DNA of 45,201 nt from IMG/VR virus record IMGVR_UViG_3300037424_000369, positions 1-45,201 of that record; one strand, written 5' to 3'. The translations under genes and the position numbers were made by a program. This DNA is from a virus (Duplodnaviria > Caudoviricetes). The notes below the pieces were generated by a model, which was not told where the DNA came from, did no database searches, and saw only the letters and a program-made list of their open reading frames with translations. Of this stretch, positions 1-45,201 are shown piece by piece. Positions within the stretch are counted from its first letter, which is position 1. Each line of letters starts with the position of its first letter.

Positions 1-185
1 TTCGAGAGCCAGGGCCGGAGAATCTAAGCAAGATTGCATAGGCGTTTCCGGTTCCGCCGCAGGCACCGCCTATATCAAGCCGATTGCGCTGGTCGACTGT
101 AACCGTACAGGCATTGATGATTGTACGGGTAAGAAATGATGCGCCGTGTCCCATGTTGGCAAAGCCCTGAGCCGGACAGGGAGTG
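1..185. repeat. Left copy of terminal direct repeat (circular overlap) matching 45017-45201
   Basis: 1-127 identical to 45017-45143; 128-185 differ from 45144-45201 at six positions (128,134,143,146,149,185). Confidence 0.97.
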
Positions 186-808
186 ATGGTACAACTATCG
201 AATTTAATATCGTGCGTTCCGCTTGTCGAATAAGCATCAACCACCACGACCGCGCCGTCATAATTGCAACGGTTTGAGAATCCCTGCGAATTACTGGTAA
301 AGATGCACCGACTAAACGATATATTATAAACGCCCGAACCGCCCTTATCGTAAACGCAATTGGCATTGTCGCCAGTAACCACGACCCTCAAATCTTGAAA
401 GAATATATCGTGCGGACCGATTGACGATTGCTGTTGAAATTGAATACCCTTGCATCCATCGGGAATTGTATCGTTAGTCGCCACGTGAAGGAGTACGCCG
501 TTAATTACCCTGATGTTGTATGAACTTGACGCGAAATAGAAACCGTAATAGCTATCGCCATTGTTAGAGCCAAAGGCTATAGTATCGCCCATCAGATTAA
601 AGACGATATCGTGGCCGGTGAAATTGATGCCGCTGCCAGTTCCGGTAACTTTGGTCCCGTTGACAATAAGTGTCTCAGAATAGGCCGTGCCCGTCTGATT
701 GGCGGTATATGGCAATGACGATATGGTCGTGGTCGTGCCCCACGCCGCACTCAAATTGAGTACGATTGCACTCAAAATGAGAACGGTTATTCTGAAAACT
801 TTATCCAT
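1..808 (-). CDS. 5' part of a 717-aa secreted beta-helix/FN3-like protein that continues across the circular junction into 45016..43671 (missed by ORF track)
   Basis: Hand translation from ATG at 808 is open to position 1: MDKVFRITVLILSAIVLNLSAAWG-TTTTISSLPYTANQ...CPAQGFANMGHGASFLTRT, in frame with the 43671..45170 ORF. N-terminus has basic n-region, hydrophobic h-region and A-W-G cleavage motif. Confidence 0.9.
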   Translation of the reverse strand, partial: MDKVFRITVLILSAIVLNLSAAWGTTTTISSLPYTANQTGTAYSETLIVNGTKVTGTGSGINFTGHDIVFNLMGDTIAFGSNNGDSYYGFYFASSSYNIRVINGVLLHVATNDTIPDGCKGIQFQQQSSIGPHDIFFQDLRVVVTGDNANCVYDKGGSGVYNISFSRCIFTSNSQGFSNRCNYDGAVVVVDAYSTSGTHDIKFDSCTITPCPAQGFANMGHGASFLTRTIINACTVTVDQRNRLDIGGACGGTGNAYAILLRFSGPGSR

Positions 809-1008
809 AATCCCAATACTATTAATGCTAACCCCCATGCGCCCACTAACATATTGCGCCAGTTTTCCAACTTACGTACGCGACCATTCTGGTTTTCAAC
901 CAGTCCCTTGGTTTCAGAAAGCATGGTTTTGATTGTCCGAATATCTGCCCTGAATTCTCCCAAGTCCTCTGCATAGGGGCAGTTGATTCTTTCGTGTTCG
1001 TCAGCCAT
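787..1008 (-). CDS. Small membrane protein, coiled-coil plus C-terminal TM helix (holin/XhlA-like phage family)
   Basis: 73 aa, QNGRVRKLENWRN followed by hydrophobic MLVGAWGLALIVLGLWI; AAGGAG RBS upstream. Confidence 0.6.
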   Translation of the reverse strand: MADEHERINCPYAEDLGEFRADIRTIKTMLSETKGLVENQNGRVRKLENWRNMLVGAWGLALIVLGLWIKFSE

Positions 1009-1016
1009 GTTGCTCC

Positions 1017-4000
1017 TTATCGCCTACCGCTACGGTTGCTGTTTGAGGTTTTTGAGTACGTGTTTGTTGAAACACCCAAAAAGTTTAACGGACTTGCTAT
1101 CGAAACAGTTTTTATTCCTCCACTTTTATAGGCATCTTTAATATCTTGTAACACCATAGGAGTAACAGCACCCAACATCGCTTCTGATGGAGTGATTTCA
1201 TCACCAACCATATCCTTGCCCATAAGCAACGAATAGGGCAATGTTACTGATGGAGCAAGTTTGTAGGCCGTGAAACGATAGAACATTTCTATCGGGTCCC
1301 AATTCTTTCGGTCCTCTGGATTTTCTATGCCATTAATAGTTCTGGCAACCAACCTCATCGGTTGTTGCATACCAGCCCATATATCTACTCTTGTATCACC
1401 AAACTTTATCTTGCCCCAATCAGGGTCATCGGGGTCGGATATGTTCACATCGAGTCCGGCCATTTTTGCAAGTCCTAATGCCATTGTACCAACCGTAAGC
1501 ACACCAACCATATCCTTGGCAATCGCCACACGAATCCTTGGTTCTTTGAAATACTTAAACATCATATATGGTGTTTGTATTCTACTAACAGAGAACCGAG
1601 GAGCAAAAAAGACCGTAGAGAGTGCGTTTGCCGAAGATGCCAAACTGCCAAGATTGCCTCTGCCAGATGCCACGTTTACCCAATCAGCCCACGCCTTTAG
1701 TTCGGCAGTAGTAGCATTGGGATTGGCCTTTAGAAATTCATCAAACACAGACGAGCGCAAAAGATTAAGGTGCGTAGCCATTTGCCGATTAGATGCCTTG
1801 ATTACTTTCCCAAATACAGGAGTCTTTTCGACAAGGTTAGCCATGAACATTTCTTCTCTGGCATTTATCTTGCCATCAAGTTCAGCCAAATACAGGCCTG
1901 CCCTATCTCTCAAATATTGAGTGGGGCTTGTGCGAATAGCATTATCAATCTGGTCTGCGGTATATTGGCTAAAAAACGACTTGAACGACTTGGCAAATGT
2001 TTTAATGGCCAAGGCTGGTCTGCCTGCCGAAAGCACAAAACCCTGCCTAAGCGTAGCGGACATATCAGCAGTAGCTTTTAATGTTCTGGCCGTATTTACA
2101 ACTTCAATACCAACTTTCTTAACTGTCCAAGGTTGTTGGTCCCTAATGGCCTGTCTGATTTTACGCTTTGCCACACGCAGTTCTACTTGTTTACGTTCAA
2201 GGTCAGGTGGCAGTTTTTTGATGGTTTTTTCTTCTGGTATTTTGAAATCGCCAGTTCTTAGTTGCTCATTAAGGTCGGCCAACATATCTTCCGTGTGCAT
2301 GGTCTTACGTAAATCAGATATTTTAGCCTTCATATCTTTGAGTTGTTCGGTTTCTATGGGTTTGTTCTTCCGTAGATTCCTATAGCCATTATCGAGTTGG
2401 TCTTGGAGTTTATTGATGGTGGTAAGTGCTTTCTCAAGACGAGACGGAGCAATGCCCGACTTATAGGCTTCTCTACGCAACTCCTTTAGTTTATTTTGCA
2501 GAACCCTAATCTCAAGCGGATTAGGAGACCTGCTCTTAGCTCTTTCAAATATTCCGTTCTCGGCGTTCTCAATATCCACAAGTAGTTTAGATTGTTTTTT
2601 GATTTGTGCAATCTTTTTCTCTGTGGCAGTGCGAAACTTACCCTGACGATTAGGGTCTTTGGCAATAATAGACTTATAGATGTCCCTCTCGGAAAGTTGG
2701 GGCAAATCGGCCTTAACTAACTTAACCACTTCGTCAAGAGTTAGTGCGCCCTCTTTGATGTAGTTGATTGCGAGTTTACCAACAAGATATGCACCCTCGG
2801 CGGTTACCCCCGTGACATCGTTTACCCGATAACCCAACTTAGCCAAGTCTGCTTTAATTTGTTTGCGTTGATTGTAAAGGTCTACTTTGGCCTCTGCTGT
2901 TCTCTGCCGTATCTGAGATTTTTGAGTTTCTCTTTTAGCCACAAGCTCGGCTTGAAGTCTCTCCGACTCCTGTAAACTGGCCTGATGTTTAATGTCAAGT
3001 TCGTTGTACTGTTTTTCAAGATTGGCATATTCATCCGCCATCTTTTGAAACTTAGTTATTTCTTCTGGTGTTAGCTTGGCACCCTTGGATACCTGTGCCC
3101 TTTGTACTATACTTGCAAGGTCGTAGTTTTCGGCATTAATCATCATGCGCCGAATAGATAAAGCACGAGCCGTTTCACGACCAGACATATCAGATGCTTC
3201 GGTTAGCTTGTCTATGTGGTCAAGAATAGTATTAGACCTTTGGCGTTCAATCTCTATGGCCTTTTCATCACCCTTGGCGATAAGGTCATTTATAGATTTA
3301 ACGCTCTCGTTATATTCGTTTTTGAGTTCGGCGGCTTTTATAACCATTCCGGCGTGTTCTTCTTGCGACACCATACGCTTAGAAGATAACACTTCATCGG
3401 CGGTAGATAATGCAGATTGGTCTAACTTGTCTTGTTTAGCCCTTTCGAGGGTATTAACCCACGTAGTTTTTTCGGTAGGGTCGAGTTCGTCAATGCCAGT
3501 ATTTCTGCGAATGGTTTCAATCTCTACCTTATTAAGCCCAATAACATTCTCGCCACTCGGCATTTCCGTTGTCATCTTTGCGGGGATGTCAACAGGTTTT
3601 AACTCACTCGGTTTAATTTCGGCGGTTTTAACCTGTGCGGTTTCAAGGGGGGTTGGACCAAACGCACGTTCCGTACCAAGTTCGGGTGTCCACTCCTTCG
3701 GTTTAATTTCGGCGGTTTTAACCCGTGCGGTTTCAAGGGGGGTTGGACCAAACGCACGTTCCGTACCAAGTTCGGGTGTCCACTCCTTAGACTTCTGTGG
3801 TTCTGCTATTATAGGAGGAGGGGGAGTAGGTAATGGTTGTCTCTCTGCACTTAATCCTGTGGTTGCTTGTTCGAGTTGGTCTGCCAACGCAGGAGAAACA
3901 GGTTTGCGAGTATGATAATCTACCCAATTACCTTCGGGTTCACGATGTAGCAGTTGAGATACCCCACCGCTTTTAACGCTTACAACATCACCCTGAACTC

Positions 4001-4664
4001 CTTCAAGTTTAGGCATTACCTTAATATCTGGAGTCTTGATTTCGTTTTTCAAGGTTTCCATTGTATATTTAGCAGACTTTGGTAGCCCCGCTAATTTAGC
4101 TCCACCAAGGGTAACTAATGGTGCTTGGGTCATGCCAACCACGTTTTCGGGAGAAGTAACTTCACCCCAAGATGGTCCACCCTTAGTGCCCTCTGTACTT
4201 AATTTAATTCGTGCGGCTAATTTAGCCCAGGGGTCAACCAATGGCTCGGCAATATCTTTTTTAAACTCTTGAGCAGGCGCATCCATTTCTTCAGGCGACA
4301 CATCCTGCCCCGTAATAACCTTATAGGCGTTGGCAAATGCTTTTTTATCAATATCGTATAACTTCTTTAAGAACATAGGTGCACTCGCTACACCCTTAAT
4401 TGCGGCGATACCAAGGTTGGTAATATATGGAACATGAGTGGGGGTAGTCGGCACATTAGGCACAGACCAATCCTTAGACATTACCTCTTGGTATTTATCC
4501 CAAATGCCCCCAGACGTAGGCGTAGCCTGTGCGCTACTTGACATCACAGATTGTGATTTCAAGTTTGAGGTCGCAGGTTGCGACTTTAAGGCTCTGTTCT
4601 CGTCCATCTTTTTCCTGAGTCTATTCAACTCAAGTTTTTTGCGGATGTCGTTAATGTCTGGCAT
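1017..4664 (-). CDS. Large internal virion / DNA ejection protein (1215 aa)
   Basis: Long alpha-helical K/E-rich protein, last of three genes following the nozzle gene, the usual place for podovirus ejection proteins. Confidence 0.65.
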   Translation of the reverse strand: MPDINDIRKKLELNRLRKKMDENRALKSQPATSNLKSQSVMSSSAQATPTSGGIWDKYQEVMSKDWSVPNVPTTPTHVPYITNLGIAAIKGVASAPMFLKKLYDIDKKAFANAYKVITGQDVSPEEMDAPAQEFKKDIAEPLVDPWAKLAARIKLSTEGTKGGPSWGEVTSPENVVGMTQAPLVTLGGAKLAGLPKSAKYTMETLKNEIKTPDIKVMPKLEGVQGDVVSVKSGGVSQLLHREPEGNWVDYHTRKPVSPALADQLEQATTGLSAERQPLPTPPPPIIAEPQKSKEWTPELGTERAFGPTPLETARVKTAEIKPKEWTPELGTERAFGPTPLETAQVKTAEIKPSELKPVDIPAKMTTEMPSGENVIGLNKVEIETIRRNTGIDELDPTEKTTWVNTLERAKQDKLDQSALSTADEVLSSKRMVSQEEHAGMVIKAAELKNEYNESVKSINDLIAKGDEKAIEIERQRSNTILDHIDKLTEASDMSGRETARALSIRRMMINAENYDLASIVQRAQVSKGAKLTPEEITKFQKMADEYANLEKQYNELDIKHQASLQESERLQAELVAKRETQKSQIRQRTAEAKVDLYNQRKQIKADLAKLGYRVNDVTGVTAEGAYLVGKLAINYIKEGALTLDEVVKLVKADLPQLSERDIYKSIIAKDPNRQGKFRTATEKKIAQIKKQSKLLVDIENAENGIFERAKSRSPNPLEIRVLQNKLKELRREAYKSGIAPSRLEKALTTINKLQDQLDNGYRNLRKNKPIETEQLKDMKAKISDLRKTMHTEDMLADLNEQLRTGDFKIPEEKTIKKLPPDLERKQVELRVAKRKIRQAIRDQQPWTVKKVGIEVVNTARTLKATADMSATLRQGFVLSAGRPALAIKTFAKSFKSFFSQYTADQIDNAIRTSPTQYLRDRAGLYLAELDGKINAREEMFMANLVEKTPVFGKVIKASNRQMATHLNLLRSSVFDEFLKANPNATTAELKAWADWVNVASGRGNLGSLASSANALSTVFFAPRFSVSRIQTPYMMFKYFKEPRIRVAIAKDMVGVLTVGTMALGLAKMAGLDVNISDPDDPDWGKIKFGDTRVDIWAGMQQPMRLVARTINGIENPEDRKNWDPIEMFYRFTAYKLAPSVTLPYSLLMGKDMVGDEITPSEAMLGAVTPMVLQDIKDAYKSGGIKTVSIASPLNFLGVSTNTYSKTSNSNRSGRR
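3608..3787. repeat. 90-bp tandem duplication (2 copies) within the ejection protein gene
   Basis: 3608-3697 vs 3698-3787, one mismatch (3634 T / 3724 C); encodes KEWTPELGTERAFGPTPLETA(R/Q)VKTAEIKP twice. Confidence 0.95.
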
Positions 4665-5509
4665 TACTGCCCCATAACCGCATCAATTTCTTCGTCTGTA
4701 TATCCCTCTGATTTTAATTGCTCACGCATTGGGTCTTTTGGTTCTTCGGTTTCCTTACTGGTCATATAAGATGACATCGGAAACATATTATCAAGAGCTA
4801 ACTTTTCACGCATTAACTGGAGATACTCGGTAGGTTTCCATCCTTCTGGATTCTGCGGAACTGTTAATGTCCCGAATTCGTCTAACGCCTTAACCGCCAT
4901 CGGGAAAACCTTTTTATTCTCTGTGTTCTTATAAACAAAATTACGAATATCCGCAGTACGCTTATTGGGGTCGATAAACTTGCCAGACGCTTTGTCAGCA
5001 GGGTTCCGTAAAGTTTTTAACTGCTCTTTTTTAATCTCAAGATTTATTAATTCTAAAGGATTAAGTCCTTTGGGCGGTATCAACCCCTCATTCATCGTTT
5101 CCGCAGTATTGTAATACTGCTTAGTCCGTTCCGCAAACGGTGAACTCGCCATCCTGTCTGGCATCTGTGGTAAGCCCACAACATCACGTTGCATATTACG
5201 CAGAATGTCTGCGGGCACCTGATGTTGCTGATACATACCAGCATCGTAAGCCGCACCCAACGGCGCACCACTTCTCGGAGACAGCATCGGGGCAGTACCA
5301 ACAACCTGATTGTTGGTTGGATTCTGGCCAATCGCTCCGAACAATAGATTCTTTCTGGCATCCTCGTCAGCCTTCTGTTGGAGCATCGCCGTCTTGAATG
5401 TGTTCTCGAACTCCCGTTGCTTCTGTTGGTCCACCTGTTGTTTGTACTGCATCAGCATCGTACCAATCTCTTGCAACCCACGAGCTACGTTACGATTCTT
5501 TGGAGCCAT
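4664..5509 (-). CDS. Putative ejection / internal virion protein (~281 aa; likely start MAPKNRNV)
   Basis: Q/M-rich helical protein; ATG at 5509 overlaps the upstream stop (TAATG), favouring it over the 5575 start in the track. Confidence 0.55.
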   Translation of the reverse strand: MAPKNRNVARGLQEIGTMLMQYKQQVDQQKQREFENTFKTAMLQQKADEDARKNLLFGAIGQNPTNNQVVGTAPMLSPRSGAPLGAAYDAGMYQQHQVPADILRNMQRDVVGLPQMPDRMASSPFAERTKQYYNTAETMNEGLIPPKGLNPLELINLEIKKEQLKTLRNPADKASGKFIDPNKRTADIRNFVYKNTENKKVFPMAVKALDEFGTLTVPQNPEGWKPTEYLQLMREKLALDNMFPMSSYMTSKETEEPKDPMREQLKSEGYTDEEIDAVMGQ

Positions 5510-6087
5510 TACATTCCTAACCATCTCTGCCAAGCCTGCATTGCGGCCTGCTGGTTCTGTTGGTTGCCACCCCAATAGTTACCGAACTGAGATAGACCCT
5601 GTTGCATATTCTGTGCTCTTGTGCCTGCGTCTATGCCCGCCAACGCAGATGACATACCGCCTGACTGTTGCCCAAGCAACTGCTGTAACGCCTGTGCCTG
5701 TGCACCTGACCCTTGCATCCTCGGAGAGAACGATGAACGCAACTGGTCTTGCTGTTGTGCGAACTGCGGCCTCATCGTCTGCATGGCGGAACCGAATATC
5801 TGCTGAATCAATTCTGGGGATAGTCCCATCTGGCCCGACATGGCCTTGCGTAGATAATCTCCGTATTCAGGAGTTAGTTGGTTATTAAGGTTACGGGAAT
5901 TGGTATAGTTGCCTATAACATCGCCCTGCTGTTGCCACCACTCAGAACGACCTATCCCATTACCGGTAGCGTAATCAGGTTGGCCCTGAAACATACCAAC
6001 TATTGAGCCGAGTCCGTTAAGACCCATGCCTATAGGATTCGGCCAATCCATGAACCCACCACCGCCACCTGTTGTTGGACCTGCCAT
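5509..6087 (-). CDS. Putative DNA pilot / ejection protein (192 aa)
   Basis: G/Q/M-rich low-complexity protein with glycine-rich amphipathic N-terminus (IGMGLNGLGSIVGMF), position after nozzle. Confidence 0.6.
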   Translation of the reverse strand: MAGPTTGGGGGFMDWPNPIGMGLNGLGSIVGMFQGQPDYATGNGIGRSEWWQQQGDVIGNYTNSRNLNNQLTPEYGDYLRKAMSGQMGLSPELIQQIFGSAMQTMRPQFAQQQDQLRSSFSPRMQGSGAQAQALQQLLGQQSGGMSSALAGIDAGTRAQNMQQGLSQFGNYWGGNQQNQQAAMQAWQRWLGM

Positions 6088-6088
6088 A

Positions 6089-6385
6089 TTAGCCCCCTAT
6101 GACAAACCACATTACGTAAGACGTATCTGCGTTGTCACTTGATTTTATTGTGAACTTGTCTTTATACTTCATTGTCGTTACGCTGTACTTGTTGGCCGCA
6201 GTATCGTTTATCGGAGTAATCATTACCGCCAACTCCTTGTACACTTTCTTGAGCACAACCATAACTTCGCCAGATGTCAGCTTCGATTTGCCGTACTCAA
6301 TCATAGTATCACGGCCATTGATAACTTCGGGAAACAGTTTCTTTAACTGTCCCACATCTGTCGGTGATAAACTTGTCTTTGCCAT
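6089..6385 (-). CDS. Small virion protein, beta-rich C-terminus ending V-M-W-F-V-I-G (tail-fibre/H-type-lectin-like end)
   Basis: 98 aa, ...FTIKSSDNADTSYVMWFVIGG; follows nozzle gene. Confidence 0.45.
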   Translation of the reverse strand: MAKTSLSPTDVGQLKKLFPEVINGRDTMIEYGKSKLTSGEVMVVLKKVYKELAVMITPINDTAANKYSVTTMKYKDKFTIKSSDNADTSYVMWFVIGG

Positions 6386-6387
6386 AA

Positions 6388-8499
6388 TTACCTTATTGGA
6401 GTTCCCCTATTCTCGTAGTACACCTTCGCCTGTAGTAACGCGAACTTACTCATCTGGTCGCTACCTATAAAGCGTATCGAAGCCCTCGTGCCATTAGCCC
6501 CGTTCTTTATGCGGAACTTCTGGCGTTTAACTGGTAATGTTGAATCGTAACTTATCGTCTGTTGAAATGCTGTGTCGGTACTCGGCGCACCATCCACTAT
6601 CAGTTCCAACATTCCAACCGTTCCTCGAAACATATCGTTGCCAATATGCTCAAAGTAAATCTCAACTTCCTTGAACGACTTTTCTTGGTTGCCGTCACCA
6701 CAGGCCGAATCTATTGTGCGAACCTCAAAATCCGGCTGAACAGCACCATAGTTATACGGAGTTCTACCAAGTATGTTGACATAAACACCATCGAAGAATA
6801 CAAGGTTTTCACCCGACCTGTCCGGTATCTCCGGCAAGAACGCCTGTATGCCAGTCCATCTTGTCCATGCACCCGTAGGAATATGGTAGGCATAGGCAAC
6901 AATATTTCTGCTGTAATTTGGAGAATCAATTTCGCTTGGGTCAAATACTACGTCACTGCCATCGTTACCACCACCACCACCACCATCATTCGGTGGAGGT
7001 GTCACAGGATAACTGATGCCCTCTATCGGTTCTGCCCATACCGCATCATCGCCATAGTCGGGAGGCGGAGGTGGCGGAGGAGGAGGTGGCGGAGGCGGTC
7101 CATCACCACCGGGTTCGAGCCAATCGCCACCAGGCCCATCGCCATAGCCATGACCCCAGATAGGTGCCCAATGCACAGGTGGAAATGTCGTAGGCAATGG
7201 TGACTCTGATATTGGACCGGTTGTTACGCTTCTGCCTAAAACATTAGGAGAATACATCCAAAGCACGTAGTAATCTTTGTGCAGACTTGCCCAATAGTTA
7301 CTACTCTCGGGTATACGTACTGTTCTTGATATATCTTGAAACGAACCGCCGTTATACATCACCACACGCTTTTGGCTGTCTAAGAATATGCAACGGTTAG
7401 AGTCAATAGTTTTAATAGTCTTGTGCCATGTGGTGCCGTAGGTAGCCGACAGTTCACGGTAGTCATAGTTGGCGACCTGACTTCCCCAGAAACCATAGAT
7501 ACGATTCTTCTTGAAGATTAAAAGTACATCGCCCACAGGGGATAGGGCCGTTAATAAGTCGGGGTCGCCTACAGGAATAGAGTTTAATAAGGGCCAGTTC
7601 TCATAAGAGAATTGACTTGTGTAACGAAGAATGGATGAGTCTTTAGTGAATCCCCAACCCGTACCATTGTGGATAGTCATACATTCAAGGTCCTCTGGAG
7701 GCAGACCGTATTGAGTTACGTCTAAAACTTCTTGGGTAACAAGGGTAGTATCAGAAACACTATCGCTCGAAGTAGTAATATTGCCATTGATAACTCCGAC
7801 AAGATAATACACAAGAGGATTAGTTTGGCTTGTTTCGGAAGCATTGGCCTTGGTGCGGTAGAGGTATTTATAGGTTCCCTCACACGTAGGTATATGTCTT
7901 ATGCCGATAGCCCCAGATAATCCAGTACCTATGGTAACTTCCATAGGTTCGCTTGGTGTTGACCTAAACCCATTTTTGTCGGTAACAATAAGTAGATAGT
8001 GATGCAAGCCCTCATCGGGACCAGTACCACTTGGTGGACTGGGGATGTCAAAAGCCATTAGTGAATTATCTATTGATTTCCCCATCAGCCTTGTATCTAA
8101 ATTAATATCCATCACAGAGGGCTTGATACCGCCAACAAAGTATATCTTGTCCTCATCGGGGATGGCGAACTTAGACTTCAACGGAACCGAGAGATTCTTC
8201 GCCTGACCTACAGAGTTGAGATACCTGCTTATTGGCAAGGCCTGTGTATCACCAATAAGAACATAGGGCCAATGGCTTGTCTTATAGTCTTGAAATCGGA
8301 CAAGCCAGTTGCCCCTGAAATCAGACGCAGGCGACATACGCTTGGTAACGGGAGGTCTCGACGAAACTCCCCCCATAGGCGCACGGCTGAAGTCTGCGTT
8401 CTCACAAACACGCAATGCTTCAGGTGGCGCAGCGTCACTACCAAGCCCGTCCATCAGCCCCCCCGCAAATGAGGGAAACAGGTAATCAATGCGTGGCAT
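6388..8499 (-). CDS. Tail nozzle / packaged-DNA stabilisation protein (beta-propeller type) with Pro/Gly-rich insertion
   Basis: N-terminal FAGGL...CENADF motif, YLYRT and LLIFKKNRIY motifs, C-terminal KSFKEVEIY; follows adaptor genes. Confidence 0.7.
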   Translation of the reverse strand: MPRIDYLFPSFAGGLMDGLGSDAAPPEALRVCENADFSRAPMGGVSSRPPVTKRMSPASDFRGNWLVRFQDYKTSHWPYVLIGDTQALPISRYLNSVGQAKNLSVPLKSKFAIPDEDKIYFVGGIKPSVMDINLDTRLMGKSIDNSLMAFDIPSPPSGTGPDEGLHHYLLIVTDKNGFRSTPSEPMEVTIGTGLSGAIGIRHIPTCEGTYKYLYRTKANASETSQTNPLVYYLVGVINGNITTSSDSVSDTTLVTQEVLDVTQYGLPPEDLECMTIHNGTGWGFTKDSSILRYTSQFSYENWPLLNSIPVGDPDLLTALSPVGDVLLIFKKNRIYGFWGSQVANYDYRELSATYGTTWHKTIKTIDSNRCIFLDSQKRVVMYNGGSFQDISRTVRIPESSNYWASLHKDYYVLWMYSPNVLGRSVTTGPISESPLPTTFPPVHWAPIWGHGYGDGPGGDWLEPGGDGPPPPPPPPPPPPPDYGDDAVWAEPIEGISYPVTPPPNDGGGGGGNDGSDVVFDPSEIDSPNYSRNIVAYAYHIPTGAWTRWTGIQAFLPEIPDRSGENLVFFDGVYVNILGRTPYNYGAVQPDFEVRTIDSACGDGNQEKSFKEVEIYFEHIGNDMFRGTVGMLELIVDGAPSTDTAFQQTISYDSTLPVKRQKFRIKNGANGTRASIRFIGSDQMSKFALLQAKVYYENRGTPIR

Positions 8500-8888
8500 T
8501 AGTCTTTAGCTAACCATTCGATTGTGTAGGTTGCCGCATACGTGCCCGTACCAGTAAATATGAACCTGATATACCGACCGAACCCAATCGCAGTAGCAGG
8601 TGTAGCCTCAGTAATAGCGGCGGTATGGTTCGGTATAATGTCCAAGTATGAATCTGTCGATGCATCTGATACGTCTGCATGACTCCATATAATTATCAAA
8701 TCATGCCATGTAGAGTTATCGTTTGATGTCTGGATTTTCAAAGAGCCTGTGTTGGTTGAACCAGTACAAGTTCCGAACTTTGTGGAAATAATTAAGTCTT
8801 TGTATCCACTAACATCAATGGGACTACCTGTGGTTGTTGCAGTAATCGCTGATTGCGATTCTCTGCCATTTAGAAAAGAAACGGACAT
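8499..8888 (-). CDS. Small beta-sandwich (jelly-roll-like) virion protein
   Basis: 129 aa, SPIDVSGY...KIQTSNDNSTWHDL...GRYIRF pattern typical of small phage structural proteins; no signal peptide. Confidence 0.55.
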   Translation of the reverse strand: MSVSFLNGRESQSAITATTTGSPIDVSGYKDLIISTKFGTCTGSTNTGSLKIQTSNDNSTWHDLIIIWSHADVSDASTDSYLDIIPNHTAAITEATPATAIGFGRYIRFIFTGTGTYAATYTIEWLAKD

Positions 8889-8899
8889 TGCGCCCTCCC

Positions 8900-9544
8900 T
8901 TAATTAGCGTTGCCGGAAGTACCCGCAGGTGTGGATACTCCAACAATGCCTTTTTTGCTGTATTGTGCTATGCCTTCTTTGGTGTAGCGCATTATCTCCT
9001 GCACCAACCATTGAGCTTTCGTTAATTGGTTATCTTTAATAGCTATCTCTTTAGCCACATAATACGGAACCACCATCTGATAATCGTCTGGAATAACAAG
9101 AGAGTCCGTCAACGCCGTCAGCGCATCCGGTAGTTTCGCTATCAGAACATTGAGTGTTGCGTTATCCGGTAACGATGGTATTGATGGATATATCGAAACA
9201 TAGTTGCCACGATACGCCCAGAAGTAAGGGTAATCGCTATCTGCTGCATGAGGTATGGCATCGGGGCTTATAGGTATCAACGGCCTTACGCCAACGTCAT
9301 TACCATAGTTGTACTCAATACTCAGAACCGCAGACGCACCAGTAGGCGGTGAATACCTGACGGTACTGGCAAGCAAGGTAATTGTACCCCAAGATTGGTA
9401 GCACCCCGATTCGGCAGCCACCCACTTCTGGGCATCGGATGTTAGCTTGATTAATCGTGCCGCTGAAATTACATTAACATCGGTCGATTCTTCCAGCAAG
9501 TCATGTACCTTGAGCACAACGTCATTTACTGTATAGAGTGCCAC
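8900..9544 (-). CDS. Head-tail adaptor-like protein
   Basis: 214 aa, LIKLTSDAQKWV, YFWAY, IYP, LVIPDDYQMVVPYYVA pattern of podovirus adaptor family; position after capsid. Confidence 0.65.
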   Translation of the reverse strand: MALYTVNDVVLKVHDLLEESTDVNVISAARLIKLTSDAQKWVAAESGCYQSWGTITLLASTVRYSPPTGASAVLSIEYNYGNDVGVRPLIPISPDAIPHAADSDYPYFWAYRGNYVSIYPSIPSLPDNATLNVLIAKLPDALTALTDSLVIPDDYQMVVPYYVAKEIAIKDNQLTKAQWLVQEIMRYTKEGIAQYSKKGIVGVSTPAGTSGNAN

Positions 9545-9552
9545 ATCTACTC

Positions 9553-10218
9553 CTAATCTATTGGGTAATCCGTATCGCTACCGGAACCATATTTAAGTGA
9601 GTTAATCTCGTTTACCCTGTTGGCCTGATAGCCATCACGACCCATTGAACTGCGCTTGTGGATAATGGGCTTGTCCTTGAGAACAGCATCATCAAGGAGA
9701 ACAATAAAGTCTGGAGTAAGCACACTCCCCCGTTCAATAAAATTCTTAGCCCCCCTCATAACAATGCCGTGCAGTTTGGCGGGAATGGTGGATATATCAC
9801 CATAGGTCATTTTCTTCAACGCCTTAATAGTAACCGTTTCACCGCTTGGTACGGGTGGCGTGAACTCAATGACTAACTTATCTTGGTCAGCATCATGCAG
9901 AGAATAGATGTACGAAGTATCTCCGGTACGGGCTACGTTGTTATATATCTCATTGACTTCATACGAAGACTTCGGGAATATAACCCTGTTGTTGGTACCG
10001 TATGTTACTTCAAGAATATTCTCGATGGCAGTGTCCATCTCTTTAGTTGCCGTACCATCGGCAGTAAAGGTGTACTGCGTTTTGCGGAAACTCCACTGCG
10101 CCCGATTCCACAAGACATCAGCCGATTCGCCTATAGCCGTAGGAAGTAACGACTCAAATCTTGGATGGAAATCGGGTATCAGTGCCCGCAAGTTCCTTTT
10201 CATTTCATCGGTTGTCAC
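9553..10218 (-). CDS. Head-tail adaptor-like protein
   Basis: 221 aa, AQWSFRK, IEFTPPVP, STIPAKLHGIVM motifs; position after capsid. Confidence 0.6.
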   Translation of the reverse strand: MTTDEMKRNLRALIPDFHPRFESLLPTAIGESADVLWNRAQWSFRKTQYTFTADGTATKEMDTAIENILEVTYGTNNRVIFPKSSYEVNEIYNNVARTGDTSYIYSLHDADQDKLVIEFTPPVPSGETVTIKALKKMTYGDISTIPAKLHGIVMRGAKNFIERGSVLTPDFIVLLDDAVLKDKPIIHKRSSMGRDGYQANRVNEINSLKYGSGSDTDYPID

Positions 10219-10535
10219 CAGCCGTTCTCCTTAGCTTTTTTACGTATTCGTTCTACGTGCGCCTTCTGTTCCCGGGTATTGAAGTTCGGTAATTGCCCTA
10301 CAGCTTCCGCAACCTGAGCACAGCGATACCAGTTCTCGTCCGCCGATTCGTTGGGATTGCCCTTGCGGATTACGGACATTACTAAGTCTCCGACTTTGAT
10401 TCCGCCAAGCACGCTAATTTTTTTAACTGCTGTTCCACCACAGGAGCATGGGAGGCTATCAATGAGGGCTGTGGGCCAGCAAAACTCCGTTTGTAGTTTT
10501 CCACATTGTCCGCACTTGAACTCGAAAATAGGCAT
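10215..10535 (-). CDS. FmdB-type zinc-ribbon protein
   Basis: MPIFEFKCGQCG...PCSCGG...KKIS matches the MPxYEYxCxxCG...CPxCG FmdB motif. Confidence 0.85.
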   Translation of the reverse strand: MPIFEFKCGQCGKLQTEFCWPTALIDSLPCSCGGTAVKKISVLGGIKVGDLVMSVIRKGNPNESADENWYRCAQVAEAVGQLPNFNTREQKAHVERIRKKAKENGW

Positions 10536-11242
10536 GACGTAATTCCCTTCTTCTCCTGTTCCAAATACGCTATATGGTCCTCAACACCATAAATACCACG
10601 CCCTACATGATAGACTCTGATAGTCGGGTCGTATAGAAACTTATAACCATATCTATTGATTCTTGCGCCGAAATAGAGGTCTGTGCCCTTTAGCACTCCA
10701 CGCTTATTGACGAACCCTGTGAAATACGGTGGCTCCATCTTCTCAATAACCTCACGCTTGATTAACATAAACGCCGTACCGATACAACTGTTCGGTATTT
10801 CAAACGGCTTATCGAGAGGATAACGACCCATCGAAATCTCAAACGAATCCAACATACCGGATTCATCCATAGCAAATTCAATCAACGTAACCCTAAACGG
10901 TGGCGACTTCAACGTAACCAACGCAGATACCACAGGCACGTTATAATTGACAAGCTTTTCTATTGCACTTGGCTCCCATACCATATCATCGTCTATCCAC
11001 ATCAGGTGCGAAAACTCTGGATGCTCCAGAAAATAATCCACACACTTGTTACGGGCAGTATCGACATAAGGAATCCCAACCGTTCCCCAACGGTTGATTC
11101 CTATCGGCTTGTCGGCATAATAAGCAACAGTATTATCCCAACTCACCATCGTCAAAGGCTCCATATATTTATGGATTGGCATCCCCACCATGATATTGGC
11201 CTTGACGAGTTTCTTTTTCTTGGCCCTCGCTTCCCGTCCCAT
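10382..11242 (-). CDS. GT-A fold glycosyltransferase (family 2-like)
   Basis: IMVGMP, ARNKCV, HLMWIDDDM (DxD), IGTAFMLIKREV, TDLYF, DPTIRVYH motifs. Confidence 0.85.
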   Translation of the reverse strand: MGREARAKKKKLVKANIMVGMPIHKYMEPLTMVSWDNTVAYYADKPIGINRWGTVGIPYVDTARNKCVDYFLEHPEFSHLMWIDDDMVWEPSAIEKLVNYNVPVVSALVTLKSPPFRVTLIEFAMDESGMLDSFEISMGRYPLDKPFEIPNSCIGTAFMLIKREVIEKMEPPYFTGFVNKRGVLKGTDLYFGARINRYGYKFLYDPTIRVYHVGRGIYGVEDHIAYLEQEKKGITSCLFSSSSADNVENYKRSFAGPQPSLIASHAPVVEQQLKKLACLAESKSET

Positions 11243-11249
11243 AATAATA

Positions 11250-11273
11250 GGGGCAGAGGCTATCCCCTGCCCC
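11250..11273 (-). terminator. GC-rich hairpin directly after the major capsid gene (probable attenuating terminator)
   Basis: GGGGCAG...CTGCCCC inverted repeat followed on the minus strand by TATTATT. Confidence 0.5.
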
Positions 11274-11285
11274 GTTAGAATCCTC

Positions 11286-12488
11286 CTAAACTACACCAGT
11301 TGCACCACTCATAAGGTTTATGCAGAAAGCCGCATTAAGCGACTTCGGGGCCGCATAGAATTTGTATCCTATGGTGCCCTTCTCATCATAAGGCTCGTTA
11401 GTGGACTGCGGGCCAGGTGTCTTAATTAAGATTTTATGCTCACGCATACCCTCAAGGCTCACATTCGCAAGAGCGTGTTGGCCCATGATAGGTGTGGAGA
11501 ACACAACACCGCCTGTCATATTCTTGACACCGGCAACGGATTCACGATACGGCATCGTAGCACGATAGAACTGAACGCCCCACAGTTTGCCAATCTCCCA
11601 TTTTTCGAGCATGGCCGCCTGTTGGTACTGGCCGATGTTTCTCCAAACGGTGTTGGCAAGCAAGTCGTACTCAACTTGCGGGGCGAGCGATGATTTAAAC
11701 CATCCGCCAGGGAAAGTATAAAACTTATTTTCCCTCGCCTTGGCAACAGCATATTCAATAGCCGTTCCGGTCATCTTGTTAACTGCGGCCAGACCAGTTC
11801 CAACCACTATACGATACGTAGTACCAGTCGTGAATATAGCTGGCGCGGCAGTAGTAAGGGTTACAAGGTCATTAGTAGCCGAGAAATCAGTTACCATCGA
11901 GCCATGTCGATAGTTCTTGGTGGACTTGTACGTGGTGGCGAAATGCGCTCCATCGTACAGGTTGTTCGCACCAGTAAGCGCAGCATCATACAGTACGGTT
12001 GTGCTGTTTGTGGCTGCCGACGCATCGACAGTGCCTTCATAGGAATAGGTAGAACTGTTGTCTAATTCGTCAACCCTGATTGGGATTGAACCCTTAGTAA
12101 ACAATTCCACAGCCAACGCTTCCTCAAGTGATTTGGCGGCGGCCTCACCGAAAAGCTCAGATAGACCCTGAAGGTTCTTATCCCTCGCGGTCAACTTGAT
12201 TATCTCGGTGAACGGTGCCCACTGCGCATACTTGGCGACAGTTGCGGTGATTGTCTGACCAGCAATCGTCACTTCGTTAGCGGTAGATGAGCCTTCGGTA
12301 ATCGCAGTAGCGTCACCGGCAAATGGGTAGTAGGCGAAATAATTCACCGTCTTGCCCCTCCAAAGAGGAACATTCTTCTTGTCTACCCAATTATCGAGAA
12401 CAAGATTCTCTTTGAACCTTTCGAGAAACACATTATCATAATATGTTGCGAGAAGTTCAGTATTAAGAGTAGTGGATACAGTAGCCAA
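11286..12488 (-). CDS. Major capsid protein (HK97 fold, N4-gp56-like) with ~100-aa insertion domain
   Basis: GKTVNYF, ITEG, ATVAKYAQW, EIGKLWGVQF, TNEPYDEKGTIGYK motifs; follows scaffold gene. Confidence 0.9.
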   Translation of the reverse strand: MATVSTTLNTELLATYYDNVFLERFKENLVLDNWVDKKNVPLWRGKTVNYFAYYPFAGDATAITEGSSTANEVTIAGQTITATVAKYAQWAPFTEIIKLTARDKNLQGLSELFGEAAAKSLEEALAVELFTKGSIPIRVDELDNSSTYSYEGTVDASAATNSTTVLYDAALTGANNLYDGAHFATTYKSTKNYRHGSMVTDFSATNDLVTLTTAAPAIFTTGTTYRIVVGTGLAAVNKMTGTAIEYAVAKARENKFYTFPGGWFKSSLAPQVEYDLLANTVWRNIGQYQQAAMLEKWEIGKLWGVQFYRATMPYRESVAGVKNMTGGVVFSTPIMGQHALANVSLEGMREHKILIKTPGPQSTNEPYDEKGTIGYKFYAAPKSLNAAFCINLMSGATGVV

Positions 12489-12507
12489 TTAAACTCCCTA
12501 TATGGGA

Positions 12508-13233
12508 TTAGCCGCCAGAATACTTATCCTCTGGATTCCAACCAATCCCTGCTTCATCGAGAGCCTTCTGGGACTCAGCGATGGACATTCCCGATTTAAG
12601 TGTCGGGGGAGCAGAGCGTTTAGGTTGAGTGGCAGGCTCAACATAGGCACCAGTCTTTTTAGACTCTTGGATTGCGGCCCTATTATCCGCAACAATCTTT
12701 TGGGCCTCTACTGCCTTGCCCGATGCATCTTCGTCTTTAGCAAGTAAATAGACAGCGTGGATTGCATTGGGTATAGAAAGTATATTGGGTTGGCTTTCAA
12801 TCATTGCATCAATCGTTGCACGATAAGGTTTAGCCTCTGGATGCTCGTTGAAATATTCCCCCAAAACTACTTTCTTTGCAATCGGACCCATAAGTTTCAT
12901 TGCGGCATCATTAATTACCGCATCAGGGTCTTGTATAAATTGTTCGAGTCTTTTGTCCCTTGCCACAGCCGGGTCAACCGGAGGTGGTTGGGGAATCTGT
13001 TGCCGGAGCCTTAGATTCTCATTTTCAAGTCTCTGCTTTTCCGACATGAACTTCCGAGTCTCATCCCACATATCATCAGGCGATTTGTATTTAGCTTTCC
13101 AGGCGGGTTCCGGCTGTGAAGCTATCGGCTGTTCTGCGGGCTGTTCGGTAGACAACTTCTCTTGTGACGGCAACTCCTGATTGGCGATTAACTCGGCATC
13201 GGGGTCGGCGTTTTGGATGTCGTCATCTATCAT
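12508..13233 (-). CDS. Capsid scaffolding protein
   Basis: Acidic/proline-rich N-terminus, KYKSPDDM motif, coiled coil; immediately upstream of MCP. Confidence 0.75.
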   Translation of the reverse strand: MIDDDIQNADPDAELIANQELPSQEKLSTEQPAEQPIASQPEPAWKAKYKSPDDMWDETRKFMSEKQRLENENLRLRQQIPQPPPVDPAVARDKRLEQFIQDPDAVINDAAMKLMGPIAKKVVLGEYFNEHPEAKPYRATIDAMIESQPNILSIPNAIHAVYLLAKDEDASGKAVEAQKIVADNRAAIQESKKTGAYVEPATQPKRSAPPTLKSGMSIAESQKALDEAGIGWNPEDKYSGG

Positions 13234-13235
13234 AA

Positions 13236-13559
13236 TTACTCCTTAAGTGTGCTGGCGAGCTTTAGCGTTTTCGCTGCAACCTCGGCGGCGTGTTTATAAG
13301 ATTGGATTCTGGCGAGGAGAAAACCTACTCCTCGGCAATATCCTTGATTGTCGGCTAATTTATCAGGAGATACCCCCATGATAGAATCAGCCTTGCGAAA
13401 TTCATCTTCAATGTCTGCCTTTATAAGCCGCCATCCCTCGGTGTCCAGTATCTTCTTTACTTCGCTCCAACGGTCAATGGCGTGTTCGGCAATCCGAACC
13501 TGTTCGTCTGTTATCTGTGGCTTACGAGGCCACTTCCAACTCTTGAATATCTCGTTCAT
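13236..13559 (-). CDS. Small head-module protein (portal-to-scaffold conserved ORF)
   Basis: 107 aa, ILDTEGWRLIK motif; position upstream of scaffold. Confidence 0.55.
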   Translation of the reverse strand: MNEIFKSWKWPRKPQITDEQVRIAEHAIDRWSEVKKILDTEGWRLIKADIEDEFRKADSIMGVSPDKLADNQGYCRGVGFLLARIQSYKHAAEVAAKTLKLASTLKE

Positions 13560-14062
13560 TTGAACACTCCAAATATTCTCGAATCTCCCGTTGGAAACAA
13601 ATACGGCACCTTGTTAATAATTCGGCCTATGTCTGTCACCATATCAAGAACCTCGATATGTTGAACATCGTCAATAATCCAAGTCACCCTCGGATTGAAC
13701 AAGTCCAGATTCTTAACGAACCCCTGACGACCCTGACTCTTAATATTAACCATCTTGGCTAACTCGTCAGGAATCCTTACAGGCCCGTCTACTATCAGCA
13801 TATCGTAGTCTTTAGGGAGATTCTTGCGGAGAATATCAACATCATACCACCCGTTCTTAACGGGGCAATGGATATATGTTGATGGATACAAATTAATAAA
13901 CTTCTCGTTTTCCTCTACAGAAATCATGGTGTAGTCCTTAGCCAATTCTCCGGTTGACCAACCACTACCCAATTCCAATATCGTAGACCCCTTCGGCAAG
14001 ACGTTCCTTATGAATTTAAGAACGTGCTCCGACATCGACCACAGCTTCTCCTCATCGGTCAT
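13556..14062 (-). CDS. Class I SAM-dependent methyltransferase-like protein
   Basis: TILELGSGWST (motif I), ISVEE, YDMLIVDGP, IIDD. Confidence 0.8.
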   Translation of the reverse strand: MTDEEKLWSMSEHVLKFIRNVLPKGSTILELGSGWSTGELAKDYTMISVEENEKFINLYPSTYIHCPVKNGWYDVDILRKNLPKDYDMLIVDGPVRIPDELAKMVNIKSQGRQGFVKNLDLFNPRVTWIIDDVQHIEVLDMVTDIGRIINKVPYLFPTGDSRIFGVFK

Positions 14063-15006
14063 TCTATTTCCCTTCTCAGCCTATCCCCAACGCTATCCCA
14101 AGAATAATTATCATATATATGTTTTCTCACACCACAAGATATCTCTTGGATTCTGTCTTTGCCCAAGTTCTTGACCATACTGATTGTGTCTAAAAAATGG
14201 TCCATGCTTATCTCGTGTTCAGAACCATCCTTATAATCATTGTCTATCGGGATGTTTGTATTGTTAATAAGTAATTCCTTGAATGGAATCGGCTCTGATG
14301 CAGGCATGAAATCTGTTGTTATAACCGGCAACCCACACGCCATCGCCTCATAGATTGGCAAGCCTAAGCCCTCTTTACGAGATGGCGCAAGATAAACATC
14401 ACCCATAGAATAAAGCTCATACGGGTTATCAACATCCTTGGCATATTGAGAACGGAGTAAAAGATTGAAGGAGTTCCTATTTATTATCGACTGCCAGTAT
14501 GCAGAAACTACAAGGTCCGTTCCCTTTCTGAATTTATTGCCAAGCTTTCCGGCATTGTGTAGAAAGACAATATTGTCAGACCCCCTCTGGGTAAACTTAA
14601 ACTTCTCGGTGTCTACGGGAAAAGGGCAATAAACAGACGGCAGGTTATATGATTGGGCTATTTCGTATGCCCACCTTGTCAAGCATACGAACTTGTCGAT
14701 ACTAATATTGTGTTCGTCCTTGATTCTTTTTATGCGCCCTAATCCCACAGAATCGTTCATCGGAATAAAGACTATGGGAATGGACAATTCATTCAGTAGC
14801 GATAAGAAATTCCAATTCAGCGGTGTTTCGATTAATAGTATTTTATCCGGTCTTTCTTTGGATAGGTATCTTTCAAAATCTTCTACTGTTGGTTTCGATT
14901 CCCAGTTTATCGTGAAAATACTGTGCATTGGTAGATGATTAATGAAAGACTTGGATAGTTGACCTAATCCGCTATTGCCACTAAAACCTATAAAACCAAT
15001 CCTCAT
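14059..15006 (-). CDS. GT-B fold glycosyltransferase (family 4-like)
   Basis: PVDTEKF, FRKGTD, DVYLAPSRKEGLGLPIYEAMACGLPVITTD (E-x7-E), YSW. Confidence 0.9.
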   Translation of the reverse strand: MRIGFIGFSGNSGLGQLSKSFINHLPMHSIFTINWESKPTVEDFERYLSKERPDKILLIETPLNWNFLSLLNELSIPIVFIPMNDSVGLGRIKRIKDEHNISIDKFVCLTRWAYEIAQSYNLPSVYCPFPVDTEKFKFTQRGSDNIVFLHNAGKLGNKFRKGTDLVVSAYWQSIINRNSFNLLLRSQYAKDVDNPYELYSMGDVYLAPSRKEGLGLPIYEAMACGLPVITTDFMPASEPIPFKELLINNTNIPIDNDYKDGSEHEISMDHFLDTISMVKNLGKDRIQEISCGVRKHIYDNYSWDSVGDRLRREIE

Positions 15007-16805
15007 CCACGAACCTGTGTCACGCTTCCATGCTGTGGTGTCGTTTTCTTCCCCATGCTTTGTGATACATTACCCTGACCACTCGCAAGTTTCTGCGGAT
15101 TCGCCATGCCCGGAGGTCCACCACCCTCGGCCCCCATCATCGCACCCTGCATACCAGTCTGCAACATCATCATCATCGCCATTTGCTTTCCGGCCTCTAT
15201 CATCTTCATCAATTCGTCATTCTCGTGCATCCCGTATTTCTCAAGTATCTTGTAGAATATAATCGGGATAGTGCCCCATAGCGAAGGATTGCTCTGTGCT
15301 ATCGTCAACGCCTGAGTCAACTGTTGCACCGCAACCATGTTGTTGAGTTCTCTGTCCTCTGACTCCCAGATGAAATCTACGTTGGCACCAAACATTTCAG
15401 GCGTAACACGAACCATCTCATACGGGTCGGCAGAAGAAGATGTAACACGCACAACATTCTCGGCAGTTGAATATTTGCCATTTAACTGATGCACCATTTC
15501 GGCAACGGGACCAATGAACGTATCACCAAAAACATTGATATGCAAACCAATGCGCTTGGCGGCTTCATTGGTAAGTAACGATGCTTCGGTAGCCGTTCTG
15601 TTTTGATTGGATTGCCCTGTCATATAATCATTCACGCCAGTAACACGCTTGGAAATATCGGACATCAAAGCAAAGAAGTTAAACAGGCTCGGTGCAACAT
15701 CGGAACCCTTCAACGGGAATATCGCATCCTGCGGATTGCCTCTTGTATGGAAGAACTTGCCAGGACTCGACACCAACTCGGTATCCTCAATCTTGTCCTC
15801 GTCAACGCCAAACATCTGATTGACAGAGAAGTTCAAATTGTCCATACCGTTATTGAGCAAATCTTCCATTACCTTCGCAGACTGTGCTCCGGCTTCAATA
15901 AGAGATATACCCCAAGGCTCATTGGGAACAGATATAATCTTTCCCAATACGTACATCTTTTTGCGGTTCTTATTTGGCTTATCTTGCAGAAGATGTTTGC
16001 CGTTACCAATGGTTATGATTCTGTCGTCTTCGCAATACTCAATAATATCAAAGGGTTTCATTAAGTTTCCCTTATTGGGAGTGTGCCCTTCAATACTTGA
16101 AATTGCCTCTTTGTTTTGGTTTGTTTCCCGACCGCTACCATCCCTGACCTCTTGTATCATTTCGTTTACGTTCTTATAAATGCCAAGTTTAGCCATTCTT
16201 ATGATATAATCTTCGTCCCTACGTACCTTATGGGAACACCACTCGGCCTCATCTACGGTCAACGCATCAGGGTCCATGCTGAAATCAAACGGGTCAACAT
16301 AGTCCATACAAACATTATCATAGATTGTAACAGTCTGTTCCTGTGGGATAGACCCCATCTCTGGGTACTGTGGGAAAATCGGCGTTGGTATATCACGCTT
16401 ACCCTCTTGGTATTTCCAGTATATCTTACCAACACAAGTTCCGAATATCAACACAGCGGAAATCTGGTCACGAATAAATTGCTTGTACTTCGCTATATCG
16501 TACTGATAGTTCTGCCACGCCTGAATACCCTTGGCCGCATAATCGTCACTTGCCTCTCGACCCCTGACCCTCACGTATGGCTTCTTTCCACAAAAGACAT
16601 CGAATAGCCGAGACTTGACAACCTCGACCCATTCAAACGCCACAGGCAACGAGACTGCGGAACGACCAGATGCCACCATATCGTCACGATAGCCCCTATA
16701 CATTTTGTAGTATTGGAGCCATTCATCTCTTTTCGTGGAGATGTCCTTGTCGGCCTGTTCAATCTTGCCGATAATATCAGTAACAAGTTTTTCGTTATCA
16801 GCCAT
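15003..16805 (-). CDS. Portal protein (P22/podovirus-like)
   Basis: 600 aa directly after terL; YKMYRG, IFGTCVGKIYW, DPFDFSMDP, TGV...G...RTATEA motifs. Confidence 0.9.
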   Translation of the reverse strand: MADNEKLVTDIIGKIEQADKDISTKRDEWLQYYKMYRGYRDDMVASGRSAVSLPVAFEWVEVVKSRLFDVFCGKKPYVRVRGREASDDYAAKGIQAWQNYQYDIAKYKQFIRDQISAVLIFGTCVGKIYWKYQEGKRDIPTPIFPQYPEMGSIPQEQTVTIYDNVCMDYVDPFDFSMDPDALTVDEAEWCSHKVRRDEDYIIRMAKLGIYKNVNEMIQEVRDGSGRETNQNKEAISSIEGHTPNKGNLMKPFDIIEYCEDDRIITIGNGKHLLQDKPNKNRKKMYVLGKIISVPNEPWGISLIEAGAQSAKVMEDLLNNGMDNLNFSVNQMFGVDEDKIEDTELVSSPGKFFHTRGNPQDAIFPLKGSDVAPSLFNFFALMSDISKRVTGVNDYMTGQSNQNRTATEASLLTNEAAKRIGLHINVFGDTFIGPVAEMVHQLNGKYSTAENVVRVTSSSADPYEMVRVTPEMFGANVDFIWESEDRELNNMVAVQQLTQALTIAQSNPSLWGTIPIIFYKILEKYGMHENDELMKMIEAGKQMAMMMMLQTGMQGAMMGAEGGGPPGMANPQKLASGQGNVSQSMGKKTTPQHGSVTQVRG

Positions 16806-18201
16806 TGATTATTCCTTGCAATCTTCCTGTGAGCTTGTCGTATTGATACTTCGGCGCAGGTCGATTACTTGTCGGCCTGATACCCGAGTTAATGATGTAT
16901 CTTAAACAGTCCATAAAATCGTCGTCACGCTTGTGGATTCTTTCGCTGTATGATTTGCTTTTGTCGCTTTGCACATCAGAGAACATATAGTGCCTAAACT
17001 CATCAATTATTCCTATACAATCCCTGAAAACATATAACTCTGGAGGTATAGAATCCAACAGTTTACGAACCTCGTAAATCCCCGATTCCACCTTCTTGTT
17101 TGCGGGTATCAACGGAAACCCTTCATCTGCGAAAACATCAAACGGATTCTGGCCCGTTATATTGTCCTTCATATTCAACGCAGGGTCGCCTATACGTGCG
17201 TACAGTTTATCAGGCCCGTTAGCTACCAATACACGAGTTACTATATCTGGAATAATTCCACCACTACGTAATTCTCTGTAGACAACCCACGAACCTCTTG
17301 GGATTTTATAATAATCATAATCAGCCAATGCCGCCCAGACTACGGAAGTATTCTTGGCAAGATGTGGGTCAACGGCCACAACCTTCTTCCAATCTTTAGG
17401 AATATCGAAAGGCTCAATCACGTGGCGCGATTCTTTGAATTGCGGATAAATCAGGCCGTGAAGCTGTACGAACAATCCCTGCTTGCGGATTTTCTTTTCT
17501 TCTTCCGTCAGTCCGGCCAGAACTAAATCTTTATCAACTTGCTTTAGATACGGATTCAGGTCCATATCCATCAGGAAACACTCTATGCCGTTAGTACCGT
17601 TCTTTTCCCATATCTCCTTGTAAACCCAAGTCAAGCCTTTAAGCGGAGTCATCGCCATAATGATAGAACCACCCCTGTCTATGGTCCTGACAAGGCATCC
17701 TTTGTAGATTTCTTCTCTGGCTTCTTCGTCAAGGTAGACAAGGTCAACGTCCATACCTTCAAACTTCTCATCATCCATTTCATAGTTCTTGAAATTGATA
17801 ATGTTTCCGTTTTTCAACTGCCAGAAGTCCACAAAACCACGCTGAATCTTCTGTTCCTTGGTAATAAACCCCTTGGGCATCCATTTCTTGAGCTTGGGAA
17901 CGATAATATCACGAGTATACTCGTTTGATTCGGACGCAACCCAGATAATACTGCCCGCATTTCTGCGAACTGGTCGCTGGCGGTACTTCTGACTGCCAGT
18001 AGCCCACATTATGACCTCGGCACACGCCGCTTCGGTCTTTCCTGACCTGTTGCCGCCAAATAAACTTCTGATTTTAGCGGTAGATTGGTGAAATGGTAAC
18101 TGTCCCGTATGAGGTTGATACCATTTCACACCCTCTGCCCGCATTTGCTCGGCTAATCTATCGCCAAGATTGGATACTTTTACAATTATCGGTTCGGTCA
18201 T
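16798..18201 (-). CDS. terL: Terminase large subunit
   Basis: Walker A GGNRSGKT, Walker B LVYLDEE, motif III AMTP, nuclease VAVDP and DDDFMDCLRY. Confidence 0.95.
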   Translation of the reverse strand: MTEPIIVKVSNLGDRLAEQMRAEGVKWYQPHTGQLPFHQSTAKIRSLFGGNRSGKTEAACAEVIMWATGSQKYRQRPVRRNAGSIIWVASESNEYTRDIIVPKLKKWMPKGFITKEQKIQRGFVDFWQLKNGNIINFKNYEMDDEKFEGMDVDLVYLDEEAREEIYKGCLVRTIDRGGSIIMAMTPLKGLTWVYKEIWEKNGTNGIECFLMDMDLNPYLKQVDKDLVLAGLTEEEKKIRKQGLFVQLHGLIYPQFKESRHVIEPFDIPKDWKKVVAVDPHLAKNTSVVWAALADYDYYKIPRGSWVVYRELRSGGIIPDIVTRVLVANGPDKLYARIGDPALNMKDNITGQNPFDVFADEGFPLIPANKKVESGIYEVRKLLDSIPPELYVFRDCIGIIDEFRHYMFSDVQSDKSKSYSERIHKRDDDFMDCLRYIINSGIRPTSNRPAPKYQYDKLTGRLQGIING

Positions 18202-19430
18202 TTACCCTTGGTTCCGATAATCCGAATGTCCAATACACGAGTATCAATCGTACTGTCAATCCAAGCCGACAAAGTATCGGTACAGTCAGCCTCGTACTGC
18301 AAGTATCCGCCGTAATCACGAGACTTCATTTCAACGGTATCGCCGATTGCACCAACGTGCGCTGTTCTAAGCCAAAAATCAGTCCATGCCGTAGTATCAA
18401 CATCCCGATGAAATAAACTATCCATCCGAACCATGATGCCAGACCTATCTGTATTTAGGTACAAACTAATCGAATCAGCAGTCTGGTTGTTATCCCAACC
18501 AAGCAACTTGTACTGTACCCTTAATGCCGTATATCCCGAAATAGGAATCTTATCAGTCTTGAAATTATCTCCGGTCTTGGTAAACGACCAGCAATAATGC
18601 CATACATCATCGCCCAGATAACCCGTCCGATCATTTATGGCATAGTATGAAGGCTTGTATCCCAATAACGCAGGAGCCGTGTAGGTCAACGTATTTGACG
18701 TATCGCATACATTCTGCGTATTCGCCAGATGATAACCCAACACACGAATATAATATTGTTGACCAGGTTCGAAATTAATCGCAGTTCCGGTAGACGCAAT
18801 CCTCAACGGTGAGAACATCATCAAGGTATCAGGCGAACCCAATCCCGCAGAGTCTCTACCAACAGCACAGTTATTCGCCCAAACCGCCCTCACGGGAGCC
18901 AATGCCCACGAGTCCGAATTGCGCTTCTTGTACTGTAATGCTATCTTGAGAAGTGTGGAATCAGCCGTGTACCACGTATTCTGTATTCTCAGATTATACC
19001 GTAAACTATCCACAGCCACACTGTCCGTAGTCGCTGTAATCACCTGATTAATCGCAATAGTCGTACACGCCACAGGAGTCGTAGAAGCAGTTGTCAACGT
19101 AGTCCCCGTAGCTCCCGTTCTCGTGGTATAGTTGAACCGCCAGTAATACGAGGTCCCATTATATAATCCCGTAATAACTGTCGTGTCGCCTTGAGCATAG
19201 GCCGCTGGAATAGTCGGAGTATTCGCACTCCTTGTCACGGTCGTACTACCAGCCACCCAATAATCAAGTGTCCACGTTTTCAACGTATCGGGGGTCGCTA
19301 TCCCAACCAATCTCACAGTCAAGCTTCTGCTCGTGCTGTCTATGCACGCAGTCGTTACAGCAGAATTGGCCGTTTCTACCATGCTAACCATAGCAAAAAC
19401 AACCAAAATAGAAAACAAGAATTTCTTCAT
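18198..19430 (-). CDS. Secreted (Sec signal) Thr-rich beta protein, FN3-like domains plus C-terminal jelly-roll-like domain; coupled to terL
   Basis: MKKFLFSILVVFAMVSMVETANS-A signal peptide; ITGLYNGTSYYWR and FEPGQQYYIRV are FN3-type strands; stop overlaps terL ATG (ATGA at 18198-18201). Confidence 0.75.
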   Translation of the reverse strand: MKKFLFSILVVFAMVSMVETANSAVTTACIDSTSRSLTVRLVGIATPDTLKTWTLDYWVAGSTTVTRSANTPTIPAAYAQGDTTVITGLYNGTSYYWRFNYTTRTGATGTTLTTASTTPVACTTIAINQVITATTDSVAVDSLRYNLRIQNTWYTADSTLLKIALQYKKRNSDSWALAPVRAVWANNCAVGRDSAGLGSPDTLMMFSPLRIASTGTAINFEPGQQYYIRVLGYHLANTQNVCDTSNTLTYTAPALLGYKPSYYAINDRTGYLGDDVWHYCWSFTKTGDNFKTDKIPISGYTALRVQYKLLGWDNNQTADSISLYLNTDRSGIMVRMDSLFHRDVDTTAWTDFWLRTAHVGAIGDTVEMKSRDYGGYLQYEADCTDTLSAWIDSTIDTRVLDIRIIGTKGK

Positions 19431-19510
19431 CTTTCGGCCCCCTTCGGGATTACCTTCCGTTATGCGGTTGTAAAAAAGATTATTGTCTATTATAAAAGCG
19501 TATCGTCATT

Positions 19511-19550
19511 ATAAAAGGTCGGTGAGCCACAAGGGATAGACCCACCGACC
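19511..19550 (-). terminator. Rho-independent terminator upstream of the late operon
   Basis: GGTCGGTG (19517-24)/CACCGACC (19543-50) inverted repeat followed by TTTTAT on the minus strand. Confidence 0.6.
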
Positions 19551-19569
19551 ATAAAGAAAAGGAGGCAGG

Positions 19570-19821
19570 TTATTCCTTGAAAATCTTCTTCTTCACAATA
19601 TAGGCCTTCGGGATTGAGATGTGGCCCCGAACAATGTCCTTCTTGCTACGAGTGCCAGTATAGGTCTGCTGACCCAATACTATGCCATTCTCGTCATCCC
19701 GTATCACTATTCCCGCAGACTCACATTCAATAGAACGCAGTAAATCTTTACTGTCAAAGGTGTCCGACTCATCGTCGCAACACGCATCACGCCACTTCAC
19801 CCACGCTACCTTACGCATCAA
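19570..19821 (-). CDS. Conserved phage hypothetical protein
   Basis: 83 aa, WVKWRDA...SAGIVI...IPKAYIV pattern common in phage ORFs. Confidence 0.65.
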   Translation of the reverse strand: MMRKVAWVKWRDACCDDESDTFDSKDLLRSIECESAGIVIRDDENGIVLGQQTYTGTRSKKDIVRGHISIPKAYIVKKKIFKE

Positions 19822-20056
19822 CTACCTCATACGTTGCCTCGAATATGTCAGGTTTGCAAGGGTAAAACTCACCCTTAATACCCTTGATAATCCAGTCGTT
19901 TAACGAAACTTCAAGTATGCCCTCAAGAGTTGCTATCATCAAACTACCGGTTTCTGTGGGTTCCACCTGTCCGCTTGACCATATATCAATATCAGCACCA
20001 TTGGTGCCATCCCACTGTATCGCCTCAATCACTATTGGTTTCTTTCTGAATTTCAT
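19811..20056 (-). CDS. Conserved phage protein (PGDYG-like family)
   Basis: MKFRKKPIVIEAIQW...TLEG...DWIIKGIKGEFYPCKPDIFEATYE. Confidence 0.85.
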   Translation of the reverse strand: MKFRKKPIVIEAIQWDGTNGADIDIWSSGQVEPTETGSLMIATLEGILEVSLNDWIIKGIKGEFYPCKPDIFEATYEVVDA

Positions 20057-20059
20057 ACC

Positions 20060-20221
20060 CTACTCCTTTATCGGCTCAACCCACAAGTTCGTCTGACTCG
20101 CAGTATTAATCTCGTCAACCTCATCAGCTTCGCGAAACTTAAGCAAAGCATCCTCTTCACTCGCGGCCTCAATAATCACATAGTTTGTTTCCGATACCGC
20201 CTGCCACACCCTGTACTTCAT
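20060..20221 (-). CDS. Small hypothetical protein (53 aa, not in track)
   Basis: AGGAGG RBS; MKYRVWQAVSETNYVIIEAASEEDALLKF... Confidence 0.65.
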   Translation of the reverse strand: MKYRVWQAVSETNYVIIEAASEEDALLKFREADEVDEINTASQTNLWVEPIKE

Positions 20222-20287
20222 CGTCTCCTCCTATATCCTCGGTCCAACCAAATAAAACACATTATCAACAATGCAAATATGATTGCG

Positions 20288-20659
20288 TCAAGCATACTCA
20301 CTCAACGCCTGCTTGGTGCGGGTTCTCAGGTCACGCATATCGGCCCTAAACTGCTCTGCCCCACGACATACCTCCGGTGGTGTCCCTGCTATGTCGCCCC
20401 ACTCCCGCAACAGAGAACGAAGTTGCTCCACTTTAATCTTAGCGTGTTCAGCCAAATGAACATTGCGGTTATCGTAACTTGTTCCACTCACGTGCAACGT
20501 CCTACCTGGCCCCAGGAAACAACACTCGGGGCCGGGTATATAAATATGACCAATTCGGTCGCTACTTATATTACCACCGTGAACATCCCCGTAATGCTCG
20601 GATAAGTATTGCTCATCTAAAAAAACATGACCACAGTCCCCACATCCCCACAATCTCAT
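20288..20659 (-). CDS. Hypothetical protein with N-terminal C2H2-like motif
   Basis: CGDCGHVF...EHYGDVH; ATGA overlap with upstream gene. Confidence 0.55.
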   Translation of the reverse strand: MRLWGCGDCGHVFLDEQYLSEHYGDVHGGNISSDRIGHIYIPGPECCFLGPGRTLHVSGTSYDNRNVHLAEHAKIKVEQLRSLLREWGDIAGTPPEVCRGAEQFRADMRDLRTRTKQALSEYA

Positions 20660-20832
20660 CGCTCCTCCTTACCTTGCCACTCCCCACACCAAAATGTCGC
20701 ACTGACAACCGGACATTCCGCCATATCAATCTTATGAATAACCTGTGGCGGATACCTCCTACAGTTACCCTTTCTCAAAAGACCGTCACAGTCTTTCCAA
20801 AATTTGCAACTTATACAAGACTCATTCTCCAT
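20656..20832 (-). CDS. Small Cys-rich protein (CxxCxxW...CRRYPP...WCGEW family)
   Basis: AGGAGG RBS before ATG at 20832; MENESCISCKFW...GNCRRYPP...FWCGEW. Confidence 0.75.
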   Translation of the reverse strand: MENESCISCKFWKDCDGLLRKGNCRRYPPQVIHKIDMAECPVVSATFWCGEWQGKEER

Positions 20833-20851
20833 ACCGTCCTCCTTCGCCCCC

Positions 20852-20880
20852 AATATAATACACCACCACTAAGTTGTCAA
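20852..20880 (-). promoter_or_regulatory. sigma70-type promoter
   Basis: Minus strand TTGACA-N17-TATATT. Confidence 0.75.
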
Positions 20881-21054
20881 GAGGTTTTTCTTGTGTGCTA
20901 AACGCTTACGCTCCATATTGTCGTCTTTAATGTTCATCAAACCATTAAAAGACATCATCTTGCGCACAATCATTAACTTTTGATATGAATGCCACTTATT
21001 AGACGACACTACCAACTCTTTTATCTTGTCCTCACTCATAATACCCCACACCAT
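20869..21054 (-). CDS. Hypothetical protein
   Basis: 61-aa ORF co-oriented with neighbours; no motif recognised. Confidence 0.4.
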   Translation of the reverse strand: MVWGIMSEDKIKELVVSSNKWHSYQKLMIVRKMMSFNGLMNIKDDNMERKRLAHKKNLLTT

Positions 21055-21186
21055 CTACCAACAACTTACAACGGACGATAGAATGGACATACAATCAGGC
21101 CACCACCCAAAAAATCATACTACTTTAGCCCCTTTTTTAACTTTTCGCACCTTCGTAACCCCTTGCCCTGTACCAAAACCACGTTT

Positions 21187-21396
21187 TTAAAAATCGGCTA
21201 TTGTTCGCATCACAGACTCTTTGTACTTCGTAGCGCAAACACCCTGCCACGCAAATACAACATTACACCTCGAATAATCCGACATGAACCGAAACCACCG
21301 ATTCCGACACAGTTCCTTCCATAACGGTTTGCTCTCAACATACACCGCTACCTCACCACCACCCAAAGGCCAAACCTCGCTCATCGCCATCGCCAT
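21187..21396 (-). CDS. Hypothetical protein
   Basis: 69-aa ORF co-oriented with neighbours. Confidence 0.5.
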   Translation of the reverse strand: MAMAMSEVWPLGGGEVAVYVESKPLWKELCRNRWFRFMSDYSRCNVVFAWQGVCATKYKESVMRTIADF

Positions 21397-21536
21397 CTTC
21401 TTCTACCGCCTCGTACCATCCCAAACCCACTCGTGCTCAGGAACAACATCGTTAATCGACTCCACGTGACGCACATTCTTGATTAGTCTAAAACCCATAA
21501 TCCCTCCACTATCCCATATTTATGTTAATATCCTCT

Positions 21537-22094
21537 CTATACCTCTCCACCCTCGCCGGTGGCCTTGTCGGGGTGTATGGCATGGTCGCCTATGCGGTTC
21601 GTGCTGGTGCCCGTGCCCGTGTCGCTTGCCTGCAATGCAATGGCCTGCCGCTGTGCTTGTAATAGCTCTATCTCGCTGTCAATCATAGCAAGGGCTTCAG
21701 CGGTCGACTCATAGGGCTGGTCAGTGGTAACTTCGTTGTTCACCACGTTGACGACCTGAGACGGGCCTTGCTTATTGCCAGTAAGCCCAAGCGCGTCATG
21801 TATCAACACGCCTGCACGTACATTGCCCTTTTTGGCTTGCCTTATCATACTGTTTGCAACCTGAGGTGCCGATTTGGCATACAAATCTGTCACGCACAAT
21901 TTTAGTGCATCGTGAAACTCAGGTTCATGTACATACTTATAGTAAGTGGTTCTACTGATTCCGGTTGCCTTGCAAATATCGGTAATGTCTTGGTCCGAAT
22001 TATCTATGTTGACAAGGTAATCAAGTAGTTTGCGCCGCTTACCTTTATATGGTGCGATGTCTTTGCACCCTTTTCCGCCACTTGGATTATACAT
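21537..22094 (-). CDS. terS: Terminase small subunit-like HTH protein
   Basis: HTH ITDICKATGISRTTYYKY, then AKKGNVRAG motif; upstream of terL on same strand. Confidence 0.7.
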   Translation of the reverse strand: MYNPSGGKGCKDIAPYKGKRRKLLDYLVNIDNSDQDITDICKATGISRTTYYKYVHEPEFHDALKLCVTDLYAKSAPQVANSMIRQAKKGNVRAGVLIHDALGLTGNKQGPSQVVNVVNNEVTTDQPYESTAEALAMIDSEIELLQAQRQAIALQASDTGTGTSTNRIGDHAIHPDKATGEGGEV

Positions 22095-22280
22095 ATCCTA
22101 TATCGGACCTATCCTTTATCGTTTAGCCTTGGGGCTGTAATGGATTATTTTTTTGCACTAATATTGTGCGTTTCAACGAGTTATACTGCACAAATGTCTT
22201 GATTTGACAATGGAATTCAAGATTAAAAGATTTTTATTGTTGATTGATAATGAGTTACGGGGAATTTTGATTTATTTTGA

Positions 22281-22317
22281 AAATAAAACTTGACATATGC
22301 TAAAGGAATAGTATATT
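22281..22317 (+). promoter_or_regulatory. Strong early sigma70-type promoter P1
   Basis: A-tract, TTGACA (22290-95), N16, TATATT (22312-17). Confidence 0.7.
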
Positions 22318-22360
22318 ACTACCGATACTGATAATGAAACCTTTAACAAGGGGAATTGCA

Positions 22361-22537
22361 ATGTGTGAATCATGCCGACAAGTAAGAATTAATGGGATAG
22401 TCTACCATGAAATAGGCTGCCCAGACAGTTGGAAGGACAGGGAATTAAAGTGTGTGTGGTGTGGCGCGAAGTTTACCCCGGAGCATAGACTCCAAAAATA
22501 CTGCTCTGAGGATTGCTATTATTCTGATAACGGCTAA
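22361..22537 (+). CDS. Small zinc-binding early protein
   Basis: AAGGGG RBS then MCESC...INGIVYHEIGCP...CVWCG...YCSEDC. Confidence 0.7.
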   Translation: MCESCRQVRINGIVYHEIGCPDSWKDRELKCVWCGAKFTPEHRLQKYCSEDCYYSDNG

Positions 22538-22592
22538 ACAACCTTGTATATCTTGCGTATGTCGATAACGATCAACTTAACAGGAGGACAAA

Positions 22593-22970
22593 ATGGAAAC
22601 TACGTCAGTCAACACTGTAAAAAATGGCATGCGCCTTGTGGAGATCATTGCAGGCCAGAGGCCTCAGCAATATCCCTGCCCTTGCCGTCCACAACAAACC
22701 ACTTATGTCGGCAACAACGAGGGATACTGCATACTCTGTGGCCGCATAGTTACGTATGCCGATCACGTGGACGGCACGGCAGTATGGCAATCCATCCTGC
22801 CCGATGTCGCGGCCGCGGATCTGCTGGAGCTCGCCGAACACTACAACTGGGCAGAGTGTTGTTATGATAACAACAACATACTCGTACGTAGTCTAACCGG
22901 CGGGGAAGGATCCACCGATTGGTATCCCGTAACCGATCAACAGATATTGGACTGGGAGGCCGCCCGATGA
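22593..22970 (+). CDS. Hypothetical early protein (125 aa)
   Basis: AGGAGG RBS; CPC...CILCG motif. Confidence 0.7.
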   Translation: METTSVNTVKNGMRLVEIIAGQRPQQYPCPCRPQQTTYVGNNEGYCILCGRIVTYADHVDGTAVWQSILPDVAAADLLELAEHYNWAECCYDNNNILVRSLTGGEGSTDWYPVTDQQILDWEAAR

Positions 22971-23030
22971 CCGCCCCTTGTTTTAGGTTGTTTCGCCGGA
23001 CTTCGGACCGGACCTGTCTTTTTGCTTTTG

Positions 23031-23068
23031 AAAATAATGCTTGACATACTAAAGTATTGTGTTATACT
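23031..23068 (+). promoter_or_regulatory. Strong early sigma70-type promoter P2
   Basis: TTGACA (23041-46), N16, TG-T-TATACT (extended -10, 23063-68). Confidence 0.75.
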
Positions 23069-23241
23069 GTCGATAGAGATAATGAACCAATAACAAGGGA
23101 TGGAAAAATGAAAGCTTACAAAAAAGAAATTGAGGCGGCATATTTTGAAGTTAGAAACAATGGTAGTGGCGAAAAGATAGATGGTGTTTTTGCGCCAGCA
23201 AGGGACACAAAAGACTAACCACAAACCGTAGGAACTCAGGC

Positions 23242-23270
23242 AAGGTCAGCTTTGTGGCTGGCCTTTTTTA
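23242..23270 (+). terminator. Rho-independent terminator
   Basis: AAGGTCAGC-TTTGTG-GCTGGCCTT followed by TTTT. Confidence 0.75.
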
Positions 23271-23638
23271 TTATCAGAAACGTATAAAGTGTTTATACAT
23301 AGTTTATATATTTTACATTTAGCACTTTACGTAAAATAAGGAAAGCCGTATTTTACTTTTGATGATTCGTGTTCATTTTTTATGCGTGTTCACGTTTTAT
23401 GAACAAGGTCAAAAAAGTGAACAAGAGGATTTAAACTCTCTGTTATAGCGTTTTTATACGGTTTTAGCCTAAAAACCGTCGATTCGTTGGGATTAGAAGG
23501 GCCAGGACCAAAAAAGTATGGACATGGTATTCCTACTTACGTCGATGAACAACGGGCCAGACTACGCAACCAAGTCTAAGGCATTATCTGATGGCCCCTA
23601 AGAGGGGCTGTCGGTTGACAACGCAACCGACTTTAAGG

Positions 23639-24052
23639 TTAGACCAACTTATTATGGAATATAATCGTATGACCAATATGACTATAATCATGTTGGTATT
23701 GACTAAGCTGTTCAATTAGGTCTGCCTCGTCGTATAGCAGAGGTCCAGAAGTCATTCCTCTGTTACGTTCTAAGGCCACGAATCTATCGAACCTCTGCTT
23801 AATACGACGGACGACTATATCATGACGAAGCCTGCTGTTTGACTGCGCCATACATTCTAATACTGTCAGTCTAAGCTCCTGGCGCAGGTCATCACGCCAA
23901 AACTCATCTTGTAAATACGTCAGCCTGTCAATGAACCCTTTAAATGAATCCAGCGCTTGTTCTGATGTCAGACTTAGTTTACCATCACTGGCAACACAAG
24001 CAGGCGAATATTTAAAGTTGTCGATGTATTGCTTGATTTGGTGCTTGTTCAT
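23639..24052 (-). CDS. sigma-70 region-2-like protein (RsoA/YvrHa-like)
   Basis: QALDSFKGFIDRLTY...RDDLRQELRLTVLE...RIKQRFDRFVALERNRG resembles sigma region 2.1-2.4. Confidence 0.5.
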   Translation of the reverse strand: MNKHQIKQYIDNFKYSPACVASDGKLSLTSEQALDSFKGFIDRLTYLQDEFWRDDLRQELRLTVLECMAQSNSRLRHDIVVRRIKQRFDRFVALERNRGMTSGPLLYDEADLIEQLSQYQHDYSHIGHTIIFHNKLV

Positions 24053-24058
24053 ACATCC

Positions 24059-24280
24059 CTAATAAAGATATTTCACATTTTTTTGAAAAAGCGGTAAAAC
24101 TTTTTTTAACTTTTTTACGAGGTTTCTTACCGTTTTTTCGCTAACTCTAAGTTCTGTGGCAACATAACGTACATTTTCACGTTGTTGAATTATAGACAGA
24201 ATTGGTTCATATTCGGGTCCAAAGTCGGTCAAGAGGCGTTCCCGAAGCAGTCTCATTTGATACGTTTTCTCTGTATCCAT
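24059..24280 (-). CDS. HTH protein resembling sigma region 4.2
   Basis: AGGAG RBS before ATG at 24280; ENVRYVATELRVSEKTVRNLVKKLKKVL. Confidence 0.65.
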   Translation of the reverse strand: MDTEKTYQMRLLRERLLTDFGPEYEPILSIIQQRENVRYVATELRVSEKTVRNLVKKLKKVLPLFQKNVKYLY

Positions 24281-24299
24281 ATTTCTCCTTTCGTGCCTT

Positions 24300-24401
24300 A
24301 ATATAGTGCATTGGGTGATAGTTGTCAACCGATATTTTAGGAATACGTATATAAAAATACGTATAAAAAGTTCTTGACATTTGGAATACAGGTGCTATAC
24401 T
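24300..24401. promoter_or_regulatory. Divergent promoter pair with two ATACGTAT palindromes between them
   Basis: Leftward TTGACA(24328-23)-N17-TATATT(24305-00); rightward TTGACA(24374-79)-N16-TATACT(24396-401); AATACGTATA at 24342-51 and 24356-65. Confidence 0.75.
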
Positions 24402-26272
24402 GTGGTAGTGATGGAGGGCAATGGCTCGATTTGAAAGCAAAATAGCAAAATAGCAAAATAGCAAAGGAGAACATGCATGAAACCAAAACTATACAAACGG
24501 CTTACCGAAGATTTACGCTCACCCTGTAGGTCGTTTTACTGGGAAATTGGCAAGCCGGTAGTCTGTTCCGATTATCAAATCGGCAAGTTCCCTTACGAGG
24601 ACGCTTGCCCTGTTGGGCTATATTATCTCAGGCTCGACCAGCTTATCTATTGGCATCAAACCCTGCCGATATTTGAGGTTGAGATTTCCGGCAAATCGCA
24701 GGAGTGGGGTAAAAAATGCCGAGCGAAAGAGATGGTGATAATCCGCAAATGTGAACCGCATGAAATTATCGATGCTATTGAGCAATCCGGCCTTGAAAAG
24801 AAACTCGGTTATAAATACGCAGAGGCATTATTCCCTGTAAATCCATTATTGCTAAATTTCGGTGTTGAACCAACGAAACACGACATCAAATTATTAGAAC
24901 AATGGGCCAGCATCAGCGTCAGGGACAGCGTCAGGGACAGCGTCGAGGCCAGCGTCGGCGTCTGGGACAGCGTCGAGGCCAGCGTCTGGGACAGCATCGA
25001 GGCCAGCGTCAGCGTCTGGGATAGCGTCTGGGCCAGCATCAGCGTCTGGGACAGCGTCAGGGACAGCGTCAGCGTCAGGGACAGGGTCTGGGACAGCGTC
25101 GAGGCCAGCGTCGAGGCTTATATTGGCTCGATGCTTCCCGGCGTCAAGAAGTGGCGATACATCGACCACAAAAAAGGCATCTATCCGTTTCAACCAGCCG
25201 TCGATTTATGGTATCGGGGATTAGTGCCGAGTTTTGACGGCAAGCTCTGGCGGTTGCATAGCGGACCGGATGCAATGATTGTATGGGAAGGTAAGTAATC
25301 TCCCCCAAAAATCAGGTGCTATACTGTGGTAGTGATTAGTGGGTAATGGCTCGATTTGAAAGCAAAATAGCAAAATAGCAAAATAGCAAAGGAGAACATG
25401 CATGAAACCAAAACTATACAAACGGCTTACCGAAGATTTACACTCACCCTGCAAGCCGTTTCAATGGGAAATTGGCAAGCCCGTAGTCTGTACTGATTAC
25501 CAGATTGGCAAATTCCCTAACGAGGACGATTGCCCTATTGGGCTGTATTATCTGAAACTCGAACAGCTTATCTATTGGCATCAAACCCTGCCGATATTTG
25601 AGGTTGAGATTTCCGGCGAATCGCAGGAGTGGGGGGGGAAATGCAGAGCCAGGGAGATGGTGATAATCCGCAAGTGCGAGCCACATGAAATTATTGAGGC
25701 TATCGAGCAATCAGGACTCGAAAAGAAAGTCGGTTACAAGTATGCCAAAGCGTTATTCCCAGTCAATCCCCTATTGCTTAATTTCGGCATTGAGCCAACA
25801 AAACACGACATCGAATTATTGAGACAATGGCAGAAAGTCGGGGACAGCGTCTGGGACAGCATCGAGGCCAGCGTCGGGAACAGCGTCAGGGACAGCGTCG
25901 AGGCCAGCGTCTGGGACAGCGTCAAGGCCAGCGTCGGGGACAGCGTCGGGGACAGCGTCTGGAACAGCGTCTGGGACAGCGTCAAGGCCAGCGTCGGCGT
26001 CGGGGACAGCGTCGGGAACAGCGTCTGGAACAGCGTCTGGAACAGCGTCGTGGCCAGCGTCGGGAACAGCGTCAGGGCTTATATTGGTTCGATGTTTCCC
26101 AATATCGAGAAGTGGCGATACATCGACCACAAAAAAGGCATCTATCCGTTTCAACCAGCCGTCGATTTATGGTATCGGGGATTAGTGCCGAGTTTTGACG
26201 GCAAGCTCTGGCGATTGCATAGTGGACCGGATGCGATGATAGTATGGGAAGATAAACCCATCCCCCAAAAAT
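24389..26272 (+). repeat. Tandem duplication of a ~0.92-0.96 kb unit (24389-25312 and 25313-26272) including -10 box, leader and gene
   Basis: Both units begin CAGGTGCTATACTGTGGTAGTGAT and end TCCCCCAAAAAT; the encoded proteins are clearly paralogous. Confidence 0.95.
24477..25298 (+). CDS. Phage protein with S-V-x-D/A tetrapeptide repeat tract, copy 1
   Basis: 273 aa; N-domain CPVGLYY...IFEVEISG...KCRAKEMVIIR, repeat tract 24903-25118, C-domain LWYRGLVPSFDGKLWRLH. Confidence 0.9.
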   Translation: MKPKLYKRLTEDLRSPCRSFYWEIGKPVVCSDYQIGKFPYEDACPVGLYYLRLDQLIYWHQTLPIFEVEISGKSQEWGKKCRAKEMVIIRKCEPHEIIDAIEQSGLEKKLGYKYAEALFPVNPLLLNFGVEPTKHDIKLLEQWASISVRDSVRDSVEASVGVWDSVEASVWDSIEASVSVWDSVWASISVWDSVRDSVSVRDRVWDSVEASVEAYIGSMLPGVKKWRYIDHKKGIYPFQPAVDLWYRGLVPSFDGKLWRLHSGPDAMIVWEGK

Positions 26273-26274
26273 AA
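25402..26274 (+). CDS. Phage protein with S-V-x-D/N/A tetrapeptide repeat tract, copy 2
   Basis: 290 aa paralog of 24477..25298; repeat tract 25837-26079 differs in length and order. Confidence 0.9.
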   Translation: MKPKLYKRLTEDLHSPCKPFQWEIGKPVVCTDYQIGKFPNEDDCPIGLYYLKLEQLIYWHQTLPIFEVEISGESQEWGGKCRAREMVIIRKCEPHEIIEAIEQSGLEKKVGYKYAKALFPVNPLLLNFGIEPTKHDIELLRQWQKVGDSVWDSIEASVGNSVRDSVEASVWDSVKASVGDSVGDSVWNSVWDSVKASVGVGDSVGNSVWNSVWNSVVASVGNSVRAYIGSMFPNIEKWRYIDHKKGIYPFQPAVDLWYRGLVPSFDGKLWRLHSGPDAMIVWEDKPIPQK

Positions 26275-26306
26275 CGCTTGACAACGCTAAAGAATTGAAT
26301 TAGATT
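26267..26306 (+). promoter_or_regulatory. sigma70-type promoter P4 upstream of tRNA-like RNA
   Basis: AAAATAACGC-TTGACA (26278-83)-N17-TAGATT (26301-06). Confidence 0.7.
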
Positions 26307-26335
26307 GACGATAGAGTAATTGAAAACTGAATAGG

Positions 26336-26448
26336 GCTGGCGTAGTCTATAAGTAGACGGTTAATCAGGACGCCGAACATTCGTAGGGTAATGATAGCCC
26401 ATATCATACGGCAGTGCAGGTGGCGCACCGGAAACCCTGCCGCCAGCT
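26336..26448 (+). ncRNA. tRNA-shaped non-coding RNA with expanded D-, anticodon- and T-loops (not a canonical tRNA)
   Basis: Acceptor GCTGGCG/CGCCAGC, U8A9, D-stem GTCT/GGAC with GG in loop, CCG/CGG stem, 4-nt variable region, T-stem GCAGG/CCTGC; loops are oversized. Confidence 0.6.
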
Positions 26449-26471
26449 AAGATAACAAAAAGGAGAACGAA

Positions 26472-26696
26472 ATGTCAAAAATGAAGTTTACCGAAGTGAA
26501 GAGAAACGAAATCAAAGTATCGTCCGAAATTGACGACGCCGGAGATTTTCTCATTCGCATAAACGGGACTATCATTGCTTTTCTCGATTCTGACTTCGGA
26601 ACATTATCAATGGTCCCCCTAACCCTAATCGAGGTGAAAAAATTAGAGGAGTTAGGGTTTGAGTTTGATGGCGATAATTTATTAGCAGTTAGATGA
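26472..26696 (+). CDS. Hypothetical acidic protein (74 aa)
   Basis: AAGGAG RBS. Confidence 0.7.
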   Translation: MSKMKFTEVKRNEIKVSSEIDDAGDFLIRINGTIIAFLDSDFGTLSMVPLTLIEVKKLEELGFEFDGDNLLAVR

Positions 26697-26781
26697 CCCG
26701 AATTTGCGTACATGGGTCATTGAATCGGGGCGAGAGTTAGAAATATGGCTCGCCCCGAAATAAACCAAAACGGAGGCAGGA

Positions 26782-27369
26782 ATGGATAACAAGAAACGAG
26801 ATTGGGCCAGCATCTGGACCAAAATCGGCCAGGCGTTTGAAACGCCGTACGAGAAAAGGACTAAGAGGCAATGTAATTTAACAATGAGTGGATTATGTTT
26901 TGCACTTAGTCGCTTCACTCGTGATATTAAACCTTATAAAAAGTTGTCGCAAGTTGTAGGGTTAAGAGGACACACAAAGAATGGTTATTGGTGGTTGTGT
27001 GGTAATAACCAGAATGATTTACAACGTGCCCTATTCGCCTATTTCATGGCAGCCATAGGAAACAAGGAATTTCAAAAGCTATGGGACGAGGCAGGAATGG
27101 ATAAACACACAGAGCAAGCGACAGACAGGCTGTTGGCCGATGTGATGTCTATTAAGAATATAGACTCACTCAAGGCCGATATGCTACAGGAGTACGTGAT
27201 TACCTTAGCTAAGACCACGAATGAGTTTCGTGAGATGGTTAAGGCTTTTCATTGGAGCCATCACAGGGGCGGCAACTGGCGTACTTGCGACCAGATGCCG
27301 TGCACCAAGTATCGGGTAGCGATAGAGCGTGCGGAACGGTTGCTTTACGGGGAGGCGTGCGATGATTAA
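26782..27369 (+). CDS. Two-module hypothetical protein; N-module paralogous to 29611..29970, internal in-frame start at 27097
   Basis: W..IW..IGQAFE...GLC...RALFAYFMAA; 17-bp repeat GAGGCAGGAATGGATAA at 26773-89 and 27088-104. Confidence 0.7.
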   Translation: MDNKKRDWASIWTKIGQAFETPYEKRTKRQCNLTMSGLCFALSRFTRDIKPYKKLSQVVGLRGHTKNGYWWLCGNNQNDLQRALFAYFMAAIGNKEFQKLWDEAGMDKHTEQATDRLLADVMSIKNIDSLKADMLQEYVITLAKTTNEFREMVKAFHWSHHRGGNWRTCDQMPCTKYRVAIERAERLLYGEACDD

Positions 27370-27452
27370 CCGCATAATCTTTGAGCCGTTGATTGACGAG
27401 AACGGCAAGGTCGTTGTAAGCTCTGTCTTAATGCCGAGAAGGAGAGTAAGCC

Positions 27453-27803
27453 ATGACCAACTTTGACGACGATGATATTAACATTCGCCACGACAACCCT
27501 GACGAGGACTACGACCATATTCTCGATGATGGTTGCCGTATGGCGTGGTATAGGCGAGGTGAGTGCAGAGCTAAGTCCGACCTTTCTGCTTCCGCGTCGG
27601 ATAACAAGGGGCAGGGTAAGGCTAATCCCCCTGCCCCGAAACTTTGCGCATGGTGCGACACGGAACTAATAAAACATCAAACCCATTGTGCCGATGGGAC
27701 TATTGAGGAATGGGACAATTACTGCCCGTCATGCCAGCGCGAAATAGACGCATACGACTACGAGTTTGCGAAGTTAGTAGACCCAGAAGACATGGAGGCA
27801 TAA
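27453..27803 (+). CDS. Hypothetical acidic zinc-finger protein
   Basis: AAGGAG RBS; CAWC...YCPSC. Confidence 0.6.
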   Translation: MTNFDDDDINIRHDNPDEDYDHILDDGCRMAWYRRGECRAKSDLSASASDNKGQGKANPPAPKLCAWCDTELIKHQTHCADGTIEEWDNYCPSCQREIDAYDYEFAKLVDPEDMEA

Positions 27804-27804
27804 A

Positions 27805-27996
27805 ATAAAAACCCAGATTAAGACGCAAACAACCATAAGGGCCGTTGGCAAGGTTTACTGTGATTGGTGTTGCCAACATATTAGTGCTCAATGTAAGTTG
27901 TTTCCGGGGCAATGGCTTAAACCAGGAAAATATAGGGGAAAACCTTATTATATTCGTTGCCAACCTTGCCTTGATGGTGAGAAGGAGGCAATATGA
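27805..27996 (+). CDS. Cys-rich 63-aa ORF with ATA start (non-canonical start or recently mutated ATG)
   Basis: GGAGG-N6-ATA; IKTQ...YCDWCC...CKLF...IRCQPCLDGE; stop overlaps next ATG (ATGA). Confidence 0.5.
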   Translation: MKTQIKTQTTIRAVGKVYCDWCCQHISAQCKLFPGQWLKPGKYRGKPYYIRCQPCLDGEKEAI

Positions 27997-28175
27997 GAGC
28001 CACGTGGACCAAGCACCTGGCACAGGCTAAACGTCATATCGACCTTGCGTATAACGAACTGACGATTACTTCTAATCAGGCACCTGGCTACGAGCAGATG
28101 TGGATAAACGAGAAGATGGGTAGCGTAGCGGAGATACAAAACAAACTTAAAGCGAAGATAAAGGAGAAGGAATGA
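27993..28175 (+). CDS. Hypothetical protein (60 aa)
   Basis: AAGGAGG RBS; ATGA-coupled to the ATPase gene. Confidence 0.65.
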   Translation: MRATWTKHLAQAKRHIDLAYNELTITSNQAPGYEQMWINEKMGSVAEIQNKLKAKIKEKE

Positions 28176-29149
28176 GCAGGTTTCAAAAGAATCCAACTAT
28201 GAAGAACCTAAAAATAGTCGGGTACGGTCATGGTGGTTCTGGCAAAACAACATTTGGCACGACCATGCCGTACCCCCGATTCTGGATTGATGCAGAACAT
28301 TCGGGCGACCATATCAGGGATGAGAACGATGTGGTTGACTATACCACTTCGTTCAAGGATTTACAAGACGACATTAAGGATGCTGTCGCACAGGGCGCAA
28401 AGTCCATCATTATCGACCCAATTACCATCTTTCGGGACACCTTAATTGACAAGGTTGAGTCCGAGACTAAGAATGGCATGGAGTTCAGGGATTGGGCGAA
28501 GGTTAAGAAGCCGGACAAACGATTGACTACTGATTGGCAGAACGCACCCTGTCATGTCTACATTACCACCCACGAAAAAGACGAAACCGTTATGCAACGT
28601 AGCGATAAGGGCAGATTGGAGCCTGTCAAGATTGGGGTCAAGCCCGATGCCGACAAGAAACTAATCTATGCCCCTGATATTGTATTGCGGTTCTTTGTGG
28701 AGAACGGTAAACATTACGCCGAGATAATCAAGATTCGCATACGGAAGGAACTGGCTATTAAGACAGGGTTGACCGTAGGCAAGATTATTGAGAACCCAAC
28801 CTTTGATACGTTCAAGCCTGTGGTTGAGGCATATTCTCAGGGTAGCACTCCGGCCCACTATTCAGACGATAGAGAGACAAGCGAAAAGGATGAGGCCGTG
28901 TTCGATGAGATTGACAAAGAGCAAGAGAACGTAGCCAAGAAGAAACTACTCGGCCAGATTCAGCGTGGTGAGAAGAAATGCCAGGAGTTGAAGATGTTTG
29001 GCTGGCAAGACGAGGAGCAAACTAACGCCACCCGTCGCAACCTGCTTGGCACAGAGATTCTTGCCGATGCGAGTATCGAAGATTTAACAGCCTACCGTGA
29101 TGGTATGGCGAAACAAGTAAACGCAGCAAAGGAGCAGGTACATGAGTAG
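28172..29149 (+). CDS. P-loop ATPase, Sak4-like (AAA_24) single-strand annealing recombinase
   Basis: YGHGGSGKTT, WIDAE, IIIDPIT, TTHEKD; immediately followed by SSB. Confidence 0.8.
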   Translation: MSRFQKNPTMKNLKIVGYGHGGSGKTTFGTTMPYPRFWIDAEHSGDHIRDENDVVDYTTSFKDLQDDIKDAVAQGAKSIIIDPITIFRDTLIDKVESETKNGMEFRDWAKVKKPDKRLTTDWQNAPCHVYITTHEKDETVMQRSDKGRLEPVKIGVKPDADKKLIYAPDIVLRFFVENGKHYAEIIKIRIRKELAIKTGLTVGKIIENPTFDTFKPVVEAYSQGSTPAHYSDDRETSEKDEAVFDEIDKEQENVAKKKLLGQIQRGEKKCQELKMFGWQDEEQTNATRRNLLGTEILADASIEDLTAYRDGMAKQVNAAKEQVHE

Positions 29150-29540
29150 TGTCAACAAAGCAATCATACTCGGCAACTTGGGCCACGACCCATCCGTGAA
29201 AGAAGTCGCAAGTGGCGATAAGGTCTGTACACTTAACGTCGCAACCACGAAAACATACAAAGACAAGTCGGGTGCTAAACAGTCCAAAACTACGTGGCAC
29301 CGTGTCATACTCTGGGGCAATCTCGGAGAAGTTGCCAGTAAGTATCTCAAGAAGGGTTCGCCTGTCTATATCGAGGGCGAGATTGATAACCGTGAATACG
29401 AGGACAGGGACGGCGTGAAGAAGCGTATCTCCGAGATACGTGCGACATCGTTGCAGTTAATAGGCCCGAAGCCACAGGGCGAGTCGCAGGCGGAAGATGT
29501 GCCGACAAGTGCGCCCGATGATTCGGGCCTCCCTTTCTAA
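29142..29540 (+). CDS. ssb: Single-stranded DNA-binding protein
   Basis: SVNKAIILGNLGHDP, TTWHRV, YLKKGSPVYIEG, acidic tail ending LPF. Confidence 0.97.
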   Translation: MSSVNKAIILGNLGHDPSVKEVASGDKVCTLNVATTKTYKDKSGAKQSKTTWHRVILWGNLGEVASKYLKKGSPVYIEGEIDNREYEDRDGVKKRISEIRATSLQLIGPKPQGESQAEDVPTSAPDDSGLPF

Positions 29541-29610
29541 CCTGATTCACTTTGCTACGGGGTGTGGGCTAATCTACCATGCCCATACCCCGAATAAATG
29601 GAGGACTAAG

Positions 29611-29970
29611 ATGGATAAAAAGATAAACTGGCCCAAGGTCTGGATGGAGATAGGGCAGGCGTTTGAGAAAAAGGGAAACCTAATAACAAGTAACACCTTA
29701 GATAAAAATCCAAAAAGAAACAGTGAAATGACATCTATTGGTTTATGTAAGGCATTTGAATGTGTGATAAACGATGAAAGTATCCCCAACATTCTGAGGG
29801 GGAACACTAATCTTGGTGATGGGCTATGTTGGTATGTTTATGAAACAAATATAAATTATGAAATAGGTATAAATGTTGAGTTTTATACTTTCCGTGCCAC
29901 CTTTTGCTACTTTATGGCCGCAATGGGTGACGAGTTCGAGGAATTTCTTGAATGGTGCAAGGAGAACTAA
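29611..29970 (+). CDS. Hypothetical protein, paralog of the 26782 N-module
   Basis: GGAGG RBS before ATG 29611; W..VW..IGQAFE...GLC...RATFCYFMAAMG. Confidence 0.75.
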   Translation: MDKKINWPKVWMEIGQAFEKKGNLITSNTLDKNPKRNSEMTSIGLCKAFECVINDESIPNILRGNTNLGDGLCWYVYETNINYEIGINVEFYTFRATFCYFMAAMGDEFEEFLEWCKEN

Positions 29971-30059
29971 TGCGTGGAATGAATGATAGATATTTTTGGG
30001 CGATAGTCATAGTCGCAATCATCGGGTGTGCAGCGGTTGTATGGCAGTTCGGGCAGTGA
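29970..30059 (+). CDS. Small single-TM protein (29 aa)
   Basis: AAGGAG RBS; MRGMNDRYFWAIVIVAIIGCAAVVWQFGQ. Confidence 0.45.
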   Translation: MRGMNDRYFWAIVIVAIIGCAAVVWQFGQ

Positions 30060-30156
30060 GTAGAGAGATAGAATTAGCGTGTTCGACAAATTAACCAAAC
30101 GCCTAAGAGAAGTATTGTGACATCGCCATACAGAGATTACAACAGGGGATACTAAT

Positions 30157-31422
30157 TTGACCCATGCACAACCACAAGCCATCGAAACGGAACGTAGCGT
30201 GATTGGTGCCTGTCTACAAAACGAAGAAGCACTCCATACCGCTATGGAACAGCTCATTTACACAGACTTCTTTGACGCTAAGAATCAAAAGGTATTCAAG
30301 GCTATGTCGGACCTCTACTTTGCTAATACAGCCGTTGACTTGACTACTGTGCCGAACAAGCTCGGTCGCCAACTGGAGGGGGTTGGCGGTCGGGCATACC
30401 TTATGACCATGATGGAATCGGTAGTTGTTATCCATATCGAAGATTGGTGCGCCATAGTCAAGGACAAGTCCATGCTCAGGCAGTTAATTGGCATAGATAC
30501 CGAAACCATAGAACGTGCGTATCTACCTGATGCTGATGGCAAGGAACTTATCGAGTTGCAAGAACAAAAGCTATTCAAACTATCAGAAGGTACCAAATCA
30601 GACATTGTGCATATCAAGACATTCGGGGCAAAGGTCTACGACAATCTTAACAACAGAGTCATGGGCCTGAGTTGTGGGCTGAGCGATGTTGATAATCTCA
30701 CAAGCGGATTCCAGGATTCAGAGTTAATTATCATAGCAGGTCGGCCGTCTACGGGCAAGACAGCGTTTGCCGTAAACATTATCGAGCACGTTGCGGTTGG
30801 CCTGCACCTGCCTATTATGTTGTTCTCTCTGGAAATGTCTAAAGAGCAGATAGCCGAAAGGTTGCTGTATTCACGGGCCAGGGTGCCGAGCGCAAGAGGG
30901 CGAAATGGGAAGTCTTTTGGTGATGGGGAACTGACAAGACTTGCATCGGCCTCTGGTCAAGTGAACAACGCACCAATCTACATAGACGATTCCGGCGCAT
31001 TGTCGGTCATGGAGATTCGAGGCAGGACACGCAAAGCTAAGATGAAGTACGATATTAAGGTAGCGTTTGTCGATTACTTGCAGTTGGTTAGAGGCCAGAA
31101 GAATCCAGAGAGTCGCAACCAAGAAGTTACGTTCATCAGCGGTCAGCTCAAAGCGATGGCAAAGGAGCTAAAGATTCCGGTGATAGCGTTGTCTCAGTTA
31201 TCACGCAAGATAGACGGTCGTGGCAAGGATGCGAAACCGCAACTGTCAGACCTGAGAGAGAGTGGTGCGATAGAGCAAGATGCAGACTTGGTGCTATTTG
31301 TTCACGCCAGAGAGACGATAATCATAGGCAAGGCTCGCAACGGTCCGTTGGGCGAGATACCAGTCGTGTTTCATGGCGAGTACACAAAGTTCGATATGGC
31401 AGATAGGATACATACAATATGA
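30157..31422 (+). CDS. dnaB: Replicative DNA helicase
   Basis: IIAGRPSTGKT, FSLEMS, IYIDD, FVDYLQL, LSQLSR, DLRESGAIEQDAD, KARNGP; TTG start with GGGG RBS. Confidence 0.97.
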   Translation: MTHAQPQAIETERSVIGACLQNEEALHTAMEQLIYTDFFDAKNQKVFKAMSDLYFANTAVDLTTVPNKLGRQLEGVGGRAYLMTMMESVVVIHIEDWCAIVKDKSMLRQLIGIDTETIERAYLPDADGKELIELQEQKLFKLSEGTKSDIVHIKTFGAKVYDNLNNRVMGLSCGLSDVDNLTSGFQDSELIIIAGRPSTGKTAFAVNIIEHVAVGLHLPIMLFSLEMSKEQIAERLLYSRARVPSARGRNGKSFGDGELTRLASASGQVNNAPIYIDDSGALSVMEIRGRTRKAKMKYDIKVAFVDYLQLVRGQKNPESRNQEVTFISGQLKAMAKELKIPVIALSQLSRKIDGRGKDAKPQLSDLRESGAIEQDADLVLFVHARETIIIGKARNGPLGEIPVVFHGEYTKFDMADRIHTI

Positions 31423-32558
31423 TACACGCAGGAGACGCTTTAACGGTGCTGAAAACGATGGAGAGCGAGTCGGTCCAATGCTGTATAACCAGCCCGCCGT
31501 ACTATGGATTGCGTGATTATGGTGTCGATGGTCAAATCGGATTGGAGAAAACGCCTGAGGAATATCTGGCAACCATGACCGCTATTTTCCACGAGGTCAA
31601 GCGGGTGCTGAGAGACGACGGCACGCTGTGGCTGAATATGGGGGATAGTTATGCCGCGGGCAAATCAGGGAGAGACGATAGCGGAGGCAACGGAAAATTC
31701 GGCGGGCCACGCATTGAAATATCCCAGAGAAAAGCACCAAATGGCTTCAAGCCTAAAGACCTGATGATGATGCCCTCGCGTCTGGCTATGGCTTTGCAGG
31801 CGGACGGTTGGTATCTGCGCTCGATGATGCCTTGGGTTAAGCGCAACTCGATGCCAGAATCAGCTACCGACAGGCCGTCAAGTGCGGTCGAGTATATGTT
31901 CCTGCTGTCAAAGAGCCAGAAGTATTACTACGATGCCGAGGCCGTGAGAGTGCCCAATAATGACCTTGATACAAAACCACGACATTTTAGGAAAACTGGA
32001 GACGGTGAAACATTACGAAATGATACTGGCAACCCATATCAACCCCGTTCCGGTCGCAACCGCCGCAACTCCGACTCGTTCTTCGAGTCCTGGCAGGGGC
32101 TGTACGAAGAAGATGACGAGCCGTTGGCCCTTATTGTTAACCCACAGCCATTTTCCGGCGCACACTTCGCAACTTTTCCAGAGAAGCTAATCATCCCCTG
32201 CATCAAGGCGGGTACGAGCGAAAAGGGGCAATGCGCCACGTGCGGCAGTCCGTGGGTCAGGGAGATAATCCACAAAGCAAATTATGAGAAACGTGAGCCT
32301 GCTTATGCCCCAAATTCAGGGCCGAGCAAGGTTGATAGTTCGGGATGGAAACCGCCAACGATAACCGATAATGGCTGGTCGCCTGCCTGCTCATGTAACG
32401 CCGAGGTCGTGCCCCAGATTGTACTTGATATATTCATGGGTAGCGGCACCGTTGCCGTTGTCGCCGAGAAGTTAGGCAGACGGTGGACAGGCATCGAGCT
32501 AAATCCCGAATACATAAAACTGGCCGAAAAACGAATCGGATTGAGGATGCCCCTATGA
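31419..32558 (+). CDS. DNA N4-cytosine/N6-adenine methyltransferase (beta class) with Cys-ribbon insertion
   Basis: TSPPY (motif IV), HFATFP, VLDIFMGSGT (motif I), GIELNPEY. Confidence 0.92.
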   Translation: MIHAGDALTVLKTMESESVQCCITSPPYYGLRDYGVDGQIGLEKTPEEYLATMTAIFHEVKRVLRDDGTLWLNMGDSYAAGKSGRDDSGGNGKFGGPRIEISQRKAPNGFKPKDLMMMPSRLAMALQADGWYLRSMMPWVKRNSMPESATDRPSSAVEYMFLLSKSQKYYYDAEAVRVPNNDLDTKPRHFRKTGDGETLRNDTGNPYQPRSGRNRRNSDSFFESWQGLYEEDDEPLALIVNPQPFSGAHFATFPEKLIIPCIKAGTSEKGQCATCGSPWVREIIHKANYEKREPAYAPNSGPSKVDSSGWKPPTITDNGWSPACSCNAEVVPQIVLDIFMGSGTVAVVAEKLGRRWTGIELNPEYIKLAEKRIGLRMPL

Positions 32559-32869
32559 CCCACAGAAACTACTGGATGGACGCTATCATGGAGTACGAAC
32601 TGCGTAAGTGGGGTGAACGGCGGTTGACTCCGGCCATGATTCAAAAGCTGGTGTTCAAGGATGGCTACTACGAGTACGCAACACTGATGGCGGCTATCGT
32701 GGAATGTCGGCTTGATATGGACAAGAAGAAGTACATCGGTGCGTTACGCAACTTGGTAAAGGACGATGAGAAGATGCAGGCACTAAGACGAATAGGTGCG
32801 GTGTTACCGAATCCGTGCCCGCCAGACGATGCGGTTAAATCACTGGTGCCGAAACTGAGGGAGATATGA
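32555..32869 (+). CDS. Hypothetical protein
   Basis: GAGG RBS and ATGA overlap at 32555 (MTHRNYWMDA...). Confidence 0.6.
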   Translation: MTHRNYWMDAIMEYELRKWGERRLTPAMIQKLVFKDGYYEYATLMAAIVECRLDMDKKKYIGALRNLVKDDEKMQALRRIGAVLPNPCPPDDAVKSLVPKLREI

Positions 32870-32891
32870 ACCGCAGAACAAAGGAGAATGT

Positions 32892-33131
32892 ATGAGTAAC
32901 CCAAAGTATCGAGTGACGGTTGAGGAAAATGGGCCAGACGGGAACAGTATTCTAACCATCTACCACGACGAAAAAGAATTGGCGAGTTATGGAGATTATG
33001 GTGAACCGGAAGATAACTCCTTTAATCGGGATTGGTGGTGGGTTTCTGAGCGACTTAGAGAAGCCTATAAATTAGGATTTGCTGATGCAATCGCTACCAT
33101 GACTGCAAATAGGGAAGCACAGAAACCATGA
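32892..33131 (+). CDS. Conserved phage hypothetical protein
   Basis: AAGGAG RBS; DYGEPEDNSFNRDWWWV...AYKLG. Confidence 0.75.
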   Translation: MSNPKYRVTVEENGPDGNSILTIYHDEKELASYGDYGEPEDNSFNRDWWWVSERLREAYKLGFADAIATMTANREAQKP

Positions 33132-33430
33132 ACCGCAACGCAAAGGGAGCCAGGTCTGAATGTGAGTATCGCGACATACTCGAAAAACAGGGCTACCAAG
33201 TAACAAGGTCAGGTGGGTCGCTTGGTGAATGGGATTTGATTGCTATCGGGTCATGTGTGATACTGGTACAGGTTAAATCGGGCAGTGAGAAGTATTGCAA
33301 GTCAGCGTATCGCAAGTGGAACGCGCCGAAGAGTCTGCCGTTGGGCGTGTTTTGGCAATTTGCGATGAAGGTGGATTATAAGGGCTGGTACGTGGCGGAC
33401 TGTGACCACGCCGAAGGGAGAAAGATATGA
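33128..33430 (+). CDS. PD-(D/E)xK nuclease, Hjc-type Holliday junction resolvase-like
   Basis: KGARSE...GYQVTRSGGSLGEWDLIAI...LVQVK. Confidence 0.85.
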   Translation: MNRNAKGARSECEYRDILEKQGYQVTRSGGSLGEWDLIAIGSCVILVQVKSGSEKYCKSAYRKWNAPKSLPLGVFWQFAMKVDYKGWYVADCDHAEGRKI

Positions 33431-33663
33431 GTGCATCACAAAGACAGTTGCTAAACCTTGGAGGTCATTACCCTGAGTTAGAGACCAAATTAAAACAGGC
33501 TGTTACTCTGATTCAGGAAGTGATTGACGATGTTAGGGAAGATATAGGGTCAGACGGGCAGTATGATAATGCCGCCGATGATGGGGCATTATGTTCGATG
33601 CTTGGACATGCAATCGGTATTATCAAGAGTGAATTACCACCATTTGAGGAAGGGAAAATATGA
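33427..33663 (+). CDS. Hypothetical protein
   Basis: 78 aa, ATGA-coupled on both sides. Confidence 0.6.
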   Translation: MSASQRQLLNLGGHYPELETKLKQAVTLIQEVIDDVREDIGSDGQYDNAADDGALCSMLGHAIGIIKSELPPFEEGKI

Positions 33664-33914
33664 ATATCCATCCAGACAATAGGAGTATCCAAGATTGGTC
33701 ATGGATACAGTCTGCACTTGAAGATGAAGCGAATAGGGCCGCATTTATGTGTAGGCCGTCAGTCATGTTGGGCGTTAAGCCGGTTCAAGATGGTAATGCT
33801 TGGCTGGCGATTTATGGTGATTTGCCGAGTGGCGTTGTGGGCAGTGGCGATTCTCCAGAGCTTGCTATGGCTGATTTTGATAGGGCGTGGTACGCAAACC
33901 AGGAGGCCAAATGA
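33660..33914 (+). CDS. Conserved phage hypothetical protein (HicB-like N-terminal pattern)
   Basis: DGNAWLAIYG...GVVGSGDSPELAMADFD. Confidence 0.65.
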   Translation: MNIHPDNRSIQDWSWIQSALEDEANRAAFMCRPSVMLGVKPVQDGNAWLAIYGDLPSGVVGSGDSPELAMADFDRAWYANQEAK

Positions 33915-34651
33915 AGCCCGATGAAATCACGGCGGCCCTGCGGTCAATACCGGAGGGGAAGGGATTGGCCTTTGAATTTAAGGCATTAAATAAAAGGCTT
34001 GAGTTGGAGTTGACCGATTTCGATAGACAAATGACCAAGAATTTTATCTATGCCCTCACCCTCCTTGCCGCATCGACGCTGCGGGAGCAGGCGACAATAG
34101 AGTCCAAAGACAATGCCTACCGTGAGCGCAATCAGTTGGTTGCATTTATCTCAAAACTATACCCGTCTCATTTAGCCATGCATCCCGATTCAGATGAGTC
34201 GTGGGAACGCGATTGGATGAACATTGTTTGTATCCATGCACCTTTCGGACAATTAACGTGGCATATCCACGATAGCGAAATTGGATTATTCTCTCATTTG
34301 CAATATGTCGAAGGTGATTGGGACGGTCATAGCACGGAAGAAAAATACAACCGTATCGCCGCCGCGCTGTCCGGCGAGCCGACCCTGCCGCCCGACCCGT
34401 TAGGCGATGCCTTTGCCACTTTGGGCGCAACGGTCAAAAGGGTATTAATCATCGCACAAGACCCACCGCTTTCTAACGCCCTCGAATCCCTGGCCCTCTG
34501 CCGCGAGAAGAGCGAGAAAGATAGATTGCTACTCAAAGCCGCTATGCACGCATTGAGAAGCTATCAATTCGGAAACGGCAGTTCTGATTTAGCCGAGAGT
34601 ACGGCCAACACGATTGAAAAGCACCTCACCGCGGTGGTGAAGGAGGAATGA
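33911..34651 (+). CDS. Mosaic hypothetical protein containing a phage AYRERN...GQLTWH...WDGH domain
   Basis: AGGAGG RBS before ATG 33911; AYRERNQLVA, GQLTWHIHD, WDGHSTEEKY. Confidence 0.7.
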   Translation: MKPDEITAALRSIPEGKGLAFEFKALNKRLELELTDFDRQMTKNFIYALTLLAASTLREQATIESKDNAYRERNQLVAFISKLYPSHLAMHPDSDESWERDWMNIVCIHAPFGQLTWHIHDSEIGLFSHLQYVEGDWDGHSTEEKYNRIAAALSGEPTLPPDPLGDAFATLGATVKRVLIIAQDPPLSNALESLALCREKSEKDRLLLKAAMHALRSYQFGNGSSDLAESTANTIEKHLTAVVKEE

Positions 34652-34818
34652 GATGGAGCAATATTTATTGCATGATAAGCTGGGCTATTATTGGATTTGG
34701 TACAGAGGTTCAAAAGACGAAAGGCCAAATCTAAATGGTCCTCATTCAGAGAAAATGATTAACCTGCCCGTGATTGAGGTTGACAATCCCATATCGTTTA
34801 AACCCAAGGAGGCCCCCG

Positions 34819-35181
34819 ATGTCAAATGACAACCCGCCCGCCTCGACCGGCTGCCCGACGCCAAAGCTCGATGCGATGTTGGAGTATCACAAGACGCATC
34901 CGCGCCTTGATGTCTATTCGATAAATCAAATGGATATGAGAGCCATCGCCGCCGAGCTTGCACAGCTACGAGAGGACAAGGAGAGGGCGGAAAGCATAAA
35001 TAGCGACCTGTGGAAGAATATTTATAAAATGGAAAAATTAACGCTCGATACAAAATTAAGCAATGAAAGTCGCCTGATGCACATTCTTGGTTTGATAAAT
35101 GGCCTATGCCATAAATACCAGACAACGATTGCCGACTATAGAGCATTAATCAGCAGCGGAAGGAGGTCGACAAAGCTATGA
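34819..35181 (+). CDS. Hypothetical coiled-coil protein
   Basis: AAGGAGG RBS before ATG of MSNDNPP. Confidence 0.6.
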   Translation: MSNDNPPASTGCPTPKLDAMLEYHKTHPRLDVYSINQMDMRAIAAELAQLREDKERAESINSDLWKNIYKMEKLTLDTKLSNESRLMHILGLINGLCHKYQTTIADYRALISSGRRSTKL

Positions 35182-35275
35182 CACCATCAAAAAAGTTAGC
35201 TAAATTATTAGGGGTTAAAATGTACGCCGATAAATCAGGGTATAATTTTAGACCATACGCAACCAAGGAGGCCAA

Positions 35276-35992
35276 ATGACGACGAAAGAAAAGATTGCGG
35301 AATTTCACGACCAACTATTTGACGGGAAAATGTCTTTGGAACAAAACGCTAAGTTGCTCTGCGACATCCTCGTCGAGATTCGTGAGAGCGCGGAGAAACT
35401 TAAAAAGCAAGCTGACCACCAGGGCGAAACGATAGTTAAGCTCAACAACCGCTTGTGGGCCACCGAGAGCCGATTGCAGAAACATGAGACTACTTACCAC
35501 GTTGGATTCGATGATATAAAAAGAGAAACTAACGGGTATGTGGCTGCGGTTGGCATCGGTTCATGGACACCTGAGATGGTCAATGTGTTCAATAAGATTA
35601 AGCCTACCGAGCCAGAGTCGCAGAAATGCGATGGCTGCGGCATAGATAAACCCAAAAGGCCGTTTAGCTGGAGGATATGGCAAAGCTGGAAACTGTGCAA
35701 TGAGTGTACACACGTGGCGGTTCACGCTAAGTTGCCACTTAAGCCAGGATTTAACAAAAAGTCCAAAGAGCCGGAGCCGCCGAAGTTCAAGGGGTATGAG
35801 TGGGTGCGCAAAGGCAACGAGTTATATCCGCATGAGTATGTGTTAGAAGATGGCAAATTGGTAAGCCACCATATTAAAGCTTTCGACAAAAGCTTGCCAG
35901 TAAGAGGTTTGAAAGATTCTTACATCTACCGCAAGCTCCCGCGAGGGTGCGTACAATCTGTACCGACCCTGACCTCCATGTGGATGCAATAG
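35276..35992 (+). CDS. Hypothetical protein, coiled coil plus CxxC...CxxC zinc finger
   Basis: AAGGAGG RBS; CDGC...LCNEC. Confidence 0.65.
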   Translation: MTTKEKIAEFHDQLFDGKMSLEQNAKLLCDILVEIRESAEKLKKQADHQGETIVKLNNRLWATESRLQKHETTYHVGFDDIKRETNGYVAAVGIGSWTPEMVNVFNKIKPTEPESQKCDGCGIDKPKRPFSWRIWQSWKLCNECTHVAVHAKLPLKPGFNKKSKEPEPPKFKGYEWVRKGNELYPHEYVLEDGKLVSHHIKAFDKSLPVRGLKDSYIYRKLPRGCVQSVPTLTSMWMQ

Positions 35993-36053
35993 AAATGGCA
36001 CAAGCCATTGCCATACTGCAACGGATACAGACTAAAATCGCCGGAGGGAAGTG

Positions 36054-36143
36054 ATGCTTTGGAAACTTGGCATAGTGACAATCGCCCTGATGTACCTACT
36101 GGCATTAGGGCTGGGGATTAAAGACAAGATAAGGAAAAAATAA
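36054..36143 (+). CDS. Small single-TM protein (29 aa)
   Basis: GGAGG RBS; MLWKLGIVTIALMYLLALGLGIKDKIRKK. Confidence 0.5.
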   Translation: MLWKLGIVTIALMYLLALGLGIKDKIRKK

Positions 36144-36673
36144 TGACTCGTACACGCAAAAAAGGTGAGACTGGCATCAAAGCAAACTGTGATTTCTGTG
36201 GTGCCGAGTTTACCAAAACATACGCAAGGCATCGATTTTGTACGACACAGTGCCAACGAAAACATTTTACTAAACTTCAAAAAGAAAGGAAAAAGGAAAA
36301 GAAGGAAAATGTCATGGCCGTTTGCGCTTTCTGTGGTAAAGAGTTCACGCCATATAACAGCTATCAAAAATACTGTTCGGAATCTTGCTATGACAGTAGT
36401 GTTGCTGTTACCCGTAAAGAGCGCAATAGTTTCCTTAGAAACGCACAAACCACAAACAAAAAAAACGCACAGGATGTAATCTCTGTACGTTACTTTACGT
36501 GGGGTACTATACAACGGATGAAGGTTGCCATATTCGACAATCCGAATTGGGAGAATCTAAAATCACCGAAGCATGAGGATATGGTTCTTCTGGAGCGAGA
36601 GTTGGACTATATAGCTATGCAGTTTCAGAAAGAAAACATGACGGCAACAATGGTGCCGTGCTTTGAAAGGTAG
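36143..36673 (+). CDS. Protein with two treble-clef-type zinc fingers
   Basis: CDFCGAEF...RFCTTQC and CAFCGKEF...KYCSESC. Confidence 0.75.
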   Translation: MTRTRKKGETGIKANCDFCGAEFTKTYARHRFCTTQCQRKHFTKLQKERKKEKKENVMAVCAFCGKEFTPYNSYQKYCSESCYDSSVAVTRKERNSFLRNAQTTNKKNAQDVISVRYFTWGTIQRMKVAIFDNPNWENLKSPKHEDMVLLERELDYIAMQFQKENMTATMVPCFER

Positions 36674-36679
36674 GAAGGT

Positions 36680-36829
36680 ATGGGCGGTGTCTTGATTGTA
36701 ACGTTGATTGCGGTAGTAGGGTTGTTCTTAATCCCTGAATTATTCAACGAAACACTAACCTTGTTTGCGTTGGCAATGTACATACTGGGTGTTCTTGTTG
36801 GTGTGATTATTGTATGGGACGATGATTAG
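36680..36829 (+). CDS. Small two-TM membrane protein (49 aa), last gene of the plus arm
   Basis: MGGVLIVTLIAVVGLFLIPELFNETLTLFALAMYILGVLVGVIIVWDDD; stop overlaps convergent stop at 36826-28. Confidence 0.5.
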   Translation: MGGVLIVTLIAVVGLFLIPELFNETLTLFALAMYILGVLVGVIIVWDDD

Positions 36830-37128
36830 CGGAAGTCGAGGCCGTTGTCTTTGATAACGGCCATCATTGCGTTCTCTAAGGCCAGTATGACTTCTTCTTC
36901 ATTCGGAATATTCATCCTATAGTGAGCAAAGATAGCGTGGTGCAACTCGTGATAGAGTGCACTACGCTGTCTTTCGTCAGATTCAAGGGCATCTATCCAT
37001 ATAGTCTTCCTGGTATAATCATAGGACGCATCACGCCGGTCTCCGTTAGGTTCGAGGAGGTGCTTACTTTTCTTAACAACCATGAGCTTCCAGTCATAGC
37101 CAAGGAACCTGAATGGACCAGATTTCAT
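36826..37128 (-). CDS. HExxH zinc-metallopeptidase-like protein
   Basis: TIWID...ALYHELHHAIF...EEEVI. Confidence 0.75.
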   Translation of the reverse strand: MKSGPFRFLGYDWKLMVVKKSKHLLEPNGDRRDASYDYTRKTIWIDALESDERQRSALYHELHHAIFAHYRMNIPNEEEVILALENAMMAVIKDNGLDFR

Positions 37129-37829
37129 AGCGACCTCTTAGTGAACTTGATATAAGGTTTAAGCCTGTGGAATACCTTTTCTAATATAACGACGTCCTGT
37201 TTGTTGTGCTCGTAGATATAATCAAGCGATTGTTGGTCGCACTGCATAGCCTTGCGCCATGTTGACCATACCAACTTAGTCTTGCCCTTTATCCCCCAAT
37301 AATCACAAACCGATTCAAGTCTATTACTGCCAAGTTTCAGGTTCTTCTTAACTGCATAGTATAAATCCAAATGCAGTAGTTCACCATAGACAGGGAAATC
37401 AATCTGGTGGTATAGTGCCCTTGACCTTAGAAACTTGTTATCGAAGTTTGTGCCATAGTAAGTACAGATAATGTCGTACTTGTGAGACGTAAGAACGTCC
37501 ACCATAGACTGCACAATCTTCTTATCCTCAACCTTGGCATTGCGCATGTCCTTGAAATCTATCTTGTCACTAAGAAACTCATTCTTGCCAATAGTTTTAA
37601 CAAACCACGTCAACATCATAGACGTAAACCCATCAGCATCAAGGTCGGAAGTCTCAATATCAAGGAATCCGATCTTGCCCGCTTTTTGTGCCTCGGCCCA
37701 CCATTTGATAGACTCTTTGGGCATCTTATCTCTAAAACATTGTGGATGTTCCAATATGGTATGTCGGTGGCGACAGCGTGGCAGGCTTTTAACGTCAATT
37801 AGTATCGGTTGATTCCCATCTCCCATCAC
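37125..37829 (-). CDS. DEDD 3'-5' exonuclease (YprB/RNase_H_2-like)
   Basis: GFLDIETS, TYYGTNFD, HLDLY, SNRLESV, HNKQDV. Confidence 0.85.
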   Translation of the reverse strand: MMGDGNQPILIDVKSLPRCRHRHTILEHPQCFRDKMPKESIKWWAEAQKAGKIGFLDIETSDLDADGFTSMMLTWFVKTIGKNEFLSDKIDFKDMRNAKVEDKKIVQSMVDVLTSHKYDIICTYYGTNFDNKFLRSRALYHQIDFPVYGELLHLDLYYAVKKNLKLGSNRLESVCDYWGIKGKTKLVWSTWRKAMQCDQQSLDYIYEHNKQDVVILEKVFHRLKPYIKFTKRSL

Positions 37830-38041
37830 TTCTCCTTTTCGTTAGATGTCCACACAACCTTCCCAGTAGTCGTATCCATTACCCTGTACACCGTATTTTC
37901 ATTAAGGGTTTTGGCGTGCATAATAAGAGCGTCAGGCTTATGTAGTTTGTCTCGGTGCATGGTAGCCCACATTTTATTTGTGGGCATATTCAACTGTATT
38001 TCGTAGGTATGCTTAGTGTCGGGGGCTTTCTTCTTGGTCAT
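37826..38041 (-). CDS. Hypothetical protein (71 aa)
   Basis: AAGGAG RBS; ATGA-coupled to exonuclease. Confidence 0.65.
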   Translation of the reverse strand: MTKKKAPDTKHTYEIQLNMPTNKMWATMHRDKLHKPDALIMHAKTLNENTVYRVMDTTTGKVVWTSNEKEK

Positions 38042-38170
38042 AACACTCCTTTAATGGGGTGGTGGGCAGGTTGATGGCATTAACTCAACCATCTCTCGGG
38101 CTACCCCATGCCCCTTGCCCCCTGCCCACCTTATTATGAAGGTGGCCACAACGACCATCTTCTACTCTCT

Positions 38171-38207
38171 AATATATGAAACCCCTCAACTGATGTCAAG
38201 GGGTTTC
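38171..38207 (-). promoter_or_regulatory. sigma70-type promoter whose -35 is enclosed by a 9-bp inverted repeat
   Basis: Minus strand TTGACA(38199-94)-N17-TATATT(38176-71); GAAACCCCT (38178-86)/AGGGGTTTC (38199-207). Confidence 0.7.
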
Positions 38208-38241
38208 TGCGAGGTGGGATGGGAGAAGTGGGGTGAAAGGA

Positions 38242-38871
38242 CTATGCGCTAATTCTCGTAAACCATGCGTCGCTCCATATATGAGCAGGCGTGACCTCAG
38301 AGTTTGGCCTTGTCGGGAATATCGGACTCTGACCGAGCACAGCACAGAATCCAGCATCTAAACACTCGGAGGCCTTGTCGGAGCATACGCCCACGCCACC
38401 AGGGATTTCGAGCCAGTTGATATGCTTTTTGCCGTCACCAAACCAGTCATTAATCCAGTAGTTGGGCAATTGTAAGATGTCATAGTTGATGCCAAACTTA
38501 CCGACAAATTTCGCCCAATCCGATGGCTTTCTTTTCGTTATCTCTGCCATTTTATTGGACATAGCATTGATAAATTTAGCGTTAACTATGCCACCATAGT
38601 TATTGATTCGGAATAGATACCTCGAAGGCTTGTCACCCTCGAACATCTTGTCGAAGTCCGGTCGCCCGTAAATAACCATCTTGGCTTTCGGGAATGTCTG
38701 GCTGAACGTGCAAACCTCTGCATCTGTAACCCATAGTACAACCTCTGCGTGGGTAGCCCTCGACGCAGGTTCCACGAAACCGAGGTGGCGTTGGAACTCC
38801 TGAATCCTGCGAGCCAGAAACCCAGGACTCCATGAAACCCAAGCTATCCAATCCGCTGGCCTTATATCCAT
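38242..38871 (-). CDS. Permuted papain-like (NlpC/P60, YiiX/YaeF-type) amidase
   Basis: IRPADW, ATHAEVV (His), NYD, GVCSD (Cys), VTPAHI in permuted order. Confidence 0.7.
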   Translation of the reverse strand: MDIRPADWIAWVSWSPGFLARRIQEFQRHLGFVEPASRATHAEVVLWVTDAEVCTFSQTFPKAKMVIYGRPDFDKMFEGDKPSRYLFRINNYGGIVNAKFINAMSNKMAEITKRKPSDWAKFVGKFGINYDILQLPNYWINDWFGDGKKHINWLEIPGGVGVCSDKASECLDAGFCAVLGQSPIFPTRPNSEVTPAHIWSDAWFTRISA

Positions 38872-38880
38872 GACACACCC

Positions 38881-39024
38881 CTACTTATTAATTTTAATTG
38901 CAAAGGTTGTCTTGATAAACTTCCAGACTTTGACTTCGATTTCGATGAACCGTTTAACCGCAGGTAGTTCACCAATAATCGGTGCATAGGTTTCGTCCAC
39001 GTTTTTGATTTTGAATGATGCCAT
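38881..39024 (-). CDS. Small hypothetical protein (47 aa, not in track)
   Basis: GAAGGA RBS; MASFKIKNVDETYAPIIGELPAVKRF... Confidence 0.55.
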   Translation of the reverse strand: MASFKIKNVDETYAPIIGELPAVKRFIEIEVKVWKFIKTTFAIKINK

Positions 39025-39027
39025 GAT

Positions 39028-39207
39028 TTATCCTTCTTTCTTGGCTTCTGTTTTCATGCCGGAACGCAGGGTTGCAAAACCCGTACCGTTAAGGATTCCC
39101 ATAATAGTAATATAGGTGGTCTCGTCAATATATCCGAGAGCCTTTGCGATGGTAGCAATTCCCATGCCAACGGCCACCAGATACGTTTTCCATCCAGTCA
39201 ACTTCAT
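39028..39207 (-). CDS. Holin-like small membrane protein (59 aa, not in track)
   Basis: GGAGG RBS, ATGA overlap with endolysin; MKLTGWKTYLVAVGMGIATIAKALG...IMGILNGTGFATLRSG. Confidence 0.7.
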   Translation of the reverse strand: MKLTGWKTYLVAVGMGIATIAKALGYIDETTYITIMGILNGTGFATLRSGMKTEAKKEG

Positions 39208-39572
39208 ACATCCTCCAACTCATAGTGAGGCATATCGCAAAATTTCTTCCGCGCTCCACCCCACGTTACATTTATGTTTAATTGTTTGGCAACTATTAAT
39301 ACCCAATTAGCAAACTCTCGGATACCGTCGAAACCTTTCCAAAGAATCGGGTACGGCATAACGTCAACCGCCAGAGACGGCACCTTATTATGTTTACTGT
39401 CGGGCCACCTGACCTTACTGTATAATGGATATGCCTTTTCCTGTTCCTCTTTGGTGCGATGTCCGCAAATAATTGCACAGTCCCTATCCTTGATTACTTC
39501 TGTGAACAATCGGATAAGGTCGGGATGGCACGTATTGAGCCGTGCCATTGACCTGTTTGAGAATTGTGGCAT
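39204..39572 (-). CDS. Endolysin, M15 family (L-Ala-D-Glu peptidase-like)
   Basis: CGHRTKEEQ, SKHNKVPSLAVD, WGG, DMPHYEL; TAATG overlap with upstream gene. Confidence 0.92.
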   Translation of the reverse strand: MPQFSNRSMARLNTCHPDLIRLFTEVIKDRDCAIICGHRTKEEQEKAYPLYSKVRWPDSKHNKVPSLAVDVMPYPILWKGFDGIREFANWVLIVAKQLNINVTWGGARKKFCDMPHYELEDV

Positions 39573-41884
39573 TATCTCACCCACCAGTTAGATGCAGGGG
39601 CTACTCTGTTACGAGTGTACCAAGGACTATAACCCTGTTTGGTGATTACAAAGTCGTATTTCAATGAGTCCACGCCAGACTTAATGCTTGCCGATGGGAA
39701 GATGTCAAGGTAGCCGTAACCAGCAGAATCCGTTATTGCGAAGTGCTCTCTCGGTACTATGGCTACGGTATCAGCACCGGAAATATATGACCACGCTTTG
39801 TTGTTGGTTCTTGGTATTACCCTGAATACTGCGCTACCCACAGAGTCACCCAACACATCCCACGTATGAACGTAAGCACGTATCAGGGCAGGGTTAGATG
39901 GCGAACTGATTGTATTGGCAGTTACCGCTATGGTATCCTTAATATCAGCCGTGAATGTCGTAGTCTCTGGGATAGTGGATTGCGTGTAGTTGGGCATGAA
40001 GGCATAACCGTAGTAGGTTCCATCGTCTAATGCGAACACAGCCCAACCATCGGAGTTGGTAGCGTCGTAGTAGTTGGAGCCACCACCGCTTGCCTGTAGT
40101 CTCACGTTGACACCCTGAACACCACCAGTAGATGACTCAACATATATAGAACAAGCATTGGCACCAGAGCCAGTATCGCCAAGTCCCGAAAAATCATCTT
40201 TGATATTATTGTCATCGCCGGAGGCACCACTATAATCGCCGAGTTTGTTCATAATGGAATAGGTAAGGTCGAGTAGTACGTTTAAGACCGAGTTGGTATC
40301 TTCCCATGCCGCGCTGACGTTTGGTGCGCCTATATAACCCTTAATCGAATCGAGCGTAGTTCTCATGCCCAACACCCAATCGCCGATTGAATTATCGGCA
40401 TACTCCCAAGGTGAGCTTGTATTCGGCGAACCGAGTAAGCCAAGTAGCGAGTCGGCTTTATTCCATAGACCCTTCAAGGTATCAGCCCATACGCCGCCTA
40501 TGCCAGCCAGTGTTGAATCAATCTCGGTCTGTGTCCAGTACTGGCCTTTATCTTTCCATACTTTCATCACAGTACCAACGGGAGGATATGAGTTGAAGCC
40601 ATCTTGTACGTAGACGAAACCGGAATCGGCGTCATAATCGGTTATTGTGGCCGACACAACCTCACCAAAGGCGTAGCTGTATGATATAATCTGTCCGTCA
40701 AGCGTTCCGGTTGGCGCAAGCAAGCTGGTCTTGAATTGGTATGACGCATTATTGGGCGAATCCAACACCGTACAGGTATCGAAGTCCGAGCCGTAAGGCG
40801 TGTAGAGATTGCCAGCGGCCCAAGTGTTTAGGGTAATGGTGTCGAGTACACCACTGCCACCCATATTCGACATCAGCCATGCGCCAATTTTAGAGGTATC
40901 AATTATGGTGGTATCGTTTTCTCCAAATATGGCATCGACCATTTCTGACCGTGTGGCCGTATTGCCAACGTTCAGGAGCGTATCGCCGGACTCAACCGTA
41001 TCGGTTGGCGTAAACACTAATTCTTCATGGCCCTGTAACAAGGCGAGAATCGAAGTAGTGTCGGTGCTGCCTACTCCCAAGGCGTCAATATCCGCATCAA
41101 TACCATCGAGACCGTCGCCGTTTGTGTAATCATAAAGGCTGAGTATATAATATCCTATATCTCCAGCGTTTTCCACGTAAGCACTTAAGTCGAATTTCAG
41201 CATTTTGCCAAAAACATTAATATTAACAACCGATGAATCCAACGCGCCATCTTTGAAATCTTCCGGTGCAATAGTATCATCGGTAATGGTTAGGGTGTTG
41301 ACATCGACTGCATCGTCAACCTGAGCGTTGGAAATCGTGCCCCCCATTGTATCGTAATTGGCGGCATTCTTATTGAGCGAATCTGACATTGCCCCCATAT
41401 CGCTCATTGTCGCCGTCGAATCGAACATAACCCTGGCGGATTGCACATAATTAGAATCATTCATTACGTCTCTAACGCTGTCTGCAACCGCCTTACCTAT
41501 CGCAATTCTTGTCGCGCTTTCACAAATAAATGTCCCTGATTTCGGCGTTCCCCATCCAGTACCTCCGTTTTTATAGCCAACCGATGTATAGGTGTAATTT
41601 CCTATTCTCGGAGACGCCACGATAACCCGAATGGCATAGTTTGGGAATTTAGTGCCCCCGAGATCAAGCGTCTTGATTGTTGCCGCATTGTAGGCTCCTT
41701 TTAGGGCATAGACGGAATCGCCGACCGGAGATATGACGGCAACGGCAACGGAATCGCCTGATGCCAGAGCCACGCCGTTGATGTTGCCAACGGAGTCAAT
41801 CAGGCTCAGCGGCACATAGAGCGTATCGGCCCCATAGGCGCCGACTGCCCATGTTAGCAATAAAAAGATAAGTAGCTTTTTCAT
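39572..41884 (-). CDS. Secreted (Sec signal) 770-aa multidomain protein, putative virion appendage
   Basis: MKKLLIFLLLTWAVGAYG-A signal; acidic helical repeats; C-terminal tandem beta-sandwich motifs (DATNSDGWAVFALDDGTY; ITDSAGYGYLDIFP). Confidence 0.75.
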   Translation of the reverse strand: MKKLLIFLLLTWAVGAYGADTLYVPLSLIDSVGNINGVALASGDSVAVAVISPVGDSVYALKGAYNAATIKTLDLGGTKFPNYAIRVIVASPRIGNYTYTSVGYKNGGTGWGTPKSGTFICESATRIAIGKAVADSVRDVMNDSNYVQSARVMFDSTATMSDMGAMSDSLNKNAANYDTMGGTISNAQVDDAVDVNTLTITDDTIAPEDFKDGALDSSVVNINVFGKMLKFDLSAYVENAGDIGYYILSLYDYTNGDGLDGIDADIDALGVGSTDTTSILALLQGHEELVFTPTDTVESGDTLLNVGNTATRSEMVDAIFGENDTTIIDTSKIGAWLMSNMGGSGVLDTITLNTWAAGNLYTPYGSDFDTCTVLDSPNNASYQFKTSLLAPTGTLDGQIISYSYAFGEVVSATITDYDADSGFVYVQDGFNSYPPVGTVMKVWKDKGQYWTQTEIDSTLAGIGGVWADTLKGLWNKADSLLGLLGSPNTSSPWEYADNSIGDWVLGMRTTLDSIKGYIGAPNVSAAWEDTNSVLNVLLDLTYSIMNKLGDYSGASGDDNNIKDDFSGLGDTGSGANACSIYVESSTGGVQGVNVRLQASGGGSNYYDATNSDGWAVFALDDGTYYGYAFMPNYTQSTIPETTTFTADIKDTIAVTANTISSPSNPALIRAYVHTWDVLGDSVGSAVFRVIPRTNNKAWSYISGADTVAIVPREHFAITDSAGYGYLDIFPSASIKSGVDSLKYDFVITKQGYSPWYTRNRVAPASNWWVR

Positions 41885-41885
41885 G

Positions 41886-42458
41886 TTATCTATCTCCGGT
41901 TAATAAGTTTCGCCGTCTTGCGCTTGTGGCTGCCGACTCAGTGTAATATACCCGCACCGCCAGAAAATCGAACGATATGCTTGTCACCAAAGCATCGCCG
42001 ATTGAACAAATAATTACGCTGAAATTGTCCGCGTTGATATGAACAGGACCAAATTTAGAGGTGTCGCTGACATCTATATAACGTATGCTGTCAATGGCAT
42101 CTGCGAAATTGGCAAAGCTCCACGTGCTGCAATTGGGTCTTTCAAAGAGCGGAACGGCCACCGTTACAGGCTCGTTACAATCACCGCATACATAGGTTGA
42201 TTGGTACAGCACCATCAGGCTGTCGACCGTTGCGGTCAACGGGATATCGGCCCCGTCGAAGGTGTGCACTTTCAGCGTATCGGTATCGCTTGCGCCGGTA
42301 TGCAGCGCATAGCTCCCGTTGTCGCTCAGAATATTAGTGTCGTCGGTCCATCCGAGGGACGTAACCTGAGTCGGTATTTTTAATATAGACGCACCAGAGG
42401 CGTTTTGCATTATAAGCAGACATAGGCCCGCCATTAGATATAATCGTTTTATAGCCAT
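41886..42458 (-). CDS. Secreted (Sec signal) 190-aa beta-sandwich protein
   Basis: MAIKRLYLMAGLCLLIMQNASG-A signal; ...FDFLAVRVYYT then short tail SARRRNLL. Confidence 0.7.
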   Translation of the reverse strand: MAIKRLYLMAGLCLLIMQNASGASILKIPTQVTSLGWTDDTNILSDNGSYALHTGASDTDTLKVHTFDGADIPLTATVDSLMVLYQSTYVCGDCNEPVTVAVPLFERPNCSTWSFANFADAIDSIRYIDVSDTSKFGPVHINADNFSVIICSIGDALVTSISFDFLAVRVYYTESAATSARRRNLLTGDR

Positions 42459-42775
42459 TCAACCTCAAACCCCGTGACGTTCTCGGCTAAAACCGTGTAG
42501 CCCGATTCGCCATAGAGCAGAATTGTATTATTGACAAACAGGATATTGCCCTGCCTGTCCAGTTCCAATGGGTTAGGCTCCAGCTCGGGGATAATCACCC
42601 TGAACAGTGTCTTGTCATCAATTAGAATCGAAAAGCAGTCCACGTTTTCCGCAACTGGATGATATGGCGAATTGCAATAGGTGTATATTACATTCTCTTG
42701 AAAGTGAATATACTCGTCCGTCTCAGCGGTCATTGGAAACGGATATCTATTGGGAATTACTATCGTGCATTTCAT
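42449..42775 (-). CDS. Hypothetical acidic protein without signal peptide, inside the secreted-protein cluster
   Basis: 108 aa, AAAGGG RBS. Confidence 0.6.
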   Translation of the reverse strand: MKCTIVIPNRYPFPMTAETDEYIHFQENVIYTYCNSPYHPVAENVDCFSILIDDKTLFRVIIPELEPNPLELDRQGNILFVNNTILLYGESGYTVLAENVTGFEVEWL

Positions 42776-42797
42776 ATTGAACCCTTTCGTTAAATGG

Positions 42798-43664
42798 TTA
42801 TCGGTTTAAGAGTCCGGTTCGATAATTAATATATTTCGTGTGAACGTACAACGAATCGCTGTCTTGCAATGTAGCAGTCCAGAGACGTACCCACACCCAG
42901 CGATAATCAGGGTTGGCGGGACGGGTATTCAGGGCTGTGATATCTACGGTATCCGGCGAGGCGTGAGTACTTTTGGCAAAACGAGTTGCCCCAGAAAAGG
43001 TGTTGTCGGTATCGACCCAGATAATAGACGAATCGGGCGGGCCAGTATAAACATATCGTATCTTTGCCGACGATGTTGTCGAATCAATTTGCGTCAGAGT
43101 ATCAATGGTAATCGAGGCCGCTGTCGTTGACCAGTGCGCAGCCAACGCCATGCGTATGCCAGGGGTAGCTATATTAGACCAGTTGGCTTGAAAGAGATTA
43201 AACGAATCTTGCGATGCAGCAGATGCCAAAGACGTTGTGCCGATTCCAGGTGCCGATGACACTCCAGTATAGATAACATCAAGAGTCAGGGTATAAACCG
43301 TATCAGTGGTTAATGCAAAACTACAAGGGATAACCTCTCTTTGCATAGTATTGTTGGTAGTTAACGTCAAAGTATCCGAAACAAACTTTTGCTTTGCAGG
43401 ATTGCCGCCCGCGTAACTGTATATTCCGATTACCAGTTTAGATGCTGCACTATTATCGTGTATCCACGCTATCAGGGTATCTATTGTTTCGGTTCCGTCC
43501 GAGGTTCGGGTTAGGGCCGAAACCCTGTTACCATAGCAAGCATTGGTGTCGACGGCTGTGCCAACTCCAGTGAACGCCGAATCCAACCCAAAGTACCCAT
43601 CGGCCAGAGCGACACTCGGCATCGCAAAAATTGTTAAGATTATCAGTAATCGTTTCATACTCAA
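42798..43664 (-). CDS. Secreted (Sec signal) 288-aa two-domain beta protein
   Basis: MSMKRLLIILTIFAMPSVALA-D signal (A-L-A); KLVIGIYS...P motif; FN3-like C-domain; AGGAG RBS. Confidence 0.75.
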   Translation of the reverse strand: MSMKRLLIILTIFAMPSVALADGYFGLDSAFTGVGTAVDTNACYGNRVSALTRTSDGTETIDTLIAWIHDNSAASKLVIGIYSYAGGNPAKQKFVSDTLTLTTNNTMQREVIPCSFALTTDTVYTLTLDVIYTGVSSAPGIGTTSLASAASQDSFNLFQANWSNIATPGIRMALAAHWSTTAASITIDTLTQIDSTTSSAKIRYVYTGPPDSSIIWVDTDNTFSGATRFAKSTHASPDTVDITALNTRPANPDYRWVWVRLWTATLQDSDSLYVHTKYINYRTGLLNR

Positions 43665-43670
43665 TATCTC

Positions 43671-45201
43671 CTATTTTAGGTACATCATATATTGACCTTC
43701 AACCGTATCGGGATTCACGGGTTCGGCATCGGTTACAAACGTTGAATCTGCCGACACAGATTTGTTGTGGCTGGCATCCTCGGAACGTACCCTATAATGA
43801 TACGTAGAACCTGCAAGCAAATTAATTAAATCAACAATATGCGAAGTGCGATAACCCGCTACGGTTTCATTAGAACCATAGCTGGCCGTCAATCCATAAT
43901 TAACCGTATCTGTTGCCGCCTCGTCTGTGGTCCATGTAATACGGGCGGTCGATGAAGTAATTAGCGATACCGCAATATTGGAAATAACAGGCGGGGTTTC
44001 GTCGGCCTCGCCAGAAGTTGCACCAAGCGTCAGGGTATCGGTAAACGAATCCCAATCGACAGTCAGCGTTCCCGTATCGGCATCTGCACCCTTACTGGCA
44101 ATCAACGTAAAAGGATTGAATCCCGTCGAATCTCCTGTGTGCGTTCGATGTTCAAACCAATATGTTACGGCTCCGGTGGCTATGCCGTTTTCGTTTGTCG
44201 TGGTCGTCAATACCGTTGCGCCATAGTTATTTTTGGCTATGACATCGGCACTCGGTACGGGTTGGGAATTGGAACCGAGTACGAGAATTGAAAGTGTTCT
44301 TTGTAATCCTGTTTCGTCATTATGGTTGGCGTCTGTGGCCCACGTGATGTTAGAATCATAAACTCCGGTGCCATAAACAAAATCTTTGTAATATAAATCG
44401 TTGCCAAAACTGGTCTTGGTAATATCCCAATAGTTATGTCGAAATGTCGACGTTACCGACAATCTTGGGCTAATCCAATCCAACGAATCGGCCCACAACC
44501 TCAAATAATCACCGCCGCAGTTTGCGCCACCCGATACCATTAAGAAGGCATCGCTGTAAAAATGATTCTCGTAGATTTTGGCCTCGCCCTCGTAATCGGT
44601 CGAGTCACCATAACTACAGTCTAATACCAAGGCCCTTGACGTTACACCACCCGACGAACCGAACTGACTGGCCGATATGTAATTATCGTGGTAACTGACA
44701 TTGGTTCCGGGGTCGCCGCCTATAACAAGACCAACAATTATATTCTCATAGGAATCCGTAGCGGCCACCGTATCGCCGGTTGTAACGTAACGATTATTGT
44801 AATCGTCCATATTGTATATCTGCCCGCCCGAATCAATACTGCGGGATTTACGAGCATAACAGGTTCTATATTCGGGACGCACAGAATTACCGCAATGGAC
44901 ATCAACATCGTTCCCTGAAACTATTATCGGCGTTGAGATGGTACCCATTGGGTTTTCGGTCATTATTCCCTCGCCGCCTTCGTATGTAGTGCCGGAGCGA
45001 ATATAATTATTCGTAATTCGAGAGCCAGGGCCGGAGAATCTAAGCAAGATTGCATAGGCGTTTCCGGTTCCGCCGCAGGCACCGCCTATATCAAGCCGAT
45101 TGCGCTGGTCGACTGTAACCGTACAGGCATTGATGATTGTACGAGTAAGGAATGATGCACCATGCCCCATGTTGGCAAAGCCCTGAGCCGGACAGGGAGT
45201 A
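43671..45201 (-). CDS. 3' part of the 717-aa secreted protein: right-handed beta-helix, Ig-like domain and FN3 domain
   Basis: ITNNYI, VSGNDV, YHDNYI beta-helix repeats; TTNENGIA Ig-like motif; DETPPVISNI...ARITWTTDE...VNYG...LLAGSTYHYRVRSED FN3. Confidence 0.85.
   Translation of the reverse strand, partial: TPCPAQGFANMGHGASFLTRTIINACTVTVDQRNRLDIGGACGGTGNAYAILLRFSGPGSRITNNYIRSGTTYEGGEGIMTENPMGTISTPIIVSGNDVDVHCGNSVRPEYRTCYARKSRSIDSGGQIYNMDDYNNRYVTTGDTVAATDSYENIIVGLVIGGDPGTNVSYHDNYISASQFGSSGGVTSRALVLDCSYGDSTDYEGEAKIYENHFYSDAFLMVSGGANCGGDYLRLWADSLDWISPRLSVTSTFRHNYWDITKTSFGNDLYYKDFVYGTGVYDSNITWATDANHNDETGLQRTLSILVLGSNSQPVPSADVIAKNNYGATVLTTTTNENGIATGAVTYWFEHRTHTGDSTGFNPFTLIASKGADADTGTLTVDWDSFTDTLTLGATSGEADETPPVISNIAVSLITSSTARITWTTDEAATDTVNYGLTASYGSNETVAGYRTSHIVDLINLLAGSTYHYRVRSEDASHNKSVSADSTFVTDAEPVNPDTVEGQYMMYLK
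45017..45201. repeat. Right copy of terminal direct repeat
   Basis: Matches 1-185 with six transitions, all after the first 127 bp. Confidence 0.97.

Follow-up and report, generated by a model that had tools for sequence, protein, structure and literature searches.

The question raised by this locus is where the tail fibres of the phage mature. To our knowledge, the accepted view is that every part of a tailed phage is built in the cytoplasm, and phage genes with signal peptides are currently read as host-modifying morons. The window (the whole stretch of 45,201 nucleotides analysed) is a complete podovirus genome of ~45 kb; its ends overlap by 185 bases, 179 of them identical, and the genome is therefore circular. 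SU10 portal, adaptor and ejection genes were present and a tape measure was absent, as in SU10-like podoviruses; the capsid is of the phrog_1357 type, and replication genes are also present. The features used below are as follows.

1..808, minus strand: N-terminal part of the 717-aa protein, a likely spike or adhesin with a homologue in phage L154
787..1008, minus strand: 73-aa ORF immediately preceding the cassette; its C-terminal part contains a hydrophobic stretch
1017..4664, minus strand: large leaderless protein, putative ejection protein (36% over 921 aa to G163)
6089..6385, minus strand: leaderless 98-aa K1-lyase_C domain protein, short and needle/fibre-like (PF24146, E 4e-9)
6388..8499, minus strand: leaderless putative nozzle (phrog_511), named from its position after the SU10-type adaptor
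8499..8888, minus strand: leaderless 129-aa protein (phrog_5707), kept in close relatives
8900..9544, minus strand: leaderless second adaptor, SU10_adaptor (PF24175, E 5e-11)
18198..19430, minus strand: leader-bearing protein of 410 aa, beta-sandwich/FN3-like; its gene is coupled to terL
39028..39207, minus strand: 59-aa ORF, holin-like by its hydrophobic segments and position
39204..39572, minus strand: endolysin, M15 peptidase type (phrog_465, E 4e-27)
39572..41884, minus strand: 770-aa leader-bearing mosaic fibre-like protein with a C-terminal two-Ig module
41886..42458, minus strand: leader-bearing protein of 190 aa whose C-terminal tail is basic and Arg-rich
42449..42775, minus strand: 108-aa leaderless ORF inside the cassette
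42798..43658, minus strand: 286-aa leader-bearing protein without a family match
43671..45201, minus strand: C-terminal part of the 717-aa protein, with Ig-like and FN3-like domains at its end
45017..45201, no strand: terminal assembly overlap with bases 1-185 (circular genome)

The four signal-peptide genes of the late operon and the fifth at terL, as listed in an earlier sequence-only reading, are all present. With the overlap removed, the 717-aa ORF ran from 808 through to 43671 without a stop, in agreement with its proposed course across the junction, and the claimed coupling of the 410-aa gene to terL was seen as a 4-base overlap with the terL start. The gene previously given as 288 aa exists but encodes 286 aa, counted from an ATG with a ribosome-binding site, and the four-gene cassette stands, with the 108-aa ORF in between and the 73-aa ORF in front to be added. 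The endolysin start overlaps the stop of the 770-aa gene. No spanin lipoprotein was found in the window genome, and promoter and terminator counts were no higher than chance level. Portal, adaptor and gene order are shared with the Kuravirus SU10-type tail (PF23899 portal, PF24175 adaptor). SU10 fibres are cytoplasmic, whereas in the window no long fibre gene without a leader was found, as had been claimed, yet the leaderless K1-lyase_C protein, whose PF24146 match is over the cut-off, lies after the nozzle. The adaptor, the nozzle and this needle-like protein are leaderless, and therefore the particle can be completed without export, which weighs against the reading proposed below.

Leaders were called by our own hydrophobicity rule, in which the best 11-residue N-terminal stretch after a basic n-region was scored in 52 ORFs. 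Sec-type leaders were found in five of these, all within the late operon (717, 286, 190, 770 and 410 aa), with values of 2.55-3.05 as against 1.73 or less in the other 47, so that the proposed restriction of signal peptides to these genes holds under this rule; the 59-aa holin-like ORF, outside the 52 scored, also has a hydrophobic start. The basic n-region, hydrophobic h-region and small-residue cleavage site of Sec/SPase I substrates are present in all five, and Gln after the predicted cut is absent from all five, which are not Q-rule leaders; it occurs in 7 of 60 members of the cassette family. Given that leaders are kept in relatives and that leader and sequon excess co-occur across the family, export is well supported, and it is likely that the host Sec machinery exports the five proteins, presumably with cleavage of their predicted leaders. 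The mature chains contain 12, 2, 4, 3 and 6 Cys, in the order above. Disulfide formation had been offered as the reason for export; however, even Cys counts occur in 47 of 87 family members, that is, without an even-number bias, and disulfide pairing as the driver was rejected family-wide.

The five proteins contain 84 D-S/T motifs as against 40.3 ± 5.4 in shuffled sequences, and 0 of 10,000 shuffles reached this number (observed versus expected: 13 and 5.1 for the 286-aa, 31 and 13.6 for the 770-aa, 17 and 6.7 for the 410-aa protein). The reversed S/T-D motif in the same proteins was at 0.82x, and D-S/T in 20 other late genes at 0.70x. In 58 of the 84 motifs the next residue is A/I/L/M/T/V, the canonical third residue. 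D-S/T-hydrophobic is the O-glycosylation sequon of non-cytoplasmic Bacteroidota proteins (PMC12871550), and, as in that general system, the five carry it on predicted non-cytoplasmic proteins; the sections of that paper drawn on here describe the system neither for Zixibacteria nor for any phage protein. D-S/T glycosylation has been demonstrated in Bacteroidota alone, which counts against the export-glycosylation reading, as does the value of only 1.20x for D-S/T in secreted dockerin-type host proteins beside the chromosomal cassette described below. N-glycosylation sequons (1.02x) were rejected. For the glycosylation that had been proposed, the D-S/T excess is thus the sole support, and it suggests that the five proteins are probably O-glycosylated in the periplasm. 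Secretion leaders occur together with a sugar-attachment motif at twice the chance level; therefore, the cytoplasm is probably not where these likely fibre or spike components mature.

The C-terminal region of the 770-aa protein (residues ~573-770) gave a confident structure model, in which an Ig-like, two-Ig module bears out the Ig-like motif reported earlier. In fold comparison, the last domain of the module matched two virion anchors (PMC10966104, PMC12617516): A-1(L) gp82N (8keg; Z 9.3, rmsd 1.8, 88 aa) and, in the Ur-lambda tail tip, a chain of 94 residues (9e7m; Z 8.1, rmsd 2.4, 84 aa). By fold match it is hence a candidate prealbumin-like virion-anchor domain of the Stf/gp82 type, the sandwich being shared with the lambda Stf N-terminal collar (PF08400; PDB 9E7M) and the A-1(L) neck fibre gp82N (PDB 8KEG). 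The protein has an Atlas match to PF08400 at 0.89 and no Pfam match to PF08400. In Stf and gp82N the domain is N-terminal and cytoplasmic, whereas in the window it lies at the C-terminus of a leader-bearing protein and forms a pair with another Ig domain; the two-Ig module was C-terminal, not an N-terminal cytoplasmic anchor, in all of the 150 matches listed. The N-terminal position of known fibre anchors counts against the C-terminal candidate. A Z of 8-9 is a middling fold match, the fold is the common prealbumin/pilin fold, and the top matches are mostly pilins and other cell-surface domains, pairing with the neighbouring Ig domain. IMG/VR scans with the 770-aa protein and A1 as queries gave no match.

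Among the other proteins, the 717-aa product has a leader-bearing homologue of 616 aa that occupies the equivalent slot in phage L154 (27% over 258 aa, E 2e-15). The FN3 motif claimed for the cassette has weak support at the C-terminus of the 717-aa product (PF00041, E 2e-4; PF16656, E 3e-6, both under the cut-off; Tencon matches), and for the claimed beta-helix this protein gave no Pfam or PDB match. No homologue of the 286-aa protein was found. The 190-aa protein has a weak homologue (phmmer E 5e-7) just upstream of a 770-family gene at cassette locus L085. For the 410-aa protein, no homologue was found in the protein search or in G001-G003, the best Atlas match, a viral cluster at 0.82, is a lead only, and the single-sequence fold was unusable (mean pLDDT 37.5); the idea that its C-terminus duplicates the 129-aa protein, for which phmmer gave E 0.005 in 12 sequences, was rejected, with no BLASTP or profile support.

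A leader-bearing cassette including a 770 homologue lies just before the endolysin-position gene in five phages (G001, G002, G011, L154 and L155), so that the synteny and signal retention expected of related phages were found. The D-S/T ratio was 1.51-3.44 in 87 leader-bearing homologues versus 0.51-1.40 in 27 leaderless full-length ones, the latter a set picked by eye with the ratios in view, leaving out 37 unclassified or fragmentary matches and 1 unrelated one. In a contig-based set from other tailed phages, 0 of 39 homologues had a leader (D-S/T ratio 0.93), and in the 4 loci annotated the leaderless homologue has a gene for the tail terminator, tape measure, capsid or terminase as its neighbour. 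A capsid cassette in bacterial chromosomes, mostly those of Zixibacteria, also contains leader-bearing homologues, which lie downstream of the capsid-cassette genes in 57/57 bacterial loci with 4 kb upstream; the window does not show the features of this cassette (phrog_3922 capsid, protease, host-flanked locus). In a quick, midpoint-rooted tree, 18 cassette rows fell on one side of a branch (support 94), and the window's 770-aa protein grouped apart from them with other phage proteins (support 92). The refuting case named earlier, in which the gene would have been captured from the host cassette in recent times, was thus rejected. INPHARED gave no match, and no cultured relative was found. 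No CRISPR spacer link was found in 285 genomes against window positions 1-20000 and 25300-45201, with 2 candidates scored per genome. The nearest links of the ejection-type protein (1017..4664) are phage contigs in Zixibacteria bins, and phage contigs in genome bins can be mis-binned. We infer that the host belongs to Zixibacteria or their kin.

In more distant relatives, leaders reach the tail itself. The second adaptor has one in 7 of 13 Zixibacteria-set genomes having an SU10 adaptor, and so has the nozzle in 6/6 of those where it is on the contig, unlike the second adaptor and nozzle of the window. D-S/T was at 2.92x in leader-bearing second adaptors and 2.21x in nozzles versus 1.14x in first adaptors. 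The window nozzle profile matched 1 of 285 genomes, in an unrelated-looking fibre ORF, and its hhalign comparison with the G011 nozzle was not significant.

The slot, the anchor-like fold, the leaderless structural homologues and the leader-bearing adaptors and nozzles of relatives thus lend indirect support to the virion role that had been proposed. From sequence, we consider it probable that exported, probably glycosylated appendages dock on finished particles at lysis. The five proteins would leave the cytoplasm via the Sec system and be O-glycosylated in the periplasm; head and short tail would be finished first in the cytoplasm; and fibres, spikes and decoration would dock once lysis opens the inner membrane, a timing that is presumed. 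The 770-aa protein may attach by its C-terminal Ig domain, leaving its variable, sequon-rich part outside. No description of an export-then-dock route was found in the literature for any tailed phage.

In favour of this reading, the cultured Cellulophaga phage phi18:3 has, like the window, consecutive leader-bearing genes annotated as virion proteins (gp085-gp087, KC821620; 'structural protein, MS/MS' in the record), leaders being found in 3 of 13 proteins checked. It differs in having no sequence match to the 770 module, Gln after the predicted cut, no D-S/T excess and a Bacteroidota host. The missing excess weighs the other way, as does the fact that MS of virion preparations can include contaminants.

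Alternatively, the exported proteins may stay with the cell and remodel its surface or periplasm during infection, for example in phage exclusion or adhesion. Pilin- and S-layer-like folds dominate the fold matches, homologues are fixed in bacterial chromosomes, the core tail of the window is leaderless, and there are precedents. In the parts consulted, Q-rule signal-peptide genes of Porphyromonas gingivalis prophages are proposed host-surface modifiers (PMC10367356); these, too, are functionally uncharacterised phage genes whose products take the host Sec route, but they are not described there as part of a fibre slot, and they carry the Gln missing at the predicted +1 here. Bdellovibrio MAT fibres, as far as the portion consulted describes them (PMC10769870), are phage-fibre-like proteins of mosaic build behind a signal peptide, as here, but are chromosomal cell-surface adhesins encoded outside any capsid operon. 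However, the chromosomal homologues remain within a capsid and terminase cassette (57/57), the window genes belong to the late set and border the endolysin gene, the five proteins showed neither an internal membrane segment nor a lipobox, leaderless homologues sit in structural modules, and the leader-bearing adaptors and nozzles have no plausible surface role; we therefore regard a cell-surface function as unlikely.

Somewhat less likely still is that the proteins stay in the inner membrane through a leader that is cut late or never, as a store or assembly platform, with release onto particles at lysis and no real periplasmic maturation. In favour of this, the n-region of the nozzle is long in G011 and its adaptor carries a lipobox-like stretch, but small-residue cleavage-like sites follow the h-regions, and throughout the family the D-S/T excess goes along with the leader, fitting exposure to a periplasmic enzyme. 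Free proteins released at lysis (depolymerases, lectins or decoys) that are never particle-bound are very improbable, for, while slot-mates in relatives weakly match CBM96 and beta-helix families and cassette content varies, a conserved anchor-like C-terminal module with a mosaic middle is typical of fibres, and the genome has no other long receptor-binding candidate.

Beyond the docking of exported appendages, we hold it an even question whether phages of Zixibacteria and their kin, chromosomal cassette included, share a two-compartment virion assembly with a sliding boundary. The window phage would export only its appendages, in distant relatives export would take in every part past the first neck ring, and the host capsid cassette, once domesticated, would retain the same exported, host-glycosylated fibre; as the cell lyses, particles would be finished in the periplasm and carry host glycans on release. 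The genome is useful because it captures an intermediate state, and because leaderless and leader-bearing members of one protein family can be compared directly. If true, export-then-dock would be a new step of virion assembly that places host-made glycans on virions, and the annotation of signal-peptide phage genes would change. The secreted genes in the capsid cassette of Zixibacteria are likewise suggested to encode particle appendages.

The window is a single contig whose ends share 185 bases with 6 differences, and because of this terminal overlap it is a circular phage of about 45 kb. Its annotated genes include the following, and no tape measure gene was seen among them.

Annotated genes of the window
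Minus strand: terS, terL and SU10-type portal (profile/PHROG matches)
Minus strand: two glycosyltransferases (profile/PHROG matches)
Minus strand: capsid (phrog_1357)
Minus strand: SU10-type adaptor (profile/PHROG matches)
Minus strand: 129-aa protein (phrog_5707)
Minus strand: nozzle, 703 aa (phrog_511; named from position)
Minus strand: 98-aa K1-lyase_C protein
Minus strand: three putative ejection proteins, all without leader
Minus strand: leader-bearing cassette, then endolysin

Within the head operon lie two glycosyltransferase genes without leader and one candidate methyltransferase gene (14059-15006, 13556-14062 and 10382-11242), and a GT2-like gene after the capsid gene is also kept in genomes G001-G003 and G163; cytoplasmic glycosylation of the virion is possible. 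The nozzle gene (6388-8499) has a poly-proline insertion around 7061-7100, which gives low-complexity DNA matches in many genomes. On the plus strand, a tandem near-duplicate gene pair (24477-25298, without a PHROG match, and 25402-26274) has in each gene an internal short repeat whose copy number varies. Beyond the endolysin (38242-39207) there is a holin-like ORF as well as a gene of 209 aa, the latter conserved in the close relatives G001 and G002 (34-39%).

We scored 52 ORFs of the window by our own leader rule (N-terminal hydrophobic score plus basic n-region). The five signal-peptide genes claimed in the sequence-only reading were recovered: five ORFs (717, 286, 190, 770 and 410 aa) scored 2.55-3.05, all behind a basic n-region, and the remaining ORFs scored at most 1.73. 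The 717-aa ORF is open through the circular junction without a stop, as that reading also held. The same scan found no internal membrane segment in the five proteins; the coding strand showed no lipobox, and that search gave no spanin lipoprotein in the window either. Their mature parts contain 84 D-S/T dipeptides against 40.3±5.4 expected (10,000 shuffles, maximum 61); S/T-D, the reverse order, was at 0.82x, and the figure for 20 other late genes of the window was 0.70x. Excerpts of PMC12871550 describe D-S/T as the Bacteroidota O-glycosylation sequon, placed on non-cytoplasmic proteins. The five proteins are very probably exported. A 108-aa ORF without leader (42449-42775) lies amid the cassette, possibly a chaperone or an unrelated insert, and no counterpart was found in the relatives.

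The strongest argument that leader-bearing proteins of this phage group would end up on virions comes from adaptors and nozzles, because these make sense only on a particle. The SU10_adaptor profile PF24175 gave 17 matches in 13 of the 285 genomes of the Zixibacteria set, which covers the phylum of G004. The second adaptor bears a leader in seven of the 13 (G011, G094, G125, G153, G163, G175 and G208) and adaptors lack one in the other six; the nozzle is leader-bearing too in all six of those seven genomes where the next gene is on the contig, the G125 adaptor and the G011 nozzle falling below the strict rule and being counted by eye. G289 has the same pattern.

Podovirus contigs with leader and D-S/T excess on second SU10 adaptor and nozzle
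L172:8329-12251
L203:6367-10076
L204:6563-9686
L205:8768-12173
L207:1656-4948
L210:538-2895
L200:7875-11052

D-S/T reached 2.92x in seven leader-bearing adaptors and 2.21x in seven leader-bearing nozzles; first adaptors had 1.14x, and the window nozzle with its 16 homologues 1.20x. Five of these seven nozzles match phrog_511, as does the window's, and the remaining two were named by position. Three proteins link G163 with the window: terL at 32%, capsid at 27% and the large ejection protein, which aligns over 921 aa at 36%. The window's own second adaptor and nozzle are leaderless. In two of the seven podovirus contigs, a needle-like protein is also leader-bearing with D-S/T excess.

Synteny and signal retention in related phages, proposed earlier as a check, were found: the leader-bearing slot is kept in G001, G002, loci L154 and L155, and G011:C48, a circular 42-kb contig that was binned with a genome of the Zixibacteria set and has five leader-bearing genes. 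G001 and G002 are syntenic with the window (capsids 64-65% identical); between ejection and lysis genes, G002 has leader-bearing genes of 401 and 740 aa and G001 has three, the final one in both being a homologue of the 770-aa protein. L154 and L155 have four each, which include homologues of both the 717-aa and the 770-aa protein; similarity to the former is 27-29% in L154 and weak in L155. No homologues of the 286-aa and 410-aa proteins were found, the latter without a match in G001-G003; G289 has a different leader-bearing gene ahead of terL, and G011 and G153 have one downstream of the portal. The cassette is a mosaic. Past the lysis genes, L154:11527-12000 and L155:12518-12994 encode leader-bearing 157/158-aa proteins whose C-terminal ends look outer-membrane beta-barrel-like by eye, and the second adaptor gene of G002 is duplicated (L003:8311-9608).

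A search with the last 227 residues of the 770-aa protein gave 239 proteins, the match being C-terminal in the 150 of 239 matches listed. Among 152 family members examined (one dropped as unrelated), D-S/T was 2.22x (1.51-3.44) in 87 with leader, 0.87x (0.51-1.40) in 27 leaderless full-length members chosen by eye, and 2.08x in 37 unclassified or fragmentary ones. In a less biased IMG/VR contig set, 0 of 39 homologues had a leader (1/39, relaxed rule), with D-S/T at 0.93x and leaders in 4 of 105 larger neighbours. Leader and D-S/T excess thus occur together or are lost together across the family. In four annotated loci, leaderless homologues lie amid tail terminator, tape measure, capsid, terminase and portal genes, so that the module also exists as a likely cytoplasmic virion protein.

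The alignment-based model of the 770-aa protein is confident only for about 573-770, which forms two sandwiches. For the first sandwich, the matches are domains of the pilin and carboxypeptidase type, with Z reaching 11. Among 50 matches listed, only two align to the last domain alone: 8keg chain a, the A-1(L) neck fibre (Z 9.3, rmsd 1.8, 88 residues), and 9e7m chain Ta (Z 8.1, rmsd 2.4, 84 residues). Excerpts of PMC10966104 state that gp82N joins this fibre to the neck and remark on a pilus-like fold; the 94-residue chain Ta, by its length, would be StfN 1-94, a collar around the lambda tail in excerpts of PMC12617516. Top Atlas ranks were three viral clusters (0.92-0.94) and PF08400 (0.89). 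All these scores are intermediate, and similarity in fold does not demonstrate function.

Recent host-gene capture, raised earlier as a contrary case, is not what a rapidly built tree with 41 rows (random samples of 18 and 14 among them) indicates for the 770-aa protein, which groups with phage proteins, separate from capsid-cassette and leaderless rows. A GTDB genome scan gave 119 confirmed stretches, of which 80 were kept (40 Zixibacteria, 21 Ignavibacteria, 16 unclassified and 3 other by title). The bacterial homologues are not ordinary host genes, because they lie downstream of capsid-cassette genes (terL, protease-like, capsid phrog_3922, decoration) in 57/57 loci having 4 kb upstream. 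Leaders were called on 56/72 by the strict and 68/72 by the relaxed rule; the gene upstream is usually leader-bearing too, with a basic tail in 35/53 (loose pattern) like the window's 190-aa protein. This chromosomal cassette (L012-L091, e.g. L065, L070 and L089; mostly Zixibacteria) has ordinary host genes on both flanks and one or two leader-bearing genes at its end, including the 770 homologue, and is gene-transfer-agent-like.

The phage probably infects Zixibacteria or another, kindred lineage of the FCB group, judging from the relatives and homologues found there and from the absence of the Gln rule; phage contigs in these bins may be misplaced by binning. No CRISPR spacer matched the phage in 285 genomes (window 1-20000 and 25300-45201; 2 candidates per genome scored). 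Secreted dockerin-type host proteins adjoining the cassette reach only 1.20x in D-S/T, so that a glycosylation system in the host is no more than putative.

Surface modification is how excerpts of PMC10367356 take five Q-rule signal-peptide genes of P. gingivalis prophages, a reading repeated in those of PMC10653852. The P22 tailspike without signal peptide is the textbook view in a bioRxiv figure legend (10.64898/2026.09.13.751334). The phi18:3 proteins gp085-087 are leader-bearing like the window's five and annotated as MS-detected in the sequence record. In mainly open-access literature on exported virion parts or on Zixibacteria phages, searched by titles and abstract openings, we found no paper that describes such a route and no counterpart of this design. 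Given the missing leaders, head, adaptors, nozzle and needle-like protein would be assembled in the cytoplasm. The five leader-bearing proteins would be exported through Sec, cleaved, probably glycosylated and held in the periplasm until holin and endolysin action lets particles meet them, the 770-aa protein docking through its C-terminal domain. We infer virion binding and timing, and consider this route as a whole probable. The leader-bearing cassette is a real feature of this phage, with virion appendages as its best reading.
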